Source: Catajapyx aquilonaris (Eukaryota). Taken from it: a DNA stretch of 64,000 bases. Positions within the stretch are counted from its first letter, which is position 1; each line of letters begins with the position of its first letter. The notes under the pieces were generated by a model. That model made no database searches. It was given only the letters and a program-made list of their open reading frames with translations, and was not told where the DNA came from. The DNA is taken from positions 1 through 64,000 of the forward strand of contig KZ538200.1 of assembly GCA_000934665.2 (NCBI GenBank). Direction: 5' to 3'. Below, in pieces: positions 1-64,000 of this stretch. Made by a program: the position numbers and the translations under genes.

Positions 1-8
1 AAATGGAA

Positions 9-390
9 CCTCTAGGCCTGGGGAACATTCTTGCCAAAATCCCAAAATGCAAAGTTAAAAATGGTTCAAAACGCTTAGGTCCAGGACCAGGTTGGCAACA
101 CCGCATAACTCCTGACCTAAGGAGCCGATCAAGTGCCGCCATGTCTCAAACGACTCCTACAGGCCTAGGGAACATATGTGCCAAGCGGCACCTTCTTATC
201 ACAAAATGCAACGTTAAAAACACTCAGGTCATCCCCGGCCATGTTGGCAACACCGCATAACTCGTGACCTAAGGGGCCGATCAGTTGCCTGCAACTCTGG
301 AATTGCTCCTATAGGCCTAAGGAACATATGTGCCAAGTGGCACCTTCTTATCCCAAAATGCAAGGTTAAGACGCTTAGGGCCCAGACTAG
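9..390. repeat. Degenerate tandem repeat, about 150-bp unit, about 2.5 copies (probably internal to a transposon; may continue left of the window)
   Basis: Recurring blocks 'cct..aggcct..ggaacat..tgccaa' (about 9, 156, 308), 'caaaatgcaa.gttaa' and 'gttggcaacaccgcataactc.tgacctaagg.gccgatca' (about 91 and 243). The array ends in 'cccagactag'. Confidence 0.8.
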
Positions 391-411
391 TAGATGTACA
401 GTACAACTCAC

Positions 412-827
412 CATCTCAGCTTTGTCTTCCGACATTTTCTGTCCGCCAAGCTTTTGAACGTGAGCTTTTTGACGCTCCAGCACAGCATGGATACCATACT
501 TTGCTGCCGGTTTGGGCTCTTCTGGTCTAAGTGAGGGTTTCCTCTTTGGCAACTGTAAAAAAAACAGACACGTACGTACAAAACTGTACTAACCAACATT
601 CAGTATGAGGAACTTACATTTCTCTGGTTCAACTCTAGGACAGCCTCTTTGTCAGGCTCATCTTCCGGTTTATGGGAGCGCAGATAGTTCCAGTAAGTGT
701 CCCAGAAATGGTCTTCATCTTTGAAGTACTTTATATAGGAGCCCATAGTGCACACGTGTGTATTGCACGTCTGCACACTTCGAAGACTTAACTTGGAATG
801 TTTGGCACATGGCCTGTTGCTTAGGAA
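412..827 (-). CDS. Partial spliced gene of unknown function (two putative exons, 827-618 and 552-412; continues left)
   Basis: Exon 827-618 lies between 'ctccag' and 'gtaagt' and is open for 70 codons (FLSNRPC...MGSYIKYFKDEDHFWDTYWNYLRSHKPEDEPDKEAVLELNQRN). Exon 552-412 lies between 'tttttacag' and 'gtgagt' and is open for 47 codons (LPKRKPSLRPEEPKPAAKYG...KAEM). All junctions are phase 0. No family recognised. Confidence 0.5.
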
Positions 828-1085
828 CTGGAGACATTAAACAATGTTGCCATCGTCATGGTTCCATGTGACAACTCTCAAAGGATGAAACAATGTCAAA
901 CGACGAAAAGACTAACGTGCAATAAAACATGTCATGCAACAAAAATTTCTTGACACCTGAAATGACGGTGGCATGTAACGTGCACAATGTCTCATTGATC
1001 AAACAGGAAGGAAGTAGACAGGCATCTACAGCATAAAACTGCAACGTAGGATGATTTCAGATTTTGTGTAACCTCGGAACTCGTC

Positions 1086-1755
1086 ATGAAGGTAATGTAT
1101 TCTCTGTTATTTTCATGCTGGATGCTAAATGTGTTCTACACTCAAGTTCAGACATGGGTAAGTTAGAATGCGACTAATTTCCTTGCATAGTGCTCTTGAC
1201 TAGCTTTGGTTTAAATATCTGTTTTAGTGTCCCATTGTCAATGAAGATGATTTAGGGGAGTGCAATCGAAGTGTTGTAAGTAGAGTCGCAGAAATCACAG
1301 CTTTCAAAACCTAAAATTAACTTAAAATTCATGCTACTACGAATTTCATTTGCAGTGTTACAATAAGTGCCTGGTTGAAAAAATACGAGTGGTAAGTACA
1401 CTGTGCGAAATTACTGCAGTACTACGTAGTACATTTGAGTATTCCATATGAAAAAATTGACTCGGTTGTACGTTTGTTCCATAATTAAGCTGAATGAAGA
1501 TGGTACTGTTGACTCTGAATTACTGGCAAGGGCTTTAGATGATTGTAACCAAGGTTTATCCCCTGAAGCTCAACTCACTCCGGAAGAAAAGAAATGCATG
1601 GATGAAAAAGGTGGGTGACATTTCTAATTCTTATGTTCCATCCAGTATTAAACAAAATGACATTTAAAACATGACTTTCAGGTATGGAATGCAAGCCTGA
1701 TAACTGCACTACATATGGCAATGTATTTGACTGCTTTAAGCGTATCCCGGCATAA
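1086..1755 (+). CDS. Odorant-binding protein (PBP/GOBP-like), 116 aa, 5 exons: 1086-1157, 1228-1275, 1356-1391, 1490-1610, 1682-1755
   Basis: All four introns are GT-AG and the frame is continuous: MKVMYSLLFSCWMLNVFYTQVQTW|CPIVNEDDLGECNRSV|CYNKCLVEKIRV|LNEDGTVDSELLARALDDCNQGLSPEAQLTPEEKKCMDEK|GMECKPDNCTTYGNVFDCFKRIPA*. Exon 1 encodes a signal-peptide-like segment. The Cys spacing C-X15-C-X3-C-X42-C-X12-C-X8-C and the 'NEDGTVD' turn match insect OBPs. Confidence 0.85.
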
Positions 1756-2307
1756 AACTCTGTACTGGTGTTAGTAGGTGCGCCGGTCGGAGTACATATA
1801 ATTTATTATTATCAGTGGTCTGGAGACATTCCGAAAATTAAAAATCACCTGAATATTGCAGATGTATTGGAAACAATAATATACCTTGATAAGACCAACT
1901 TCCCAGAAATGTGTTTCATGATCATGTTACGTGACCTTGCGTACAGTGCAGTGTGAATGTGTCCGTTTCATTCGTGTCCTGACACTTCCTCCTATCCATG
2001 CGAGGCAATACGTCACAAATTCACGGTCACAGGATTCTCACGTAATCTAAGCAGTCAAGTGACGATGACGCATGTGTGTAGTTACATTTCCCCTCATTTC
2101 CAATTAATTAGGTTACACTGTACACACATGTTACACTATCTTGAATAAATATTGGACCATAGGGCAGGGTATATTCACTTTCTTACAGAATACACCATAC
2201 CGTCCTGTAAACAGGGCCGCTTAACGTATAACATACAGTATCCAACTACTTCTGTAAACTATCAGGTTCAATATAATTAACACTTGCAACATGACTTGCA
2301 ACTAATG

Positions 2308-3795
2308 CTAATCAGTGCTGTTTATCCCACGTAAGCTTCCTTGAGTTTCTTCTTCTGTGCTTCTGAACTGAGCCAGGACTATCATGTATGTTGTCACTCC
2401 GCCTGCCACCTGCAGTACATGAGGTGCACAGTTGGTTACAAACAATGAAGAACCAGAAGAAAGGTTTGTTGATGAGAACTTACGGAAATCAACACGGCTC
2501 GGTTTATAGGGAAGAAATTGGCTGCCGTTATTTGCACTGGAGAAGCACTCATTTTCCATATTATCGAGTTAACCTTTGAAAACAAAAGGTCACAATGTCG
2601 GGATGTTACAATCGTTAGCATTAACTCTCTATACACTGCTCATAATTAAGAAATTACGAATAATACGTAGTCGTAGAAAACAATTTCACGGTATTGTATA
2701 CAATGTTCATTTTACACACCTGTGCTTGAGAAGCAGGATTAAGATCCAAAAGCCGCACTTCTAATAGGGCATCCAATGATGCGGTAGCCTGTGTAAAGAA
2801 AATAATAAGCTAAAATAACACATTGTGAAGCTAAGCTAAAGCACCAACAAACGTGAATAATAAAGTGTGTCATGACTTACCTGACATTGTATGCTGTCTG
2901 CATAGTAGGTGACGAGACATCCCCTGGATAAGTTTCCAATCAGACATACACATATTAGAAGTTTCCATGATATGCCATATGAATTCCAGTGATAAATAAC
3001 GTTAAACACTCCGATGACAACATTCAATACAAACAGTGCAAAAATGATGCATAAGTTTAGGCCAAATAATGCGCTCGTTTCTTCGGTCAACTTGCAAAGC
3101 TTGAAGTAAATGTGCCCTATATTTGAAAATCTATCAGCTGAAGCGGCATGTCTGAAGAAGGTTACAGTTGGAATGAAAATGTTACGATAATTAGAGCAGA
3201 TGGACTTGACTGTCTCGTTGAACCAATTAAACGTGATTCCGATGGCCGCAAAAATGAAGCACAACTGCCCAAGAAGCAGGTTCGACACAATATCAGATTG
3301 GAAAGCAAAAATAACTACGTGCCACCCATAAACATGGGAATAATTGGCGACAACTAATGCCGCAACTAAAATAGATTCCAATACGGACAAAATGACGACC
3401 TTCCACGCAAAATTACGAAGGTAATAGTTTCCTTCAACACCTGCGACAGCACCAAGTTGGTTGGACTCCTGCAGAATATTTCTAATTTGCCTCCACTTGC
3501 TAGTCAGTAATAAGGCGTTGATCATATCAAACACTAGTTTTAAGACGAACATGACTTCCAACACGTTTGTGGTCCCCCAGCCGGAAAGTGACATTGCATT
3601 CCAAATAACCATAAATAACATGGTGAGAAAGTACATCATGTTAACAAGAGTGGTCCATCTGTGTGTAATGGGGAGTGTTGATGGATAGAGTGGCCAGGAC
3701 CACAGGCCAAAAAGAGCAGATACACAAGCAAGAGGATGAAAGGACCAGTATGCATCTGGTACCACACGATTGGATCTACGTAGCACACTTGGCAT
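2308..3795 (-). CDS. Gustatory receptor (7tm chemoreceptor, GR family), about 391 aa; exons 3795-2881, 2788-2720, 2573-2484, 2409-2308
   Basis: A long hydrophobic multi-TM first exon is followed by three short C-terminal exons with phase-0 GT-AG introns, including a 90-nt penultimate exon (VNSIIWKMSASPVQITAANFFPINRAVLIS). The last exon carries the GR signature TYxxxxxQF (TTYMIVLAQF). This is the classic arthropod GR gene architecture. Confidence 0.92.
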
Positions 3796-4155
3796 TTTTC
3801 TGTCGAAGCTCAACTTCACTGCACCTACACAGGAAAAGTCTCTACTGACAGTCTTATAAAGAAACTAGTATGTGACAAAGTTCCATTTGCTTTGGGTCGA
3901 TTTACAACACAAGAACTGACAAGTATGGACACTTTGACAATGCACTTTGCCAGAAATTGTCGTGAGGTGTCATTGTGTACATATGTACATGTAAAGTGGA
4001 TAGTTTTATTACAAAATTCTTGTACAATGAGGCTTCCTTTGATTTACAGGGGCAATAAAATCGGTAATTAAACATTTGCATGCGTATGGTGACATCAACC
4101 CAAATGAACATAATAAGGCCATAAATTCTTAGCTCCTGGGAAATGTATCCAGTGT

Positions 4156-7100
4156 TTATTTATCACTTGAGATCGCTTCAATTTCACGAACTAACTTGTC
4201 ACTAATAATCTTTAAAGCCTCCAATTCATCTTTAAGGTCACTAAATTTTCTAGCAACTTGTGCCAACCCATCACACATTTTGTCTTGAGCATCTTTAATG
4301 TCCCTAACAAGTAATAAACTCTCATTTACTTTAGAGGAAATTTCTACCTGCTGAGTTTCAAACTTGTCTTCTACATCATTCATCTTGACCAAAGTCTGAT
4401 CTAGTTTTGAGCTGAGACCACTAGTTTCCTCCTTCAGAAACGGAATTAACATGGTTTCCAGAGCACTTGAAATGTCTCGTGAAATTTGACTCATCTTTCT
4501 CTCTAGTTCACCCTTTGCCTGCTTAACTTCCTGTCCTATTTCTTGCCTAAAAATTAGTCCGTGTTCTCTGGCCGCTTGAACCTGCTGTTCCAATCCATGA
4601 AGACTCTTCATGGCAACTTCAACGTTCTTCTTTTCCATCTCTTCCTCTGTTTCAAGCTGCTTCCTCTCAATCAGGGCCCTCAAGGAGTCGATTGCCTGTT
4701 TGGGAAGGCTGAAACCCTTGCGTTTGCATTTTCCTTTGGAAAGGTCCACTTTGATTGTTCCTCTTTGCAGCTTAGGAAACAGGAGTATTTTGCTGAGCAC
4801 CATGGTATTCCAGAGTCTTCTCATGTGGCGAAATATGAAGTATTCTTTCCATCTTGAAATTATTAAAATTGTAGTCATGAATCACTTACAGTGCATTGTG
4901 TAACTTACCTTCTCTTGGATGTGCTTAAGTACCGTTGACACACTGGAACAGACGGTCTTCGAAAACAAAATGATTCAGTGTTGCAAATGAATTCCACCAG
5001 TGACAAAAGGCAGTACAACTCAGCCTCTTCTGATATGGCGTTGGTGTCACTCACAGCCAGAGCATTCAGAAGGTTCATCAGAACAATCAGGACCAGGAAT
5101 ACAAACAGGATGAAGACGACGAGGCCAATCTGAGGTAGGACGTTAAAAGGGATGCTGGCAAAGTCAACCTCTCCAACCATCATGACCATGGTTTTTAAAA
5201 TGACCAGTTCTGGATGCTGGAAAAACTTGCTGCATACATTAACATCACTCTCCGGACAGAGGTGGAAGATGAGGTAAAAGGAAAGGACAAATCCGATGAT
5301 GAGAGCCAGGAAAAGGATCAGGAACCAAATGTAATTCTTCAAGACTGTCGAAAACATGGCAACATATCTGGCAAATTTAGGGAATCGTCCAATCAGAAGC
5401 ACAAATTCTATCCAAGCTAGGAGCGTAGCTAGGATAGTAATCTCTCTCTCAGCACCAGCATCCAGCACGGAAGACACACTCAGGATGGCGCAAACAATCA
5501 TCAGAAGTTCCATGTAATTTTCAAAACTTCGAACATAACGTGCTAAAGACGCCCAAAATTGATGTAACTCTTTAATAACTAACGCAATCAGCAGGAACTG
5601 AGTCAATCTTTTAGAGACTAAATGTGCATAACTAATTTCCTCTCTAAAATGGAAATTGCTGGTCGCGTTTAATTCCATCGCTTTTTGAGCATTTTCTAGT
5701 GAAATTGCAAGAAACACCACGTGCACACTCCAGGATATGACAAACATTCCAAATAGCAGGAGATTGAGCCAGAAGAAGGCAGAGGCACAGTGCCACTTGA
5801 GGTATATAAAGCATGCCATCACGGGATGATTGAGCAATTTCACGTTCTTTGGATGAAGTCGAAAGTACTCCAGACGCTCCCATTCGGCCGTGTCGTTGTT
5901 TGGACTCAGTAACTCGAAATTGACCACAACCACTTGAGAAGCATCTTCGTTCGCCTTTACCTGCTTCTGCACACAGTCGTCCAAGTATCGTTCTAATATT
6001 GGCAAAGGCATTTTGTCAACAGGACGTGAACCTTGTTTGTCTCTAAGCCATAAGTTGCCGCCACAATGTAACAGTTTGATGATGGTCGCGGTGTTGAGGT
6101 TGCAGGTGGCATAAAAGATAGGAGTGTGACCTTCGTCGTCTCGAGCATTAACATCAGCACAGTGCCGGGTGTCAGGATGAGACTTGATGTGATCGATGAT
6201 CATGTTGACACACTTGTCATAGTCTTGCGATTTAGAGTTGAGGTTGATCTGAGAAAAAATGCTGTACTTTTCCTTAATGAAGTTGTGAGTTCCTTTGCAC
6301 AGCACGTGCAGGACAGAGGTTCTATGGACAGCCACGTCCATTTGGATCGATTTCTCCTTAAGAAGTGCGGTGATGGAGTTGACGTGTCCCCACGAGGCGG
6401 CTAAAAGTAGAGGTGGGGCTGGACAGCCTGGGCTACTTAGGTTAGGGTCAGCTCCAAGCTTGAGGAGTGTCTCGACACAATTGTTAAGATCTAAGAGACA
6501 TGCTAACTGCAACATTGTATACTGTCCGTCATCATAATTGACATCAACAACTCTCAAAGATCTAAGCAGGAACTTGTGAAAGAGATCATCTCGTTGGCAG
6601 TAAAGCGCTTTAAATATGAAGTCCTTCAGGCTGCCTTCCACGTTCTGTTGAGCTTCCAGCAAGTGTACCAAGTTGGCGTTCTTCGGCAAGTTGTCCATAT
6701 CGCGAGGGTCTGCCATGTGCAATATGAGCGTTTCAATTGCGGAGAAGTTGTTCTCTTGAACTGCTAAACGTAGCGCAGTGTTCCCTCTCCACGACTTCGC
6801 ATTGACCATCACTCTTGGCGAGGCCAGCATGAACTGAAGAACCTCCGATCTGGTCCAGGAAGTGTCGGCTTCCCGGCCTCGTACTGCCAAATGTAACGGA
6901 GTGATTCCGTCGCAGTCATGCGAATTCACTTGCACAGCAATCAAGTCTTCCGAGCTGTCTTCCTTTTCCACATTTCTGTACTGCAGAAGCAGACCTGCCA
7001 CCTGGAGGAATCCGCTTTTGGTGGCCAGATGAAGCGGGATGGCCCCTTTCTTGTTGGCTATTCGCCGGTTGGCCTTTCTCTTGAGGAGCATGCGTGCCAT

Positions 7101-9055
7101 GTCGTAGTGCCCCTTCCTGGCAGCCAAATGCAATGGTGTGTTGCCGTCGTCGTCTGTAGTGTCCAGCTTGGCGTCAGCGCCAAGGGCACGAAGAGCAGCC
7201 TCGATGTCCCCTTCCCTTGAGGCGAGCAAAAGGTGTTCCTTCGGTTTCCGGGGATTGGCAATGTTCATTTCCAACCGACTTGTATCTGACAACCAGTAGG
7301 CCAGCTCGTAACACCGCTTGGCAGCAGCCAAGTCGTATGGACGATGCCGCTTGTTGTTCCTGGCCTTCGGGTCGGCACCTCGTGACACCAGCTCGACAGC
7401 CACCTCCTTGTGGTTGTTGACAGCAGCCAGATGGAGCGGGGTGTTCCCCACAGAGTCACGGGGCTGCACATCCACCACGTGTCCCAGCTGCTGCACGATC
7501 TGCAAGTGCCCCAACTCCGCAGCAATATGAAGAGGGGTTTTACCCTCCTTGTCCATAGCTTCCAGATCAAACTGGCAACTCTGAAGCATCTCCAGCGCTT
7601 CAGGTCGTCCATCTTTGGCAGCCAAATGGACTAGCGTGAAACCACTATTGTTGACCAGAGTGTTCCAGGCTCCCATACTTACCAGCCTCTCCGCCACTTT
7701 AAACTGCCCGTTCTCAACAGCGTCGTGCAACGGCGTGTTTCCAGTAACCTTACTCTGAACCTTCAAGGATGCTCCCCTGCTCAAAAGAAGGTTCACAATG
7801 GGCAGGTGTCCTCTCCAGCAGGCCACATGCAGAGCAGATCTGTTGTCCTTGTCCAGTCGGTCCAGCAAATCTGGAGAGGTGTCCAGCAGCAAGGCCACTG
7901 TGTCTGTCTTGCCTTTGTCTGCGGCCCAGTGCAAGGGAGTCCTGCCATCCAGGTCAAGGCAGGCCACTTCTGCACCACTTAGGAGCAGTTCGGACACCAC
8001 TCCTCCGTGACCTCTCCCTGACGCCATGTGAAGAGCTGTGGCCCCTCGGCGTTCCTTGCTGTTTATGTTGATCTGAAGGTGAAAGTTGTGTTAGTAAACC
8101 ATTCAATTGCAGCATTGCAAGACTCACATCTGAGTTGACCACCAATGTCTTGACGCAAGACATCTGATTTCTGGCCGCCGCCATATGCAGAGGTGTCCTC
8201 CTAAAAGCCTTTTCGGCCACATTGACCTCCGCACCTTTGGCAAGAAGAGATCCCACCACCGCCACGCAACCATTGCTGGCAGCATAATGAAGAGGAGTCC
8301 AACCATGGTTGTTCAAACTGTCCACCTTCGTGTAAATATAGGGTGAGTATAAAAACTGACTTGACTGAGGGCAATACATTTTTTACCCAAATATAATGCC
8401 GAGTCTATAATACATACGGGTTGTTCCGGTAGTTTCAACAGTTCCTCCACCACCCGGTGTTGTCCATCGAACGCTGCCCGGTGCATAGGTGTGCATCCTT
8501 TCCGATCCTTAGCCACCGGATTGGCCCCTGCTTCCAGAAGAATAAGGACCGCTAACAGATGACCTTTAGCAGCCGCAATGTGCAGGGCAGTCAGTGCAGT
8601 CTCAGAGTCCGAGTGATCCACAGCTGCCTTGTGTTCCAGCAGGACACGCATGACATCAATGTGACCTTTATACGCCGCCAGATGCAGGGCTGTATGACCT
8701 CGAGGATCAGTCGAGTCCACTGGAACATTCTCCTGAAGCAGCTCTTGCACCTGATGGGTCTGGCCGCTTCTTGCAGCCAGTCTCAGGACATCTCCTTTAG
8801 TCGCAGGGATGGCAGTCAGTGGGTTGACACCATGAAAGTCAATCACCTATAAATACAGTGTGTTACAATTGCATACATTTTATACAGGACACTTACGTAA
8901 TTTGGCATCAGCAGAGGTGTTTTCACATCCTCCTCCATGACGTTTTGGTGTTCATATTTGGTTGACTTGCTGCTGTCGAATCCTCCTTGGGTCTTGACCA
9001 TCATCATTTCGTTCTCTTCGCTGCTGCCAACCTGCTTCGTCTGCTTCTGGCCCAT
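4156..9055 (-). CDS. pain: TRPA-subfamily cation channel, painless-like, about 1548 aa; exons 9055-8897, 8846-8418, 8325-8128, 8072-4909, 4852-4156
   Basis: GT-AG introns of 50-92 nt join five segments in frame. The product has about 22-24 ankyrin repeats, a pre-S1 segment 'LLNHPVMACFIYLKW', six TM helices, pore region 'KTMVMMVGEVDFASIPF', S6/TRP-like 'IVLMNLLNALAVSDTNAISEEAEL' (resembles Painless) and a C-terminal coiled coil. The TRPA call is strong; the painless sub-assignment comes from motif recognition only. Confidence 0.88.
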
Positions 9056-9294
9056 TTTTAGTGATTTGTACCAAAATGGAAAGTGACTTTCCCCCAGATG
9101 AGTTGTTGACCAAATGTGATAGTTATCTGCTGTGTGTTTACCCTCAGCTGAGCTGTTTCAATGTACACATGTTGGAGAAATTAGCCCTGCCCCAACTATG
9201 TCATCTGTCTAGTGGAATGCACTACAATCCATATCATTGTCACTGTAACAATTGTGCAATGTTATATATAGAATATAGCCAGTCACATGCTTAT

Positions 9295-9388
9295 CTGAAG
9301 AAACCCCATTTCCACCAGCTTATTATCATCCATCTGGCGCCATATGAACGTATTCACAGAAACAATGAATAGAGTGTATCGCACTCAC
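9295..9388 (-). other. Putative 5'-UTR intron of the TRPA gene
   Basis: Minus-strand donor AAG|gtgagt at 9388 and acceptor 'gtttcttcag' at 9295, giving a 94-nt intron similar in size to the other introns of this gene. Confidence 0.4.
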
Positions 9389-12300
9389 CTTGCCTTCCAG
9401 CGATGTACCCGTATCACTCGGCACATCTGTCACATCTGCGTGGCACAATGCAGCAAAACGGCTATGATAACACAATCACACAGATAGTCTGTTCAAATAA
9501 TGCATCAAGATGAAATCCTCATTTAGCAATTTATTCTTAACAAATGCATATAACATGTAATATACTTCTTATATGACGCCAATTAATCTCTTAACATGAT
9601 TACTTTTATACATAAATATGGACTGCGTTCCTTTTCTTCCCCATTTTCTCCATCTTGCGCAGTAGAATCCTCAGGGTGATCATTTCTTTTTTTTCTTTAC
9701 CCTCCTTTTTTTGCCAACACACTTTACATCCTACAGACCAAGTTGTGCTCGTAAAACATAAAAAGGAAGAATATACGAGGCCTACAAATTTCCGTCTCTA
9801 TCCAGTGGCAGCTATTTTAAAAAAGCACAAGACATCTACCTATCCAGATAATAACTCGCACTCAGTGATGAGAAACAGCGTAAGAATCATTGTTGATCAG
9901 AGTCACTATTATTATTATTATATATATATTTTTTGGAAGACTGACCATCGACGGCTTTCTTCTCATACATGTCATTTGTTTCAACTGATGTCAGTCATCG
10001 TCTTCATTTTGGTGACAGCCGTTGCCCTTTTCTCACACTGCTGCTTACAAAACATAGGTATACACAGTAAATACCTTGGGCTACATTAAACAGCACAATT
10101 CACGACGCCGACAGCACAACCAAGCTACAGAAAGAAGAGAAGTCTCGCGCACAAAATGAAAACAGTATAAATAACACTCAACACTACCAAACACAGCTGC
10201 ATATTATATTATTTTTTTCAAATTTTTCAAAAATTTAGCAGGAAGGAAGCAAAAACCTGGCGTTTCGAGCTCTATGCTTTGATATTTACATCGGACATAT
10301 TCATGTTACTTTTTAACACAGGCTGATTATAAGCCTCCCCAGCCACATTGAGCACCCTGCAATCTACCGGCATATTCTAACATTTTTTTTTGAAAATTTG
10401 TTGCTCTTTTGTTCTTTACGCTGTCGAAGGACCGCTACTGAAACACGATGTCAAAAAAAGCCAGAGTGACATGCTCTACGATCCACCGATAGTTTTCGAA
10501 AGCCCACACGTTTCGTCAATATCACAGAATGAATGGTCGTGCCAACAGTGTGGCATTTCAGGGAGACAATATGGTGCAGCATAATTAGGTCACTCTGGCT
10601 ACTCCTTTTGCCCATTCGATATCATCACGACCCCAAGAAGGAAGTGGCTACACAGGCTTTTAACAACGGAAGGCATAACCAAAAGAAAAAATTAACAGCA
10701 AAACAATATTATTATTATTTTTTTGCAACTCCAGTCTCTGCCACTGGATAAAATATATCGGCCCCTGGTATAGTTCTCGTCAACAAAAACATCCCATCTA
10801 TTATGTTAATACTGCTAAAACATCAGTCATCCAGTCCATTTGACACGGTATAAAAGCCTCACATCCCAAAAACTAGGTTACTTTGTCATGTTTTGGACAA
10901 TATTGTGGACCATACAGTGTAATGAAAACTGCATAGGCTAAGCAGAACAGTGCACTGAGAGAACACATTCTGGTTCCGAAAAAAGAGGACGCTGTTGGTG
11001 ACCTCCTGATGACCCAAAAAGTGGTCCTCGACTTCACTGGAAAATGGGCAAGAAAGTCCAGCTTTCAAGCCCGGTTGTGTACTGGGTTCACACTGGTGTC
11101 GTTGTCTTTCAGCCAGTTCACCAACCAGAGACAACGACACCCATGTGAACCTTCAGTTTGCAGGCCTGCTGATTGGCTGAAATAGCCTTTCACAGTACTA
11201 CAAACCTAAAAATTACTGTCCAGTGTCACCAACGTCTCCTGCACATTTTTCCGCTATTTTAATCCCATTTATTTTTGGGGGAGAAAAAACGGGTTTTTCT
11301 GCTTAACGCTGCGGTTACATGTGGAACTGCAACCAACTAAATTACATTGTTCTCCAAACTTCACTGCTGTCTGGAATGTCCCGATATGGGTACAAGTTAT
11401 GCTGCTTTAGCGCACTTTGCAACAAAAAAAAAACTGCTTATCTACGCAGGAGTTACCCAAAAAAAAACTTCTTTTCCACAGAAAGAACCCATAATTTTTT
11501 TCACTGACGACAAGCAGGAAGAAACATTGTTTACGGGGACAATGGAAGAAAAAAGTATGATTCGAACATATGAAGTTGTCTCGATACGTGTACTTACGCA
11601 CTATTACAATCGGCAGACAGCATCAGCACTAAGCTTCCAAACAGACGTAACTACACGTATCTGACGCGCGAATTCACATGGCAATTTATTTTTATTTTTT
11701 TCAAAATAAATTCATGACATATACCCCATTGTTGCTGGTCATTTCCTGACTGTGTAACTGACTGCGGCAGAGTGTTGAGCAATTTGGGCAGAAAATTTGC
11801 AAGTTATGGTGTGAAAAGTGAGCTTTGCAAATTTTAAAAAAACAACAACAACTAAGCATTTCACCATTAGCAAAGGCACATGTTTGATTATTAATGCTTT
11901 GACACACCGCGTTATGCCTTGTGATATTAAATATGGTGATTCATACGCTTAGAAAACACAACATTTTGGCACTGCTTGCTAAAAAATGACGCTAGATGTC
12001 ACTACCTTCGTAGCGACATCTACCAACACTTCAGCTCAACTTACCCAAATAAATTTAAGCAACATCCCGAAATAAAAAGGCTTTAACTCTGCAACCACTT
12101 GTTAACGACCATTAATGCAATTGATTCGTAATTATTACACTTACATGTTCAATACGTTAATTAGAGAGAAATTAAAAGGCCGACGGCTCTGCCCGCAAAT
12201 TTAGCTTCAAATTATGCGATGTATCACTGAATCACCTGCCTACGCTCAGTATTTTTTTTTGGCGGTCTGGAAAACCTACGCATTAGGTGATTAGTCAATA

Positions 12301-12893
12301 TCCCTAATCGCATCATGCATCATTAATCAATGGCGGGTGTCAGTTTTGACCTTCCACAGTCAGGAACGACCAACGACGGCTTCTATTCTCCCACCCCCTG
12401 CATTTTTAAAAATACATATCTGCCGGATAATTAATCTCAATTTTTCCATCAATCAAATTAATTATCCCGCAGTCTTGAGTTGACACAAGCGTCGTTAAGT
12501 TTGAACCACAACGACACCAATGTGAACCTGTCATTCCAAACAACAACTGGTTACACTTCCATATTTTCCAACCAAAAAAAATGTACGGAGCAAGCGTGTT
12601 GTGTTCAGTGTTTGTGTGTGTCAACATTCCTGCGAACCCACTGTGTCCAATAGGCACATGCGGAAAGAGGTGTACGTGTTGTTGTGTTGCAGCATCGTCA
12701 CTAGCCTCCACTTCTTGTACACCTTGTAAGTCACCGGTTCTTAAAACATACAGACAGGATTTCATAGGTAGGGTAAAAGGGGGTCAGGAAATTAAAACTT
12801 CACTCACGCACAATTTGGCAACATCCCCGAGCTCAAGTCCCGGATGAGGTTGGTGACGAGGCAGTGACGCGTTAGACCCGACGCGTATGTCCC

Positions 12894-15800
12894 TCAGGTG
12901 GCCGTCTCTCCTCCTTGGTTTTTCCCACCACCACCACCACCACCAGCGTCCTTTTCGTACCCTTCCACTAGAGTCTCGATGATGAACTTGATGGCTATCT
13001 TGTATATGGACTCGACGTTCTCCGTGTATCGGTCTCCTAGGGTTGTCTTGACCGCCTCCAGGAACGGTTTCTCGATACGCTGCAATAGAGCACCATGTAT
13101 TTAGATTACGGTGCGGCCAGGAACACACTAAAGAACGCTGCCCTATTGATTTTCAATACGGAGAGATTGGCTCCAGGGACCTATAATTATGTTGGCGGGG
13201 TATGGGGAGGAAAGGGTGGGTATATACCATAACCCAAGTACAGAGGAAAAACGACTTCAAGTGCTTTCCTCTACGGTCTCATAATATTGAACAGCCTAAT
13301 CCTTAGCGGAAATAAACACATCAGAGCGGCCTCTAAAGGCCTCCATATTTCTCTAGAACGCATAAACGTCGGTATATAGTCCGTGTATACATAAGCACCT
13401 CGTTAAAGTTGTGCGAGTTGGAAATTTTGACAACAGATGGCGCGCCACCTGTCTCACGACTACATGTCGTATGTAGTCGTGAGACAGCCTGAGACGAATC
13501 TAGCTGGTGAGTGATTCTATACGTAAATCCTGCAAAAAGTAAAGCGTCACGTTATTTTCTGCCAGCACAATATTTGACCAGCAAACACGCGGTTGGTTGC
13601 GTACACTTTAACATTGATTTTCAAAACGGGCCAGCCATAGTACAGGCCGCTTGAAAGCAAAGTTCTCACTGTCAAAGAAAGACAGATATGAGCAAATGAA
13701 GCTCGAAGCGGCAGTGCAGCTCTCCCTTCATTTCGGCCCAACCGAAATCGGAGCTTTCATGTGGCCGTGAATAATACATGAGCTTACGTCCGAAACGAAG
13801 CTTAGGCCTTCCCTTCAAAAAAATTGTCCAAAATTATTTTTGCATTAAGCTGTGTACGTGGATGTACCCGGAAGGGGGAAAAAACAATTTCTCACAGCCA
13901 ATTAGCGATGATCTATTTACATTTCCTTAACTTGTGTTAATTTTCTTAAAAAATAATTATAGCCCATCAGTACTGAGTCTAGAAGTGCGGACTCCATGAA
14001 TGAATTGGGCAGTGACCCCCAGTGCCGAATCGTGCCAAATCCCACCGCAATGATGATTATTAATGGCTATCCGAGAGTACATTACACCCCCGTGCGACTC
14101 TGCAGGCGGAGCAAAAGTGAGAGGAAAGGCCCTGTGGCGCCGCCGGGGCGCCACCCGGTCCCTACTCTCGGATGCCAGTCCTGATATAAAGTGGGTCCAT
14201 TTGCCCAATTGCTCCAGGGGACCTTCATCTACCAACCCAGAAGAAGAAAACCACGTGCCATTCCTCACGCCTTTAGACATTCCGTTATATGCTAAACGGT
14301 CAGGACGTGTTCGGATCCTGCTGATTTGCAAATATAGTCCTGAAATTACTTAATTGCTAGTATTGCAGCAGCTATCCTGCTTAAAAAGCATTAATATATT
14401 AATAAGAAGCGTCTCGAAAAGATAATATCATTCCAGCCTGTATATCACGTCCAAATTGGATTAATTTTTCCACCATCCTCCTTACAAAAAAAGAAAATGG
14501 AAGGAGAAAAAAAAACCCACCCTGTACTATACTGGAGCCAAAATTGTAATTTCCCAACGGAGAGGGCTTCTGATTAAGAAGAGGAAATAATTCAATTGAG
14601 CTCACTCCCTGCAAAACGAGTTTCTTTAGATTGAAAGGCAGTGAGGCGGGATTACTTAATAGCAGTTTGCTCTTTCTATTACCGGTACTTGTAGATGTCC
14701 CACCAATCTAAAAGAAATCACTCGACTCTACTCATCGATGAATAGGAAATCAATTGCACTCCAAATCACCAAGGAATGTTGATGACATATTTTGTCCCCA
14801 ATAAAAAAAGTGAAACTCACCCAAAAATATTCCTTCTTGAATCCCTGGATGCGGCGATGCGAGGCCCCCGTCTGATGGAGGAAGTCGAAGAAGGTGTCGA
14901 GGTTGTCCAGGGACTTGATGCTTTCGTCTAACGTGGACATGACAGTCGTCGCGTGCTCGGCAAGCTCCATGCTTTGCGCCTGGGCCTCTTTGGTTTTCAA
15001 CTCGCGGAACTTCTCGAAAAGGCTCAGAAGTTCCTCGTGCTCCTCGAACAACCTGTCAAAAAATGTACGAGAGGGAATGACGTGATGGCTGAAGTATCGT
15101 GACATCATGCAAATCATCTCTGCGTTGAAGTTTTTCTTATATACACTTTTAACCATTTACCTTCTCTAGAGAGGGTAAGAAAGTGGCCATTTTTTACCTT
15201 ACATTGTAGGGTAAATATTCTTGGGTAAATTGATTCTAAGGTAAATTTTGCATGTATTACCTTAGAAAATAGAGGGTAAAAAATGGCCACTTTCTTACCC
15301 TCTCTAGAGAAGGTAAATGGTTAAGAGTGTATGGTTATTATTTATATGGATGAAGTATGTAACTGGTTGTTATAAAGCTGGAGCCAATCACAGATGGCCG
15401 CACACTGACTCTAGCCAATTAACGCGTCTTGCTTCCACCAATCCCTTCCGTTTCGCCCTGTCACACCCGTATAACGAGAACATGCACAGAACGAGCAATT
15501 ACAGAATTTCCATGAACTACACTTGGCAAAATATAGAAGAGGGGAAAAAACGCGAAAGCGTGTTTAGAACCCTTTCAATGCAGAGGTCTAGTTATTTTTA
15601 CCTTCAAAGTGAAAGGGAGAGCGTCCAATTATCTGCATGACACTACTACACCATTACCAAGTTTTCAGAACACTCTACAAAGTACCAACGGCGCTGACTT
15701 TATGTAAGTTAATTTATGAAATGAGGCTCTTTTTCCCCCATAGGAGCCTTTCAGTTAGGCCTGGTTAACGTTGCATAAAGCTACTCATACATCAGCATTA

Positions 15801-18800
15801 ATCAAGAATTTGTTCAGTGTAACAGCAATTTACTTGTCATTGTGCAAACCAGTTTGTTCAGCATCAATCTTATGGCTTGGTTGAATGAGTTCAAATCTGT
15901 CGCAATTAGAGTTCATACAACTCAGCCGTAATGTACACATTTGCTTAATTCGAAGTGTAAAATGTCTATACGTGTTCCATCGACTATGCAATCTAAATAT
16001 TGATCCTGAGCATCTCAGGTGATTTGAAGTTAGAAACACTTGAGGCTCTAGGGCAACTCCCAGCTCACGTGGGAATCTGTTTTTTTTAATGCACACGCGG
16101 CTATAGCTGGAGCATGCAAGGGATAAAGCGATGTAATAATGATCCGGTCGAAACAATGCCAAGTTATGAATAAAAAAACTCAGCTACTGAACTAACGAAA
16201 TTTCAGCGTCAGAACCAAGCTATAATGATGTCAGTAACGTTGAGCAAACCCTTTGTGAGTGAAAAATGCATATGTGACCGCTTGTGGGGGGAAAAAAAGG
16301 GAGACAAAATAGTCCGAAAATGTTCAAAAAAGAAATACGCATTCGCACGATGTAACCCGCTACCTTGGGCATGTTGCATGTCGATAGCAGAAGGTTCTAT
16401 TGACTACGCCCCCCCCCCCCTTGTCGAGAATGACTTTTTCTGTCTTTCACTACACTGCACTCGACTCCAATATTGACGTGTTTTGCCCAGACCTCTCGAC
16501 TCACGTACTTCTCTGCAAATAATTCAATCCAGCACAGTCACTGACGACCAGCTCTCTAATGGCTCTCTGACCTCACCATACATTTTGCAAATATTACCGG
16601 ATGTCACCCATTTTTTTTTCAGAAAAAAAATTTGTCCGTTATCTCCTGAATACGTAAGTCACATAGGGTTGTCGTCAGTTCAAGGGAACTGGTCCCAACG
16701 GAATAATTTTCCCCGGGTTTGTGGTGACTCTGAAGGCGGCATCTGGCACCGGAATTTCCCTGTGGGACACGAAACAAGCGGGCCAACTTCAGTCATTAGG
16801 CCAGCTTGGCCTCTCTCCCAAAATCCGGGGGTCCAGAATAGGTCCAACGAGTTCCTATTACCGGATATCTCCCGTCCGGGTGCTGTACTTGTAGTGGTCC
16901 GGATAAGCGATACCATGTGCCGCTAACGACAACCATGTCCATTGTATTTTTTAAAAAAATTAATGAAGTGCTTGAAAAAGTGTAGCCATATTGGCTACAC
17001 TTTTTCAAGCACTTCATTAAAATGTTCCAGAAACTGTGGACAGCTCCTTGAGTGCTTGTGCTTGAAAAAGGGTAGCCAATAGGCGTTCATAGCTGAAAAA
17101 TGAAACACTGTGGACAATTTTCACACGGCGAATTCCATGTTCCTTTTGAGCTTACGATTGCAAAATCCATACATGGAAGCCTCTGAGAAAAACTTCAGGG
17201 GGGGGGTTCTACAAATTGAATTTTCTTCGTCGCTTGGACCGAATCTCGTTTTGGAAACATCATTCGCCCTCCATTGATCCGCAGGAGGCCATTAGACCAC
17301 CTAGCGATCAAAGCACCTCGCGGGGGAAATTGCCGATTTCAAAATATGCTGCTCTTGCACACCCAACCGACCCCCCCTCCTTATTTCAAGAGCTCGACGC
17401 GGCGCTTCCAACTTTTCTGCAGCGCTTTCGCACAATTTTTGCACTTTATCGGGGACCATAGATCACGCCAATATTCACCGGGGCTGGGTTCTTCGTAATG
17501 TTCTCCTTATACGTCGGATCCGCAGAGTGGTCTCAGAAATATCGCCAATATCGCTTGAAATATCGCTGTATATTTTCAAAATAAATAACACTAGAGTGAA
17601 CACAATGCAGAATATTCTTGGACAATCGGCAACTAACTCTCTATCCTCCTGAGACCCCTAGCACACCTTTCAATCACCCTTGTTTTTTTACGCGTTTGAG
17701 TTAGTCAGAAGGTGCTGGAAAAAAACAAAGGTACAGTATACTGTACCAGGGGTCTCAAGAGGTTAAACAATTAACGTATGGAAATAATTCCTGAACCACG
17801 TGTGAGGACAGCTCAGCATAACCGATAGTCACCGATGTATGATGATGAAATTCATCCCTTAAAAACAGTGTAACAACATCGAACATTGTAAAAAGGTACA
17901 TAGTCCAAAAACCGATATCGAGTCCAGGCTTCAGTTTCATTTCGTAATTCGTTATATTAAAACCCTATATAACCGCCTGTGGCTCGCTCTACTTATCGAT
18001 CAAATTCAATCAATCGCGTCAACTAATTTTTTTTTCTTCATCAAATGGTCTATATGTCCACTGGGAGTACTGACAGTATTTTTTTCTTCATAGCTGTCGA
18101 AGAGAGTTAGCGTCTATTTCTAGAGAAGGCTGCTTTCACTCTCTTCGTAATTGTCACTAGGGACCCATATCCTCAGAAGACTCTTGAACTGATTTCATTT
18201 TTTTTTATCACCCTGTTGGATCAAAGCCATGAGGTTGGTCACGCCAGTAAGCGCGAAAAATATAAAGCTATGCACTATGTGACAAAAAATAGATGGTGCT
18301 TACATTGGCGTTTCCGGGTTGGATCGGAGGTATCAAAATAGTTCTCAGAAGTGTGTATTCCTGGAGTTCATAAATCACATCTTTTTTGTAACAGCTGTGC
18401 ATTAAGAATGAAGCAAACTGTCATTTTAGGAACAGGTTTTGTTGTCAGGATATAATGTCGTACTCACTGGCTCAACATTCTATAGTAACGATTCACCAAG
18501 TCTGGGAAGTGACTGGGGTTGTAGTGTGCCGTAGAGAGCTGAAGGAGAAGTGGGACTGGTCTATTCAGAAAATTGAATTTTGCCTGTGGATGCCACCTTA
18601 GGGACACCCTTTCCACTTTACAGTCAGATTAGTAAGAAAGCAAGGCCCATATGCTGAAAACAGCATTTGAACCATTCACATCACTGCACTCTGAAAATAT
18701 CCAGCACTCCATCGACCCTCCAGATCTTCCTTGTTTACCAGTTTGGATGGTAACAGCCTGTATCGATTCTCCTGGGCTTCTCCAGAGTATGAACTGGAAC

Positions 18801-21800
18801 TAGAAGATTTTCAGCACTGGCTACAAAACAACCGGTATTTTCAAAACTAGTGTGATGGTGGGGGGTTCTCTCTAAACCCAAAAGGGGTACAGGAAGTCAT
18901 CCGGACACAAGAGCAGCCTTCTAATCTTGGAGACTAGATTCAAGTCAGCTTCCGAGCAAATCACGCGGGCCAAATTAAATCCGGGATGGCTTTTAGCAGG
19001 CTCTAGACGCCACTGCTTTCATTTAGGTACTCAACTTAAAGCAAGGCGAGATGAGGAACCCATGAAGAAGAAGAAGAAGAAGCTAGTGGTGTCTGGCTGA
19101 TCCCTTCTCTTGGAACATCCAGGAACAAGTGGGGTCGCCTGGCTCATTAGAATCCAAATGAGTGCATAATGTTCCAGACCATTAAGCGTTTCTTAGCATC
19201 ATGCAACTGCATTCGTTAACTATTCATCCGGCTTTCCGGTGTTTGCCCTAAACGCCAGACATCAATCCTGGTGTTGGAGGGCAGGAAATTAGTGTCTTTG
19301 CATAAATATTTGGCGCCATCAACAAAAAGGGGGGGGGGGGAGCAAAACACAGTTTACATTTGCATGGAAATTATTAATTAATTATTGATGTCGGGGCAAT
19401 GTAGCGGAACTAAAATAATTATTTAAAATTCAATCTGTGCTAGGCCCTTCCGGTGCGGGAAGCTCCCCTGAAATTTGTGCAATCATATTCGGATGAGCTG
19501 AAGTACTTTTTTTTATTTGCAATGTACACCACCTGACTTTTTAACTTTGTACATGGTGCAAGGAATGCATAATTAATACAGTAATATCTGTTCCACAAAA
19601 ATTTCAGAATGAACAGGAAAAATATTGCATGAACATACCCATTGATGATTGCATAATAGATCTTTAAAAAACATGATTTTTACGAGTGTTTAGCAAACCT
19701 AAAGAGAAAGCAATGAACCAATGCACCACAATTACACAATAAAATCTCGGCTTCCTAAACTATTCACGGGAGAGTAAAATTGCTCATTGCATGTGTGTAT
19801 CGGCACTAATAATTATACTCCCGGGGCCGTTTGTCATGGTGATTGATTACTCACCAAACGATATTTTAGGGAGATGAAAATGGAACATGAACAGTTCGCT
19901 GCAGGATGGGCAAAATCAATTTACTTTTAACTCTGAGGACATAAACAATCTAAAATTACCTAATTATGACGAAGCACAGTTCATTTCACATAAAAGCTGT
20001 ACTAGTATGATGAGGTCAAACAATTTTGTAGCACAATGTTCCATGGTAAAATACATTATAGGTGGCCTATAAGCCTATAGTTTTTTCCACTATAAAAATG
20101 TTCAAAGATCTTGGCTTCATTTTACGACCAGTTTTTTCCCATAGGTAACTGTGTGCATATAAAATTTTATCGCTCCCTTCAGTCCAAAAAGGAGACAAAA
20201 CTTTTTTAAAGCTCAGCAGACAAAGTAGTCCCTTCAGGCATCAAAGTCGCACAGTAACCTTACTTCATGGAAATGTCCAAAGACCCTTATTCCACTATGA
20301 AATTATTGTTCAAACACTAGAGTTTTTGTGTGTGTGTGTGATGTCGATGGGGGGAATGCGGGGGTGGAAGGAGGTTTCGGGGGAAGAAAAAGCAATGGTC
20401 GTTTTTCACTTCTTGGCTGGCTGCCTACGCTATTGGAAATGGCGCCAGAGGACATGGGCGCCGCCTTTATTCTCCTGAAAGCCCACGCCGTCGGAGCACA
20501 GAGCAGGTTCAGCTTTCTTAGCTCAATAGCACAACCATTTTGCCTCTATGCAGCAGCATACCAACACTGCTTCTGCAACTATGCACTGCCCCCTGCGGCT
20601 CATACGGGGTGAAACTATCCAAAATTGTAAATATACCAATCGATAGGCGGATGCTGCACGGCTGGGTGTCGTGTAAACAAGGCCAATTACAGTATTTGCT
20701 AGCTTGTAAGACCACCTGTACAAGCCAACCTCTACTGATTAGTTGGGTTTGTGTGAAGCTGGACTGGACCAGTCAGATCTAAAGCTGTGTTACCTACACT
20801 AAATATTTTAGAGAGGATTTTCCAGCAGTGCGCGTACAAATCGAACTGTCATTAGCAGGTTTTTAAAATATCAATAACAGGAGGTGGATGGAAAGTTTTC
20901 ACGGGCACAAAATGAGTGCTAAAAACGGAGATATAAAAATTAAACTCGAATGAAATCCAATCGGATTATGCACGTTTCATTTTGTTCCCGGATATTGTTC
21001 GGGCTGAAAACAGTTCATGGCCGTAAAATCCCCATTTTTATTTACGACCATAACGCCAGAACAGCCCCGGTTCCAAAAAGTGTCGTCCAAAATCTCCCAA
21101 TTCCTAAATATTTCCAACCAGACACATCAAGGCCGGCTCCAGCACCGTCAGCAACAGATTGACTGTCGTCAATTAATTCTTTGCGTCAAGGAAGAAAAGG
21201 ACGCAACCGTCTAGTGACGCACTTGCCGGATTGCCAATCCAATTTGGAGCCCCTTATTTGCAAGTTCTGGCAGAAGCTCTATAGACTCCGACATTTTTTA
21301 AACTTGTACTCTGCCGTCCCAGGAAGAAACACCCTAACTTTAAAACTAGTAAGGGTGAAAGTCGCATGCATGCCCTGCACTAATCCCACATGAGTCAGGG
21401 GGGATTAGTGGAGGGCATGCACGCGACTTTCACCCTTACTGGTTTTGGACATGGGTGTTTCTCCTTGAGACGGCAGTATTGTACATGAATATAATTACCG
21501 CACTGAAGATTTGTTCTAAATATTTTGTATATTAACTTTTTTCTACATAGCGACTTCCGTCTATATGTACCACCGATAAAGGTGTAAAGAGTGCATCAGG
21601 AAAAGGAGCTGGCAAGTGGTGACGGCGGCAAATCGGATTGGTTTCTCCTCGAGTCGGCCTTTAGCATTCAGAGTGGAGGAAGAGGATGCTTCTTGGCCTG
21701 CCATAGAAGGAAGAAGAGGAATCCTCTTCGTTTCGTTCCTTGCTGCTGCTGCTCCTCGGGGGATAGCCTATTTGCAAAGCCCGCCTATAGCAGGCGCGCC

Positions 21801-24800
21801 ATGAAAAATGGATGCTGCTCTATCCTTCACCGCCATTTTCAGGGATGTCATGCCTTCTCTTTGTCTTCCGCTCCCTCCAGAGTCTGCGCCTCAGACAATA
21901 AGCAGCCTGCAGCCTTAGGGGACCAAGTGCATGGCACAAATTATTCCACGGCTTCGCAAGGTTTCCCAAGGAAGCACTTGGCCATCATGTAAGTTACAAT
22001 GTATGTGGGGAAGTCTTATGATCCGGTAAGGCGAGGTTATGGCGCCTCTGCTCGTTTCGAGGAAGGTCCACCAAATTAGATCTGAAGGGTACGTCGGGCC
22101 TGTACGAGCGGTGGAAGACAGAGTTATTGGATTATCTGCAGGAGTGGCTTGCTTCTGATATTGTTTCAACTGTGGTCACAAGGCATTGGGTTGGGCATTG
22201 TTATAAATACAGCATACTGTAGAGGATGAAAGGTCAGTTGTTGGCCAAATCACAAATCTCATCACTGCGGTGCTCAAAGTGCTCAAAGTGCTCACAGTGC
22301 TATTAACTCCTAATATTTGATATAATAATAAATAAATAATATCCGTTATAATAGCCTTACTATTAATAATCTTGCGACAAAATTACGGTTTATAGCCTGC
22401 AGTAATATTTCTGTAAAAAAACTGAATACTTGCAGCACACTGCATGAGAGGCATATAATTCGCCTCTTCCATTTATTTCCCCTCCATCGAAAAGGCTCAT
22501 ATAGTGCAGTTTCTACACCACCAAAAACCGATGTTAGGATAGGCCACTCCATTGTGTCTAAAATTATTCCCATACCACGCAGTCATAAATTTCAACACAA
22601 AAAATCAGAGGCCCCCGAAAAGTGGACTCGTCGACCATGAAAGTCCATTATTTTCGTTGAAGTGTTCCATTTCAGTACAGAAAAAAACGCATTGTGCCAA
22701 GAACAACCAGCATTTCGTTCAATATTGCACTTGTTCATCCCTTGTCAAAAAATAGAGTTTGACAGATCTATACAGTATATCGCCGTGTATATATAGGTCA
22801 CGATGGACTCAGAAAGTGAAATGTCTCGTCACATACAAATCAGAGTGGCACAAAGACAAGGAATCCATTACTTCTTGCAATTATCTTGGTTTTGAGTTCC
22901 AGAAGAAAGAAAAAAAAACGAAGCGAGCTTTTGAAGGATGCACTCAAGTTTCCTCCTTTATACACCAAGGTAAGAGAGGTTTCCTGTATATTTTTTTACT
23001 CCTTTACTTCAAGCCATATATCCTTTCCTACTTCTTGAAGGAACTGTATAAAGGAAGAAATTCCAGTCAGCGAGTTTCTTTGAGAGACTCGACCTCGTTT
23101 ATCCCTTGTGACGGAGAAAATTAATTGCGACGGTGATTTAAAAGCCAAGGTAAAATCCTGCTGAAAACTGCATTAACAAGTGTCATCTCCACCCATTCAC
23201 TTTATATTTTAGCAAAGAACAATTTTATAAAAAAATTTCTTCCTTGCTTCATGTTCAACCCCCATCTTGAGACATAATGGTGCATCATGATGGCGATAAC
23301 AAAAATTGCCCGGAATTCCCTTTCTTTTTCGTTTCGATGACTCCATCAGCAGCCGGTAATTCATCTAGTTATTGGATTAGTGAGCTTTCAGGCCTTCCTG
23401 TCGAAAAACTTGCTTTCGTTTCCCGCCTTCCCCGCCTGCTTCTAATTGCTCCAGGGAAGGGGGGAGCTCGAAGGAGACTAACCTCCCTGTAAGTCACCAT
23501 TAACTCAAAGACATGTATCATATAACTCCAGGAATACTGTAGGCCCAACCAATCAGCAATGTTGACATAAGGCAGAATAATACGATTCGCCTTTGGCAAC
23601 AAAAAACTGCAGGCTATTTGCCAAATACGAAAATTTATTGTACTATTTTGGCTACCCCCACAGTCATGCTTGCACAAGCATTTACAAAATGGCACACAAT
23701 CGAAAAAAAATTGGGGGGGCCAAAAGTAAACATGTAACGTGCCCTAATTAAACGGCCAGTTAAGCCCTGCCTTTATATCTACCTAACGCACTCCAACACT
23801 GTAATTAAACCCGTGAAAGGTAGCGCCCACCTCTGGGACCTTGTCTCAAAGAGCACGCAGGTACACCACCTTGCTAAAATATGCATGTGCTGGGATGACT
23901 TCAGAGGTACAGACACTTGCATTTTTGATTGGCTTCCGCATTAAATCGACCTGCTCATGAGATAAATAAAAAGCATGGGGGTTAGCTAGTAAGTGAAGCT
24001 TGTACCACATCAGCAATGCTGTTTTAGTTATTTTTTTAAAAAAAAGTCAGTAACTCACCGTAACACTTAGCAAATTTCATAATGGCTTCCCACTTCAAAG
24101 ATGGCAACGCCTGAGTTACGTAACGCAGTCCCATTTCTCCCATTGCACTCTAAGGTTCCAGCTAATGAAATTAAAGAGGATGTATTAGAGTCCCTACAGC
24201 TACAGGGTTGTAAAATATATAAATATCAATAACGTAATTAGCAATAATTTTAAGAGTAAATAAATAAACCCGTACATTCCGGTACACATTTTTCCCATGG
24301 TCTGGCACCGAACTGTATGGATCCGTATACCGTGCGACCTATCAATGGGAATGCGCCCGATATAAAACCCCCTCGAAATGGGGTTTCCATGACTGCATGA
24401 CCCCATTACGAAGCCAGATCCAACGATTCAGACTGTGCACTTGATTCACCGGATAACGCAGCCCCAAAATGTGGGAATTGCTCAGACAAGGAGTTATGGC
24501 GGTTATCCGTGTGCCGAAACCCATAACGCCAGCAATTTTTGTGCGGGGAAAAAAAGCCAGATGCCAAACAGCATTTCATAGGCAAATTAGGTGTGGATTC
24601 ATTTAAAGTGCTACGTGTACGAGCACGAAGGGGGAAAACGAGTGCCCTTGGTTGCCAGTGCATTGTATATATAGACACCGGAAATGCAATTTAGTTTATT
24701 GCGAACTTTGTTTACAAAAAGCAGTGCTATAGTGTTGCCAATAATTGAGTCTCTAATCGCTCCGACGTGACGTTACAATTTTGAAGCACCATGACCCAAA

Positions 24801-27800
24801 TCTACGAGAGTGGTCACTAATAGTTACCAATTACTTGCACTCATTTGATTACCGCATGCACTCTACGGGCAAGGCTATACTTTTCATCTGTCGCATTAGG
24901 CCGGAACAGACCCAAGTAAATTTCATTATCAATCGCAAAAACATATTGCGCGGTACAGCCGGATGTAATATCACTCTAATTCGTGCACGTGGAATGAGGT
25001 ATGGGCGGGATGGAGCTATAAAGTACGTGTAACAAGGTCCGTTTATTAAATGCAAGTGGTCACGCGGAATACTCGCAATACCACGAATTAATGACCTGTG
25101 GCTGCCCTTCCTGTCATGACCCTATCTGAGAGTTCCGGACATTCCTCCACATCCCTCATGTCATATAAGTTTATTACACCCCCCTACGATATTATGAGTC
25201 CAACGCAACAAGTCATCAAAAAGATGGGTATAGCCCAACAACAACCGGACCTACGACATCCCAATTCAGAGCACGATCGGCCATCTTTTCCACGCGATTT
25301 TCTCAAGTTATCCTCCAAACAGCCATTTTGGAGAAACCGCTCTCATAAATACCTATAAACGTCACTAGTTGACGCCTTCTCAAAATTGACCCATTCGGCA
25401 AATGAGCTTCAACAGTATCGATATCATCTCCCTAAAGGCGACAAGTAAGAGCTTAATAAAATCTTAAGAGCCTGGTAAAAGCCGACTTAGAAATGGAAAT
25501 CGACATCTTAGACTCACGCAAGTGTAAACCCCTTGGGTCCTTTTTGTCCCCAAATTTTTTTTGTGAATCCAAACCGATTGTTTAGTCGCACGCATGGCCA
25601 CAGACACTAATTTGGTTGCGGTCTCTGCCCTGCGCCCAACCCCTGTCACCGCTCATCACAAAATCGATACCCTGCTGCTGGACACCCTTTCCTCTTCGAT
25701 ACACACACAGCTTATGGCTTCTTCCAACCCCAAACATCGTGTATATCCAGCTGCTAATACCATTTGCATACAGTATCTTCAACAAAGGTACCCTACCACA
25801 TTTGGGCTATCCTTGCATGATGCAACCCATCAACCATGAATGACGCCAATCAGCAACTGTGCCACTTCTTCCTCCATGATTTCGTATAAGGTAGGCCCGC
25901 AGGGTCTCCAACTTTATGCTCGCGGGTGTACATGCGCCCAAGTAGCAACCAGCAGGTCAAGTGATTGCAACTGAGTTTCCTCATGAGACCACCAAGTTCT
26001 GCGTTTCACTTGAGAAGAATTTGGTGGGTGGGTGGGTGTTCCACCTTTGTAGGCACAAAGAAGGCCCCGGCTGCCATGCTGCGAGTGAGATCGATGCGAG
26101 CTACCTTTCTGGCCCGCAGAACACCTCAGAAGCTAGCTGGCTAACTAACCAACCCACCCACCCACCCTTTTTTTGGCAAAATGCCTTTCTCGCACAATCT
26201 TCCATCGGGTTTCGCAATATATATGTGAATGGAGCCTCCTTGAGAAAAGAAACTTGGCCACTTGGGAATGGAGAGAGCCTGCCACAGCCACGTGAGCTCG
26301 ACTGCTATACCAGGCTTTNNNNNNNNNCCCCCCCTATTTTTGGACATGAAAAGTGTCGGATATTCACTCCCAAGACTATCTGATGAACACGCTCCACATG
26401 GGGATACTCGAATAATGTCCAGAAAATCTATTAAATATTGGATCCATGTATCAGAGTTATAGACACGAAATCTTTGACCTCCCAGATTAATCTTTTTTTT
26501 TACTAGGAAAGAAAGTTATGGGTAATATTTATCTTCTGTGTATGGCTTGTAGCTGCTTGTAGTACTGTACTATATCATGGACTGTAATAGAGCCTGACAT
26601 ATACATATGCTGGGTAATTTAGTAGGTTACACCACGACCACTGTAAATGCCTAGTGGGATTAGAGCGAAAACAGGGAGTTACTTTGGATTCATAACAGTG
26701 GGTAGTCTTTACAACAATAAACCTGAAACGTGTTTCCATTACCTAGACATAATGCTTGCTGAGCAGATTAAAGCAGTGGCTCGAACTAACAGAAAAAAAA
26801 GTGCAGAAACACAACATACCTCATAACTCATACGATATTGTCTTCGCCTATATACCCTAATCCTATCATATAAGCCATTCCTTTGATCTTTACAGTTGTG
26901 ATAGAACATGTAAAAAATTCATGTGAGACAAACAAAGCAGGCCTATTTTTATGGCAAAGTCAGGTTTTAGGTCTTACGAAACAAGAGAATAGTACAATAA
27001 AATTGTTTGAAATTTATGTGTAAGATGGAACGGTATGAGAGGGTAAGCTACGGATTCATGTGGTAGTAATAACTACACAGAGTTCGTCGATTGGAGGTGA
27101 ATTATTACACTTTCCCCGTTTTCACTAATGCATCACTTATTTATGCAACTTGGGCCTCCATATATTAAAGTATTACAAAAATCATGAGCTAATCTATTAC
27201 CTTTTCAAATGGTCCAAATAAAATATCTCTACACATTATTTACGTAGCATAATTGTACTGTACACCCATGTTAAAACGTAATAGTGCCCTTATTTAATTC
27301 AATAAAGCGTTAATTTATCATACCAGTTTGGCCGTGGTTGCCTGCTAACAAATGATGTGAATTATTCATTACGTCATGCCAATTACTTTGCTTTATGTTT
27401 GTAGAGCTAAATTACGTGAGATAATATAGGACAACCATTTTCCCTTTACTTATTAGCCTTATCAGTTATCACCCACTCGACCCATACAGTAACACGTTGT
27501 TTCATCACTGTTATGTGTTAATTTCACTTATTTACTAAACATTCAATGAAGAAAACAATGTACTTCTTCATTACATGACAACAATTTTAAAGCGGCTTAC
27601 AGTATTATGTGCATTCTTCCTTAAGTCAATACTGTACAGTACACTGTATTTGTCCAAATATTTTCTAAAGTTAACTGCCTTTAATTCAAGTTTCATCAAC
27701 AACGCGGCACTAAAAACAAACTTCAGCGGATCCTTCCAGATTTAATAACAAGTCGCAACAATATTTAATGTGCACCCTGGCAGCAATCTGCCTTTAGATA

Positions 27801-30800
27801 TGCATGATAGTGTAGCTTGGCATGGAACACAAGGCAACGGAAAAATTCGCAAGTTGACCTCGTGAGAAGCTATCTCCTCCACTACCCAAACATACATTAA
27901 TAACACAATCCCTATACTGCATCAGGTTGAATAAATGTTGAACATCAATTTTACAATAATACAGATCAGATTTTGTGCTCGCCTGATTCGAACCCATAAA
28001 TCTTGCATTATGCAGTCCCCCACTTCTACCTAGAGACTGCTGGTATGAAACCGCAGTGCACACTTGACCCTTAAATTAATTACACTACAACCGCGATCGA
28101 CATGAAAGGGCAATATTAATTAGAAGATATCACGTTCCTTCCCAGCCCCACTACTGCATGCGCGATAAATTACGGATAAGCTAAATATAACCTGAGGAGG
28201 GTCTCACTTGTCAACATCCCTCTTACAAGTTTGCAAAAACCTTTTCCCTCTATGGGTATACATGATGAAAGGAGCGTTTAACCAGGGCAAAACCTGCAAG
28301 TGGTGTGTTTACGTTGCACTGTACATTTTGAGCGTTAGATATATTATGTGCTGCAGCAGAGAGCAAAAAAATATTGCCCATATTTTTCCTCCCATGAAAA
28401 TGAACCCTTCCGGATGTTTACATATGCTCAACTTCACAGACAGTATATACGAACTTTCAATTTTTGATCCTTACCCAACTTGCATACATATTGAAGATGC
28501 TTAGAAGATGCCAATCATATAAAAACACTATAAATAATCCTTCAAAATTTATGCGACTACCCAAAAACAAACCTCCAGCAAATTAAGCAGTTCTTCAGGT
28601 GCTGGATTTCCTGAATTCCATTTATTCAACCTCACGGTCAGAGTATCACAAAATAAAACCCCTTTTTCCAGGAGTGTAATGGACCGGATAAAAAACCAGC
28701 CGAAATATAACCCGAGGGTTTCAACACCCACGATGTTTCAAGATTTGGAAATGCAATCATTCGTAACACTTTTTCTCTGGAAAAAAAAAAATGTCATTTA
28801 CACGTCTAGCAGACTCCATGCAAGCAAATGGCGACCCACTTTCCTTCATATTTTCTGTTTCCCTCAGCGACGACCATCTTGGGGTCTTTCCCGGATTTTT
28901 CTTCTCCTTGTTTCTCCGGCGACTGGCTGTCGTCAGGTGAAATGGGTATCCGACATGATTATACTTATAAAAAAAAGACGAAAAGAACTTGGTGTTCTTG
29001 TTACTGTCTGTTGTCCTCGGAAAGTTCTCGGCTACTCGCGAGCAAAGAGACTCTTTTCGCGTCACTGGAGAGCCTAGCGAAGGGCCTTTAGGGAGTCAAA
29101 TTATTGCCTGGTTGGTTGATTTAACGACAGGAGACGCTGAAGACGAGGCTCTGCTTTTGCCTGGTTGTTTCTAGGCAGACAAATTTCATCTAAGTAAAGA
29201 AAGAATTAAATTGCGCTGCAGGGATGCATGAGTAAGGTGATGAATTTGTTCGTGCTCCAGTCTTTGGAAGGCAATAAAGAAATAATTTTGTTCGTGGCAG
29301 ACGCCAACAGCAAGAAGAAAAGAATGGCGGGAAGGCACGTGATTGGCCGTGAAATATGATTGGTCGTAGGTTTGTTGTAAGTCTCTGACCAATGAACAGT
29401 GAGCTACAGAGTTGCAACATCAGCGAGGTTACTGGTGTTCCCATGCTCTGCTGATCGACCAGTGGTCTTTAGAGTTGGAGAAAGTAATCCTAGGCAAAGC
29501 AACTGTTCCCTCCTATTGGGTCGAAAGTCTGGCTGAAACCGCAAATCGACGTATACATCCTCGACTGGATGGCATCCAGAGTGCATGTTCCCTCGCCGCT
29601 AATTTCAAGTGATACTTTTTTCCCCAGGATAATGTGAAAGCAATTCATTTGTCCGTAAAATTGCACATCCATTTACACCCGGCACCATCAGTCTTCCTGG
29701 CTCGTGAGAAGGCCCAACTGGGGGACGGAGGAGGAGGAGGAGGAAGGTAGATGGGAGGTGGGGGAGGAGAAAACTTCCTGGAACAATCCAACCCTTTGTG
29801 CAGCTTAAGAATAACCCTATAAGGGTTGATTAATAGCCTGCTGACATTTGCGAGCTTGAACTCTACAAAAGCAGCACATTCGCCAAGGAGACCAATCCTA
29901 AGTTTGTAATCCCCACGCGTTCGGTGTTGTTAATTAGGGGTCATGGGATGGGAAAAAATAGACGGTTCAGCCGACTCGTTCCGCCGAACAGCAGAACCAA
30001 TTTGGTCAGATTTACTCAGCACTAATCTGACAAGAGGATTGCTGCATGGCAGGCCCTTTAGATCTTCACTTAGTCTATTTACAGCAAGTAGACCCGGCTT
30101 CATACCATCTTTAGAAAATAAATATACGCATATTTTCTGAATGTGACAAATTCTGATCAGGTACATTAATTCCGTCATACTGCTAGCGACATATTCTGAT
30201 GCGGCAGACATGTCAATCGAAGCGATAGCGTGCGAGCCACGCGAGTAAGAAATGGTAGGCCTTGGGTGACGTCACCGGCTGGCTGAAACTGAATCGACCG
30301 TAACACACCGTACTTTTGTCCCTATGTCTTGATCGCTAATTTACGACCTGTCGGCCAACTTTGGCCGCTCGGCGTCACTTTTAGAATCCCCCAAAGTGGA
30401 GGCTGCAGATGAGTCTAATGAAAATTAATCTCCATAATAGTCCTCTCTCTCCTCTTTTTACGTGAAAAGAGGCGTCTCCTGACGCTGTGGGCGTTTGTGT
30501 CATCCCAGATCGTGAATCATAGTGTTGAAAAAAGGCGTTAGCTGTTAATTGGCTCTTAATAACCCCCTGCTGGATCATCCTATGGTTTTATTTATAGCCG
30601 CTTAGAAAGGTCCTTTTCCATGGGGGTCGTAAAGTTGACATCGGTCCGGATTTGTCCAAACTCCAGCTTTACTAGTCTCATGGGGAAAAAGGCTAATATC
30701 GATATATCAGACATCGATATATTTTTTTTCTACTGTATATATAGAACCAGCCTTCTTAATGGCAGCTAAGTAAAGGCTACACGTCCCCTAAAGATTACAG

Positions 30801-33800
30801 GGCATACTCCAGAAAATTCCATTCACAGCAAAATGTCACGTGATTAAACCCCTTTTATATATATATATATAAAACTGGAATGAGGTCGAACATGGAAAAA
30901 ATGGGGGATGGAAAAAAATCGAAGGAGAGCCTTGAAAAGTTCTGACGTTTGCCAAATGAAAATGTACTGTAGAGAAAGTTTGCAACTGGGTATTTTTTTT
31001 TTCACCATCTCCCGTTCCTTTTTTTCTTCTGCCACGGCGACTCGAGGCACTTTGAGCTGGTACAATTCCCTCTTACAGACATTGCTCACTCCTAAAGCTG
31101 TTGGCAGCAGGAAGAAGAGAAAAAGTACTACAGACGGAGTCAAAAGGTATTGACTCAAAGCTCGAGCACTTACACACATTTTATTCTTCCGCTCTTGAAA
31201 GCCTAACCATCTACCCCGCCTCTTACAACCCCCTCGGTAATGCCTTTCAGATTACATTACAGACTCAAAACTGGAAGAATTGTGTGAGCAAATATCATTT
31301 GGACTGATTGAAAATCAATGTCGATTTTACGACTTCAGTGCGTGCAATAATGACATCAAAATAATGGAACACCCTATAGCATTGCATATTTTATTTTAAA
31401 AAAAACTATTGATGTGGAGATTGTCGCGGTGCTCATGAGAGCATCTGTTAACATATGCCACCTGCTTTTATTTACATGGAGGTAGCCTGTACCACGGGCT
31501 GTACAGTACACCAGTCTTGTGTGCACTCCACTGCAAACACCACCAGTGCATCAGCAACTTTTTTTTGTGTGTGTGAACATGTCACACTCGGGCTATGTTC
31601 ATTTTGTAGCAACAGTGCTGGAGTTAAATTCCGAGCCTCAAAAACGCCACAACAATACTTATTGACCAGAATGTTGGAACTAGCTTAAAGTTGTTTTCAT
31701 CGTCGTGTATGTAAATGGCTGGCTGATAAAATATCACTGGTCGACTATCGATTGCTGTTGCTTTTTTCCCCATGTCTAGGACAACATTTCAAAGGAACTT
31801 TTATTTTTTACTGAGCTTCCACTCACAAGAGATCTAGTACAGTTACGCTTTTTGATTTACGACCTTGTCTAGCATTTTTTTCGTTATACTTCATTCCTCC
31901 AAGCAACTCCGGAAGACGTTTGGGCTTCCAAGTGCTCTGTATTGTACTTCCGTGGGGATATAGAAGGATAAGCAGAGGAACGTCTCAGAAGATAGCAAAA
32001 CCTTTGGCTATAGTCGAACCCCCCCATAATTCAAAGGAGAGGTTTACTTTCGGACCAGTTCGCCTTGATAATACCCCCAGTCGGATTGTCAGTAAAATGT
32101 CAGGAGTGACGTTACAGATTGCTGGAGAATGGTTAAAAACAAACTTGATTAATGTTTCACCTTTTGTTTATCCAGGAAAATGAGATTTCCGTCTGGGGTT
32201 AGTTTCCTCAATTTCGACGTAATTAACCCTCCCGGTGTTTTATAACCACTTCCTCACTGCCGATTTTATCACAACACCTCTACGTTACGAAACTGACACG
32301 TTCACAATAATTCTCCCGCAAATCTGCCCGTTTGATTAAACTTTATCCAAAAATTTATGCTTTTCAACTTCCAAGTTCTAACCCGGCCCAAACCGTTCAG
32401 AAATGTCATCCAACAGCCAATAGCAGACGACTAATCCTGTAACAGCATTCATTATTATGACAACAATGGTCATAACTTAGGGCTGATGGTTATACACACC
32501 ATGGCCTTTTTCCGAAATAATTTTTTTAAAATGCAATTGCAGTATCTTTGCGGCTGGATTTTGGTGTGTGTAATTCTAGACCTACTGCTTCAGGCCCAGA
32601 CGCTTTTTGCTAATCCAACCCTTCAGTGTCAATATCAGTCGCAAAATCCGACCACTTTCCAAGCGGCCTTAAATTTTCACCTTCCTTATATTTTTTTGCA
32701 GGCTACATGCTTTTAAGGATTGTTAAACATACGCACAGCAGGTAACAAGAAGGTTTTCAGTCTGGCTGTCATTCTCCTGTAGGGCCTTAATAATCTTTGA
32801 CCGCCGCAAGCCGCCATAAATCTAGCTTTTGTATGTAGAGCAGGCATGGAAAAGTCTGCTTCCGCTGAGCTCTGTGACAAGAATAGGCTTATAAAGGCTA
32901 TGAGTTAGTGCATCGATTGAAGGGAGGGGGGGGGGGGGGAATCCACCGTATTATGGTGCCTGCACTTTCCTTGGATGAAAAAGCTTCGTGGCTTTTCCTG
33001 CAGCCCAGAAAGCTCCCTTGTTTGCCCTTCTTCCCAGGATGCAAAGTTTGTTGTCAGGTGCGCATATAGAACGTGGGGGGGCACCAGCACTTTGATATAA
33101 TCCAGCCAGATTTTATGACCATACTTCTTACAATAGAGGTGAGTATTAAGCTAGCTTGAAACTTTCCCGCGTCGTAAAGTCAGCTAATTGCGCAAGCGCA
33201 GGCTCAAAATTCAATTGCATAAGCTATAGCATAATACTGTAGTAAGTACCAAATAAATATTACAAATAATGCAATTAAGGCCTTGATATTACATAACGCA
33301 TATGACGCACAACAACGCTTTAAAAATCCCCCTGAAGGTCATGACATGACCTGTTATGCAGTAATCATGCTATTACTTTATAATAAATCACCCCCTGTCT
33401 AAACCAAAAACTAGCAATTAACATCCCCCACTGCTAAAGTCGGCCAATCAAGACAAGCAAAACGCAACGCTTTTCATTAATTAAACGAACCGAACTTAGC
33501 AGAATTTCCCCCCAAAATCCTCTGTAGCTCTCTACAAATAGAACTAACCAGCATTCTGAGCATAGAGCCCCCCCCCCCNNNNNTTCCCCACAGACTCATT
33601 ACGCCCCTATTCTCCCCATGAAAATGGCTGCCGGTCTATCCATCATTAGCCCTGGAAATCAGGATGTGGTAGGAAAAGTCAAGTAAGGAGGGGTTATTAC
33701 AGAGTCTATTTCAGATCTATCCAAAATTGTTGGGTGTGGTCTACTCTCTCTCAATCCCATATCAGATTTTGTGGAAAATGTCGCCGGTATTTTGCCCTCG

Positions 33801-36800
33801 GAAGCATGGCAGCATCGGGGGGGCCAGATTTGTCGGGAGATCAATATAGAGGGGGCGAATGAGGGTGGAAGGTGCAAAAGTAATGGAGATGACGCCGCAC
33901 CCAATTGTGACGGACTTCCGGTGTTGACAAAACTCCTCCAATGGGCGGGGATTTTGGTGGAGGGGCCATCTGGTGTTGAGTGACGGGACTCGTGTCGTAC
34001 CAGCATATGCGGGCACTGCTCTTTTTTCCGGGTACTTTGCTCCCAAATACTGGACGGCCGATGACATCCACTGTCCAAAACTGTTTGGACATAGTGTATT
34101 TAATGTACGAAGGAATCATGACGGTAGGTAACTCAAATCCTATTTTTTGTATGACAGTGAGACGCACTGTGTACAAAATGTACTGTACCCAGGTGAATGA
34201 AAACCATATGTAATAACAGCGCACAGTATAACAGAATCGACCAGAATACCAATGTCATCACTGTACGGTTTGTTTCCACACAAGCCTCTATAGTGTTTGT
34301 CAATAACGGTTTTCGCACAATATCAAACGTGTGAGCTTCAGGTTATTCATTCAGTTCACACCATGTAACAACCCTCTTGTTCAGATGCACATTAGAGTGT
34401 ACATGGGAAACGCTCAGGGATCATCCATAAATTATATGGGGCTTCTGGGTTGGAATAATGCCGGGTTCACATGGACGTTTGTCTCTGGGTCGTTGTGGGT
34501 GGGATTCAGCACCAATCAGCGTTCATGATGACTGTATATTAATATATTAATATATGTATATATTATAATGACCTTCCTTTGAATGAATATGTAACTGTCA
34601 CAAATAATACGACTAACAAAATATGAAGTTATGATATGAAAGTCCTGGAAATATTCCAAACAGAGCGTTACACAACTAAGTGTTACGTAAAATATGCGAC
34701 ATCCTGTTTCCACTTCCTATTAACCTCCTGATCTCCATTAGTCTACAATCTGAGCAGGGTTACGTTAAAAACTAATAACGGTAGTCTTTTAACTCCTATT
34801 GACAGGGAACGACAAGGTGGGTAGGAGGGGGGTCTCCCGAGAATAGATTGAGAAGCAGGGAAAAAATGAAGAGAAAAGAAGATTGTAGGGAGGTTGGGGG
34901 AGTTGTCAACCTCCAACATCCAAGAAGTTGAGGGAGAAGACGGAGACGGGGGTGGGTGGGTGGGAAAGAAAAGGGGGGGAAAAAAAGTAGAATCGATAGT
35001 CTCCAGGCCTTCCGCTGGCCTTCCCTAGACATTATTTTCACGCCACGTCGCCCTTTTGTTTCTAGCAAATGGATGCTCCGCACTTGGAGCTTAACTCTAT
35101 AGATTCTCATCAGGCTTTGGATCCATTTACACCCAAGTATGAATTTTTATCTATTTTTTTTGACAATAAATCATCTCGAAAGATGTGGGATGCAATGCCA
35201 ATTGAACCTAGCCCGAATTGTTAAGGCCAATTTCTGGGATATCAGGATGCATAAATATCGAATATCGATACAACATGGCACACACCAGACTAAAATATTC
35301 AGAGTGGTTTTCTGCTAATTTTTCTTTTAAAAATATTAATTTTCACGCAATACGAACCCAATTTAATTTATGCTCGTTCACGAAATTTCTTCCAAAAATT
35401 TATTAACCCTCAGTTAGTGCGGTGGGGGGCAGCTGACCTATGACCCCCCAAGGTAACTTGTTCAATAAATTTCTCTCACATTATTATATACAGTAACTTT
35501 AAAATAATTGCAACCAATATCATCAGCCTCGTGCGTTTTTCATCTTATTTTTAAAACCAATCGTACATTTTTGATATATGGAAATATCGGTCAGCTTTTC
35601 AGCCCCATTAGGCACAATAGGCTTTAAGCCAGCATGCAGTACATTAGGCATGGCAGTGACGCAGTAAAATGTTTTTAAATCGAGCCCAATGCGGACGTCA
35701 GATCCTGTGACAGGTCCCTCCATCACGCGGGCAATAACCCAAAAAAGTGAAAATATGCACAGAGCAGGGTTTTGCATATACAACACCGATATTCTCTTTT
35801 TGCCAGTCTAAAGGAGCTTAAAAATTCTGCCGGCATCGTGAATGATAAATGTTCCCTGCGCAATGGACCAATAAGTACGGCGCTGCCGGTAGGATGCAAC
35901 TAACTCGGACAGCTCTTCCTGAGCTCTGCCTTGACAAATGCCTCCAGAAGAGACGTCCATTTGGGAGGAAAAGGAGGGTAGATAGATTCCTTGGCAACAG
36001 GGAAGTGCCCCGGAAACCACGGCTGAACGACAACATCAAGACACAAACACACTCTTCAAATAGGGAGCAGTTGGACACAAACACACTCTTCAAATAGGGA
36101 GCAGTTGGATCCAAACCCTTTGTCATATATGTGTGGAAAAAACACATGGTTTTTCCCCCAATAAAGTCCATTAAACACGGTGCATCAACCTGACAGGGTG
36201 ATGAAATTTTTACGTGCACTTTCATACATGAATTACGATATGTGCGGAGTTTACATTTTAGGGTAATACCCAGTGGTGTAGCGGACTATAGTAACTAGTT
36301 TTAGGCGGCTTTTCAGCCGATATTACATCAATTAAGGGACTTACTAAAATGTAACCATCGGGTAGACCTGTACGGCCACACGAGTTGAGTACTTTTATTA
36401 TCCTACAGTACCATGCGAAGCATAAATTGCTTTTGAAAATATTTATCCGTCTATATCAGTCTGGTATCTTTAAGGTTCGAAGCCCAGTGAGCAGTGCAAA
36501 AGCCATATAAAAACCGAACAGGCTCTAACCCACCTTAATATTAAATGCAATTCGACGAAACAACTGCGCAGCCAAAGTTATAGCTCATCGCCTTATACGC
36601 ACATAAATGGCAAATATATGAGCACGTAACAAAATCGCGTAGTAAACTCTCAATTACTTGCAGTAAGCAGTCAGTGAGCTCCACTCGAGGGGATCGTTTC
36701 GGACTATTCACTCCATTCTGCAACAGTAATTGATGGCCGACCCCACAAAGTTTGTCGCCATGGAGAAATCTGTCCACCAATGTACTTTATATGAGGATTG

Positions 36801-39239
36801 ATCCGGATCGCCGAGTCCTCTTGTGTGTATAGAAGGGGATGGAGGGTGCAGGGAAAAGGGGTGGTCGGAAGGGCATAAAACGGACCATTCTCTAACACCC
36901 GACATTCCTCTTGGAGAGGACTGCATACATTCCTTACCCGATCCTTACCATCAAGTGAAAAGACCCTCAGTGAATATAGCAACCTCATCTGGCGAATTTC
37001 TCAGAAGTGTCCTTGGGGTCATATCTTGTATATAGTCCAAATATGACACTAATTTCAATAGATTTTCTCGAGGCTTATAACCTGGGTGGGCATGGTTTTT
37101 TTTACGGTTACATCTGATCTGATATTTAACATTCGAATGGGTATGCGCTTATCCCCTGCATACAATCTACTCGACTTTCCCTTTGAAATGTGTTGGCGTA
37201 GATTCAATTTTGCTCCGTACACAATTTCTTTGATCCGTCGTCCTTGTTTCAGCTTCAATCCTATCAGCTCCTCCATTCATCTCCTCTAACCCTCTCAACT
37301 ATTTCCATAATATTCGTTCCTCCCCCTAATTCCTTATCTCTCTTCCTAATTTCTTAAACTCGGCATGTGCTCCATTTTTGATCTTCGTGTAGCTGAATAT
37401 TACTCTTCCAGACTAAGCCCACCCACCTCCCATTCCATTTGTTCTGTTTTATATGCCCAAGGCCTGAATATCTCCACCAAAGCACCATTAGGCACGTTAA
37501 ATGTATGGGTGTCTCATTTGCTTTACACCCACTCCTAGTTCATAAGTCATAAATAAAGTACAATTCATAATAATTCCAACTTTCCTGGGTACGGAAATGT
37601 TGGTGCTTGCAAACTGACTAAGTTTCTTCGTCCTACGTAGTGTTGATTAACAATGCATAGGGCGGCTCAATTAGAGCTGTATAATCAGTGGCTGGAAACA
37701 ACCTCACGTTTGTGAGCAACGTCGCGTCCAAAATGCGTGTAACAATTGAGAAAGGTTGATATTGTCGCTGTATACCGTCGCGCAGTAAAAATAAGTAAAT
37801 TATTCATGTCGTTCCGCTGCTTGTTCCCTCTTGAAATGTCACGTTGCCCTCTACCTACTTAACTAAACTAACGTTATTCATAATTAATTGCTGGCTAATT
37901 TTACCATCCACTGGTCACAACACGCACAACGTCCCCTCAGAATACAGAATACGTATCTCCTGTTTAGCTGAAACTAGGATGACCTATTTCACTTTCCATT
38001 TTACGGTGTACTAACAACAGAATCCAAAGATAACCGGGAGCAAAATGTTTTTTATACCCAATTTGGCACCCATTCCTATACATATTCGTGTGATTGATAT
38101 GTAGCGAAATATTGGACACCTAAGCAAGTCGCTGACCTCAGTCAGAAAAAGAAAATTACATTCATTACTATTTAATAATGTTAAAACAGTTTGGATTCTA
38201 TTTTAGGTTGGACTGTAAGCCTATGTAATCAAATTAATTATGGGAGCATTTTAGCCTCGATACTGTGTTATTCTTTCCATTAGGCTAAATTATTGTGTAA
38301 ACACCGGTAACAGTAATCTAATTACCCTAATTATTTCTATCTTATTAAAGGTTCCAGCAATATTCCGACCCTAGGACCTATTAAATAAGGTCATTCTATT
38401 CTACAACATTTGTATGGCAGCCATCTTGAATCCCAGCACAAAAGATGAAGCCTGCAGCTCGGAGATAGAACAATACGAATTATCGGAATTACACCTCGTT
38501 CTCACGAATACGTTATCACCAACCCTCATCACAAAACGGTTGCCCTTCCCGGAAAAAAGTGTGACCTTATTCACGTTTCGGTCAATCACACTAGAATTTA
38601 TTGTAAGAAAAATGGTCCATTAGGGGGGTGGAATACCACCTCAGAAGCCATATTTACCTACAGAGTAATGATGGTTGCATAGCCCCAGGATACACCCCTA
38701 CTATTATGACGCAATCCTGCAGATGAAATTGTACTGCTGTACCCCCCCCCCCCNNNNNNNNNNNAAAAAAAAAATCACACAAATGGTCCATGACAGTAAC
38801 TAAAATCAGGACCAATCCATTCTGATGCTGGATGGCTGGCACCTCGTTGAACCTCCATGTTCGAACCCATTTCGATTCTCTCGATTGATGTGTTCATTCC
38901 TTACATCCGTTAAGTTAGACTTAAATCCAGAATCAGCTTTAATCCGTACCTTTTGGTGGGAAACTGTGGCCTCTTATTCTTCACTATCTCTCATCCCTCA
39001 CCCCCCTCCATCCCAAACTAACTAGACGTGGCCGTTTTGCAGTGCCAATCGATAGAGAAGCAGCTGAGCTCAGGTCGCCTGCATGAGAATCGTACTTTGC
39101 TGCTGATGATTTTGCTTCATCAGGACCTAGCACTGAAGAGACCAGGACCACCTGTGCAGGCATCAGGCGCCCAACCCATATGCAAATTAGCGCCAGACCT
39201 CACACCAATATTATGATCAAGGTCAGCCACAAACTCACC

Positions 39240-39311
<72 letters not shown>

Positions 39312-42300
39312 GTAATAATAATAATAATAGTGTTAAGATATGCATTTTTGGAGCACATGGGCGTAATGGGCAATTTTGATATTGGCCCTTCAATGGCTTG
39401 TTACATTTTCTGGATGGGCGTAAAGGCGGGTCGATCTACAGTGTCGGATCGTAAAAAGGCGATCCCATTTTGAGACTCAGCTCTTCATTTAGCGTCTACG
39501 GTGCTTCGGATTCTTGGGAAAGTACGCGGGATTATGTATACGCTCAGCTTTTTAATAATACTGCAGTAATTTCGGGTAATGGTACCTGAACAAATAATTG
39601 ATGGCAGACGAAATGGGTTTTAAACGTACGGAAGCACTGTTGAGGAAAATGTGCTCATTTTAATTTAACAATACTGTGTTAGCCATCTATACGCGTGTGT
39701 TATTTTTCGTGCATCGGCACCTGGTAATATGTGATCGAATTTTGTCAGCTAGGCAACCAATCCTTAGCAACCAGAGAGTGCTCCGACCTGTGAAAGTGAC
39801 GTATCGGTTGCCGATATTGTTAACGATTCCGGCATAAATAGTTAAAATATTGAAGACCGATATGTCGAAACGTACATCGTCAGTCGATTGGGCTATACAC
39901 AAAGCTGCTGCAAAAACAAACATGCAACCGGGAAACACTTTAAGAAGCAGAAAAGTGAGCCGGTTGGATTGTAAGAATTAAAGGAGACAATGCAGGTCGT
40001 ACGTCGCTTTAGGATATTTTACACGTCCAAAAAATAAACGAGATAGCAACTTGTAGAAGCAACTTCCGGCCACCCTTTCTCCTGCAATCCTACTCTAGAC
40101 GCCCATACAAAACCCTTCAGAGCAGTCCTGTCTCTCCACGGATTTGCTCAATGTACTTTTGTTCATTCCCACTGTCAGACCTAAGTAATTTCGCTCTATC
40201 CCACACACCTGCAAATAGAGAAGCCTAGTACCCTCGAGCCCTTTCTGTAAATGGGTCTCGGCTACACTGTACATATACTGGGCGCCCTCATTTGCATTGC
40301 AATAGTACGTTAACCTAGTTCTCCTAAAAACTCCACAAAAGGTCTGCCCTCCATATAAATTGTCTTATAAGCTAATTCCATGTGGAAATTATGTCATCCT
40401 TAATCCCACGACACTGCCCAACTACTCTATCCCTTCCAGGTTCATATTAACTTAATTTCGACCACATTTTCGCGTCCCATGTAGCCGAAGCCTCTGTCGA
40501 GTCAGGAGTTCGCCGCGACCATTAATCGTGTGATCGTACCGGCTGTCAGATACAGGCCTCTGACACTATTGTCACAGATTTTCAGGGGAGAAAGATCGGA
40601 TGGCGTTAGATCGATAAATTCTTAACCAAGGTGGTTTGACTTGCCAACAAATTACAGCTCCATGTTTGGATTAGGCAAGATAGGTTCTCATTAAACAGTT
40701 TTCTGAACCACACCTGAAAAAATTATCGTACTATCCCAAAAAGTATAGCAAAATAATATTCGGAGCGATCATGCATCATAAGCGCTCATTGCGTTTATTT
40801 ACTTGATTAATACTGTCAAATTCACGGTTTTGCGGGCGGTACATCAAATCCTGCAGGGCAAGACCACAAACAGGTTGCCTAATGCAGGCTAACACAGTCG
40901 CTAACGTGACTTAATGAGAGGTGGTGGAACATTATTTGAATTAATTCGTGTTTACGCAGTTTGCTTCAATTGAGCCAACCGCACAACCGCAAAAAATATT
41001 GCACCTTGTACTCCCAAAATTATATACTGACAAGTACTGTAATTATTAGAGAAACTCCACAACCTGCGGAATTACAGTGTCGCAATCACATTCCTACTTA
41101 TTATTCGAATATGGTAGGGTCTAATGCAGTGCTGCAAGGAGACAAATTTGTCTGCCTAACAATTAGGTTGGTCTTGCATGATGCTGCTCCGTTTCCAGGT
41201 AACATCTTAAGAGCGGAGCCCATTTCCTGGAACTCATTACTGTAAGCTTCAGCAGAGGTGGAAGTACGCCTGTTATCGATCTGGAATATATTGTCAATCT
41301 CGTCGTTAAGGCGAAGATTTCTCCTAACGCAATTATCATATTTTGTAGCCAGAAAAACAAGTGGTTGCAATATTGTAGGATTTCAAGGCTACAACTCGCA
41401 GGCCTTTTTGTGCAAAATCTAATTTTATTGCGTTTATACACACTGATAATAATTAGTGCCAATAAATATACCATTTTGACAATGCTAATATGACATAGTC
41501 CTAACGCAGTATTTTAGTGCTTGTAACTCATGTTATTACGTTGTAATTTTCCAGCAATATCGCTGCAGCTCCAAATAATTTAATACCATGAGGATATATT
41601 GATAGTCATGCACTAGTGACGAGTATGTGGTATATCTTTTCTGAAGACTAACAAACTAGGTCGTGGCTCCTGCAAATGTGTGGGGTGGGAATACATGACA
41701 TTGTACGAGCAATAATAATTATCATACATCCGACTGGTTCAAATCCCGCGGGATAAATTAAGGCACGACAGAATGAACTGTCGAAGAATAACTTACTCTC
41801 ATGACTGTTATGATGAGTGTGGAATTATACCACCGGCTAGCTAATAGCTATTGGAACACTCATCAAATCCGCCCAATCGGATTACATCGGCTTCTCTTCA
41901 TTTTGGACTTACTCTAAACCCCCACTTCCATCTATGCCATTCACACGAACGTTAAGTCCCAGTTAAAACAACAGGTAATAATCACAGCTAGGTGGCCAAA
42001 ACTATTTCAAAATGTCCAGCAATACAAGTTGTACAGCTGCATTACTTCGCATGACATCAACTCACCGTATCACTAATGGCAATACTTGTACGTTCAAAAA
42101 CTTTCCTCACGTGGCAGATCACTTCTCAGATTATTTTAACGCTTGTGCATGACTACACGCAAATGACACGTTCCTGCTGAGTAATCCATCCAACAAAAGC
42201 TCACACAGCAGTTATGATCCTACAAGCTAGCTCTATTGACATACGATGCATACCCAACAAAGCCTCACATTTCCCTTCATCTTGTTTGCTTTGTAAACAA

Positions 42301-45300
42301 ACACGATTCTGCTATTGGCCATTGGCATCTTCTGACTCCACCCCTCGTCTTTGGGATTGGCTGCCTCCACCCTGCCATCTGCTGGCCAAATAATCACATG
42401 GCATTTCCCACCATATTAGCACACCTCCACACAACGCCCGTCCTTTTGCTGGTAACGGGATTTTGGCCGCTGAATCTACCCCCATGTCCGCAAGTTGCCA
42501 CGCAGAAGTGAGCAGAAATTAGGAGCCAGGGTGTATGGGCGGGGGGTAAGGGATCCCATGGAGTTAATCTTCTCCAAGACCGATGCGATATTCGCATGCC
42601 AACAGACTATCTTGACGGCCACTAATGTAGGTGTGCTGGAGTAGAATTAAGCCGACCCAGCGGGAGTCTCTCTCCCTGCTTCCTCAATCAACGAAAAGGT
42701 CTCCAGGATTTTCGTACAAAGAAAGTAAAAAAAAAGGAGTCTTAATATAGATGGACACTCTACGGGTGGCGACAAGGATTTTCACACCAGACAGAAAAAA
42801 AGGCTGCGTTAATTCGTATTGAAGTGAAGAAAAGCGGCTGGATTCACTTTCTTTGGCAGGGCTTAGTTGAGGAAACTTGATATGTCTTGAAATTTCTTTT
42901 AAACGGACCAACGGTATACTCTGGGCGGTTGAAATTGAACTGGTCCCTGGAACATGCCTGCAAAGTTTCGCAGCAAAAACTGAACGTGCGGATTTACTAC
43001 AATCAGCTGGATATAGGCCTACCAGAGTTTAGCCCCTCGCTGCTGGACACTGAATAAGTGATGAAAGCTCCTGATTGCTCCTGACGATTGGACAAGAGTG
43101 GTGGAGAACTAGGGGGGATTCTGCAAAGTGACTAACGTTTTAAATTTTGCAACCACTCCTCAAGTATTGATTACGACAAAGCGATAAAAAAAATCCTAGT
43201 ATTGGAATTCCCGTTGGCTTATCAAAGTTGCATGGTGTACAGAACTCGTAAAAGGACCACTTCCTTCAGTGAAATCATAAAGGTTTGATCGGGCAGCGTA
43301 CCACACTCTAAATGTGCGCAGACGCCCCATTCCACTAGCCTTCTGCGCATCTCTGTTCTTGCTAACATCCTCTTGGAAAAAAAAGACCGTCCCAGGTGGT
43401 CACGATGGGCGCGGCGATGACGTGTGTGCATCGCTGTGACAGAAGCCCCCCGATGAGCAGGGTATGGGGAAAAGAGGGCATGTTTACCACGGCTTGCGGC
43501 CATCATTTTGCCCGCGCTAAACGCATTTGCAAGGTCAACAAACCCCACTGAGAGTTTGCCCATAAGCCTGCGGATTATACGCGGAACCCTTGGTGCCCCC
43601 CGACTAAAATAATCTCCCCCAAGGTGCGTGTAGACGTGTGACACAAATCGGTGTGACACGTGTGTTTTCCAGGACCACATGTTGAGATACGTTCCCAGAA
43701 ACACTGTAACTTATGTGTGTGAAGAGTCGCCAACAAAAACCGCCTCGGGGTGGACAGCTTCATTATTATAAGTGCCTATAAAGTAATGGGCCAAAACATT
43801 AGTTTTCGTGAGTAATTTGACCCCGGGGTCAAATTAGATGGCTTCAAAGTTGGTTCATTAAGAATGCATTATTTTCGCTTCTTCCGCACGTACTTCTAAA
43901 ACTGGATCCATCACGGTGATGAAATGCAGGAAACTTTACAAGTTGTGTCCTTTTGTTAGCCATCCCTAGAAATATTTCGCCTGGTCTTTGCGTGCTGGTA
44001 TGGCTTTCTCCTCCAGTGTTCTTCTGTCACGAGAGGTCATATTGACCACTTCCTCCATACTCTATTATGTATATGGATGCTTCCCAGGGGGGGGGGGGGG
44101 TTCCCTTATCTCTACCCTCACCCCCTTCCATTTTGTCATGAACTTCATGAAAATTGAGCTCCTTGTAAGTTTACTTAAAAATTATGCTAATTTACATGTC
44201 TCATCAATGCGATTGGACAAAGATGTCGTGCAATAAGGGAGCCACACATTATCCCCATTTGTCGACATCGCGTGAGAAGCACGGAAAGGTATTGCTTAAT
44301 TTGCTCATCGTATCCGGTGACATGTAATGATTCATTCGTGACTCTCCAAGCATTATTTCACGACTGGGAATTAGATGGGGGCAAAGTCCATCGCACTTTT
44401 TACGATTGTTTCCGGTGTGTTTTTCAGAGGGTCTACCGCTAAACGGCTTCGAGGCTACCCAATGGGAGGCATTAGGTATAGGTGAACAGGTCGCCTCCAG
44501 GCCGCCCTAAAATGGCTGCGTGTGTGATCATACGACCTGTGGGCCAATAGCTTACTGGCCGGGACATGATTGCCCAATAACAATATTCCCGGAGGTGTTG
44601 CATTTCCGGGGAAAGAAAACATTGGAGATGAATGGTTTATTGACTCGGAATAACCTTCTTGTAAAATCCAATCGTTCTGCTAGTCTTCATTTCGAAGTGA
44701 CATTACCACAAACAGCCATACGGTATATTTCGACTGATATTTCCAACAGCGTGTGTATTTTCTGCAAATATCATTGTTCCTCATAAGGCACCCTGCCTCT
44801 CAAATTATAACACGTCAGATGCACTGCAATACATTAGGCTATTCTAACCAGACTAAGGCCTTTGTTTCAATGATGCCGACTGCAAAGCACAAAGATCTTT
44901 GATCTTGCACTGCATATTCAAACAGTGCCTTCAGGGAATTGAGCAATATATCTATTCCACTGTCCACGTACACACATTAGTTAAATTCGAATTTAACTTG
45001 AGGCATGCCTCAGAAAAATTCAGTTGACCAAATTCCAATTTTTATGAAGTTCAAATACGACAATTGTCATTGTAACAAAAGGCCTGTTTGTTGACCCTGG
45101 AGTATACTGCAGATGTGGAAAACCTCACTTCACGTAATACTGTGTACAGAAAAATCAAGTTTCTTATACAGTAAGCGCGACCCCGTTTATATGAGAGTCC
45201 TGCAATTTCGCTTTGTTAGACATGATTACAGTAGTATTGCCATTATTTTTGACAGGAATACAGGACGAAAACTCACGGCTGGACGTCTCGTCGTTGCCAT

Positions 45301-48300
45301 GGAGACCTAAATCTGACGCCGAAAACAGAAATTGGATACAGGTCTACAGTATATAAGCTTACCACTTTTTTCACGGCATTTTCTACTTTCTACCTCTATT
45401 ATCGTTTATTATAGTCAGAAGTCCGCCAACATTCTGCAGTTGTGACCACCATGGCAAGAAACCTGGGTGTCCGGCCTTGAAGTCATCCTGACCACACTGC
45501 AACCCAAGTGCCTCAATTGTTCGCAGCAAACCCCAACAAGCAGGGGCAAGCGCCAAGGACACGTGACGACCAAAAGTAGAAAATACAAAATGTTCAACAA
45601 TTAAAATATTTAACGCATTAATTTAATAAGCGGAAAATTGATATCTATATCAGTACATAAAAATGGCGGTAAGTAGCGAACATCCCATCGATGTCGACTT
45701 CATACACTTGTACTTATGTAATTAAATCCCTTTAATGTTTTAAAAATTCAGCCCATTCCTCCTTAGTCATCAAGCTTACCCTCTACCGCAGCAGCCCTGC
45801 CCCAGCCTTACTCCTACTTAACGTCACAACCTGATTAAGGGACTTTGTTCAACTCCATAATTATGCCAATTTCACGTTTCCCTCCGCATAAACCGTAATT
45901 TGACTCTCTGCACCTGTAACACAATTCATCATCAAACTTTCACCAGCCGTCTACACACACCCCTGCCGTGTGCAAAAGGGCTAGAAGCAGGCAAGGGCTA
46001 GGATTGGATGAGCCACTTGAGTTTAATGGTCAGGCTACCCGTGAAGCTAATTAGACGCCCTGACTACGTATATAATTCTTCACTGGAAAATTTTCCAACT
46101 GCATGACCCAAACGTGTGCAAATGGGGATCGATCTCCTTTCCCTCAAATCTGTCCACGGTTATCAAGCCTAATATTCTTCCCGTGCCTGGCCATCAATGT
46201 AATTGTCTCTCGCATCCGATTTCCTGTGGGTAGAGCCCGCGTCCACTTTGCGGTGAAAAGCCGGACTCTATCACAGTGGCCGGGTCCAATCCAACTGTGT
46301 CCAAAGGGGAGGTGGGCTGGGACATATCCGAGCTAATTCGACTTATGGGGAACATTTTTAACCATTACGCTCGGTTGGGCTTGCTCATACCTGGAAATGC
46401 TGAATACGCAGATTGATATTGATACTGACGTGTAATTAGCACTCGTGCGTTCAAAATTTTACATTTGTATTTAACCCAGATATGCCTAATGTCCTACATA
46501 CAGTCCTGTAAGCGAAAAAACGATCTGACGTCACCCCACCCATGTTTGTGAGCATGAGCAGTAGTATGCTTGACCGCCTCCACCTGGGTCTTCCATCCAA
46601 TCATACCCCCGAATAGCTCTGCAAGCATATTACTGCGCATGCGGCTGGTGTGACGTCAGATCGTTCTTTGGTTTAACGGACTGTATTTGTTAAAGGGACA
46701 CTCCACTCAAAAAACAAGTGTGGCTCTAAAAATCGGCAAAAAATCCTGAATCCGAAGGTGCAATTTGTTTTTCGCTACGCGGAACGGTAATCCCAGGGCG
46801 AGGGGTCAAAGTGGGGAAATTCAAATAGTGCGCTAGAAGCTGGTCGTCCGCCAGCGACGCCCTCGGGACCTTGGGAACTGGAGGGCTGCTCCCGCCTGCC
46901 TGCGCGCTTAGGCCCATCCCAGAGCGGTGCAGCCCTCCAGTTCCCCTGTTCCCCGCGTGGCGGCGCCGGTCATTAGCAGATGACACACTTTGACACCTAG
47001 CCCTGGGATTACCGTTCCGCGTAGCGAAAAACGAATTGCACTGTCGGATTCCAGATTTTTTGCCATATTTTTAGAGCCAAATTTGTTTTTCGAGTGGAGT
47101 GTCCCTTTAAATTTGTACTCATTATATTTGTTCAAATATTTAACAAAAAATAATCAAGTAGTCCCTATGCCATATATGGCACGGCTAGCTCATCAAAATT
47201 TCACAGCAGCTAAGTAAATAATTATTGCACTCTCACTTCATCCCTGCAATAATGTCGCTTACAGCACCACCCTTCCGTGCAAGACAAAAGGACTAGATTA
47301 TTCCACAGCACCTCCCGTGCAACTAATTAGAATCGCAGCTCCTTTTAACAGGAACCCTGCTAGGTTCTCGCGGAGGAAATACTGTACAGTTCTAATGCGG
47401 AAATGCTTCTAATTGGAAGCACGAATCTTAGGTTCGGATTTGGGTTTATCGTGCAACGTGATGCGGTTACCCCAGGGGCTTTGACTTTGGCATCAACTTG
47501 CACATACTGTCCTAAGGAAAACCGCACCTAGAAAAGGAGGACGTACCGGAACTACCTGACTGTACATGCTGCGGTTGTTTCACACCCAGTTTACTAATTT
47601 TTTTTTGAAATAAATATTACGAAACACCCTGTGCGCGCCTTGCCAGGATATCGTCTTTCCATCTTGCATATGACTCTGACAGGTCCTATCTGCCTAAAAA
47701 TCCAATCCTAGTTTGACACTCGCAATTCCCGTACTGTCAACTCTCCAGCAATTGTCGTACAGCTCAGTTTGAACGATCGTTTTGCCCACAGGCAAGCAAG
47801 TGTCGGTAAATTCCCTTCCGGTGGTCGTTAGTCACGTCATGAGTCCTGCCTTCTCATCCTTATGTTGACTTTGGGCTTCCAAGCACGCGGAAAAAGATGT
47901 TTCCTTACACCAGAGCGACAACCCGTGTTTGACTTCAGGGCCTGCATTTATGAGTTGCTAATGGCTCCTTGACAACCGACACTCTGGAATATTGGCTTGG
48001 TTGGGGGGGGGGACTGAAAAAACTGTTACCTACATAAAAGCTAAAACGCTGCAGAAGGTTCAAATCAATGAGAAGAAGTTAAAATCATCTTGGTTCCAGC
48101 TGTTCCCCGGGCCTAATTTTCGCTAATTCGCTACCAAAACATCCAAGCACGAGAGGAGGGGTAATTTTATACTTGAAGCGACTATACGGTTATTTTCACC
48201 AAATGGAAAAGAGGATTTTAAAAGCTTGGAGCTATCTCATCAGCAGATTTACACTACAAGCGTCTACTCCTTTTTCTCCAGACAAACGTCCCACAGAATG

Positions 48301-51300
48301 CAAATATTGGCTCGAAGCTCACCCTACTTTTAATTAAGAAACTCTCTTCCATCCTTCAGCTTGACACACAAAAAAATTTAGGCGAGCAGGGAACTGGAAA
48401 TATTAAACTCAGCATTGTTGCCGAAGTGTGCTACAGACAGTCCAATTAAATTAGTATGATTTGTTTAAATTTTTCTTTTGCAAGCAATGATTTCCGATTG
48501 GACCAGCACTTCAAACAATTCTGTTCCATTTGGAATTATCCAGCACTTAGAAAATGAGGCTAGCAGCACCAGGCTATTGCGGCCAATCATCTCGACTGGT
48601 TCGGAGTAAAGGTCGTAATTGAATCGTTAGTTTCCATCCAGAACACAGTTGGGACAACAACGCCCCAACCCAACCCACCCAAAAAAAGTCTTTTCAATCC
48701 TCTCGAACATTATTACTCAAAATCTCATTACAAGCGGCTGGAACCCAATGTAACGAGTTAATCGGACTGCTGATTGCCAAGTTAGCCAAGGCTTCCTACT
48801 ATTCAATTAAAAAATTTGTGTCAAAGTTAATATGCACGTGTCATTACTATGCAATGATGCCAGTCGATAAACAGTGTCGCAACACATCTCGACAACCAAA
48901 GCTGAAAATTCGGCGAGGATTCTGATTAATTATGAAAATATAGCGGCGGTCGCAGTTGTGACGCAATTAAGCCCCCCGTACCCATACCGTCGCTAAGAGG
49001 CCGTGCATGCCAAGTACGACTGTTCATTTGCACCCCCCAAAACATGGTAATAAGTTTGTATGGCGGCAGAGTCAGCAAGTGGAGCAAGTAGAGTTGGAAC
49101 TACCCCACTAGTCCTATTCTGTGGAGTGGATGAGTCTCCATAGCAACCCGGGGAGTAAAAGGGTGTGGGGGATGGAGGGGGATGGAAGCGGGGAGAGAGA
49201 GGCCCTCTCCTCCTCCTCCTCCTCCTCCTCTCTGGTCCGCCGCAGGGAGGCTGCGATGGAAATGGATGACGATGATGCCATGGGACCTCAGTGTGGCTAC
49301 CCTTACTTATGTATGCCGACACCTTCCCCTGTTGCCTTGGGGACTCATCACTGCTACCTGTTTCGCCCAACGACCTGTACTTATAACACATAGCCTAAGA
49401 TATACAGGGTATCTCATAACGCATCTCACACCTCTCAGCTTCAGCACCTGATAATATAAGCAGTATGTGCGATCTAATGGATTTGGACAAAAATTGCGCA
49501 GTGGGTACATCACATATGTAGAATTCACTGGTGAGCTTAAAAAGATGCACTTCGCAGCCATTTTTGAGATATGAGTGACAGCAGATTCAGCATATCAATA
49601 TGCTGGATCTGCTGTCACTCATATCTCAAAAATGGCTGCGAAGTGCATCTTTTTAAGCTCACCAGTGAATTCTACGTGTGTGGTGTACCCACTGAGCGAT
49701 TTTTGTCCAAATCCGTTAGTGTCACATCGCGGCCTTCCCTTGTAAGTGCAATTTTTAAGTTCAATATTCCCATTTTCGATATTGTTGCCGTATCGATTTT
49801 CGACGCACAGCACATATGACCTGCCTAACCTGGTTTGGTGGTACGAGCCAATTAGAGACCATGTTGCCCTTATATATTTCTGCTGACATATCCTGTGCGC
49901 TCGAAAATAGTTTCAAGATTTTTTTCCAAGATATGAGCCGTTCAGAGGGATAGTCTGAGACATAAAGGTTCAGAGGTGAGTCCGCCGGAAGCCACAACTT
50001 TCGCCTTGACACCTTTTGTTGGCACGAAACCACCCCCAATCGGAGCTTCTGGACCAAGGCCAGGGAGGAGGAGGAGGAGGAGATGGGGGTGGAAAGGAGG
50101 GAGGAGGGAAGTATGACCTTCCTGGGCTTTATCGCTGCCCACGACCTAAAATTAAGTGCCTCTCGTGTCACTGGCAAAAGTCTGCTGACAAAGGATCTGT
50201 CGCGTAAGCAACCTTTTCTCGTGGGTGGGGTGGGCCTCTCTCACAACCCCTGCCGCATATCAGGTCCTTGCCTCCATGGATGATTGATGATGAAAAATTA
50301 TGCAGAATTTTTGAGAGACAAAAGCTAGGTTCCCACATTAACGTTGGATCAGAATTAGTCCAAAACAGTTTGATGCAGCCTGAAATTCAGCATGGTTGCT
50401 CAACCCCGTTGCTCAACCGTTACAAGTATCAACACTGTCCAACTAAATTAACCCAATTCTCGCTCGTCCACCCGATGTCGTCCAGTCCAGCGGGTCAACC
50501 CTTTTCGCAGCGATATTTGCATTTCAATTTGCACGTGCATTCTTCTGTTGCCATTTCCAGTTGCTCCAGATTGGAGGTCTAATCACATAGAAAAGTGGCG
50601 TGGATGCCAGGCGTGAAATCTCCTGGAAAGGTGTCAAAGTAGGTCGCGAGATCACTGCGGTTGTCGCTCAGACGACGACTTCATCCTCCTTTCAATGGCA
50701 ACAAGTGCCATTCAATTAAGGAACATGGTAAGATTTTCACTCAACAGCCTTCCCACAAGACCATGGTTTTCCCCACTGAACAATTCAGTTTTGTCATGTT
50801 TTACCGCTTGAAATGGTTAAACTTGGGTGTTGTCTTGATGGAAAGGACTCTGGAGATTCTGTAGGGGTCCAGCTGGCCTTTCGCCAGCTCTCTGCATTGC
50901 GACGTTTCTGCAGGAATTCCTTTTTCTGCAGGCAAAAATCAGGGTCCTTAGACCGGACCTACCTACCAACCGGTTTTCCCGACACCTGTGGATCCTATTC
51001 AGAGGGGGGGTCCCAGTACGCTCATTTCCAACTGACACTAACAGGTTGCAATGCCACTCAAACAGATACGTGGGTCCCTAACAACGCCCCTGATGAACAT
51101 AGGATCGATCCACCATGCCGGCTGTCACAATTGGTCTGGACCTCGAACGAAGATGCTGAACTCTGAATAACGATGTGCTGATTGCTCGACCATATAGTAT
51201 TTTTTTTTATAGCCATATGATATTAGGAGCGGTCGATACCGGATAGCTGTAATAGCGGAAAAGTGATTGCCAATTTCCTGGTCGATTCGTCACGTAGCTA

Positions 51301-54300
51301 TTAATATACCAAGCCGGAATATTGGAAGATAGGGTTATATTTTGAGCTCAGCATATCCAGACGGCTCAACAGGTCCAGAGAGAAACAAACAATAAACCAC
51401 TGAAAAGGGGTTTAGAAAAGACAAAAGGAGCCGGAGGAAACAGACCCTTGAAAGGATGCCTTCCAAACAAAAGGAAGCCGCATTGTCTCCCCGTCGGCAC
51501 CGAAATTCGACCCGAAGAACAAAAAGGTAAAGGCTTGCTACATTCCAGGAACATCTAGTTGTCGGCTGGATTGATTCCACCACTTGGAATTTTAACCCGA
51601 TTCCGCTTCTTCTAAGAGAGAGAGAAAAAAAAAAGAATTCAGACATCCAAGGTGCTGCCAAGAGAATCCCAGATTATATTATCGATTCTTGAAGTTGAAG
51701 TAATTCTGATCCTTTTTTTTTCTTTGGAAGAACTGGCAAAGGAGCATTCCTAGCACGAATCAGGCATCTCATTTGCAATACATGACGCCTTGTAAAAAAG
51801 ATTCGGGGAGGGGCGTCACTGATTATGTGGACGCTGGGAATCGATGGTTTCTAATTTCCCGCTGGCACGCAGGGTCCGGAAATGAAAGAGACTATTAGCA
51901 TCAGTATGTTTGTGTGTGAAAACGTGGATCGATCATATATAACCCGCTATGTTTGTTTCGCAAGTGCGAATTATGACACGATCCTCCATTTTCAAAATTA
52001 TTTAAAAAAATAATGGAAACCCCAATATTCCCCTCCATTTTAAAAATAAAAAAATTTAATCATCGCTTGTTATTTTAGTTTTAAAATCTCTCTGGCTCGT
52101 GTTAAAAAGGGGCTTTCAAGGTGTCAGGTCCACTCGAAGCCTGAGCCAAGCAAAACGCCATACCGGCTCTATCAGGCTGAGCACCGTTTTAAGTGCCATA
52201 CGCACACTTTGTACTCCGCCTGTTTTTTTGTTTTTTTTTGTTCCGTCACGCCCTGTCACTCAAACCCGACCCCCACTTGGATCGTGAGATGGTCATGTCA
52301 CCGCTCCGTCCGCGACTGATTTATGGCTCATAAAGACAGCTATATCAGCACCATTTTTGAGCTGCTCAAAAATGGCGGTCCTTTAAATTAATTTTAAAAA
52401 GCTGGAATGAAATGGGGGTATAGGCCTACTTCCAAAAAATGAAAATTACTTTTTAACTTGAAGTAACGTGAAAATTCCACGGGGAAATTTGCGGTGCCCA
52501 AAGTTGGTCGGTTTACAAAGTGAAGAACTTCCCTCGGGAACGCATTTATCGGATTAAAATATAGCAGGTGTTAGCAGGAGAGTCACTCGGGGCCTATACT
52601 TCCTCAGCCGGCCATTTTGAATCCTATTCATGACCCAAAACAAAGGCGTGAGAAACGGAAACAGATGGTGACTATCACTAGACAAAAGGCTGGTCTAACC
52701 GGACCATCTACAACTATGTCACTCTACAAGCAGAAACGGCTATGGCATGTCATAGACCCCCAATAAAAAATGGTCGTCCCCAGATGGTGCAATGGGTAAG
52801 TGTACACAGCGGGGACATTATAGAAGCCATTAACCTTGAGTGGATTTACACAATTGTAGGCCTACTACAAAGCAGGAAATAAACCAGGAAAGAACCTTAC
52901 ACACAGTAATAATAAGGCAGAGGAAATTTAATTGTTTTAATTTAATTTACATCCTCTATTTTTAAACAAATTTCAGCCACCAGGGGCATGAGCTCCCAAT
53001 CCCAATCAATTGACGTGACCTGGTGGTTACCACATAATATGGCCCGATTGAGTCTGGTCTCCTCCGGACAGCCGTGCCTATTAATATGGGGAGGCCCTCC
53101 TAAAGCGAACCCCATCGACAACCACTTATTAAAGAGGGACCTAACATACGTAACCCCTCCTCTAGAGAAAACGTATTGCTTCCAATATCAGGGGGCGTGG
53201 GATCCAATAATGTGTGTCTTATCGACCCTTACAATGATGGGCATAAATCTGGGTTTTTCTGGACTGGTCGGCCATTTGGGTGTTTGCGTGCGTCCAATCG
53301 CAATCCTGCTGAAGTATTAATTTCCGAGGTTGAGTCGAAGCCATTCCGAACGCCCCAGTCTAATGGGGACCCATTGTGTGCCTAACTCCCTTTTTCCTCC
53401 CTACCCCTCCTCCCCCACCAACCAAAGTCCTCAACCTCTTCACAATAACGGAAGGACACAATTGATTTCAGTTTTTTTTTTAACCCTTCATTCTTATCGA
53501 TTTTGGTATGCCCCACAAATGATTTCAATCTTCCGCTACTATGAATAGTGCCAAGAGTTTTCGATAACAATAATTGCACATGGATCAGTTTACGACTAAT
53601 ATGCACAAAAATTAATGTCATAATATTTCGTTTCGATTTGGTTCGAATATCTGCGATTCAAATTAATTAAAAAAAAAAATCCTGCTCGTTTTCCCACAAG
53701 GCCTAAGGTGGTTCATTTTTCAGAGCCTGTCAATGACTCTTGTATCACCTTATCGGACATAATCTGTGCTAATCCTAACTAATCCTAGCAGGGATTACCC
53801 TCTGCCCATAATTGTTCACCATGCAAATTCAAACAACAATAAAAAAAACAGGAGACTGCACACTCTTTAACCTGCGCTTAATTTAATCTCCGGTGATGGT
53901 TTTTCTAACAAGCATCCCCCACCTAAAAAAAAAGTGACATATTGAATTTTAGTGTCGCAGCTGCCGCCAACTATTTTAGTATTTTCCACCCCCTAGAGGT
54001 AACTTTATTCACGCTCCTCTGGCGCCAGTTGGATGCTAAAAAGTTAATAAATTCTGAAATTTCGTCCCGCCTCCAGCATTGGACTTGGAAACAATCACGT
54101 GTCGCCCAGAGGAACTGGACTTGATATGAAGCAACGATTGCAAAACTAGTAATGAATTCGTGTAATCACTTTCCTCCTAGTCCGGTTCACACACAAAAAA
54201 AAATGTTCATTAGCAAGGAAAACCTGGAGAACAATAAATTAATCGAACACCCTTGCATGTGCAGTAAATTCAGTTTTTGCAAAATCTGGAATGATTTTCG

Positions 54301-55622
54301 CGGTTTGCAAATCACTGCCGGCTGTGCCTCTAGCCTTGGGCTGGGATTGGGTTACACTACTTTTTTTTCTGATTGGGAGATTTAACGTAACGACTGTAAC
54401 GTGAATAAGTAAATCGATTTAGGCTGTAAGACACGTACAGAAGAATCACTGCGATAGGTTCAGAACATCAGGTCTGAATTGCACCATTGTGACTTCAAGG
54501 TACAGGAGTGTCTAAAAATTATTTATTGTTTTAAATTTTTTAAATTCGAACTTGTTTTTAGTGGACAGTGTGCATTCAGATTTGTGGTCAGGATTATATG
54601 GGTATAGCAAACATAAATGTTGATCTGGGAAAGTTTATGGGCGCAGTGGTCCCATCCTCGCGATCTCAATGCATAATCCTAAATATCGACCCAGATCCTA
54701 GTGCGATTTTAAGCCATTTTTTTCCCCAGGGTTGAACAAGTGCACTAAAGTGCATCAGAAGGAAGTTAATTGCATTTGCTAAAAATTTCCGGGAAAGGGT
54801 CCCACCTTTTTGCTTCTCTCTCGATATGTTCCCCTGGTTATTCTCCACTTTCCCGCATAAAACCCAATTACGTTTATTATGTTCCTGAAAGCTGCAATTT
54901 GCGAGGCATAATCAAACGTTGTGGTCTTGCTCGTTGGTTAATAACATTCATAGTCGATGGTCATATTCTGTTGGCGGGTTCGTAGGGGTTAAGAAGTTTG
55001 GCCTTCTCCTTACATCCCTCCTGCTTACTAATGGATTCATCCCTAGCCTAAAGGGTCGGAGTAATTATAATCGACTGTCAGCAACTTCTGTGACAATACA
55101 ACTACCGGGAAGCCCCAGCACAATAGCCAGCACTTACTAGAGCGTGTACTGCCATCAGATGAAACGAAATGAGCGGATTTCGGCGAAATATTCGCATAAA
55201 TGTGCTTTCAGCCAATCAGACGGCACTATTGCCGATTTTAACCAATCAGAAGTCATGATTGAGCTTTCAGCCAATCAGAACACTGTTGCGCTCTCAGCCA
55301 ATCAGAAAGCACTGTTGCGCTCTCAGCCAATCAGAAGCCAGGTTTGCGCTTTGAACCAATTAGAAAGCAGAGATGACACTAACTTGATAAACATGGTGAC
55401 ACCAGTGGACTCCATGGCTCGGTTGATCCCCTTCCACGAGGCGATGATGGAATACTTCTGCTTGGCCGACAGCGGTAGTCGAGGGTCGGTCTTGGGTACA
55501 GTTGGCGCGGGAAGGGCCAACTCGTCGTCACCTTTGGCCCCACCCCTGCCCTTGGTCTTGCCCTTCCCCCCTGGTCCGCCCCTGGGACTGTCCTCCCCGC
55601 TCTTGCACATCTGGCAGCCCAT
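12894..55622 (-). CDS. GbXL: Globin X-like (N-acylated, neuroglobin-like) protein, 218 aa; coding exons 55622-55384, 15052-14821, 13079-12894
   Basis: Exon 1 is MGCQMCKSG...DPRLPLSAKQKYSIIASWKGINRAMESTGVTMFI-K with a phase-2 intron (B12.2 position). Exon 2 is LFEEHEELLSLFEKF...LAEHATTVM...GASHRRIQGFKKEYFW (CD1 Phe, E7 His, F8 His) with a phase-0 intron (G7.0 position). Exon 3 is RIEKPFLEAVKTTLGDRYTENVESIYKIAIKFIIETLVEGY...*. The split codon AA|G joins exons 1 and 2 in frame. N-terminal MGCxxC is an acylation motif. Confidence 0.93.
13449..13487. repeat. Short perfect hairpin (17-bp arms, 5-nt loop) in globin intron 2
   Basis: ctgtctcacgactacat-gtcgt-atgtagtcgtgagacag. Confidence 0.85.
15144..15329. 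mobile_element. Foldback MITE with about 55-bp TIRs and TA target duplication (Tc1/mariner-type)
   Basis: 'ta|cacttttaaccatttaccttctctagagagggtaagaaagtggccattttttacc' ... 'ggtaaaaaatggccactttcttaccctctctagagaaggtaaatggttaagagtg|ta'; one mismatch between the arms. Confidence 0.85.
16960..17020. repeat. Perfect 61-bp palindrome (29-bp arms, 3-nt loop) with a third partial arm copy at about 17058-17080
   Basis: ttaatgaagtgcttgaaaaagtgtagcca-tat-tggctacactttttcaagcacttcattaa; downstream 'gtgcttgaaaaagggtagccaa'. Confidence 0.9.
17645..17762. mobile_element. Small MITE remnant with 15-bp TIRs (piggyBac-like TTAA flank on one side)
   Basis: Left 'cctcctgagacccct', right 'aggggtctcaagagg|ttaa' (one mismatch). 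The left flank is CTAT instead of TTAA. Confidence 0.5.
21311..21476. mobile_element. Foldback/hairpin MITE, about 166 bp, imperfect full-length inverted repeat
   Basis: 'ctgccgtc..gaaacaccc..agtaagggtgaaagtcgc.tgcatgccct.cactaatccc' pairs with 'gggattagtg.agggcatgca.gcgactttcacccttact..gggtgtttc..gacggcag'. Confidence 0.8.
26319..26327. other. Small assembly gap (N-run) next to a poly-C tract; similar gaps at about 33579-33582 and 38754-38764
   Basis: N characters adjacent to C homopolymers. Confidence 0.95.
36041..36108. repeat. Tandem duplication of a unit of about 33 bp
   Basis: 'acacaaacacactcttcaaatagggagcagttgg' occurs twice in tandem. Confidence 0.85.
37130..37400 (-). mobile_element. 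Possible highly degraded non-LTR retrotransposon (RTE-like) 3' remnant
   Basis: Purine-rich minus strand gives fragments such as GEERILWK* and LKQGRRIKEIVYG, loosely resembling the C-terminal end of RTE-clade ORFs. Broken by stops and frameshifts; weak. Confidence 0.25.
39241..39329. repeat. (TAA)n microsatellite, about 30 units with one interruption
   Basis: taataataa... run; it produces the spurious poly-Ile ORF 39180-39473. Confidence 0.97.
46501..46683. mobile_element. MITE with about 35-bp imperfect TIRs and TA target duplication (Tc1/mariner/pogo-type)
   Basis: 'ta|cagtcctgtaagcgaaaaaacgatctgacgtcac' ... 'gtgacgtcagatcgttctttggtttaacggactg|ta'. Confidence 0.75.
46694..47106. mobile_element. 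MITE, 413 bp, about 120-bp TIRs starting AGGG, TTAA target duplication (Kolobok/T2-like)
   Basis: 'ttaa|agggacactccactc...gtttttcgctacgcggaacggtaatcccagggc..ggtcaaagtg' and the mirror arm 'cactttgacacctagccctgggattaccgttccgcgtagcgaaaaac...gagtggagtgtccct|ttaa' surround a GC-rich core. Confidence 0.88.
49474..49719. repeat. 246-bp near-perfect palindrome (122-bp arms, 2-nt loop, 7 mismatches)
   Basis: Arm 49474-49595 is the reverse complement of 49598-49719 without indels. The centre is '...cagcatat-ca-atatgctg...'. Confidence 0.95.
55204..55366 (+). repeat. Minisatellite of six CCAAT-box units (period 27-30 bp)
   Basis: '(ag/aa)ccaat(c/t)aga' with CCAAT starting at 55212, 55242, 55271, 55298, 55327 and 55356. 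Confidence 0.9.
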
Positions 55623-57061
55623 CACCAATCCTCTGTACCAACCGCCTGCACTGGACCCAGCAACCCGCCCTGTTTCACCAACAAGTGCTGACCATCAGCC
55701 ACAACCACTCTTCCTCTCTACCTCCGTGCATTGTCGCGAGGCACTCACTCAGACCACTGCTCGCTTCGCTTCCTTGACCAGGCGACACTTTGAGGGTACG
55801 TCCAACGCGACTAAAACCGCGGGCCCGACTGAGACACTGGGGGGTACAACACGCAGTCGCAGATCAACATGCGAGTGTGGGCGGGGATCTGCCAGTAGTA
55901 GAGGGGGAGACCTGGGAGTGGGGTGATCCAGGTGGGGGAATGCGATGGTGCCGTGCCCCGATACCAGTTTTATCGCCTTGTATCGCCCTCTCCAGAAATC
56001 ATCATGCACGGATGTGACGACTCCATTCTTTGATAGGTGCGCAATGACAGATCGACTAAGTCAGAGTCAGTCTGATAGTACTATGGCTGGGTGGTACTAA
56101 AATGTGATTATGCATGACCTGCATAACCGATTAATACCAGTACCAGGTGGTGTAACATCAGACCCATTGTTCCGCATTGTTCTGCATGTCAGGCTGCGGA
56201 CCAGTCGCAGTAGAGCATATCCTGCTAAGGTCCAACCCATTGGCCATCACCTTATGCAGTCTGACCGTAACAACAACAACCAAGAGCTCTTGCAACAACA
56301 TATAAAATAAATAAATAATCGTAGTACCAAATAGTACAGTAGTAGTAAACCCGTTGCATGTTAGTTGTCACATAATTACTCATGAGGGCGACTGTAATCA
56401 TGTGGAACTTTATGACAATAGGAAGCAATGGAGGTCATGACCTCTTCATGCAGAGTTTGTGAGCACAGTACACAATGTTGTTTACTACTACTTGCTACCG
56501 TCCAACCATATTGACAGTAATGTTAAGGATTGTATTTAAAAACTTATGGTACAGTATATAAAAATTAGAATTATTTCAAGCTGTGTAGTGGAGTGAAGTA
56601 CAGTAGTAGTAAATTATTGCTCAGATGATGAGTAAATGTCAAATTTCATTAATGCTGGATAGAGACGGTCATAAAAACTGGGCATTTTTATGGGTTGAGG
56701 TACAGTACATCACAGCTGACAGGTCCAGTCGGGTACAGTATTACATATTTCATAAGAAACAGGAGGGAAATTAGGTTAACCGAGGTAAACTTTCAATGTC
56801 CTAGTTTCTCTTTAAAGGGAGTCCTCCTGAAATTTGTTCCAAGCACAGTATATCAAGGACTTAGTAACGGTATTACCCTGCAATCTGTGGCAGGCCAGTA
56901 AAAAAGGGGGTTGGCCAGTATAGAGCAGGGTTTTGTATTTTACTTACCTGCAAAATTGTGTATCCTAATTTTTCGAGACAAAGGCCTACAATATGAAGAA
57001 CATGCCATAGTTTTGCATCCTCTTCTCCCATCATCCTCATTGATGTCTCTACAGTCTACAC

Positions 57062-57541
57062 CAGGGCTATTCAACTAGTTTAAGACAAGGTCCAGTATTT
57101 ACCTTTCCTGGGCCATTGAAGGTCCAGACCGTCTTCCCCCCCTCCCGGCAAAGACACGGATTTTATATGGTACCACAGGGTTCATTTTTGAAAACAGAAA
57201 CCTGTGCAGGAAGGATAGACGGGCCTATCAAGACAGGACGTGACATTTTCGCGCTTTTATGATGTTCTGTACAGGCGCGTAGGCATAAAAATTTTCGGAG
57301 GGGGGCCCATTTCATAAGCACAAGGTGTACAAGTCTTAAGAGCGGAAATTTTTTGGGGGGTTCAAGTTCACACGAGCTTAGGTGAACGTGGGAGATTTGA
57401 ATGGGTGTGTATTTGATGCAATTGGTAGCACTTTTTCCAAAAAATCATGTATTAGTAATTTCTAATGCAATTTCAAACTGTCCTGTATATCGTCGCAGTC
57501 CAGACAAAACTCCGTCGCGGTCTGCCAGTTGAATAGCCCTG
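57062..57541. mobile_element. Non-autonomous hAT element (MITE), 480 bp, 15-bp TIRs, 8-bp target-site duplication
   Basis: TIRs cagggctattcaact / agttgaatagccctg are flanked by a perfect direct repeat gtctacac (57054-57061 and 57542-57549). Confidence 0.92.
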
Positions 57542-60500
57542 GTCTACACCAACAGGAAATATTAGTTTCCAAAATGCAAATAACTGGCTTGGTTTTAGAG
57601 GACTGCATGATGCAGGCTTACGGAGTGTAAAATACACCCTGTAACATTCAAGTATGTGAACCACTGTAGAGGTTAATAAAAGGAGAATGTTTACTTTTGT
57701 GTTATGGATTAATATTTCTCATTCTACATAGAAATTTTTAAACCTTTTGATATACAGTATTTGCATTTAGAGTACTTCATTGGGAATACCCGTAATTTTG
57801 AATGGAAGGAGAAAACTGCAAAAATTACCCAAATTTTAATTAGACTGAGTTCCCCTGGTCAAGCAAGGCTATTCCAGAGAACAATGGATAATGACAGTCC
57901 TACTTATTCACCAACTTTTTCCATCATAATTTTGTTCCGTTCATAAAATTAGAAAGTCATATCATTCAGAGAAAACACCAAAATTAATCATCAGGAACAT
58001 TTCTCATAATGAAGACTAATCGGAAATAAGGCATCCTAATTGGACATGTCTGAGGCTTGTTTTGACCCAAAGTTAATTTAATACTTTCATATCAGGGAAG
58101 TCAGGTGAAAAATTAACTGCATAGTCCTCCTCACAATATTTTATTTTTCTATTCGTGTCAATAGTTTGAAGGTGACACATTGGGCAAAATTAACACAGGA
58201 TCACATCCTGATAAACGCTTCACTGATTAAAGCAGCAGGGTACATAAAACCATTTAAACAAGAGAGAACCCTCACAGTATGTACGTTTGTGTGTTTCACA
58301 AGATTTTTTTCTTTCTTTTTTTAAAATCCGCATAGCACCTACTTATAAACTTGGGTGACTCACACTACATTATACACATGAACCACTTAGTTGCACATAG
58401 GGATTACATGAATATAAAATGAACTATCAAAAAGCAGGATTACTACCCACAACATAGAGAACGGGCTAAAAAAAACTGGTGTAAAGGATGCTAAACATGT
58501 GCATGTGTATGTTGTGTATCATTGGCAGTAGAACTCTGTTGGAATCATTTTTCTTCACAAGACGACACAATTTCTTTTTTTTTCCATAATGGCAGCGAGA
58601 AGCATACATGACATATGAGCGGAGGCGAAAAAATTTTCCTTTAAAAAAACAAACAAAAAGCTGTGACTTGCAAAGACGTAAGGCTGGCGAGAGACTGGAA
58701 TTTCCTCATCGCGATGATTGCAGTCTTCAACTGTGAAAAGATCAAAGACAAATGTGACAGTTAGAATCAGTCAACACATAGTACTCATACATGCACAGAA
58801 CGACTCTAGTTATCTAATTTACCATATTGGGAGGTATTACATATTCCAACTACTGTCTTCGATGTGTAAGACAGACGCACACTAGCAGTCTTTATTGTTC
58901 AAACTTTATTCTTCACTTGATAAAGAGTGCTGTAGTCATGATGAATGTTATTATAAATGAAATGCAAAAAAAGCATGCCCAAAATGCAAACCAAGAAAAG
59001 TAATGAAAATAATCATACCAGAGCCAGTCATGCATACCATGCGGTCGTTCCCACAGATTCTATTGAAGGACAGCAGATACTCACATCGGGACCAAAAAGC
59101 ATCATCATGCTCCTTGGAAAACTGCAGCTCAAAAAATAATCAATTTTGTTTGGTGCCAAAGTGCTCAGAGTTAGCGTGTTAGGCTTTCCCAATAATCAAA
59201 GTAACTGCTTTTGGGAGCAGGTCTTACCAAACAAAAGCCAATTCCCAAAAAAATAAACAAACCATGTTTGCACCAAAATGTACGCAAAATACCTATACTG
59301 ATTAATCACTTTTATTAACGCAAGACTCAGCTTCATACAGTTATGAGGTAACACAATGTTCTTCCTCTCAAGCCACCCTCACCCTCCCCCCGCATAATTT
59401 TTTAAAACTCACATAATTAGAAATGTTAGCCCCCAGTCCATCCGGCAAAATAGAGACAGAGCCAATGGCAGAAAAAAAAAAGGCAGACAAAACACGCTCG
59501 CTCTGTGTGGCCATAAGTGAGTGTCAGCTGCATGCATTATTGTGCCCATCAACATTTGGAAAAATCTGTGTCTCCATCCTACAAAGCAGAGCTCACTGCA
59601 TGAAAATACAAACTCAATAACCTCGCTCGTTTTGTTAAATGTCTTAGCCGTTTCGTCACTCCACACTATTACATTGTGCGACTTTACAAATAGACTACAT
59701 CATTTTGGCCCAATTTTCTTTCCATGCAGTGGTGCCAACCTTTTAGTCCCAAAAAAATACCCTCACATGGCACTGCAATAAAGCAGACACTAACATTGTC
59801 ACAAACTCGATAAAGCCCAACTTTCGCCTCTCCCTCCACATCTTGCGATAACTCCCCCCCTCCCCCCACGTCTCCCCTCCGCCAAAACATCACATGCCGT
59901 GAAAATCCACCTTCGAGAGTGCAGTTAGTTGGGGTTAGTGTATAACGTTAAGACCAAATCCACTGGACACATTTCTTTTCACTTCTTAAACAGGAAAGAG
60001 TCTTAACTAGATAGATTAGTCTGAAAAGAGCAGGCTCCATTTAAAACGGTTCAAATCTACTCTATAGTCCCCAAGATGCTGCCTCCCAACTGCCAAGACA
60101 CCAATAGTACTGGACAATAGCACAGAGAAAAAAAATTACGAGGTGATTCTTTTGTCATCCAGCGTTAATGATGAAGTAGAAGAGGAGGATAAAAAAATTA
60201 GAGCTAAAAAAAGGTGGGAAAATCTTGAAAATACAACATTGTACACTGGAATCATTCCCACCAGTACAATAGACATGTTACATAGAAAAAAGCATTTGGA
60301 ATATTTTGAAAAAAATCGCGAGACTTCCATCTGGGAGACTGCGATTTAAGTGCAAAGGCTCGGAAGAATCAAGTACCAAAAGACATCAGTTGATGTAAAG
60401 TGTCAAAAAAACTCGCATCTATTCTCCTTCACCTCCAAGTTTTAAAAAACACAAAACTCCAAGAAGCAGCTTACATTTGGACGCCAGCTTCACTAAAATA

Positions 60501-60829
60501 ATTCAAAACGTATACACCCAAACAACGAGCTGAAACTGATTTTGGCAGTGCGTATTATTTGGAAGAAAGTAACAAACAAGCTGGAAATAGAACTCCACCA
60601 CTTCTATTTTTTTCTGGAAAACCTGAAGCCTATTTTTTAATACCCCCCTCCCTCTGAATAAAAACTTGTGCTGGTTAACAACAGGGCCCTGTTTTCTTAG
60701 GCTGTATAAAAAGTCATAGAATCCTGTAGTAGAGGCAAGTGTGACTTTTCTTTTTTTGCACTTGTGTTGTTTTCATCCTCTTGCAATGAATTTTCAGTGA
60801 GCGGAGGGGCAGAGGTGGACATTATGTAT

Positions 60830-63475
60830 TTACTTTTTCTTTAATGTAAAGAAGCTCCTTCGCTTAGGCTCGTCCTTCTTCTCTCCAGACGCAGGCAGGG
60901 TCTGGCTGCGTGAAGGGCCAGCATCCATCTCTGTCTGGGCGTTGATCTTGTTCACCCACTGTGTCATCTCTTCATCATCTTTCGCCTGGAACAAGTACTC
61001 TGCACCTCCGGACAGCCTGCAAGAAAGGGTAACATTGTTGGTTTAATTATTATGTTCTTTCACTCAGCACATGGCAGAAACACTAATCAATTAAATAATG
61101 TGAGCATGCTGTTCCAGTTTGAAGAAATTGTTAAGGCATCAGTAACATACCATATTGCAAAATAAATGATCAACTGACCTAATTCAGACTGATATCATCT
61201 CCTCCACAAAGCACAACATAACAGTGTTAAAAATACTTCCTCTTCCTAATATTAGAAATTTCTAAGGAGCTGGCATTGTTTCTGATACAAAAACTCTCAC
61301 ATCAGATGCGTAACTTGTACTCTTGAAAAAGACACAAAAATAAACTGGCAAATCATCAAATATTCAGACCTTGCAAGCAATTTTTGCTATAACAAAACCA
61401 GAAGGCATTGTTGCTATAACCCACCATTTTATAGCTGCAATTGCCTTCAATATGTCGAAGATCTCTCATTAATGGCATGGTATGTCAAACAGGGAGTGAT
61501 TGAATCCATACTCATATCCATCATGACAGGCTGACCTGTGATTCATATTTGGGACCTCCTAATCAGAGGCCTTACCAATTATGTCACTGACACAGTTCAT
61601 GGCACAACATAAAGCAATATGGTAGTATTAAATCACGATGGCATTATTTCCCCGGGGGGGATTTAGAATGAGTTCAGAAATTTGTTTAAATTCCACTCTG
61701 TCAATTGTTTCAACAGGCAAGGACGTAGATAGACGTGGCTGTGATTTCCAGAAAGAAAACCAATCCACAACAGTTCCCCAATTGACAAAGTGGAGAGCAA
61801 GCCTAGGTTGGCATGGGACAGTTGGTAATATGGGATTTCCAGTCCTGATCTCCCACCCTGATGCCTAACCCTAGCCATTAGGCCAGATAGCCTTGGTTCA
61901 ATTGCTCAATATTACTCCACGTAAACTAATATAAAGCACTACAGAAAGGAACACTGACTTGAGTCTGAAGACATGCTTCTTCTTAGTGTAGTCGGATGCG
62001 ATTTCCGCAGTTCCTCCACCTAGTTCAGACGGACTCTCCCCACGGTAGTACGACTCTGGGGAAGTGCGGAAACTCTTCTGGTCCTTGTAAAACAGCAGTT
62101 GTGTGCCCTTTAGCACTACATAGATCTTGTCCCAAGATCTAAGAAAAGCAGAAAATTGATGTAGTCGGGAAATTCAAATTGGCATAGGCATACTTCAAAG
62201 CTGAATGAATACCTATTAGTTGCTTTTTTGGTGGTGTTCTCCCATTCATGTTTCCTCGACAGAATACCTTCCATGATCTCTTCTTGGTCTCTTGTGCCTG
62301 GACTTGGACGCTCTGAAATTGCGATAATGGTGATCACTTTGGGTTCCACAGCATATGGAAAATGTCACTCATGAGGACCTCATTTTCCTCAATTTTCAAA
62401 ATAATACAAAGTTACACTTAGTCGCCTGAGCTGAAAATGTACAAAATTAGTGTCCAGCAGTTATTCAGGGATGATGTCCTGCAATAAAAAATGCATTAAT
62501 GAGCACCGGCACATCAACAGATACAAAGGAAGCTTGCACTACCTATAGGACGTCACAATGTATCAAAAGCATGCTTTCCTCTAATCCATGCTTCGCTTCA
62601 AATGCACACTTCACACTACAAAAGCACCAACACTCTTACTGAAAAAATTTCTTACCTCTCACCAATTCTTGTAAAATTTAGATCCCCTTTCCAATCACCA
62701 AAACCGCCACCTTTGTAACTCATTAAAAAATGGGGCCTCGTATGGTTTTCTAAAGGGAGGGACTGACCGTTTCGACCTTACCTAATGCCCTTTCCAGATT
62801 GGACTCATCGTCACTGACGCTTCCAGGCGCAGTGGTGGGTGACTTTGGCTTCTTCCAGCGGAAGCTTCGGAAGGGGGACTTTGAGCGTGCTCGAGACTTC
62901 TTCTTTGACTCCTTAGCACTGCTTGGAGTAGCTGTGATTCGAAGGGGGCAAATCGACTCTCTTTTATTCAGACAAACCTTTTTTTCTTCAGTCACACTGA
63001 ACCACCACCCACCATGACCACTGCGAATTCCATTTTCCCTTTCCATCACTTACCTAAGGAGTGTCAATGAAGATAGTCCCATACACCACATGTTTGCATG
63101 CACTTCAAAAGACGGCACATACGTGAAGTTATCCCTTTTCTACATGCTTTTACCCCTCCAATGAGATATTCACTTTACAGAAAAGCTTTTTCTCTCTTTA
63201 AAATTGCAGGTTAGTAGCTAGCGTTTCCAGTCACTTCACAGTGACTAAGCCAAATATGCAGGACTCATCACAAACCCCCAGCAATATTAATTTCCTTCTG
63301 CTAAACTATTTAGCATTCCCTTGTTTTTCCAAGCTCGCACCCACATCTCCATTTTCCAAGTACTCACTCTTGTCCGGAGGGAATGACTTGGGGCTTGTAG
63401 GTGACTGGGGAGACCGAGGGGAGGTTGGTGTCGAAGCCTCTGATCTTGGCGACTTGGGCATTCTCACAGCATGCT
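60830..63475 (-). CDS. beta-Spec: Beta-spectrin, 3' end (linker, PH domain and C-terminus); exons 63475-63368, 62931-62782, 62312-62213, 62138-61959, 61016-60830; the gene continues right of the window
   Basis: The spliced frame gives ...SRARSKSPFRSFRWKK...EGILSRKHEWENTTKKATNRSWDKIYVVLKGTQLLFYKDQK...[39 protein letters not shown]...RSQTLPA...KRRSFFTLKKK*, the characteristic beta-spectrin PH domain and tail. Junctions are GT-AG with consistent phases (1,1,2,2). Confidence 0.95.
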
Positions 63476-64000
63476 CTAAAAGGGTACCAGGATCGTGCCA
63501 TGCAAAAATAGGAGTAAATATTCATTGCAACTGATAAGTAGTCATGCCACGGGCTGCAGGCATACCTCGAAATACATGCCATGCTGCAGTGTAATGACTA
63601 AAATGTCGCTATAACTGATCACCATGCTACGCCACTACTTACACACAGATGCAAAAAATATCATGTTTAATTCGTTTTCAAATTTGCCAATGTCAGGGTG
63701 TTTGCTATTGAAATTCACTTTACAGTGATACATATTTGACGGATCATTGTAATTGCAAGACTAGACATGGTCACAAACTAACATCTAGACGTATTACTTT
63801 TGTGCACAAATGATAGCAAAATTTTTTCATATTTTTTTTACTTCACGTCTTTTGCATCATAAGTGTAGAAAATGAACTACAACACCATTTCTCCTTAACT
63901 ACAAAAGCTTTGTTCATGCAAATGCAGTGATCAAATACTCTTAAGCTATAAATGTAAGTGCAAACTATGGAACCTTAATGGAAATGACTCTGTACACTGT

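Follow-up and report, generated by a model that had tools for sequence, protein, structure and literature searches.

A non-TRPA1 TRPA channel gene of Catajapyx aquilonaris with an enlarged ankyrin array and a predicted C-terminal coiled coil

Here, we describe a gene in the 64,000-nucleotide stretch of Catajapyx aquilonaris contig KZ538200.1 that we analyzed (hereafter, the window), whose predicted product carries 23 to 25 ankyrin repeats in front of a Painless-type pore domain and a C-terminal helix of about 150 residues. We consider it probable, at roughly 0.7, that this is a genuine and intact gene, transcribed at least in part, and that it encodes a tetrameric cation channel of the non-TRPA1 ("basal," Painless/Pyrexia-type) TRPA group, in which an elongated ankyrin arm and tail helix have the roles predicted below.

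Results

The gene lies on the minus strand, as do all features given here, and comprises five exons, starting with the A of the ATG at position 9055 and ending with the TAA stop codon, whose final base is position 4156. The CDS of 4647 nt has one terminal stop and no internal stops or frameshifts, and its product has 1548 aa; the four introns are all GT..AG and measure 50 to 92 nt. Exon 1 (8897..9055) provides the start codon, the earliest ATG in the frame and set in an aaaATGG context, and a 53-aa non-repeat N-terminus without a match in a Pfam search, and ends at a gtaagt donor. Exon 2 (8418..8846; acceptor tatag, donor gtatgt) encodes 143 aa with a capping repeat and repeats 2 to 4, and its ORF matches Ank_2 at E 2e-29. 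Exon 3 (8128..8325) is a 66-aa cassette of exactly two repeat lengths, with junctions at offsets 29 and 27 of the 33-aa unit, and its ORF matches Ank at E 8.6e-16. Both exons have phase 0-0. Exon 4 (4909..8072; 3164 nt) contains repeats 7 to 25, the linker, S1 to S6 and the post-S6 helix in a single open frame, the Pfam matches of which are Ank_2 (E 4.1e-84, eight stretches), Ank (E 7.2e-73, seven stretches) and Ion_trans (E 3e-09). Exon 5 (4156..4852) encodes the 232-aa C-terminal tail and the TAA stop; an AATAAA polyadenylation-type signal follows at 4005..4010, 146 nt beyond the stop. A search of NCBIfam gave just weak ankyrin-effector matches far under the cut-offs. Because 19 repeats and the whole pore domain lie in one exon, the link between most of the array and the channel does not depend on splicing. 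Moreover, a tblastn search of the 64-kb window with the spliced protein found no ankyrin- or channel-coding stretch outside 4159-9055 (E≤1e-3), and the window thus hides no upstream repeat exons. The neighboring gene is gustatory-receptor-like.

Contigs from a public sequencing run (X5) support the 3' end of this model. One splices 4909 to 4852 and so confirms the last intron, the 56 omitted nucleotides having GT..AG ends on the minus strand, while a second spans 4032-4290 and crosses the stop codon. RNA support is confined to the last intron, since run X5 has no cover over 5188-9400 and is silent either way on exons 1 to 3. The exon 1 to 3 junctions therefore lie outside the RNA cover, which leaves room for a shorter protein in vivo, made from an internal promoter or by skipping of exons 2/3, with the 1548-aa form minor or conceptual. 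The phase 0-0 of exons 2 and 3 and the two-repeat length of exon 3 mean that skipping would disturb neither reading frame nor repeat register, and Drosophila painless yields isoforms with fewer or no repeats (PMC3266251). We nevertheless regard this scenario as unlikely: exons 1 to 3 are open, in the correct phase and retain the canonical ankyrin consensus, which argues for translation, and even initiation at residue 278, the earliest Met encoded by exon 4, would leave 19 units, more than every count in Table S5 of PMC10993193.

A DNA contig of 13,442 nt from run X1, which may be the window's own source, covers 3900-9400 with zero differences. Elsewhere, the window contains an assembly gap. 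This gap, the very long branch of the channel in phylogenetic trees (see below) and the lack of a close relative in databases among the best 150 of 2292 HMMER matches would be compatible with a decaying or silent gene copy, or with an assembly artefact that fuses an ankyrin gene to a channel gene. We consider this very improbable given the 4647 nt without a premature stop or frameshift, the spliced contig, the presence of repeats and pore in one exon and the identical (if perhaps not independent) X1 contig. In addition, 50 of the 57 columns that are at least 85% conserved in 67 relatives are kept, and a 1061-codon open frame that does so is not due to chance.

The array comprises 25 repeat units, 23 of them confident: six in exons 2 and 3, starting at residues 70, 105, 139, 172, 206 and 240, and 19 in exon 4. 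In the AlphaFold2 model of exon 4 (mean pLDDT 82.0), 19 helix-pair units precede the beta-strand linker, two of them in low-confidence stretches, and the 33-34-residue spacing continues without a break over the exon 2/3 and exon 3/4 junctions. These counts bear out the 22 to 24 repeats proposed by an earlier, sequence-only reading of this DNA, whose coordinates for the gene are exact, and the four degenerate repeats that it quoted were located, with starts at residues 778 (GQYTMLQLAC), 815 (PPLLLAASWG), 848 (SVLHVLCK) and 910 (GHTPIFYA). However, its suggestion that the array had been "gained" does not hold in a recent sense: mean identity among the repeats is only 30% (maximum 48%) and, therefore, the array is old rather than the product of a recent tandem burst. 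An ankyrin HMM was built from 14 of the channel's own repeats, so that its 14 strong matches are circular and only four weak extra matches are new.

The array is predicted to fold as three stacks, a geometry that comes from a monomer model of exon 4 with a pTM of 0.59 and two low-confidence hinges. Distal stack A (repeats 1 to 13; residues 70-501; 7356..8798, a span that takes in introns 2 and 3) is supported by matches to the own-repeat HMM and contains a rigid block (model residues 35-235) that fits designed ankyrin proteins with an rmsd of 1.6-2.1 Å. It is followed by a first hinge or degenerate repeat 14 (residues 502-540; 7239..7355), where pLDDT falls below 50 at exon-4 residues 235-251 and 257-275, and by stack B (repeats 15 to 19; residues 541-722; 6693..7238), for which model residues 275-455 superpose at 1.3-1.6 Å. 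The second hinge and the proximal repeat module (residues 723-962; 5973..6692) complete the array. This module holds the four degenerate repeats and is colinear in one stretch (93-98 bits) with residues about 245-465 of Painless-type relatives. In VIA-align searches with the whole model, the matches were filled by designed ankyrin proteins and are uninformative on the pore part.

Between array and pore lie a beta-strand linker and pre-S1 helices (residues 963-1010; 5829..5972), with strands at exon-4 residues 701-704 and 714-717 and helices at 730-748, directly followed by an invariant HP motif. The transmembrane core, S1 to S6 with a pore helix (residues 1011-1275; 5034..5828), is identified by hydropathy, the Ion_trans match and its match to solved TRPA1 chains; S1, S3 to S6 and the pore helix stand out as hydropathy peaks, and the helices are also present in the AlphaFold2 model. 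The pore-loop motif GEVDF (residues 1229-1233; 5160..5174) aligns with GELDF of the Drosophila TRPA1 chain 7ykr_A, and G1229 and E1230 are among the conserved columns that are kept. Residue 1266 in S6 is an alanine, whereas 94% of relatives have a glycine there. At E≤1e-3, the pore core matched 10 distinct sequences in the PDB, nine of TRPA1 (best 9e-16) and one weak match labeled "Inactive." NompC (5vkq) was absent from this search, and TRPN/NompC membership was rejected on these grounds. NompC was matched only when the query included the ankyrin repeats, as the top phmmer match and as chain 5vkq_A at Foldseek rank 8, while the best Foldseek match was 7ykr_A (E 1.3e-23).

Residues 1397-1545 of the tail (4168..4614), which are rich in E, L and K, show a heptad pattern and contain one proline, are predicted to form a parallel coiled coil. 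Folded in four copies, the tail scored 0.38, against 0.00 for the best of three controls, with in-register contacts over tail residues 80 to 228, at least 94% contact agreement between runs and a partner pLDDT of at least 67. In calibration, 21 of 30 solved one-chain pairs attained this mark, but none of 23 solved single chains did. That calibration differs from the present case in using two copies rather than four, and of its eukaryotic proteins lacking an older relative of solved structure, only one of seven passed. The folding model may also owe this pass to solved TRPA1 coiled coils that it has learned. The tail helix spans about 150 residues vs. about 59-60 in the nearest relative, P0060.

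The channel stands apart from its relatives in architecture. Its N-terminus before S1 has 1000 aa, whereas the 394 single-core relatives have a median of 490, a 99th percentile of 690 and a maximum of 804 aa; all five relatives above 1600 aa hold two pore domains. By the same fold-and-count procedure that gives 25 units here, P0060 comes out at 11 repeat units, with a C-terminal helix of 59 residues. AlphaFold-based repeat counts are 10 for Painless, 9 for Pyrexia, 9-10 for Waterwitch, 14 for TRPA5B and 17 for TRPA1 (PMC10993193, Table S5). The array is far longer than those of all 394 single-channel relatives and than all of these published counts, in agreement with the earlier description of it as greatly expanded. 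No relative with a matching long-array architecture was found among the 394 single-core relatives or the best 150 of 2292 HMMER matches; long-array relatives may be present among the remaining matches. Titles and the opening parts of abstracts in the literature returned no TRPA channel with 22-26 ankyrin repeats, the matches concerning latrotoxin and ankyrin/TMC.

Several observations place the channel in the TRPA family, of which, judged from its sequence, it is a member: it has a six-helix ion-transport domain with an S5-S6 pore loop, a pore core that, among solved TRP channels, is closest to TRPA, and a long ankyrin N-terminus. In a HMMER search against 1.84 billion representatives, the best score was 190 bits at 41% identity, to a protein whose kin are named painless, the painless and pyrexia names of relatives being their sources' automatic names. 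Among the best 150 of 2292 matches, the best-scoring relatives of the pore core are Painless-type proteins, and the pre-TM region is likewise most similar to proteins named painless. Solved TRPA1 chains reach only 53-61 bits with the pore core, against 190 bits for insect Painless-type proteins, and membership in the TRPA1 clade was rejected accordingly. Together with the colinearity of the linker and the five or six repeats preceding it, these scores uphold the Painless-type core of the sequence-only reading. As to its further proposal of a painless paralogue, the best-scoring relatives are Painless-type, but in two mixture-model trees the channel falls outside the insect Painless clade; it occupies a long orphan branch that separates from the Pyrexia group on one side and the Painless/crustacean groups on the other. 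Forcing it into the Painless clade costs 7.83 log-likelihood units at a p-AU of 0.317, and this grouping is neither shown nor rejected. The trees are midpoint-rooted and built without a true TRPA1 or TRPN sequence, and in them the branch of the channel measures 1.65-2.69 changes per column. With so long a branch, the channel may be fast-evolving. A sister-group relationship to Pyrexia (FastTree, support 90) was lost under the mixture model, where one tree gives a weak three-way fork (support 76) and the second a separation at support 99, and is treated as long-branch attraction; of the top 30 matches to the pre-TM region, none is named pyrexia. In an Atlas search, the pore core matched generic TRP and Ion_trans clusters (top 0.95, mostly Nematoda), uninformative for placement.

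Discussion

It is debated whether the ankyrin arrays of TRP channels are springs, thermal modules or docking platforms, and NompC, TRPA1 and Painless give different answers. We suggest that an ordinary Painless-type module, presumably gated as such modules are, is made up of the pore domain, the linker before S1 and the five or six repeats nearest the membrane. The 18-19 repeats N-terminal of this conserved module would form two further stacks (13 + 5) parted by hinges. Most likely, the long helices of four subunits come together in a parallel central stalk, similar to the short coiled coil of TRPA1. In that case, the added ankyrin stacks would be an accessory arm for docking or tethering and would tune how heat, chemicals or force gate the channel; a role as the primary force sensor is less likely.

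The array could instead be a convergent NompC-like gating spring inside TRPA, with its far end anchored to the cytoskeleton or, via a myristoylated Gly2, to the membrane. The N-terminus, MGQKQTK, fits an N-myristoylation pattern and, as a putative match, speaks for such an anchor, as do the unbroken 13-repeat run of stack A and the position of 5vkq_A at Foldseek rank 8 for a spring; the repeat number also nears the 28-29 of TRPN (PMC8539334). By contrast, the pore core has no NompC match (E≤1e-3), the Foldseek and phmmer matches to NompC rest on the ankyrin part, and two low-confidence hinges split the array into three stacks, unlike a single continuous spring. Moreover, we know of no anchoring partner. 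On balance, a gating spring appears quite unlikely. The same doubt attaches to its most elaborate form, a second ankyrin spring independent of NompC that would be pinned by the Gly2 myristate, run as three stacks along a roughly 20-nm four-helix stalk, and read membrane or cytoskeletal deformation or act as a large temperature-sensitive module, with exon 2/3 skipping potentially tuning arm length.

Under the preferred reading of an accessory arm on an ordinary module, the channel would combine a Painless-type pore and proximal module with about 14 old, diverged repeats and a tail helix about two to three times longer than usual. Both the arm and the tail helix have about twice the length seen in the nearest relatives, making this channel a natural test case for arm function, and one pore with a separable stack A, stack B and stalk would allow a clean truncation series for the contribution of the added parts. 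The channel also shows that repeat number in the basal TRPA branch extends well past the 9-17 reported for insects.

Compared to known systems, the channel resembles TRPA1 (7ykr, 6v9v) in its long ankyrin domain and predicted C-terminal coiled coil, and TRPA1 is its top Foldseek match; however, TRPA1 has 17 repeats rather than 23-25, and its coiled coil is much shorter than the tail helix here. NompC/TRPN has a comparable repeat number, 28-29 (PMC8539334), but is not matched by the pore core at E≤1e-3, and the array here is broken by two predicted hinges. Pyrexia, the FastTree sister separated at support 99 in one mixture-model tree, has nine repeats in Drosophila (PMC10993193). In the starfish Patiria pectinifera, a published "TRPA basal" protein has 1398 aa and exceeds the TRPA1 of that animal, which has 1200 aa (PMC5438368); long non-TRPA1 TRPA channels are thus not unheard of, and, because no single-core protein above 1321 aa is among the 394 relatives, this protein is not a near relative. 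With insect Painless, the channel shares the proximal repeat module, the linker, S1 to S6, the GE.DF pore motif, the NLLN.LAVSD motif of S6 and a C-terminal helix. It differs from insect Painless in having 23-25 rather than about 10-11 repeats and 1548 aa rather than the about 900-1030 aa of the relatives, and in not being nested in the Painless clade in the mixture-model trees (p-AU 0.317). Within that clade, P0158 (1261 aa) likewise combines an enlarged ankyrin array (756 aa precede S1) with a repetitive coiled-coil tail. The additional repeats of P0158 share 55-67% identity with one another, indicating a recent tandem burst, whereas those here are on average 30% identical, and P0158 nests within the insect Painless clade.

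Results

The long-array TRPA channel of the sequence-only reading is confirmed, and its interpretation is partly supported. The gene lies on the minus strand and runs from 9055, the A of its ATG, to 4156, the final base of its TAA stop; thus, the span proposed from sequence brackets it exactly. It has five exons (9055-8897, 8846-8418, 8325-8128, 8072-4909 and 4852-4156, all minus strand) and four introns of 50, 92, 55 and 56 nt, all of which start with GT and end with AG, and the spliced CDS of 4647 nt encodes 1548 aa with a sole, terminal stop. First, exon 4 is one open frame of 3164 nt in which the complete pore domain is preceded by most of the ankyrin array and, therefore, the link between array and channel is independent of splice prediction. 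Second, the 33-34-residue ankyrin spacing is continuous over the exon 2/3 and exon 3/4 junctions, supporting both splices. Third, a contig from sequencing run X5 joins 4909 straight to 4852, skipping 56 nt with minus-strand ends GT..AG; this junction matches the modelled last intron exactly, and X5 cover ends short of the upstream exons, which speaks neither for nor against them. Another X5 contig spans 4032-4290, across the stop codon, past which an AATAAA match lies at 4010-4005 (minus strand). A 13,442-nt DNA contig from run X1, which may be the window's own source, covers 3900-9400 with zero differences. A tblastn search of the whole window with the channel protein found no additional ankyrin- or channel-coding stretch.

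Three other features of the window were noted. On the strand of the channel gene, ~200 nt downstream of its polyadenylation signal, a 318-aa multi-pass ORF (2836-3864, minus strand; Met-started frame 2839-3792) resembles a gustatory receptor of the arthropod type (7tm_7): the top Atlas score was 0.96, 23 of 30 matches were clusters with 7tm_7 only, mostly from Arthropoda, and Pfam 7tm_7 matched with E 3.7e-05 at 23.7 bits, under the 26.6 cut-off. A 142-aa open frame (14728-15156, minus strand) includes a globin domain (Pfam PF00042, E 5.8e-14) and is probably a single exon from a globin gene. The unknown bases at ~26300-26383 (plus strand; XXXX in frame 25946-26383) mark an assembly gap.

Pfam placed ankyrin families in exons 2, 3 and 4 (on exon 4, Ank_2 with E 4.1e-84 and Ion_trans with E 3e-09) and gave no match on exons 1 and 5. 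Exons 2-3 hold six repeat units. In the AlphaFold2 model of exon 4, from a 68-row alignment (mean pLDDT 82.0, pTM 0.59), 19 helix-pair units precede a last linker helix pair, two beta strands, the helices ahead of S1 and the transmembrane helices; two of the 19 fall within regions of low confidence (exon-4 residues 235-275 and 463-479). This brings the count to 25 units (23 confident), which bears out the proposal of about 22-24 repeats joined to a channel. The same fold-and-count on P0060, the nearest relative (996 aa, pLDDT 80.4), gave 11 units ahead of the linker, fitting published AlphaFold counts of 10 for Painless, 9 for Pyrexia, 9-10 for Waterwitch, 14 for TRPA5B and 17 for TRPA1 (PMC10993193, Table S5). 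Two ankyrin blocks are rigid by VIA-align (model residues 35-235 and 275-455, rmsd 1.3-2.1 A). These blocks and the low-confidence stretches lead to a predicted layout of three stacks, i.e., repeats 1-13 (stack A, residues 70-501), repeats 15-19 (stack B, residues 541-722) and about six proximal repeats, with two hinges between them. The array is old, because its 14 clearest repeats average 30% mutual identity (maximum 48%) versus 55-67% in P0158, a member of the Painless clade whose repeats expanded recently in tandem. P0158 (1261 aa) has repeats ending in an NFNLDIN-type motif, and its C-terminal coiled coil is repetitive too.

The pore core (374 aa) matched 10 distinct PDB sequences at E<=1e-3, nine of them TRPA1 (best 7ykr_A, 9e-16, 61 bits) and one 'Inactive'. 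NompC was absent among these matches to the pore core alone; NompC and ankyrins top the matches only when the repeats are included in the query. Drosophila TRPA1 was the top Foldseek match (E 1.3e-23). A HMMER search of 1.84 billion representatives returned 2292 matches at E<=1e-3; among the best 150 of these, the top match (190 bits, 41% identity) and its kin are insect proteins named painless by their sources. Every source-named relative is an arthropod. Residues 700-1000, ahead of the transmembrane region, are colinear with residues ~245-465 of Painless-type proteins (93-98 bits), placing the extra repeats N-terminal of a conserved proximal module. The channel keeps 50 of 57 columns that are at least 85% conserved in 67 relatives, and the seven departures are conservative for the most part. 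The TRPA-type pore is intact, with GEVDF as its pore motif and NLLNALAVSD as its S6 motif. An S6 glycine found in 94% of the 67 relatives (NLLNGLAVSD) is alanine at residue 1266 (5064-5062, minus strand), which may alter gating-hinge flexibility.

Of 401 relatives fetched, 394 have one pore core, five have two and two have none. Among the 394, the pre-S1-equivalent length is 490 aa at the median, 690 at the 99th percentile and 804 at most (P0328, a database protein also with a trypsin domain; next longest 756), versus 1000 aa in the window's channel. All five relatives above 1600 aa are two-channel models. These proteins (P0205, P0064, P0096, P0010 and P0135; 1603-1979 aa), two of which are assigned by source name to a fire ant and a damselfly, have two complete pore cores each and are either tandem Painless-type genes merged in one model or genuine double channels.

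The post-core region is 248 aa versus a median of 140, and is longer in just 2 of 380 relatives. Residues ~1370-1548 are rich in E, L and K, contain a single proline and show a heptad pattern. Folded as four copies, tail residues 50-231 scored 0.38 versus 0.00 for the best control. In the calibration, which used two copies and in which fewer eukaryote proteins pass, 21 of 30 proteins with a one-chain pair structure and 0 of 23 with a single-chain structure attained this mark. Contact agreement between runs was at least 94%, partner pLDDT was at least 67, and contacts were in register (e.g., 182-182 and 146-146) from tail residues 80 to 228. Because TRPA1 coiled coils have been solved, this pass may reflect memory. 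The last helix of P0060 has 59 residues in its model.

For phylogeny, 302 rows with a core match, the window's included, were reduced to 282 by removing the five two-core proteins and incomplete-core rows, and to 199 by keeping ids up to P0203 and 13 named rows. FastTree placed the channel sister to proteins named pyrexia (support 90). In an IQ-TREE LG+C20 tree of 64 rows, with 11 long-branch rows removed and near-duplicates pruned, it formed a weak trichotomy (support 76) with the Pyrexia group and a group that contains krill, outside the 28-row insect Painless clade. For a second C20 tree, 67 rows, now including named proteins from copepods, decapods and krill, were chosen and one was dropped for an incomplete core. 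In this 66-row tree, the Pyrexia group split off (support 99); among the 60 rows left, the channel diverged first, as sister to all 59 others (support 86), on an end branch of 2.69. All trees were midpoint-rooted, with no true TRPA1 or TRPN row. Constraining the channel with the Painless clade cost 7.83 log-likelihood units (p-AU 0.317) and, thus, this grouping is not rejected. The channel is thus a long orphan branch within the Painless/Pyrexia portion of TRPA. The Painless-like reading holds for the best matches and the proximal module; membership of the insect Painless clade did not emerge in either C20 tree.

Discussion

The channel combines a Painless-type proximal module (residues 723-962, hinge 2 included) with two elongated cytoplasmic parts. 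In TRPA1, a short coiled coil forms the central stalk; we suggest that four long C-terminal helices would do likewise here. Stacks A and B would form an added docking or tethering arm that modulates gating, and a pure gating-spring role seems less likely to us. The N-terminus MGQKQTK (residues 1-7; 9053-9034, minus strand) fits the N-myristoylation pattern, G-{EDRKHPFYW}-x(2)-[STAGCN]-{P}, and none of six relatives compared starts with MG. As a lead only, putative N-myristoylation would anchor the distal end of the arm at the membrane. Exons 2 and 3 (8128-8846, minus strand) start and end in phase 0, and exon 3 encodes 66 aa, exactly two ankyrin units; skipping of either would preserve the frame, and skipping of exon 3 also the repeat register. 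In-frame skipping could therefore vary the arm.

Our literature search turned up no TRPA channel that has 22-26 ankyrin repeats. Crayfish TRPAs span 683-1294 aa in Table 1 of PMC13483504. Section 6 of PMC5438368 gives 1398 aa for a starfish 'TRPA basal', exceeding the same animal's TRPA1; compared by length alone, this protein is long too, at 1398 versus 1548 aa for the window's channel.

Follow-up and report, generated by a model that had tools for sequence, protein, structure and literature searches.

The 246-bp palindrome in the first intron of a Catajapyx aquilonaris globin gene is best read as an inverted duplication, specific to this locus, of a single truncated repeat copy, neutral, with a coincidental polarity of its arm differences; we give this reading a probability of about 60%. 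The palindrome lies in a stretch of 64,000 nt (contig KZ538200.1, positions 1 to 64,000 of the forward strand; here called the window). Its parts, assigned from the arm search, the mismatches, the states of the repeat family as outgroup and, for the last, contig pieces and loose ends, are as follows.

49474–49595, no strand: left arm, putatively a truncated copy of the repeat fragment in inverted orientation
49596–49597, no strand: 2-nt spacer CA at the palindrome axis
49598–49719, no strand: right arm, putatively part of the resident repeat copy
49720–49747, no strand: apparent continuation of the repeat past the palindrome to the end of the family

A repeat search returned two arms of 122 nt each that are 94% complementary and separated by 2 nt, and 7 of the 122 positions are non-complementary, exactly as the first-pass annotation had described the hairpin. 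Chance is ruled out as the source of the palindrome: a 41-nt arm segment was expected 0.00 times in shuffled sequence and is present in the two arms only. The palindrome does not extend outward, since local alignment of 49400–49473 with the reverse complement of 49720–49800 scored 10, a score reached or exceeded in 495 of 500 shuffles, and 49720–49747 has no counterpart to the left of 49474, where the flanks are non-complementary. We also considered and rejected a wider inverted arrangement enclosing the hairpin; matches there are confined to tracts of (CCT)n and (AGG)n (49203–49238 and 50051–50101), and with these masked the best alignment is 11 nt. We found no Pfam family in the three open reading frames examined across the arms and no tRNA-like structure of the kind that heads a SINE with ARAGORN in 49300–49900. 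An arm motif resembling a tRNA A box was given no weight.

The host gene is on the minus strand and has the following parts.

55384–55622, minus strand: globin exon 1, coding part, starting MGCQMCKSG
15053–55383, minus strand: globin intron 1, 40,331 nt, with donor GTTAGT at 55383 and acceptor AG at 15054–15053
14821–15052, minus strand: globin exon 2, Pfam Globin match of 51.7 bits against a cut-off of 22
12894–13079, minus strand: globin exon 3, coding part including the stop codon

The closest relatives of the encoded protein are arthropod "neuroglobin-like" proteins. The hairpin lies inside intron 1, 5.66 kb from the donor, and its + strand is antisense to the globin, as first annotated. 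From this position, minus-strand transcription across the hairpin is likely.

We examined the copy number of the arm in Logan contigs of four DNA sequencing runs (X1–X4), all from one sample in one study, possibly the sample used for the assembly. Contigs matching the arm at 85% identity or more numbered 118, 117, 112 and 110 in X1 to X4, respectively; those of run X1 were distributed as 12 at 99% or more, 14 at 95–99%, 36 at 90–95% and 56 below 90%. Summed depth was 18–31 in the flanks and 547–4530 in the arm bins, a quantity that does not equal copy number. The arm is part of a multi-copy interspersed repeat and its flanks are single-copy. A fifth run under the same species label contained almost none of the words of this stretch and was left out. 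Within the window there is no further copy of the arm, as sensitive blastn returned the two arms and chance matches of 11–16 nt. Public collections gave no match to the family either: a 24-mer search had none in metagenome, prokaryote-genome and viral contigs, and a 25-mer search had none in metagenome contigs.

The form of the family was read from contig pieces and loose ends and not from whole copies. Other copies align on to 49740–49748, 28 nt past the right arm, and the loose ends behind 49743, 49747 and 49748 show low mutual agreement (0.40–0.57). At the other end, they depart from the palindrome "before" 49601/49606 into different sequence, in which their mutual agreement is 0.64–0.80, and the innermost 8 nt of each arm (49588–49595 and 49598–49605) are where other family copies cease to match. 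Contigs of 511–613 nt match 49480–49585 only and are unlike the window on both sides thereafter. Judged by likeness, the two arms are sister copies, each being the closest relative of the other among more than 100 contigs: they are 94% alike, compared with 10–16 differences per 85–116 aligned nt to other copies. Both arms also depart from the family majority at the paired sites 49516/49677, 49535/49658 and 49537/49656, so that at least three derived states are common to both.

These observations bear on a rival reading that we regard as quite improbable, in which the hairpin is just one more copy of a foldback element or palindromic miniature transposon and the arms are the element's own terminal inverted repeats. 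The multi-copy arm and the near-perfect hairpin do resemble those of foldback and MITE-like elements, and there are other short-spacer palindromes in the window (for example 21296–21494, with a 1-nt spacer). Sub-threshold Rfam matches to microRNA families also point that way, although they arise only because the hairpin is perfect: the best, to MIR400, reached 49.6 bits against a gathering threshold of 83 and was alike on both strands, and this and the other candidate families (mir-5728, mir-577 and others) were rejected as all below the gathering threshold, with no match at gathering score in the whole window. Unlike a foldback element, however, this family has, to judge from contig pieces and loose ends, other copies that exit at the palindrome centre into different, mutually conserved sequence, with no symmetric inverted arms among them; it runs on to about 49747 with no mirror on the left, where the arm is without the terminal 28 nt. 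Nor is there a convincing target-site duplication, as the two 8-nt stretches that flank the arms are identical at 5 positions. A TA lying just within the ends belongs to the inverted repeat itself and is uninformative on this point. That copies leave the palindrome at its centre and run 28 nt past the right arm, together with the derived states shared by the arms against the family, argues for a local duplication and not a foldback element. The first-pass annotation had allowed that the hairpin could be one of many copies of such an element; this holds for the arm, which is multi-copy, but the palindromic form looks locus-specific.

Least credible of all is a misassembly, in which the scaffolding of short reads wrongly fused two copies of the repeat, or a single copy read twice, head to head. 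De Bruijn graphs collapse inverted repeats longer than the k-mer size, and the window contains three short runs of N, typical of gap-closed scaffolds. Among the 32 contig pieces listed of 457, none bridges 49580–49627 to give the arm junction independent confirmation, which says nothing either way. Against a misjoin, independent contigs run without a break from each arm into its own single-copy flank (48700–49579 for the left arm; 49628–50500 or 49714–50500 for the right), the bins at the centre have contig cover, and the arms are closest to each other among the contigs. They also differ at seven sites, and therefore neither was copied from the other by software.

The seven differences, located by script, are the following.

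T in the left arm, G in the right arm: 49478/49715, 49495/49698, 49510/49683, 49515/49678, 49517/49676, 49587/49606
G in the left arm, A in the right arm: 49498/49695

The list agrees position by position with the six T/G differences and one G/A difference first annotated, and three of the six T/G differences are at CpG sites, where 49715, 49698 and 49676 are the G of a right-arm CpG. We polarised the changes with the family as outgroup, that is, with contigs of one individual, each placed at its best-fitting arm. The left arm is derived by C>T at the CpG sites 49478, 49495 and 49517 and by T>G at 49498, and the right arm by + strand A>G at 49678 and 49683. In run X1 the family has A at 49683 in 20 of 20 contigs (depth 2471.6/2471.6) and A at 49678 in 12 contigs (depth 1554.1/1688.3), the window having G at both sites, and C at 49517 with a depth of 2007.6/2570.8. 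For 49695, 49698 and 49715 the family states were taken from the absence of variant rows in run X1 despite the highest cover there, which is not proof. Site 49587 is probably a further derived C>T of the left arm, the family state at 49606 being set solely by where contig alignments begin. The three CpG sites are still C/G in the family and thus the left-arm T is derived there, which bears out the earlier suggestion that CpG deamination explains part of the pattern.

Among the six T/G pairs, then, three are left-arm C>T, a fourth is probably so, and two are right-arm A>G. The one-sidedness remarked on at first is a real count of 6:0, but it is not a one-arm event and reaches nominal significance only (two-sided binomial 0.031); the one-sided G-U pattern exceeds chance only weakly. 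Three other palindromes in the window have 10 G/T and 8 A/C mismatches, and there is no general G/T bias of palindromes in the window. We rejected as unsupported the idea that a mutation bias tied to transcription produced the polarity: the + strand has an excess of C over G and of A over T that is equal inside and outside the globin gene, and the C>T and A>G changes seen on the + strand go against it. A simple model of strand-biased mutation in keeping with this skew therefore does not predict the 6:0 polarity.

Under the preferred reading of a local inverted duplication, the inner end of a truncated repeat copy, together with about 8 bp of adjoining sequence, would have been duplicated in inverted orientation over about 122 bp. 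The parent would be a moderately abundant, unclassified interspersed repeat, and the site the 40-kb intron 1 of the globin. To judge from the anatomy, the most likely route would be template switching of the snap-back or fold-back kind while the DNA was being replicated or a break was being repaired. Passages on fold-back and strand-switching models describe an inverted duplicate that adjoins its template with a very short spacer (PMC3907307, PMC10766183), and the inverted duplicate beside its template with a 2-nt spacer is alike in this respect; the duplications treated there, from human and yeast, are copy-number variants of kilobase to megabase size, in contrast to 122 bp with 5.7% divergence here, where the mechanism is inferred. 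After the duplication, neutral drift would have brought the arms to this 5.7% divergence, and the six G-T pairs would be a mixture of left-arm + strand C>T, three of them CpG decay, and right-arm + strand A>G, their common polarity being most likely a coincidence. Once the intron is transcribed, the minus-strand RNA would fold as a 122-bp imperfect duplex, a passive potential substrate for Dicer or ADAR. We judge the hairpin to be ordinary, and probably neutral.

We then considered what RNA from this locus could do. Both strands are predicted to fold as a single long stem, with a minimum free energy of −218.3 kcal/mol for the + strand (z = −31.6) and −194.3 kcal/mol for the minus strand (z = −35.5), and in neither case was any of 200 shuffles as stable. 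In line with the initial description, the mismatch list and the predicted folds have the + strand RNA keep pairing at 121 of 122 stem positions, six of them as G-U, and turn the same six pairs into A-C mismatches on the strand of the globin pre-mRNA; there, they appear as single mismatches or small internal loops.

It is conceivable, though somewhat unlikely, that the hairpin is a candidate endogenous siRNA source, hpRNA-like or Mu killer-like, with siRNAs of about 21 nt acting in trans against the roughly 100 repeat copies. The transcript would be the globin intron or an antisense + strand RNA; this reading concerns function and is compatible with an origin by local duplication. A long inverted repeat that is predicted to fold as one near-perfect intramolecular 122-bp stem from either strand, arms homologous to a multi-copy repeat elsewhere in the genome (110–118 contigs per run at 85% or more) with no target within the window, a place within a transcription unit and the pairing kept on the + strand at all six T/G mismatches all fit such a source. 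By contrast, one lost pair in a 122-bp stem should barely affect dicing, and selection is therefore a weak explanation of the polarity; some of the derived changes are ordinary CpG decay, we identified no transcription unit on the + strand, and no Rfam family matched at gathering score. Arms of 122 bp also lie at the short end of described hpRNAs. The premise that hpRNAs are rich in G-U pairs found no wording to that effect in the hpRNA literature that was text-searched.

Precedents can be found in passages on the Drosophila simulans hpRNA (PMC10317233) and on maize Mu killer (PMC3440606). In the former, hp-ODox2 is an hpRNA with inverted-repeat arms of BS2/Jockey transposon sequence that gives siRNAs antisense to BS2/Jockey, hpRNAs can be born inside existing transcription units, and what defines them is the production of 21-nt small RNAs that depend on Dicer-2, together with a primary transcript that is stabilised in dcr-2 mutants. 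As described there, Drosophila hpRNA loci resemble this one in the long intramolecular inverted repeat, in possible transposon-type arms and in their place within a transcription unit; they differ in that small RNAs define them, whereas this locus is known from DNA, lies deep in an intron and has a 122-bp stem. We found no discrete transcript for the hairpin. Mu killer is described as a partial inverted duplication of MuDR for which read-through from a flanking gene is proposed, and our locus likewise appears to be a partial inverted duplication of a dispersed-repeat fragment placed where host-gene transcription can read through, which would yield a hairpin RNA with homology to the dispersed family. 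According to those passages, however, Mu killer is a hairpin of about 4 kb with transposase sequence and demonstrated silencing, in contrast to a 122-bp non-coding fragment of an unclassified arthropod repeat known from DNA.

A second use of the RNA, as a candidate ADAR substrate in the globin pre-mRNA in which the six A-C sites are preferred or the whole duplex is hyper-edited, seems to us rather unlikely. The predicted minus-strand fold has the double-stranded structure of such a substrate, with its six A-C pairs as single mismatches or small internal loops, and A-C mismatches favour ADAR editing, a property widely used in guide-RNA design. ADAR favours a 5′ U or A and disfavours a 5′ G; against this preference, the six adenosines have a 5′ U in one case of six and a 5′ G in two. 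Editing in an intronic repeat hairpin would also have no obvious effect on the globin mRNA. Of the original proposal of an hpRNA or editing substrate, the structural premises and CpG decay as part cause survive; the one-sidedness is not confined to one arm and is nominally significant only (6:0, 0.031).

That the one-sided G-T decay is genuine, through a selected + strand hairpin RNA or through strand-specific mismatch repair, is in our view highly improbable. In the first case, a + strand Mu killer-like hairpin RNA would police the family of about 100 copies and its pairing would be kept by selection. In the second, extrusion of the hairpin on one DNA strand would expose the arm differences to mismatch repair, and G-T mismatches on the extruded strand would be erased efficiently while A-C mismatches survive; the palindrome would then bear a strand-specific mark of its own "self-correction".

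If the neutral local duplication is right, the hairpin is one more repeat-derived intronic palindrome, useful mainly as a worked case of a striking "all wobble" pattern that, with the repeat family as outgroup, breaks down into changes in both arms. The family to which the hairpin belongs thereby provides the test that the first-pass annotation had proposed. A strand-specific decay signature in palindromes, if true, would bear on the survival of long inverted repeats in genomes. If siRNAs were shown, this would be a case from a non-drosophilid arthropod of a transposon fragment becoming a trans-acting hairpin in a host intron, a stage of hpRNA birth that is seldom caught.

The inverted repeat at 49474–49719 comprises two 122-nt arms (49474–49595 and 49598–49719) that an inverted-repeat search of the window reported as 94% complementary with a 2-nt spacer, and a script count gave 7 non-complementary positions out of 122. 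The first-pass annotation had described these arms, the 2-nt loop, seven substitutions (six T/G and one G/A) and three CpG sites, and all are present exactly as it had them.

Mismatches between the hairpin arms (left-arm position/right-arm position)
49478/49715: T in left arm, G in right arm; right-arm G in CpG
49495/49698: T in left arm, G in right arm; right-arm G in CpG
49498/49695: G in left arm, A in right arm
49510/49683: T in left arm, G in right arm
49515/49678: T in left arm, G in right arm
49517/49676: T in left arm, G in right arm; right-arm G in CpG
49587/49606: T in left arm, G in right arm; not CpG

The outer edges of the hairpin are sharp: no complementarity was found between the sequence left of 49474 and that right of 49719 (local score 10, reached or exceeded in 495 of 500 shuffles). 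A 41-nt arm segment matched only the two arms in the window, with 0.00 matches expected from shuffles. Plus-strand RNA folded into a single stem of −218.3 kcal/mol (z −31.6; 0/200 shuffles folded as well), and minus-strand RNA formed the same stem broken at the A–C positions (−194.3 kcal/mol, z −35.5; 0/200 shuffles as stable). The hairpin is far beyond chance and, since both folds beat all 200 shuffles, each strand is a strong hairpin, with the wobble pattern contributing the 24 kcal/mol by which the strands differ. A (CCT)n tract (49203–49238) and an (AGG)n tract (50051–50101) flank it in inverted orientation at ~240 and ~330 nt; once these tracts were masked, no more flank-to-flank complementarity was found.

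The hairpin lies 5.66 kb into the first intron of a globin gene. A minus-strand open reading frame running downward from 55622 begins MGCQMCKSG, and all ten relatives found with it carry a Pfam globin domain; those named are 'neuroglobin-like' or 'neuroglobin' of insects (stick insect, beetles) and horseshoe crabs, with one 'hypothetical protein'. By these relatives alone, the source is an arthropod and probably a hexapod. The N-terminus MGC... (55384–55622, minus strand) presumably resembles the N-terminal acylation motif of membrane-bound globin X-type proteins. With the ten relatives as queries, tblastn placed three coding blocks in the window (55526–55377, 15066–14821 and 13079–12945) whose residues abut, so that no exon is missing. 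We drew the gene model by reading the exon junctions.

Globin gene model
55622–55384, minus strand: exon 1; donor GTTAGT at 55383
55383–15053, minus strand: intron 1, 40,331 nt; acceptor AG at 15054–15053
15052–14821, minus strand: exon 2; Pfam Globin 51.7 bits, cut-off 22
13079–12894, minus strand: exon 3, stop codon included

As had been proposed, the plus strand of the hairpin is antisense to the globin pre-mRNA. The intron holds three short N runs (26319–26327, 9 bases; 33579–33583, 5 bases; 38754–38764, 11 bases), which mark the assembly as gap-closed scaffold sequence. A further palindrome in the same intron (21296–21494; core arms 21342–21393 and 21395–21446, 1-nt spacer, ~97 aligned columns with gaps; 4 G/T and 3 A/C mismatches) has the appearance of a foldback or miniature-transposon-type element, and an inverted repeat 2.4 kb from the hairpin (46690–47110; arms ~46690–46898 and ~46920–47110, 187 aligned columns, G+C-rich core; 4 G/T and 4 A/C mismatches) resembles a miniature transposon. 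Another inverted repeat (15141–15332; core arms of 65 nt with 94% complementarity and 62 nt between them) sits ~90 nt upstream of the exon 2 acceptor (15053) when read along the gene. Downstream of the globin gene, minus-strand open frames at 4905–8846 (1061 aa, with adjacent 142 and 177 aa) encode numerous ankyrin repeats with an Ion_trans domain after them; they have the look of a TRP-like ankyrin channel gene whose coding region is mostly free of introns. A tandem direct repeat at 80–369 has two units of 138 nt that are 84% alike, their starts 152 nt apart.

A similarity search of the 64 kb found no further copies of the arm. We then used Logan contigs of four DNA runs (one sample, one study, possibly the source of the assembly itself), placed on 48700–50500 at 85% likeness. 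The number of contigs matching the arms was, run by run, 118, 117, 112 and 110; in X1, one of these runs, 12 were ≥99% alike, 14 were 95–99%, 36 were 90–95% and 56 were <90%. The hairpin flanks were covered by a single contig at depth 18–31, and the arm bins had summed depths of 547–4530, a figure that is not a copy number. These contigs indicate that the arm is part of a multi-copy repeat, of which roughly a hundred variants can be told apart. Near the hairpin, run contigs differed from the window by T>G at 49412 and TAAA inserted behind 49396, and in some runs by single bases at 49750, 49790, 49804 and 49950; these differences are probably a second haplotype.

The contigs further indicate that the palindromic form does not belong to the family as such. 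Past the palindrome's end at 49719, sequence from other copies continues to 49740–49747, and the loose ends behind 49743, 49747 and 49748 are mutually discordant (agreement 0.40–0.57), which looks like an element end near 49747 with unique DNA beyond. The left flank holds no mirror of 49720–49747 in the complementarity test. Before 49601 and 49606, other copies depart into different sequence that they share among themselves (agreement 0.64–0.80), so the family element appears to continue inward where this locus folds back, and contigs of 511–613 nt match 49480–49585 only, with both sides beyond unlike the window. The arms differ from other copies by 10–16 per 85–116 aligned nt in the pieces shown, against 7/122 between themselves, and at three site pairs both arms depart from the family. 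By this evidence the two arms are sister copies.

Site pairs at which both arms differ from the family (X1 depth)
49516/49677: family G 2484/2571 on the left, C 1589/1688 on the right
49535/49658: family A 1058/1301 on the left, T 773/903 on the right
49537/49656: family G 1149/1301 on the left, C 839/903 on the right

We infer that a truncated copy of this unclassified repeat resided at ~49606–49747 and that segment 49598–49719, its inner part plus ~8 nt beside it, would have been duplicated in inverted orientation, adjoining itself across the 2-nt spacer, through template switching of the snap-back or fold-back type at an end that had broken or stalled. Such a switch fits because the inverted copy abuts its template across the spacer, the palindrome axis falls where family homology ends, and AT-rich, self-complementary bases lie innermost. 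Fold-back-type models are described, in the excerpts of PMC3907307 and PMC10766183, for inverted duplications far larger than this locus. It is unlikely that the hairpin is an assembly artefact: although no bridge over the palindrome centre appears among the contig pieces shown, independent contigs tie each arm to its own unique flank, and seven sites distinguish one arm from the other.

We polarised the mismatches with the repeat family as outgroup, using X1 figures, with which the other runs were concordant. The family has A at 49683 in 20/20 contigs and at 49678 at depth 1554/1688, making the right arm derived at both (A>G on the plus strand). At 49517 it has C (2008/2571) and at 49676 it keeps G (only 74/1688 differ), giving a left-arm C>T at a CpG. 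Variant rows were absent at 49695, 49698 and 49715 despite the best-covered bin and several pieces spanning these sites well from piece ends; such absence is not proof, and the right-arm base is most likely the family state there, so the left arm probably carries the derived changes: T>G at 49498, and C>T in a CpG at 49478 and 49495. The weakest call is 49606, where family alignments start with the window's G, which suggests a non-CpG C>T at 49587 in the left arm. In total, the left arm has four C>T changes plus one T>G, and the right arm has two A>G; read on the plus strand, the six transitions all run C>T or A>G, with no case of G>A or T>C. Because both arms carry derived changes, the one-sidedness does not reflect an event in one copy, such as editing or deamination. 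CpG observed/expected in the globin intron is 0.76, so some CpG decay is expected, and the wobble-only decay most likely combines CpG decay in one arm with A>G changes in the other.

By strand symmetry, a transition between arms is equally likely to leave a G–T or an A–C pair on a given strand. The 6/6 polarity has a probability of 0.016 one-sided and 0.031 two-sided, before any correction for its post hoc discovery. A general plus-strand bias is absent in the window: its remaining inverted repeats of ≥50 nt, three in all, were realigned with gaps, and their G/T to A/C ratios are 4:4, 2:1 and 4:3 (total 10:8). On the plus strand C exceeds G (skew −0.05) and A exceeds T (skew +0.02), alike in the intron and outside the gene; the hairpin changes remove C and add G, against this skew, so the mutation pressure behind it does not explain the polarity. 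Selection for pairing is a weak explanation, as a 122-bp stem should be little affected by a single A–C mismatch. Coincidence is the most likely explanation of the 6:0 polarity, leaving a slight probability that a real effect lies behind it.

No Rfam family reached its gathering score in the window. The sub-threshold matches on the hairpin, the best being MIR400 (49.6 bits, threshold 83), scored alike on both strands, as any perfect hairpin would. No Pfam family was found in open reading frames across the arms. ADAR prefers A–C mismatches, with a 5′ U favoured and a 5′ G disfavoured; the adenosines at the six A–C mismatches have the favoured neighbour in 1/6 and the disfavoured one in 2/6. The earlier suggestion of an hpRNA or editing substrate is partly supported, as a candidate only, in that both strands form hairpins and CpG decay explains part of the pattern; the polarity is not a one-arm event.

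If intron 1 is transcribed, the minus-strand RNA contains a 122-bp imperfect duplex. According to the excerpts of two papers, the Drosophila endogenous RNAi pathway is able to dice long hairpins (PMC12553114), and the marks of an hpRNA there are small RNAs that depend on Dicer-2 and a primary transcript whose level goes up when dcr-2 is mutated; BS2/Jockey transposon sequence makes up the arms of at least one hpRNA, and some hpRNAs were born within existing transcription units (PMC10317233). The word 'wobble' occurs in neither paper, so the two give no confirmation that richness in G–U pairs is characteristic of hpRNAs. Maize Mu killer is, in the excerpt of PMC3440606, a partial inverted duplication of MuDR for which read-through from a flanking gene is proposed. 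The anatomy here is like that of hpRNA loci and Mu killer at an early, perhaps functionless stage. The most likely account is of a palindrome peculiar to this locus, derived from a repeat and neutral, within a very long intron of the globin gene.
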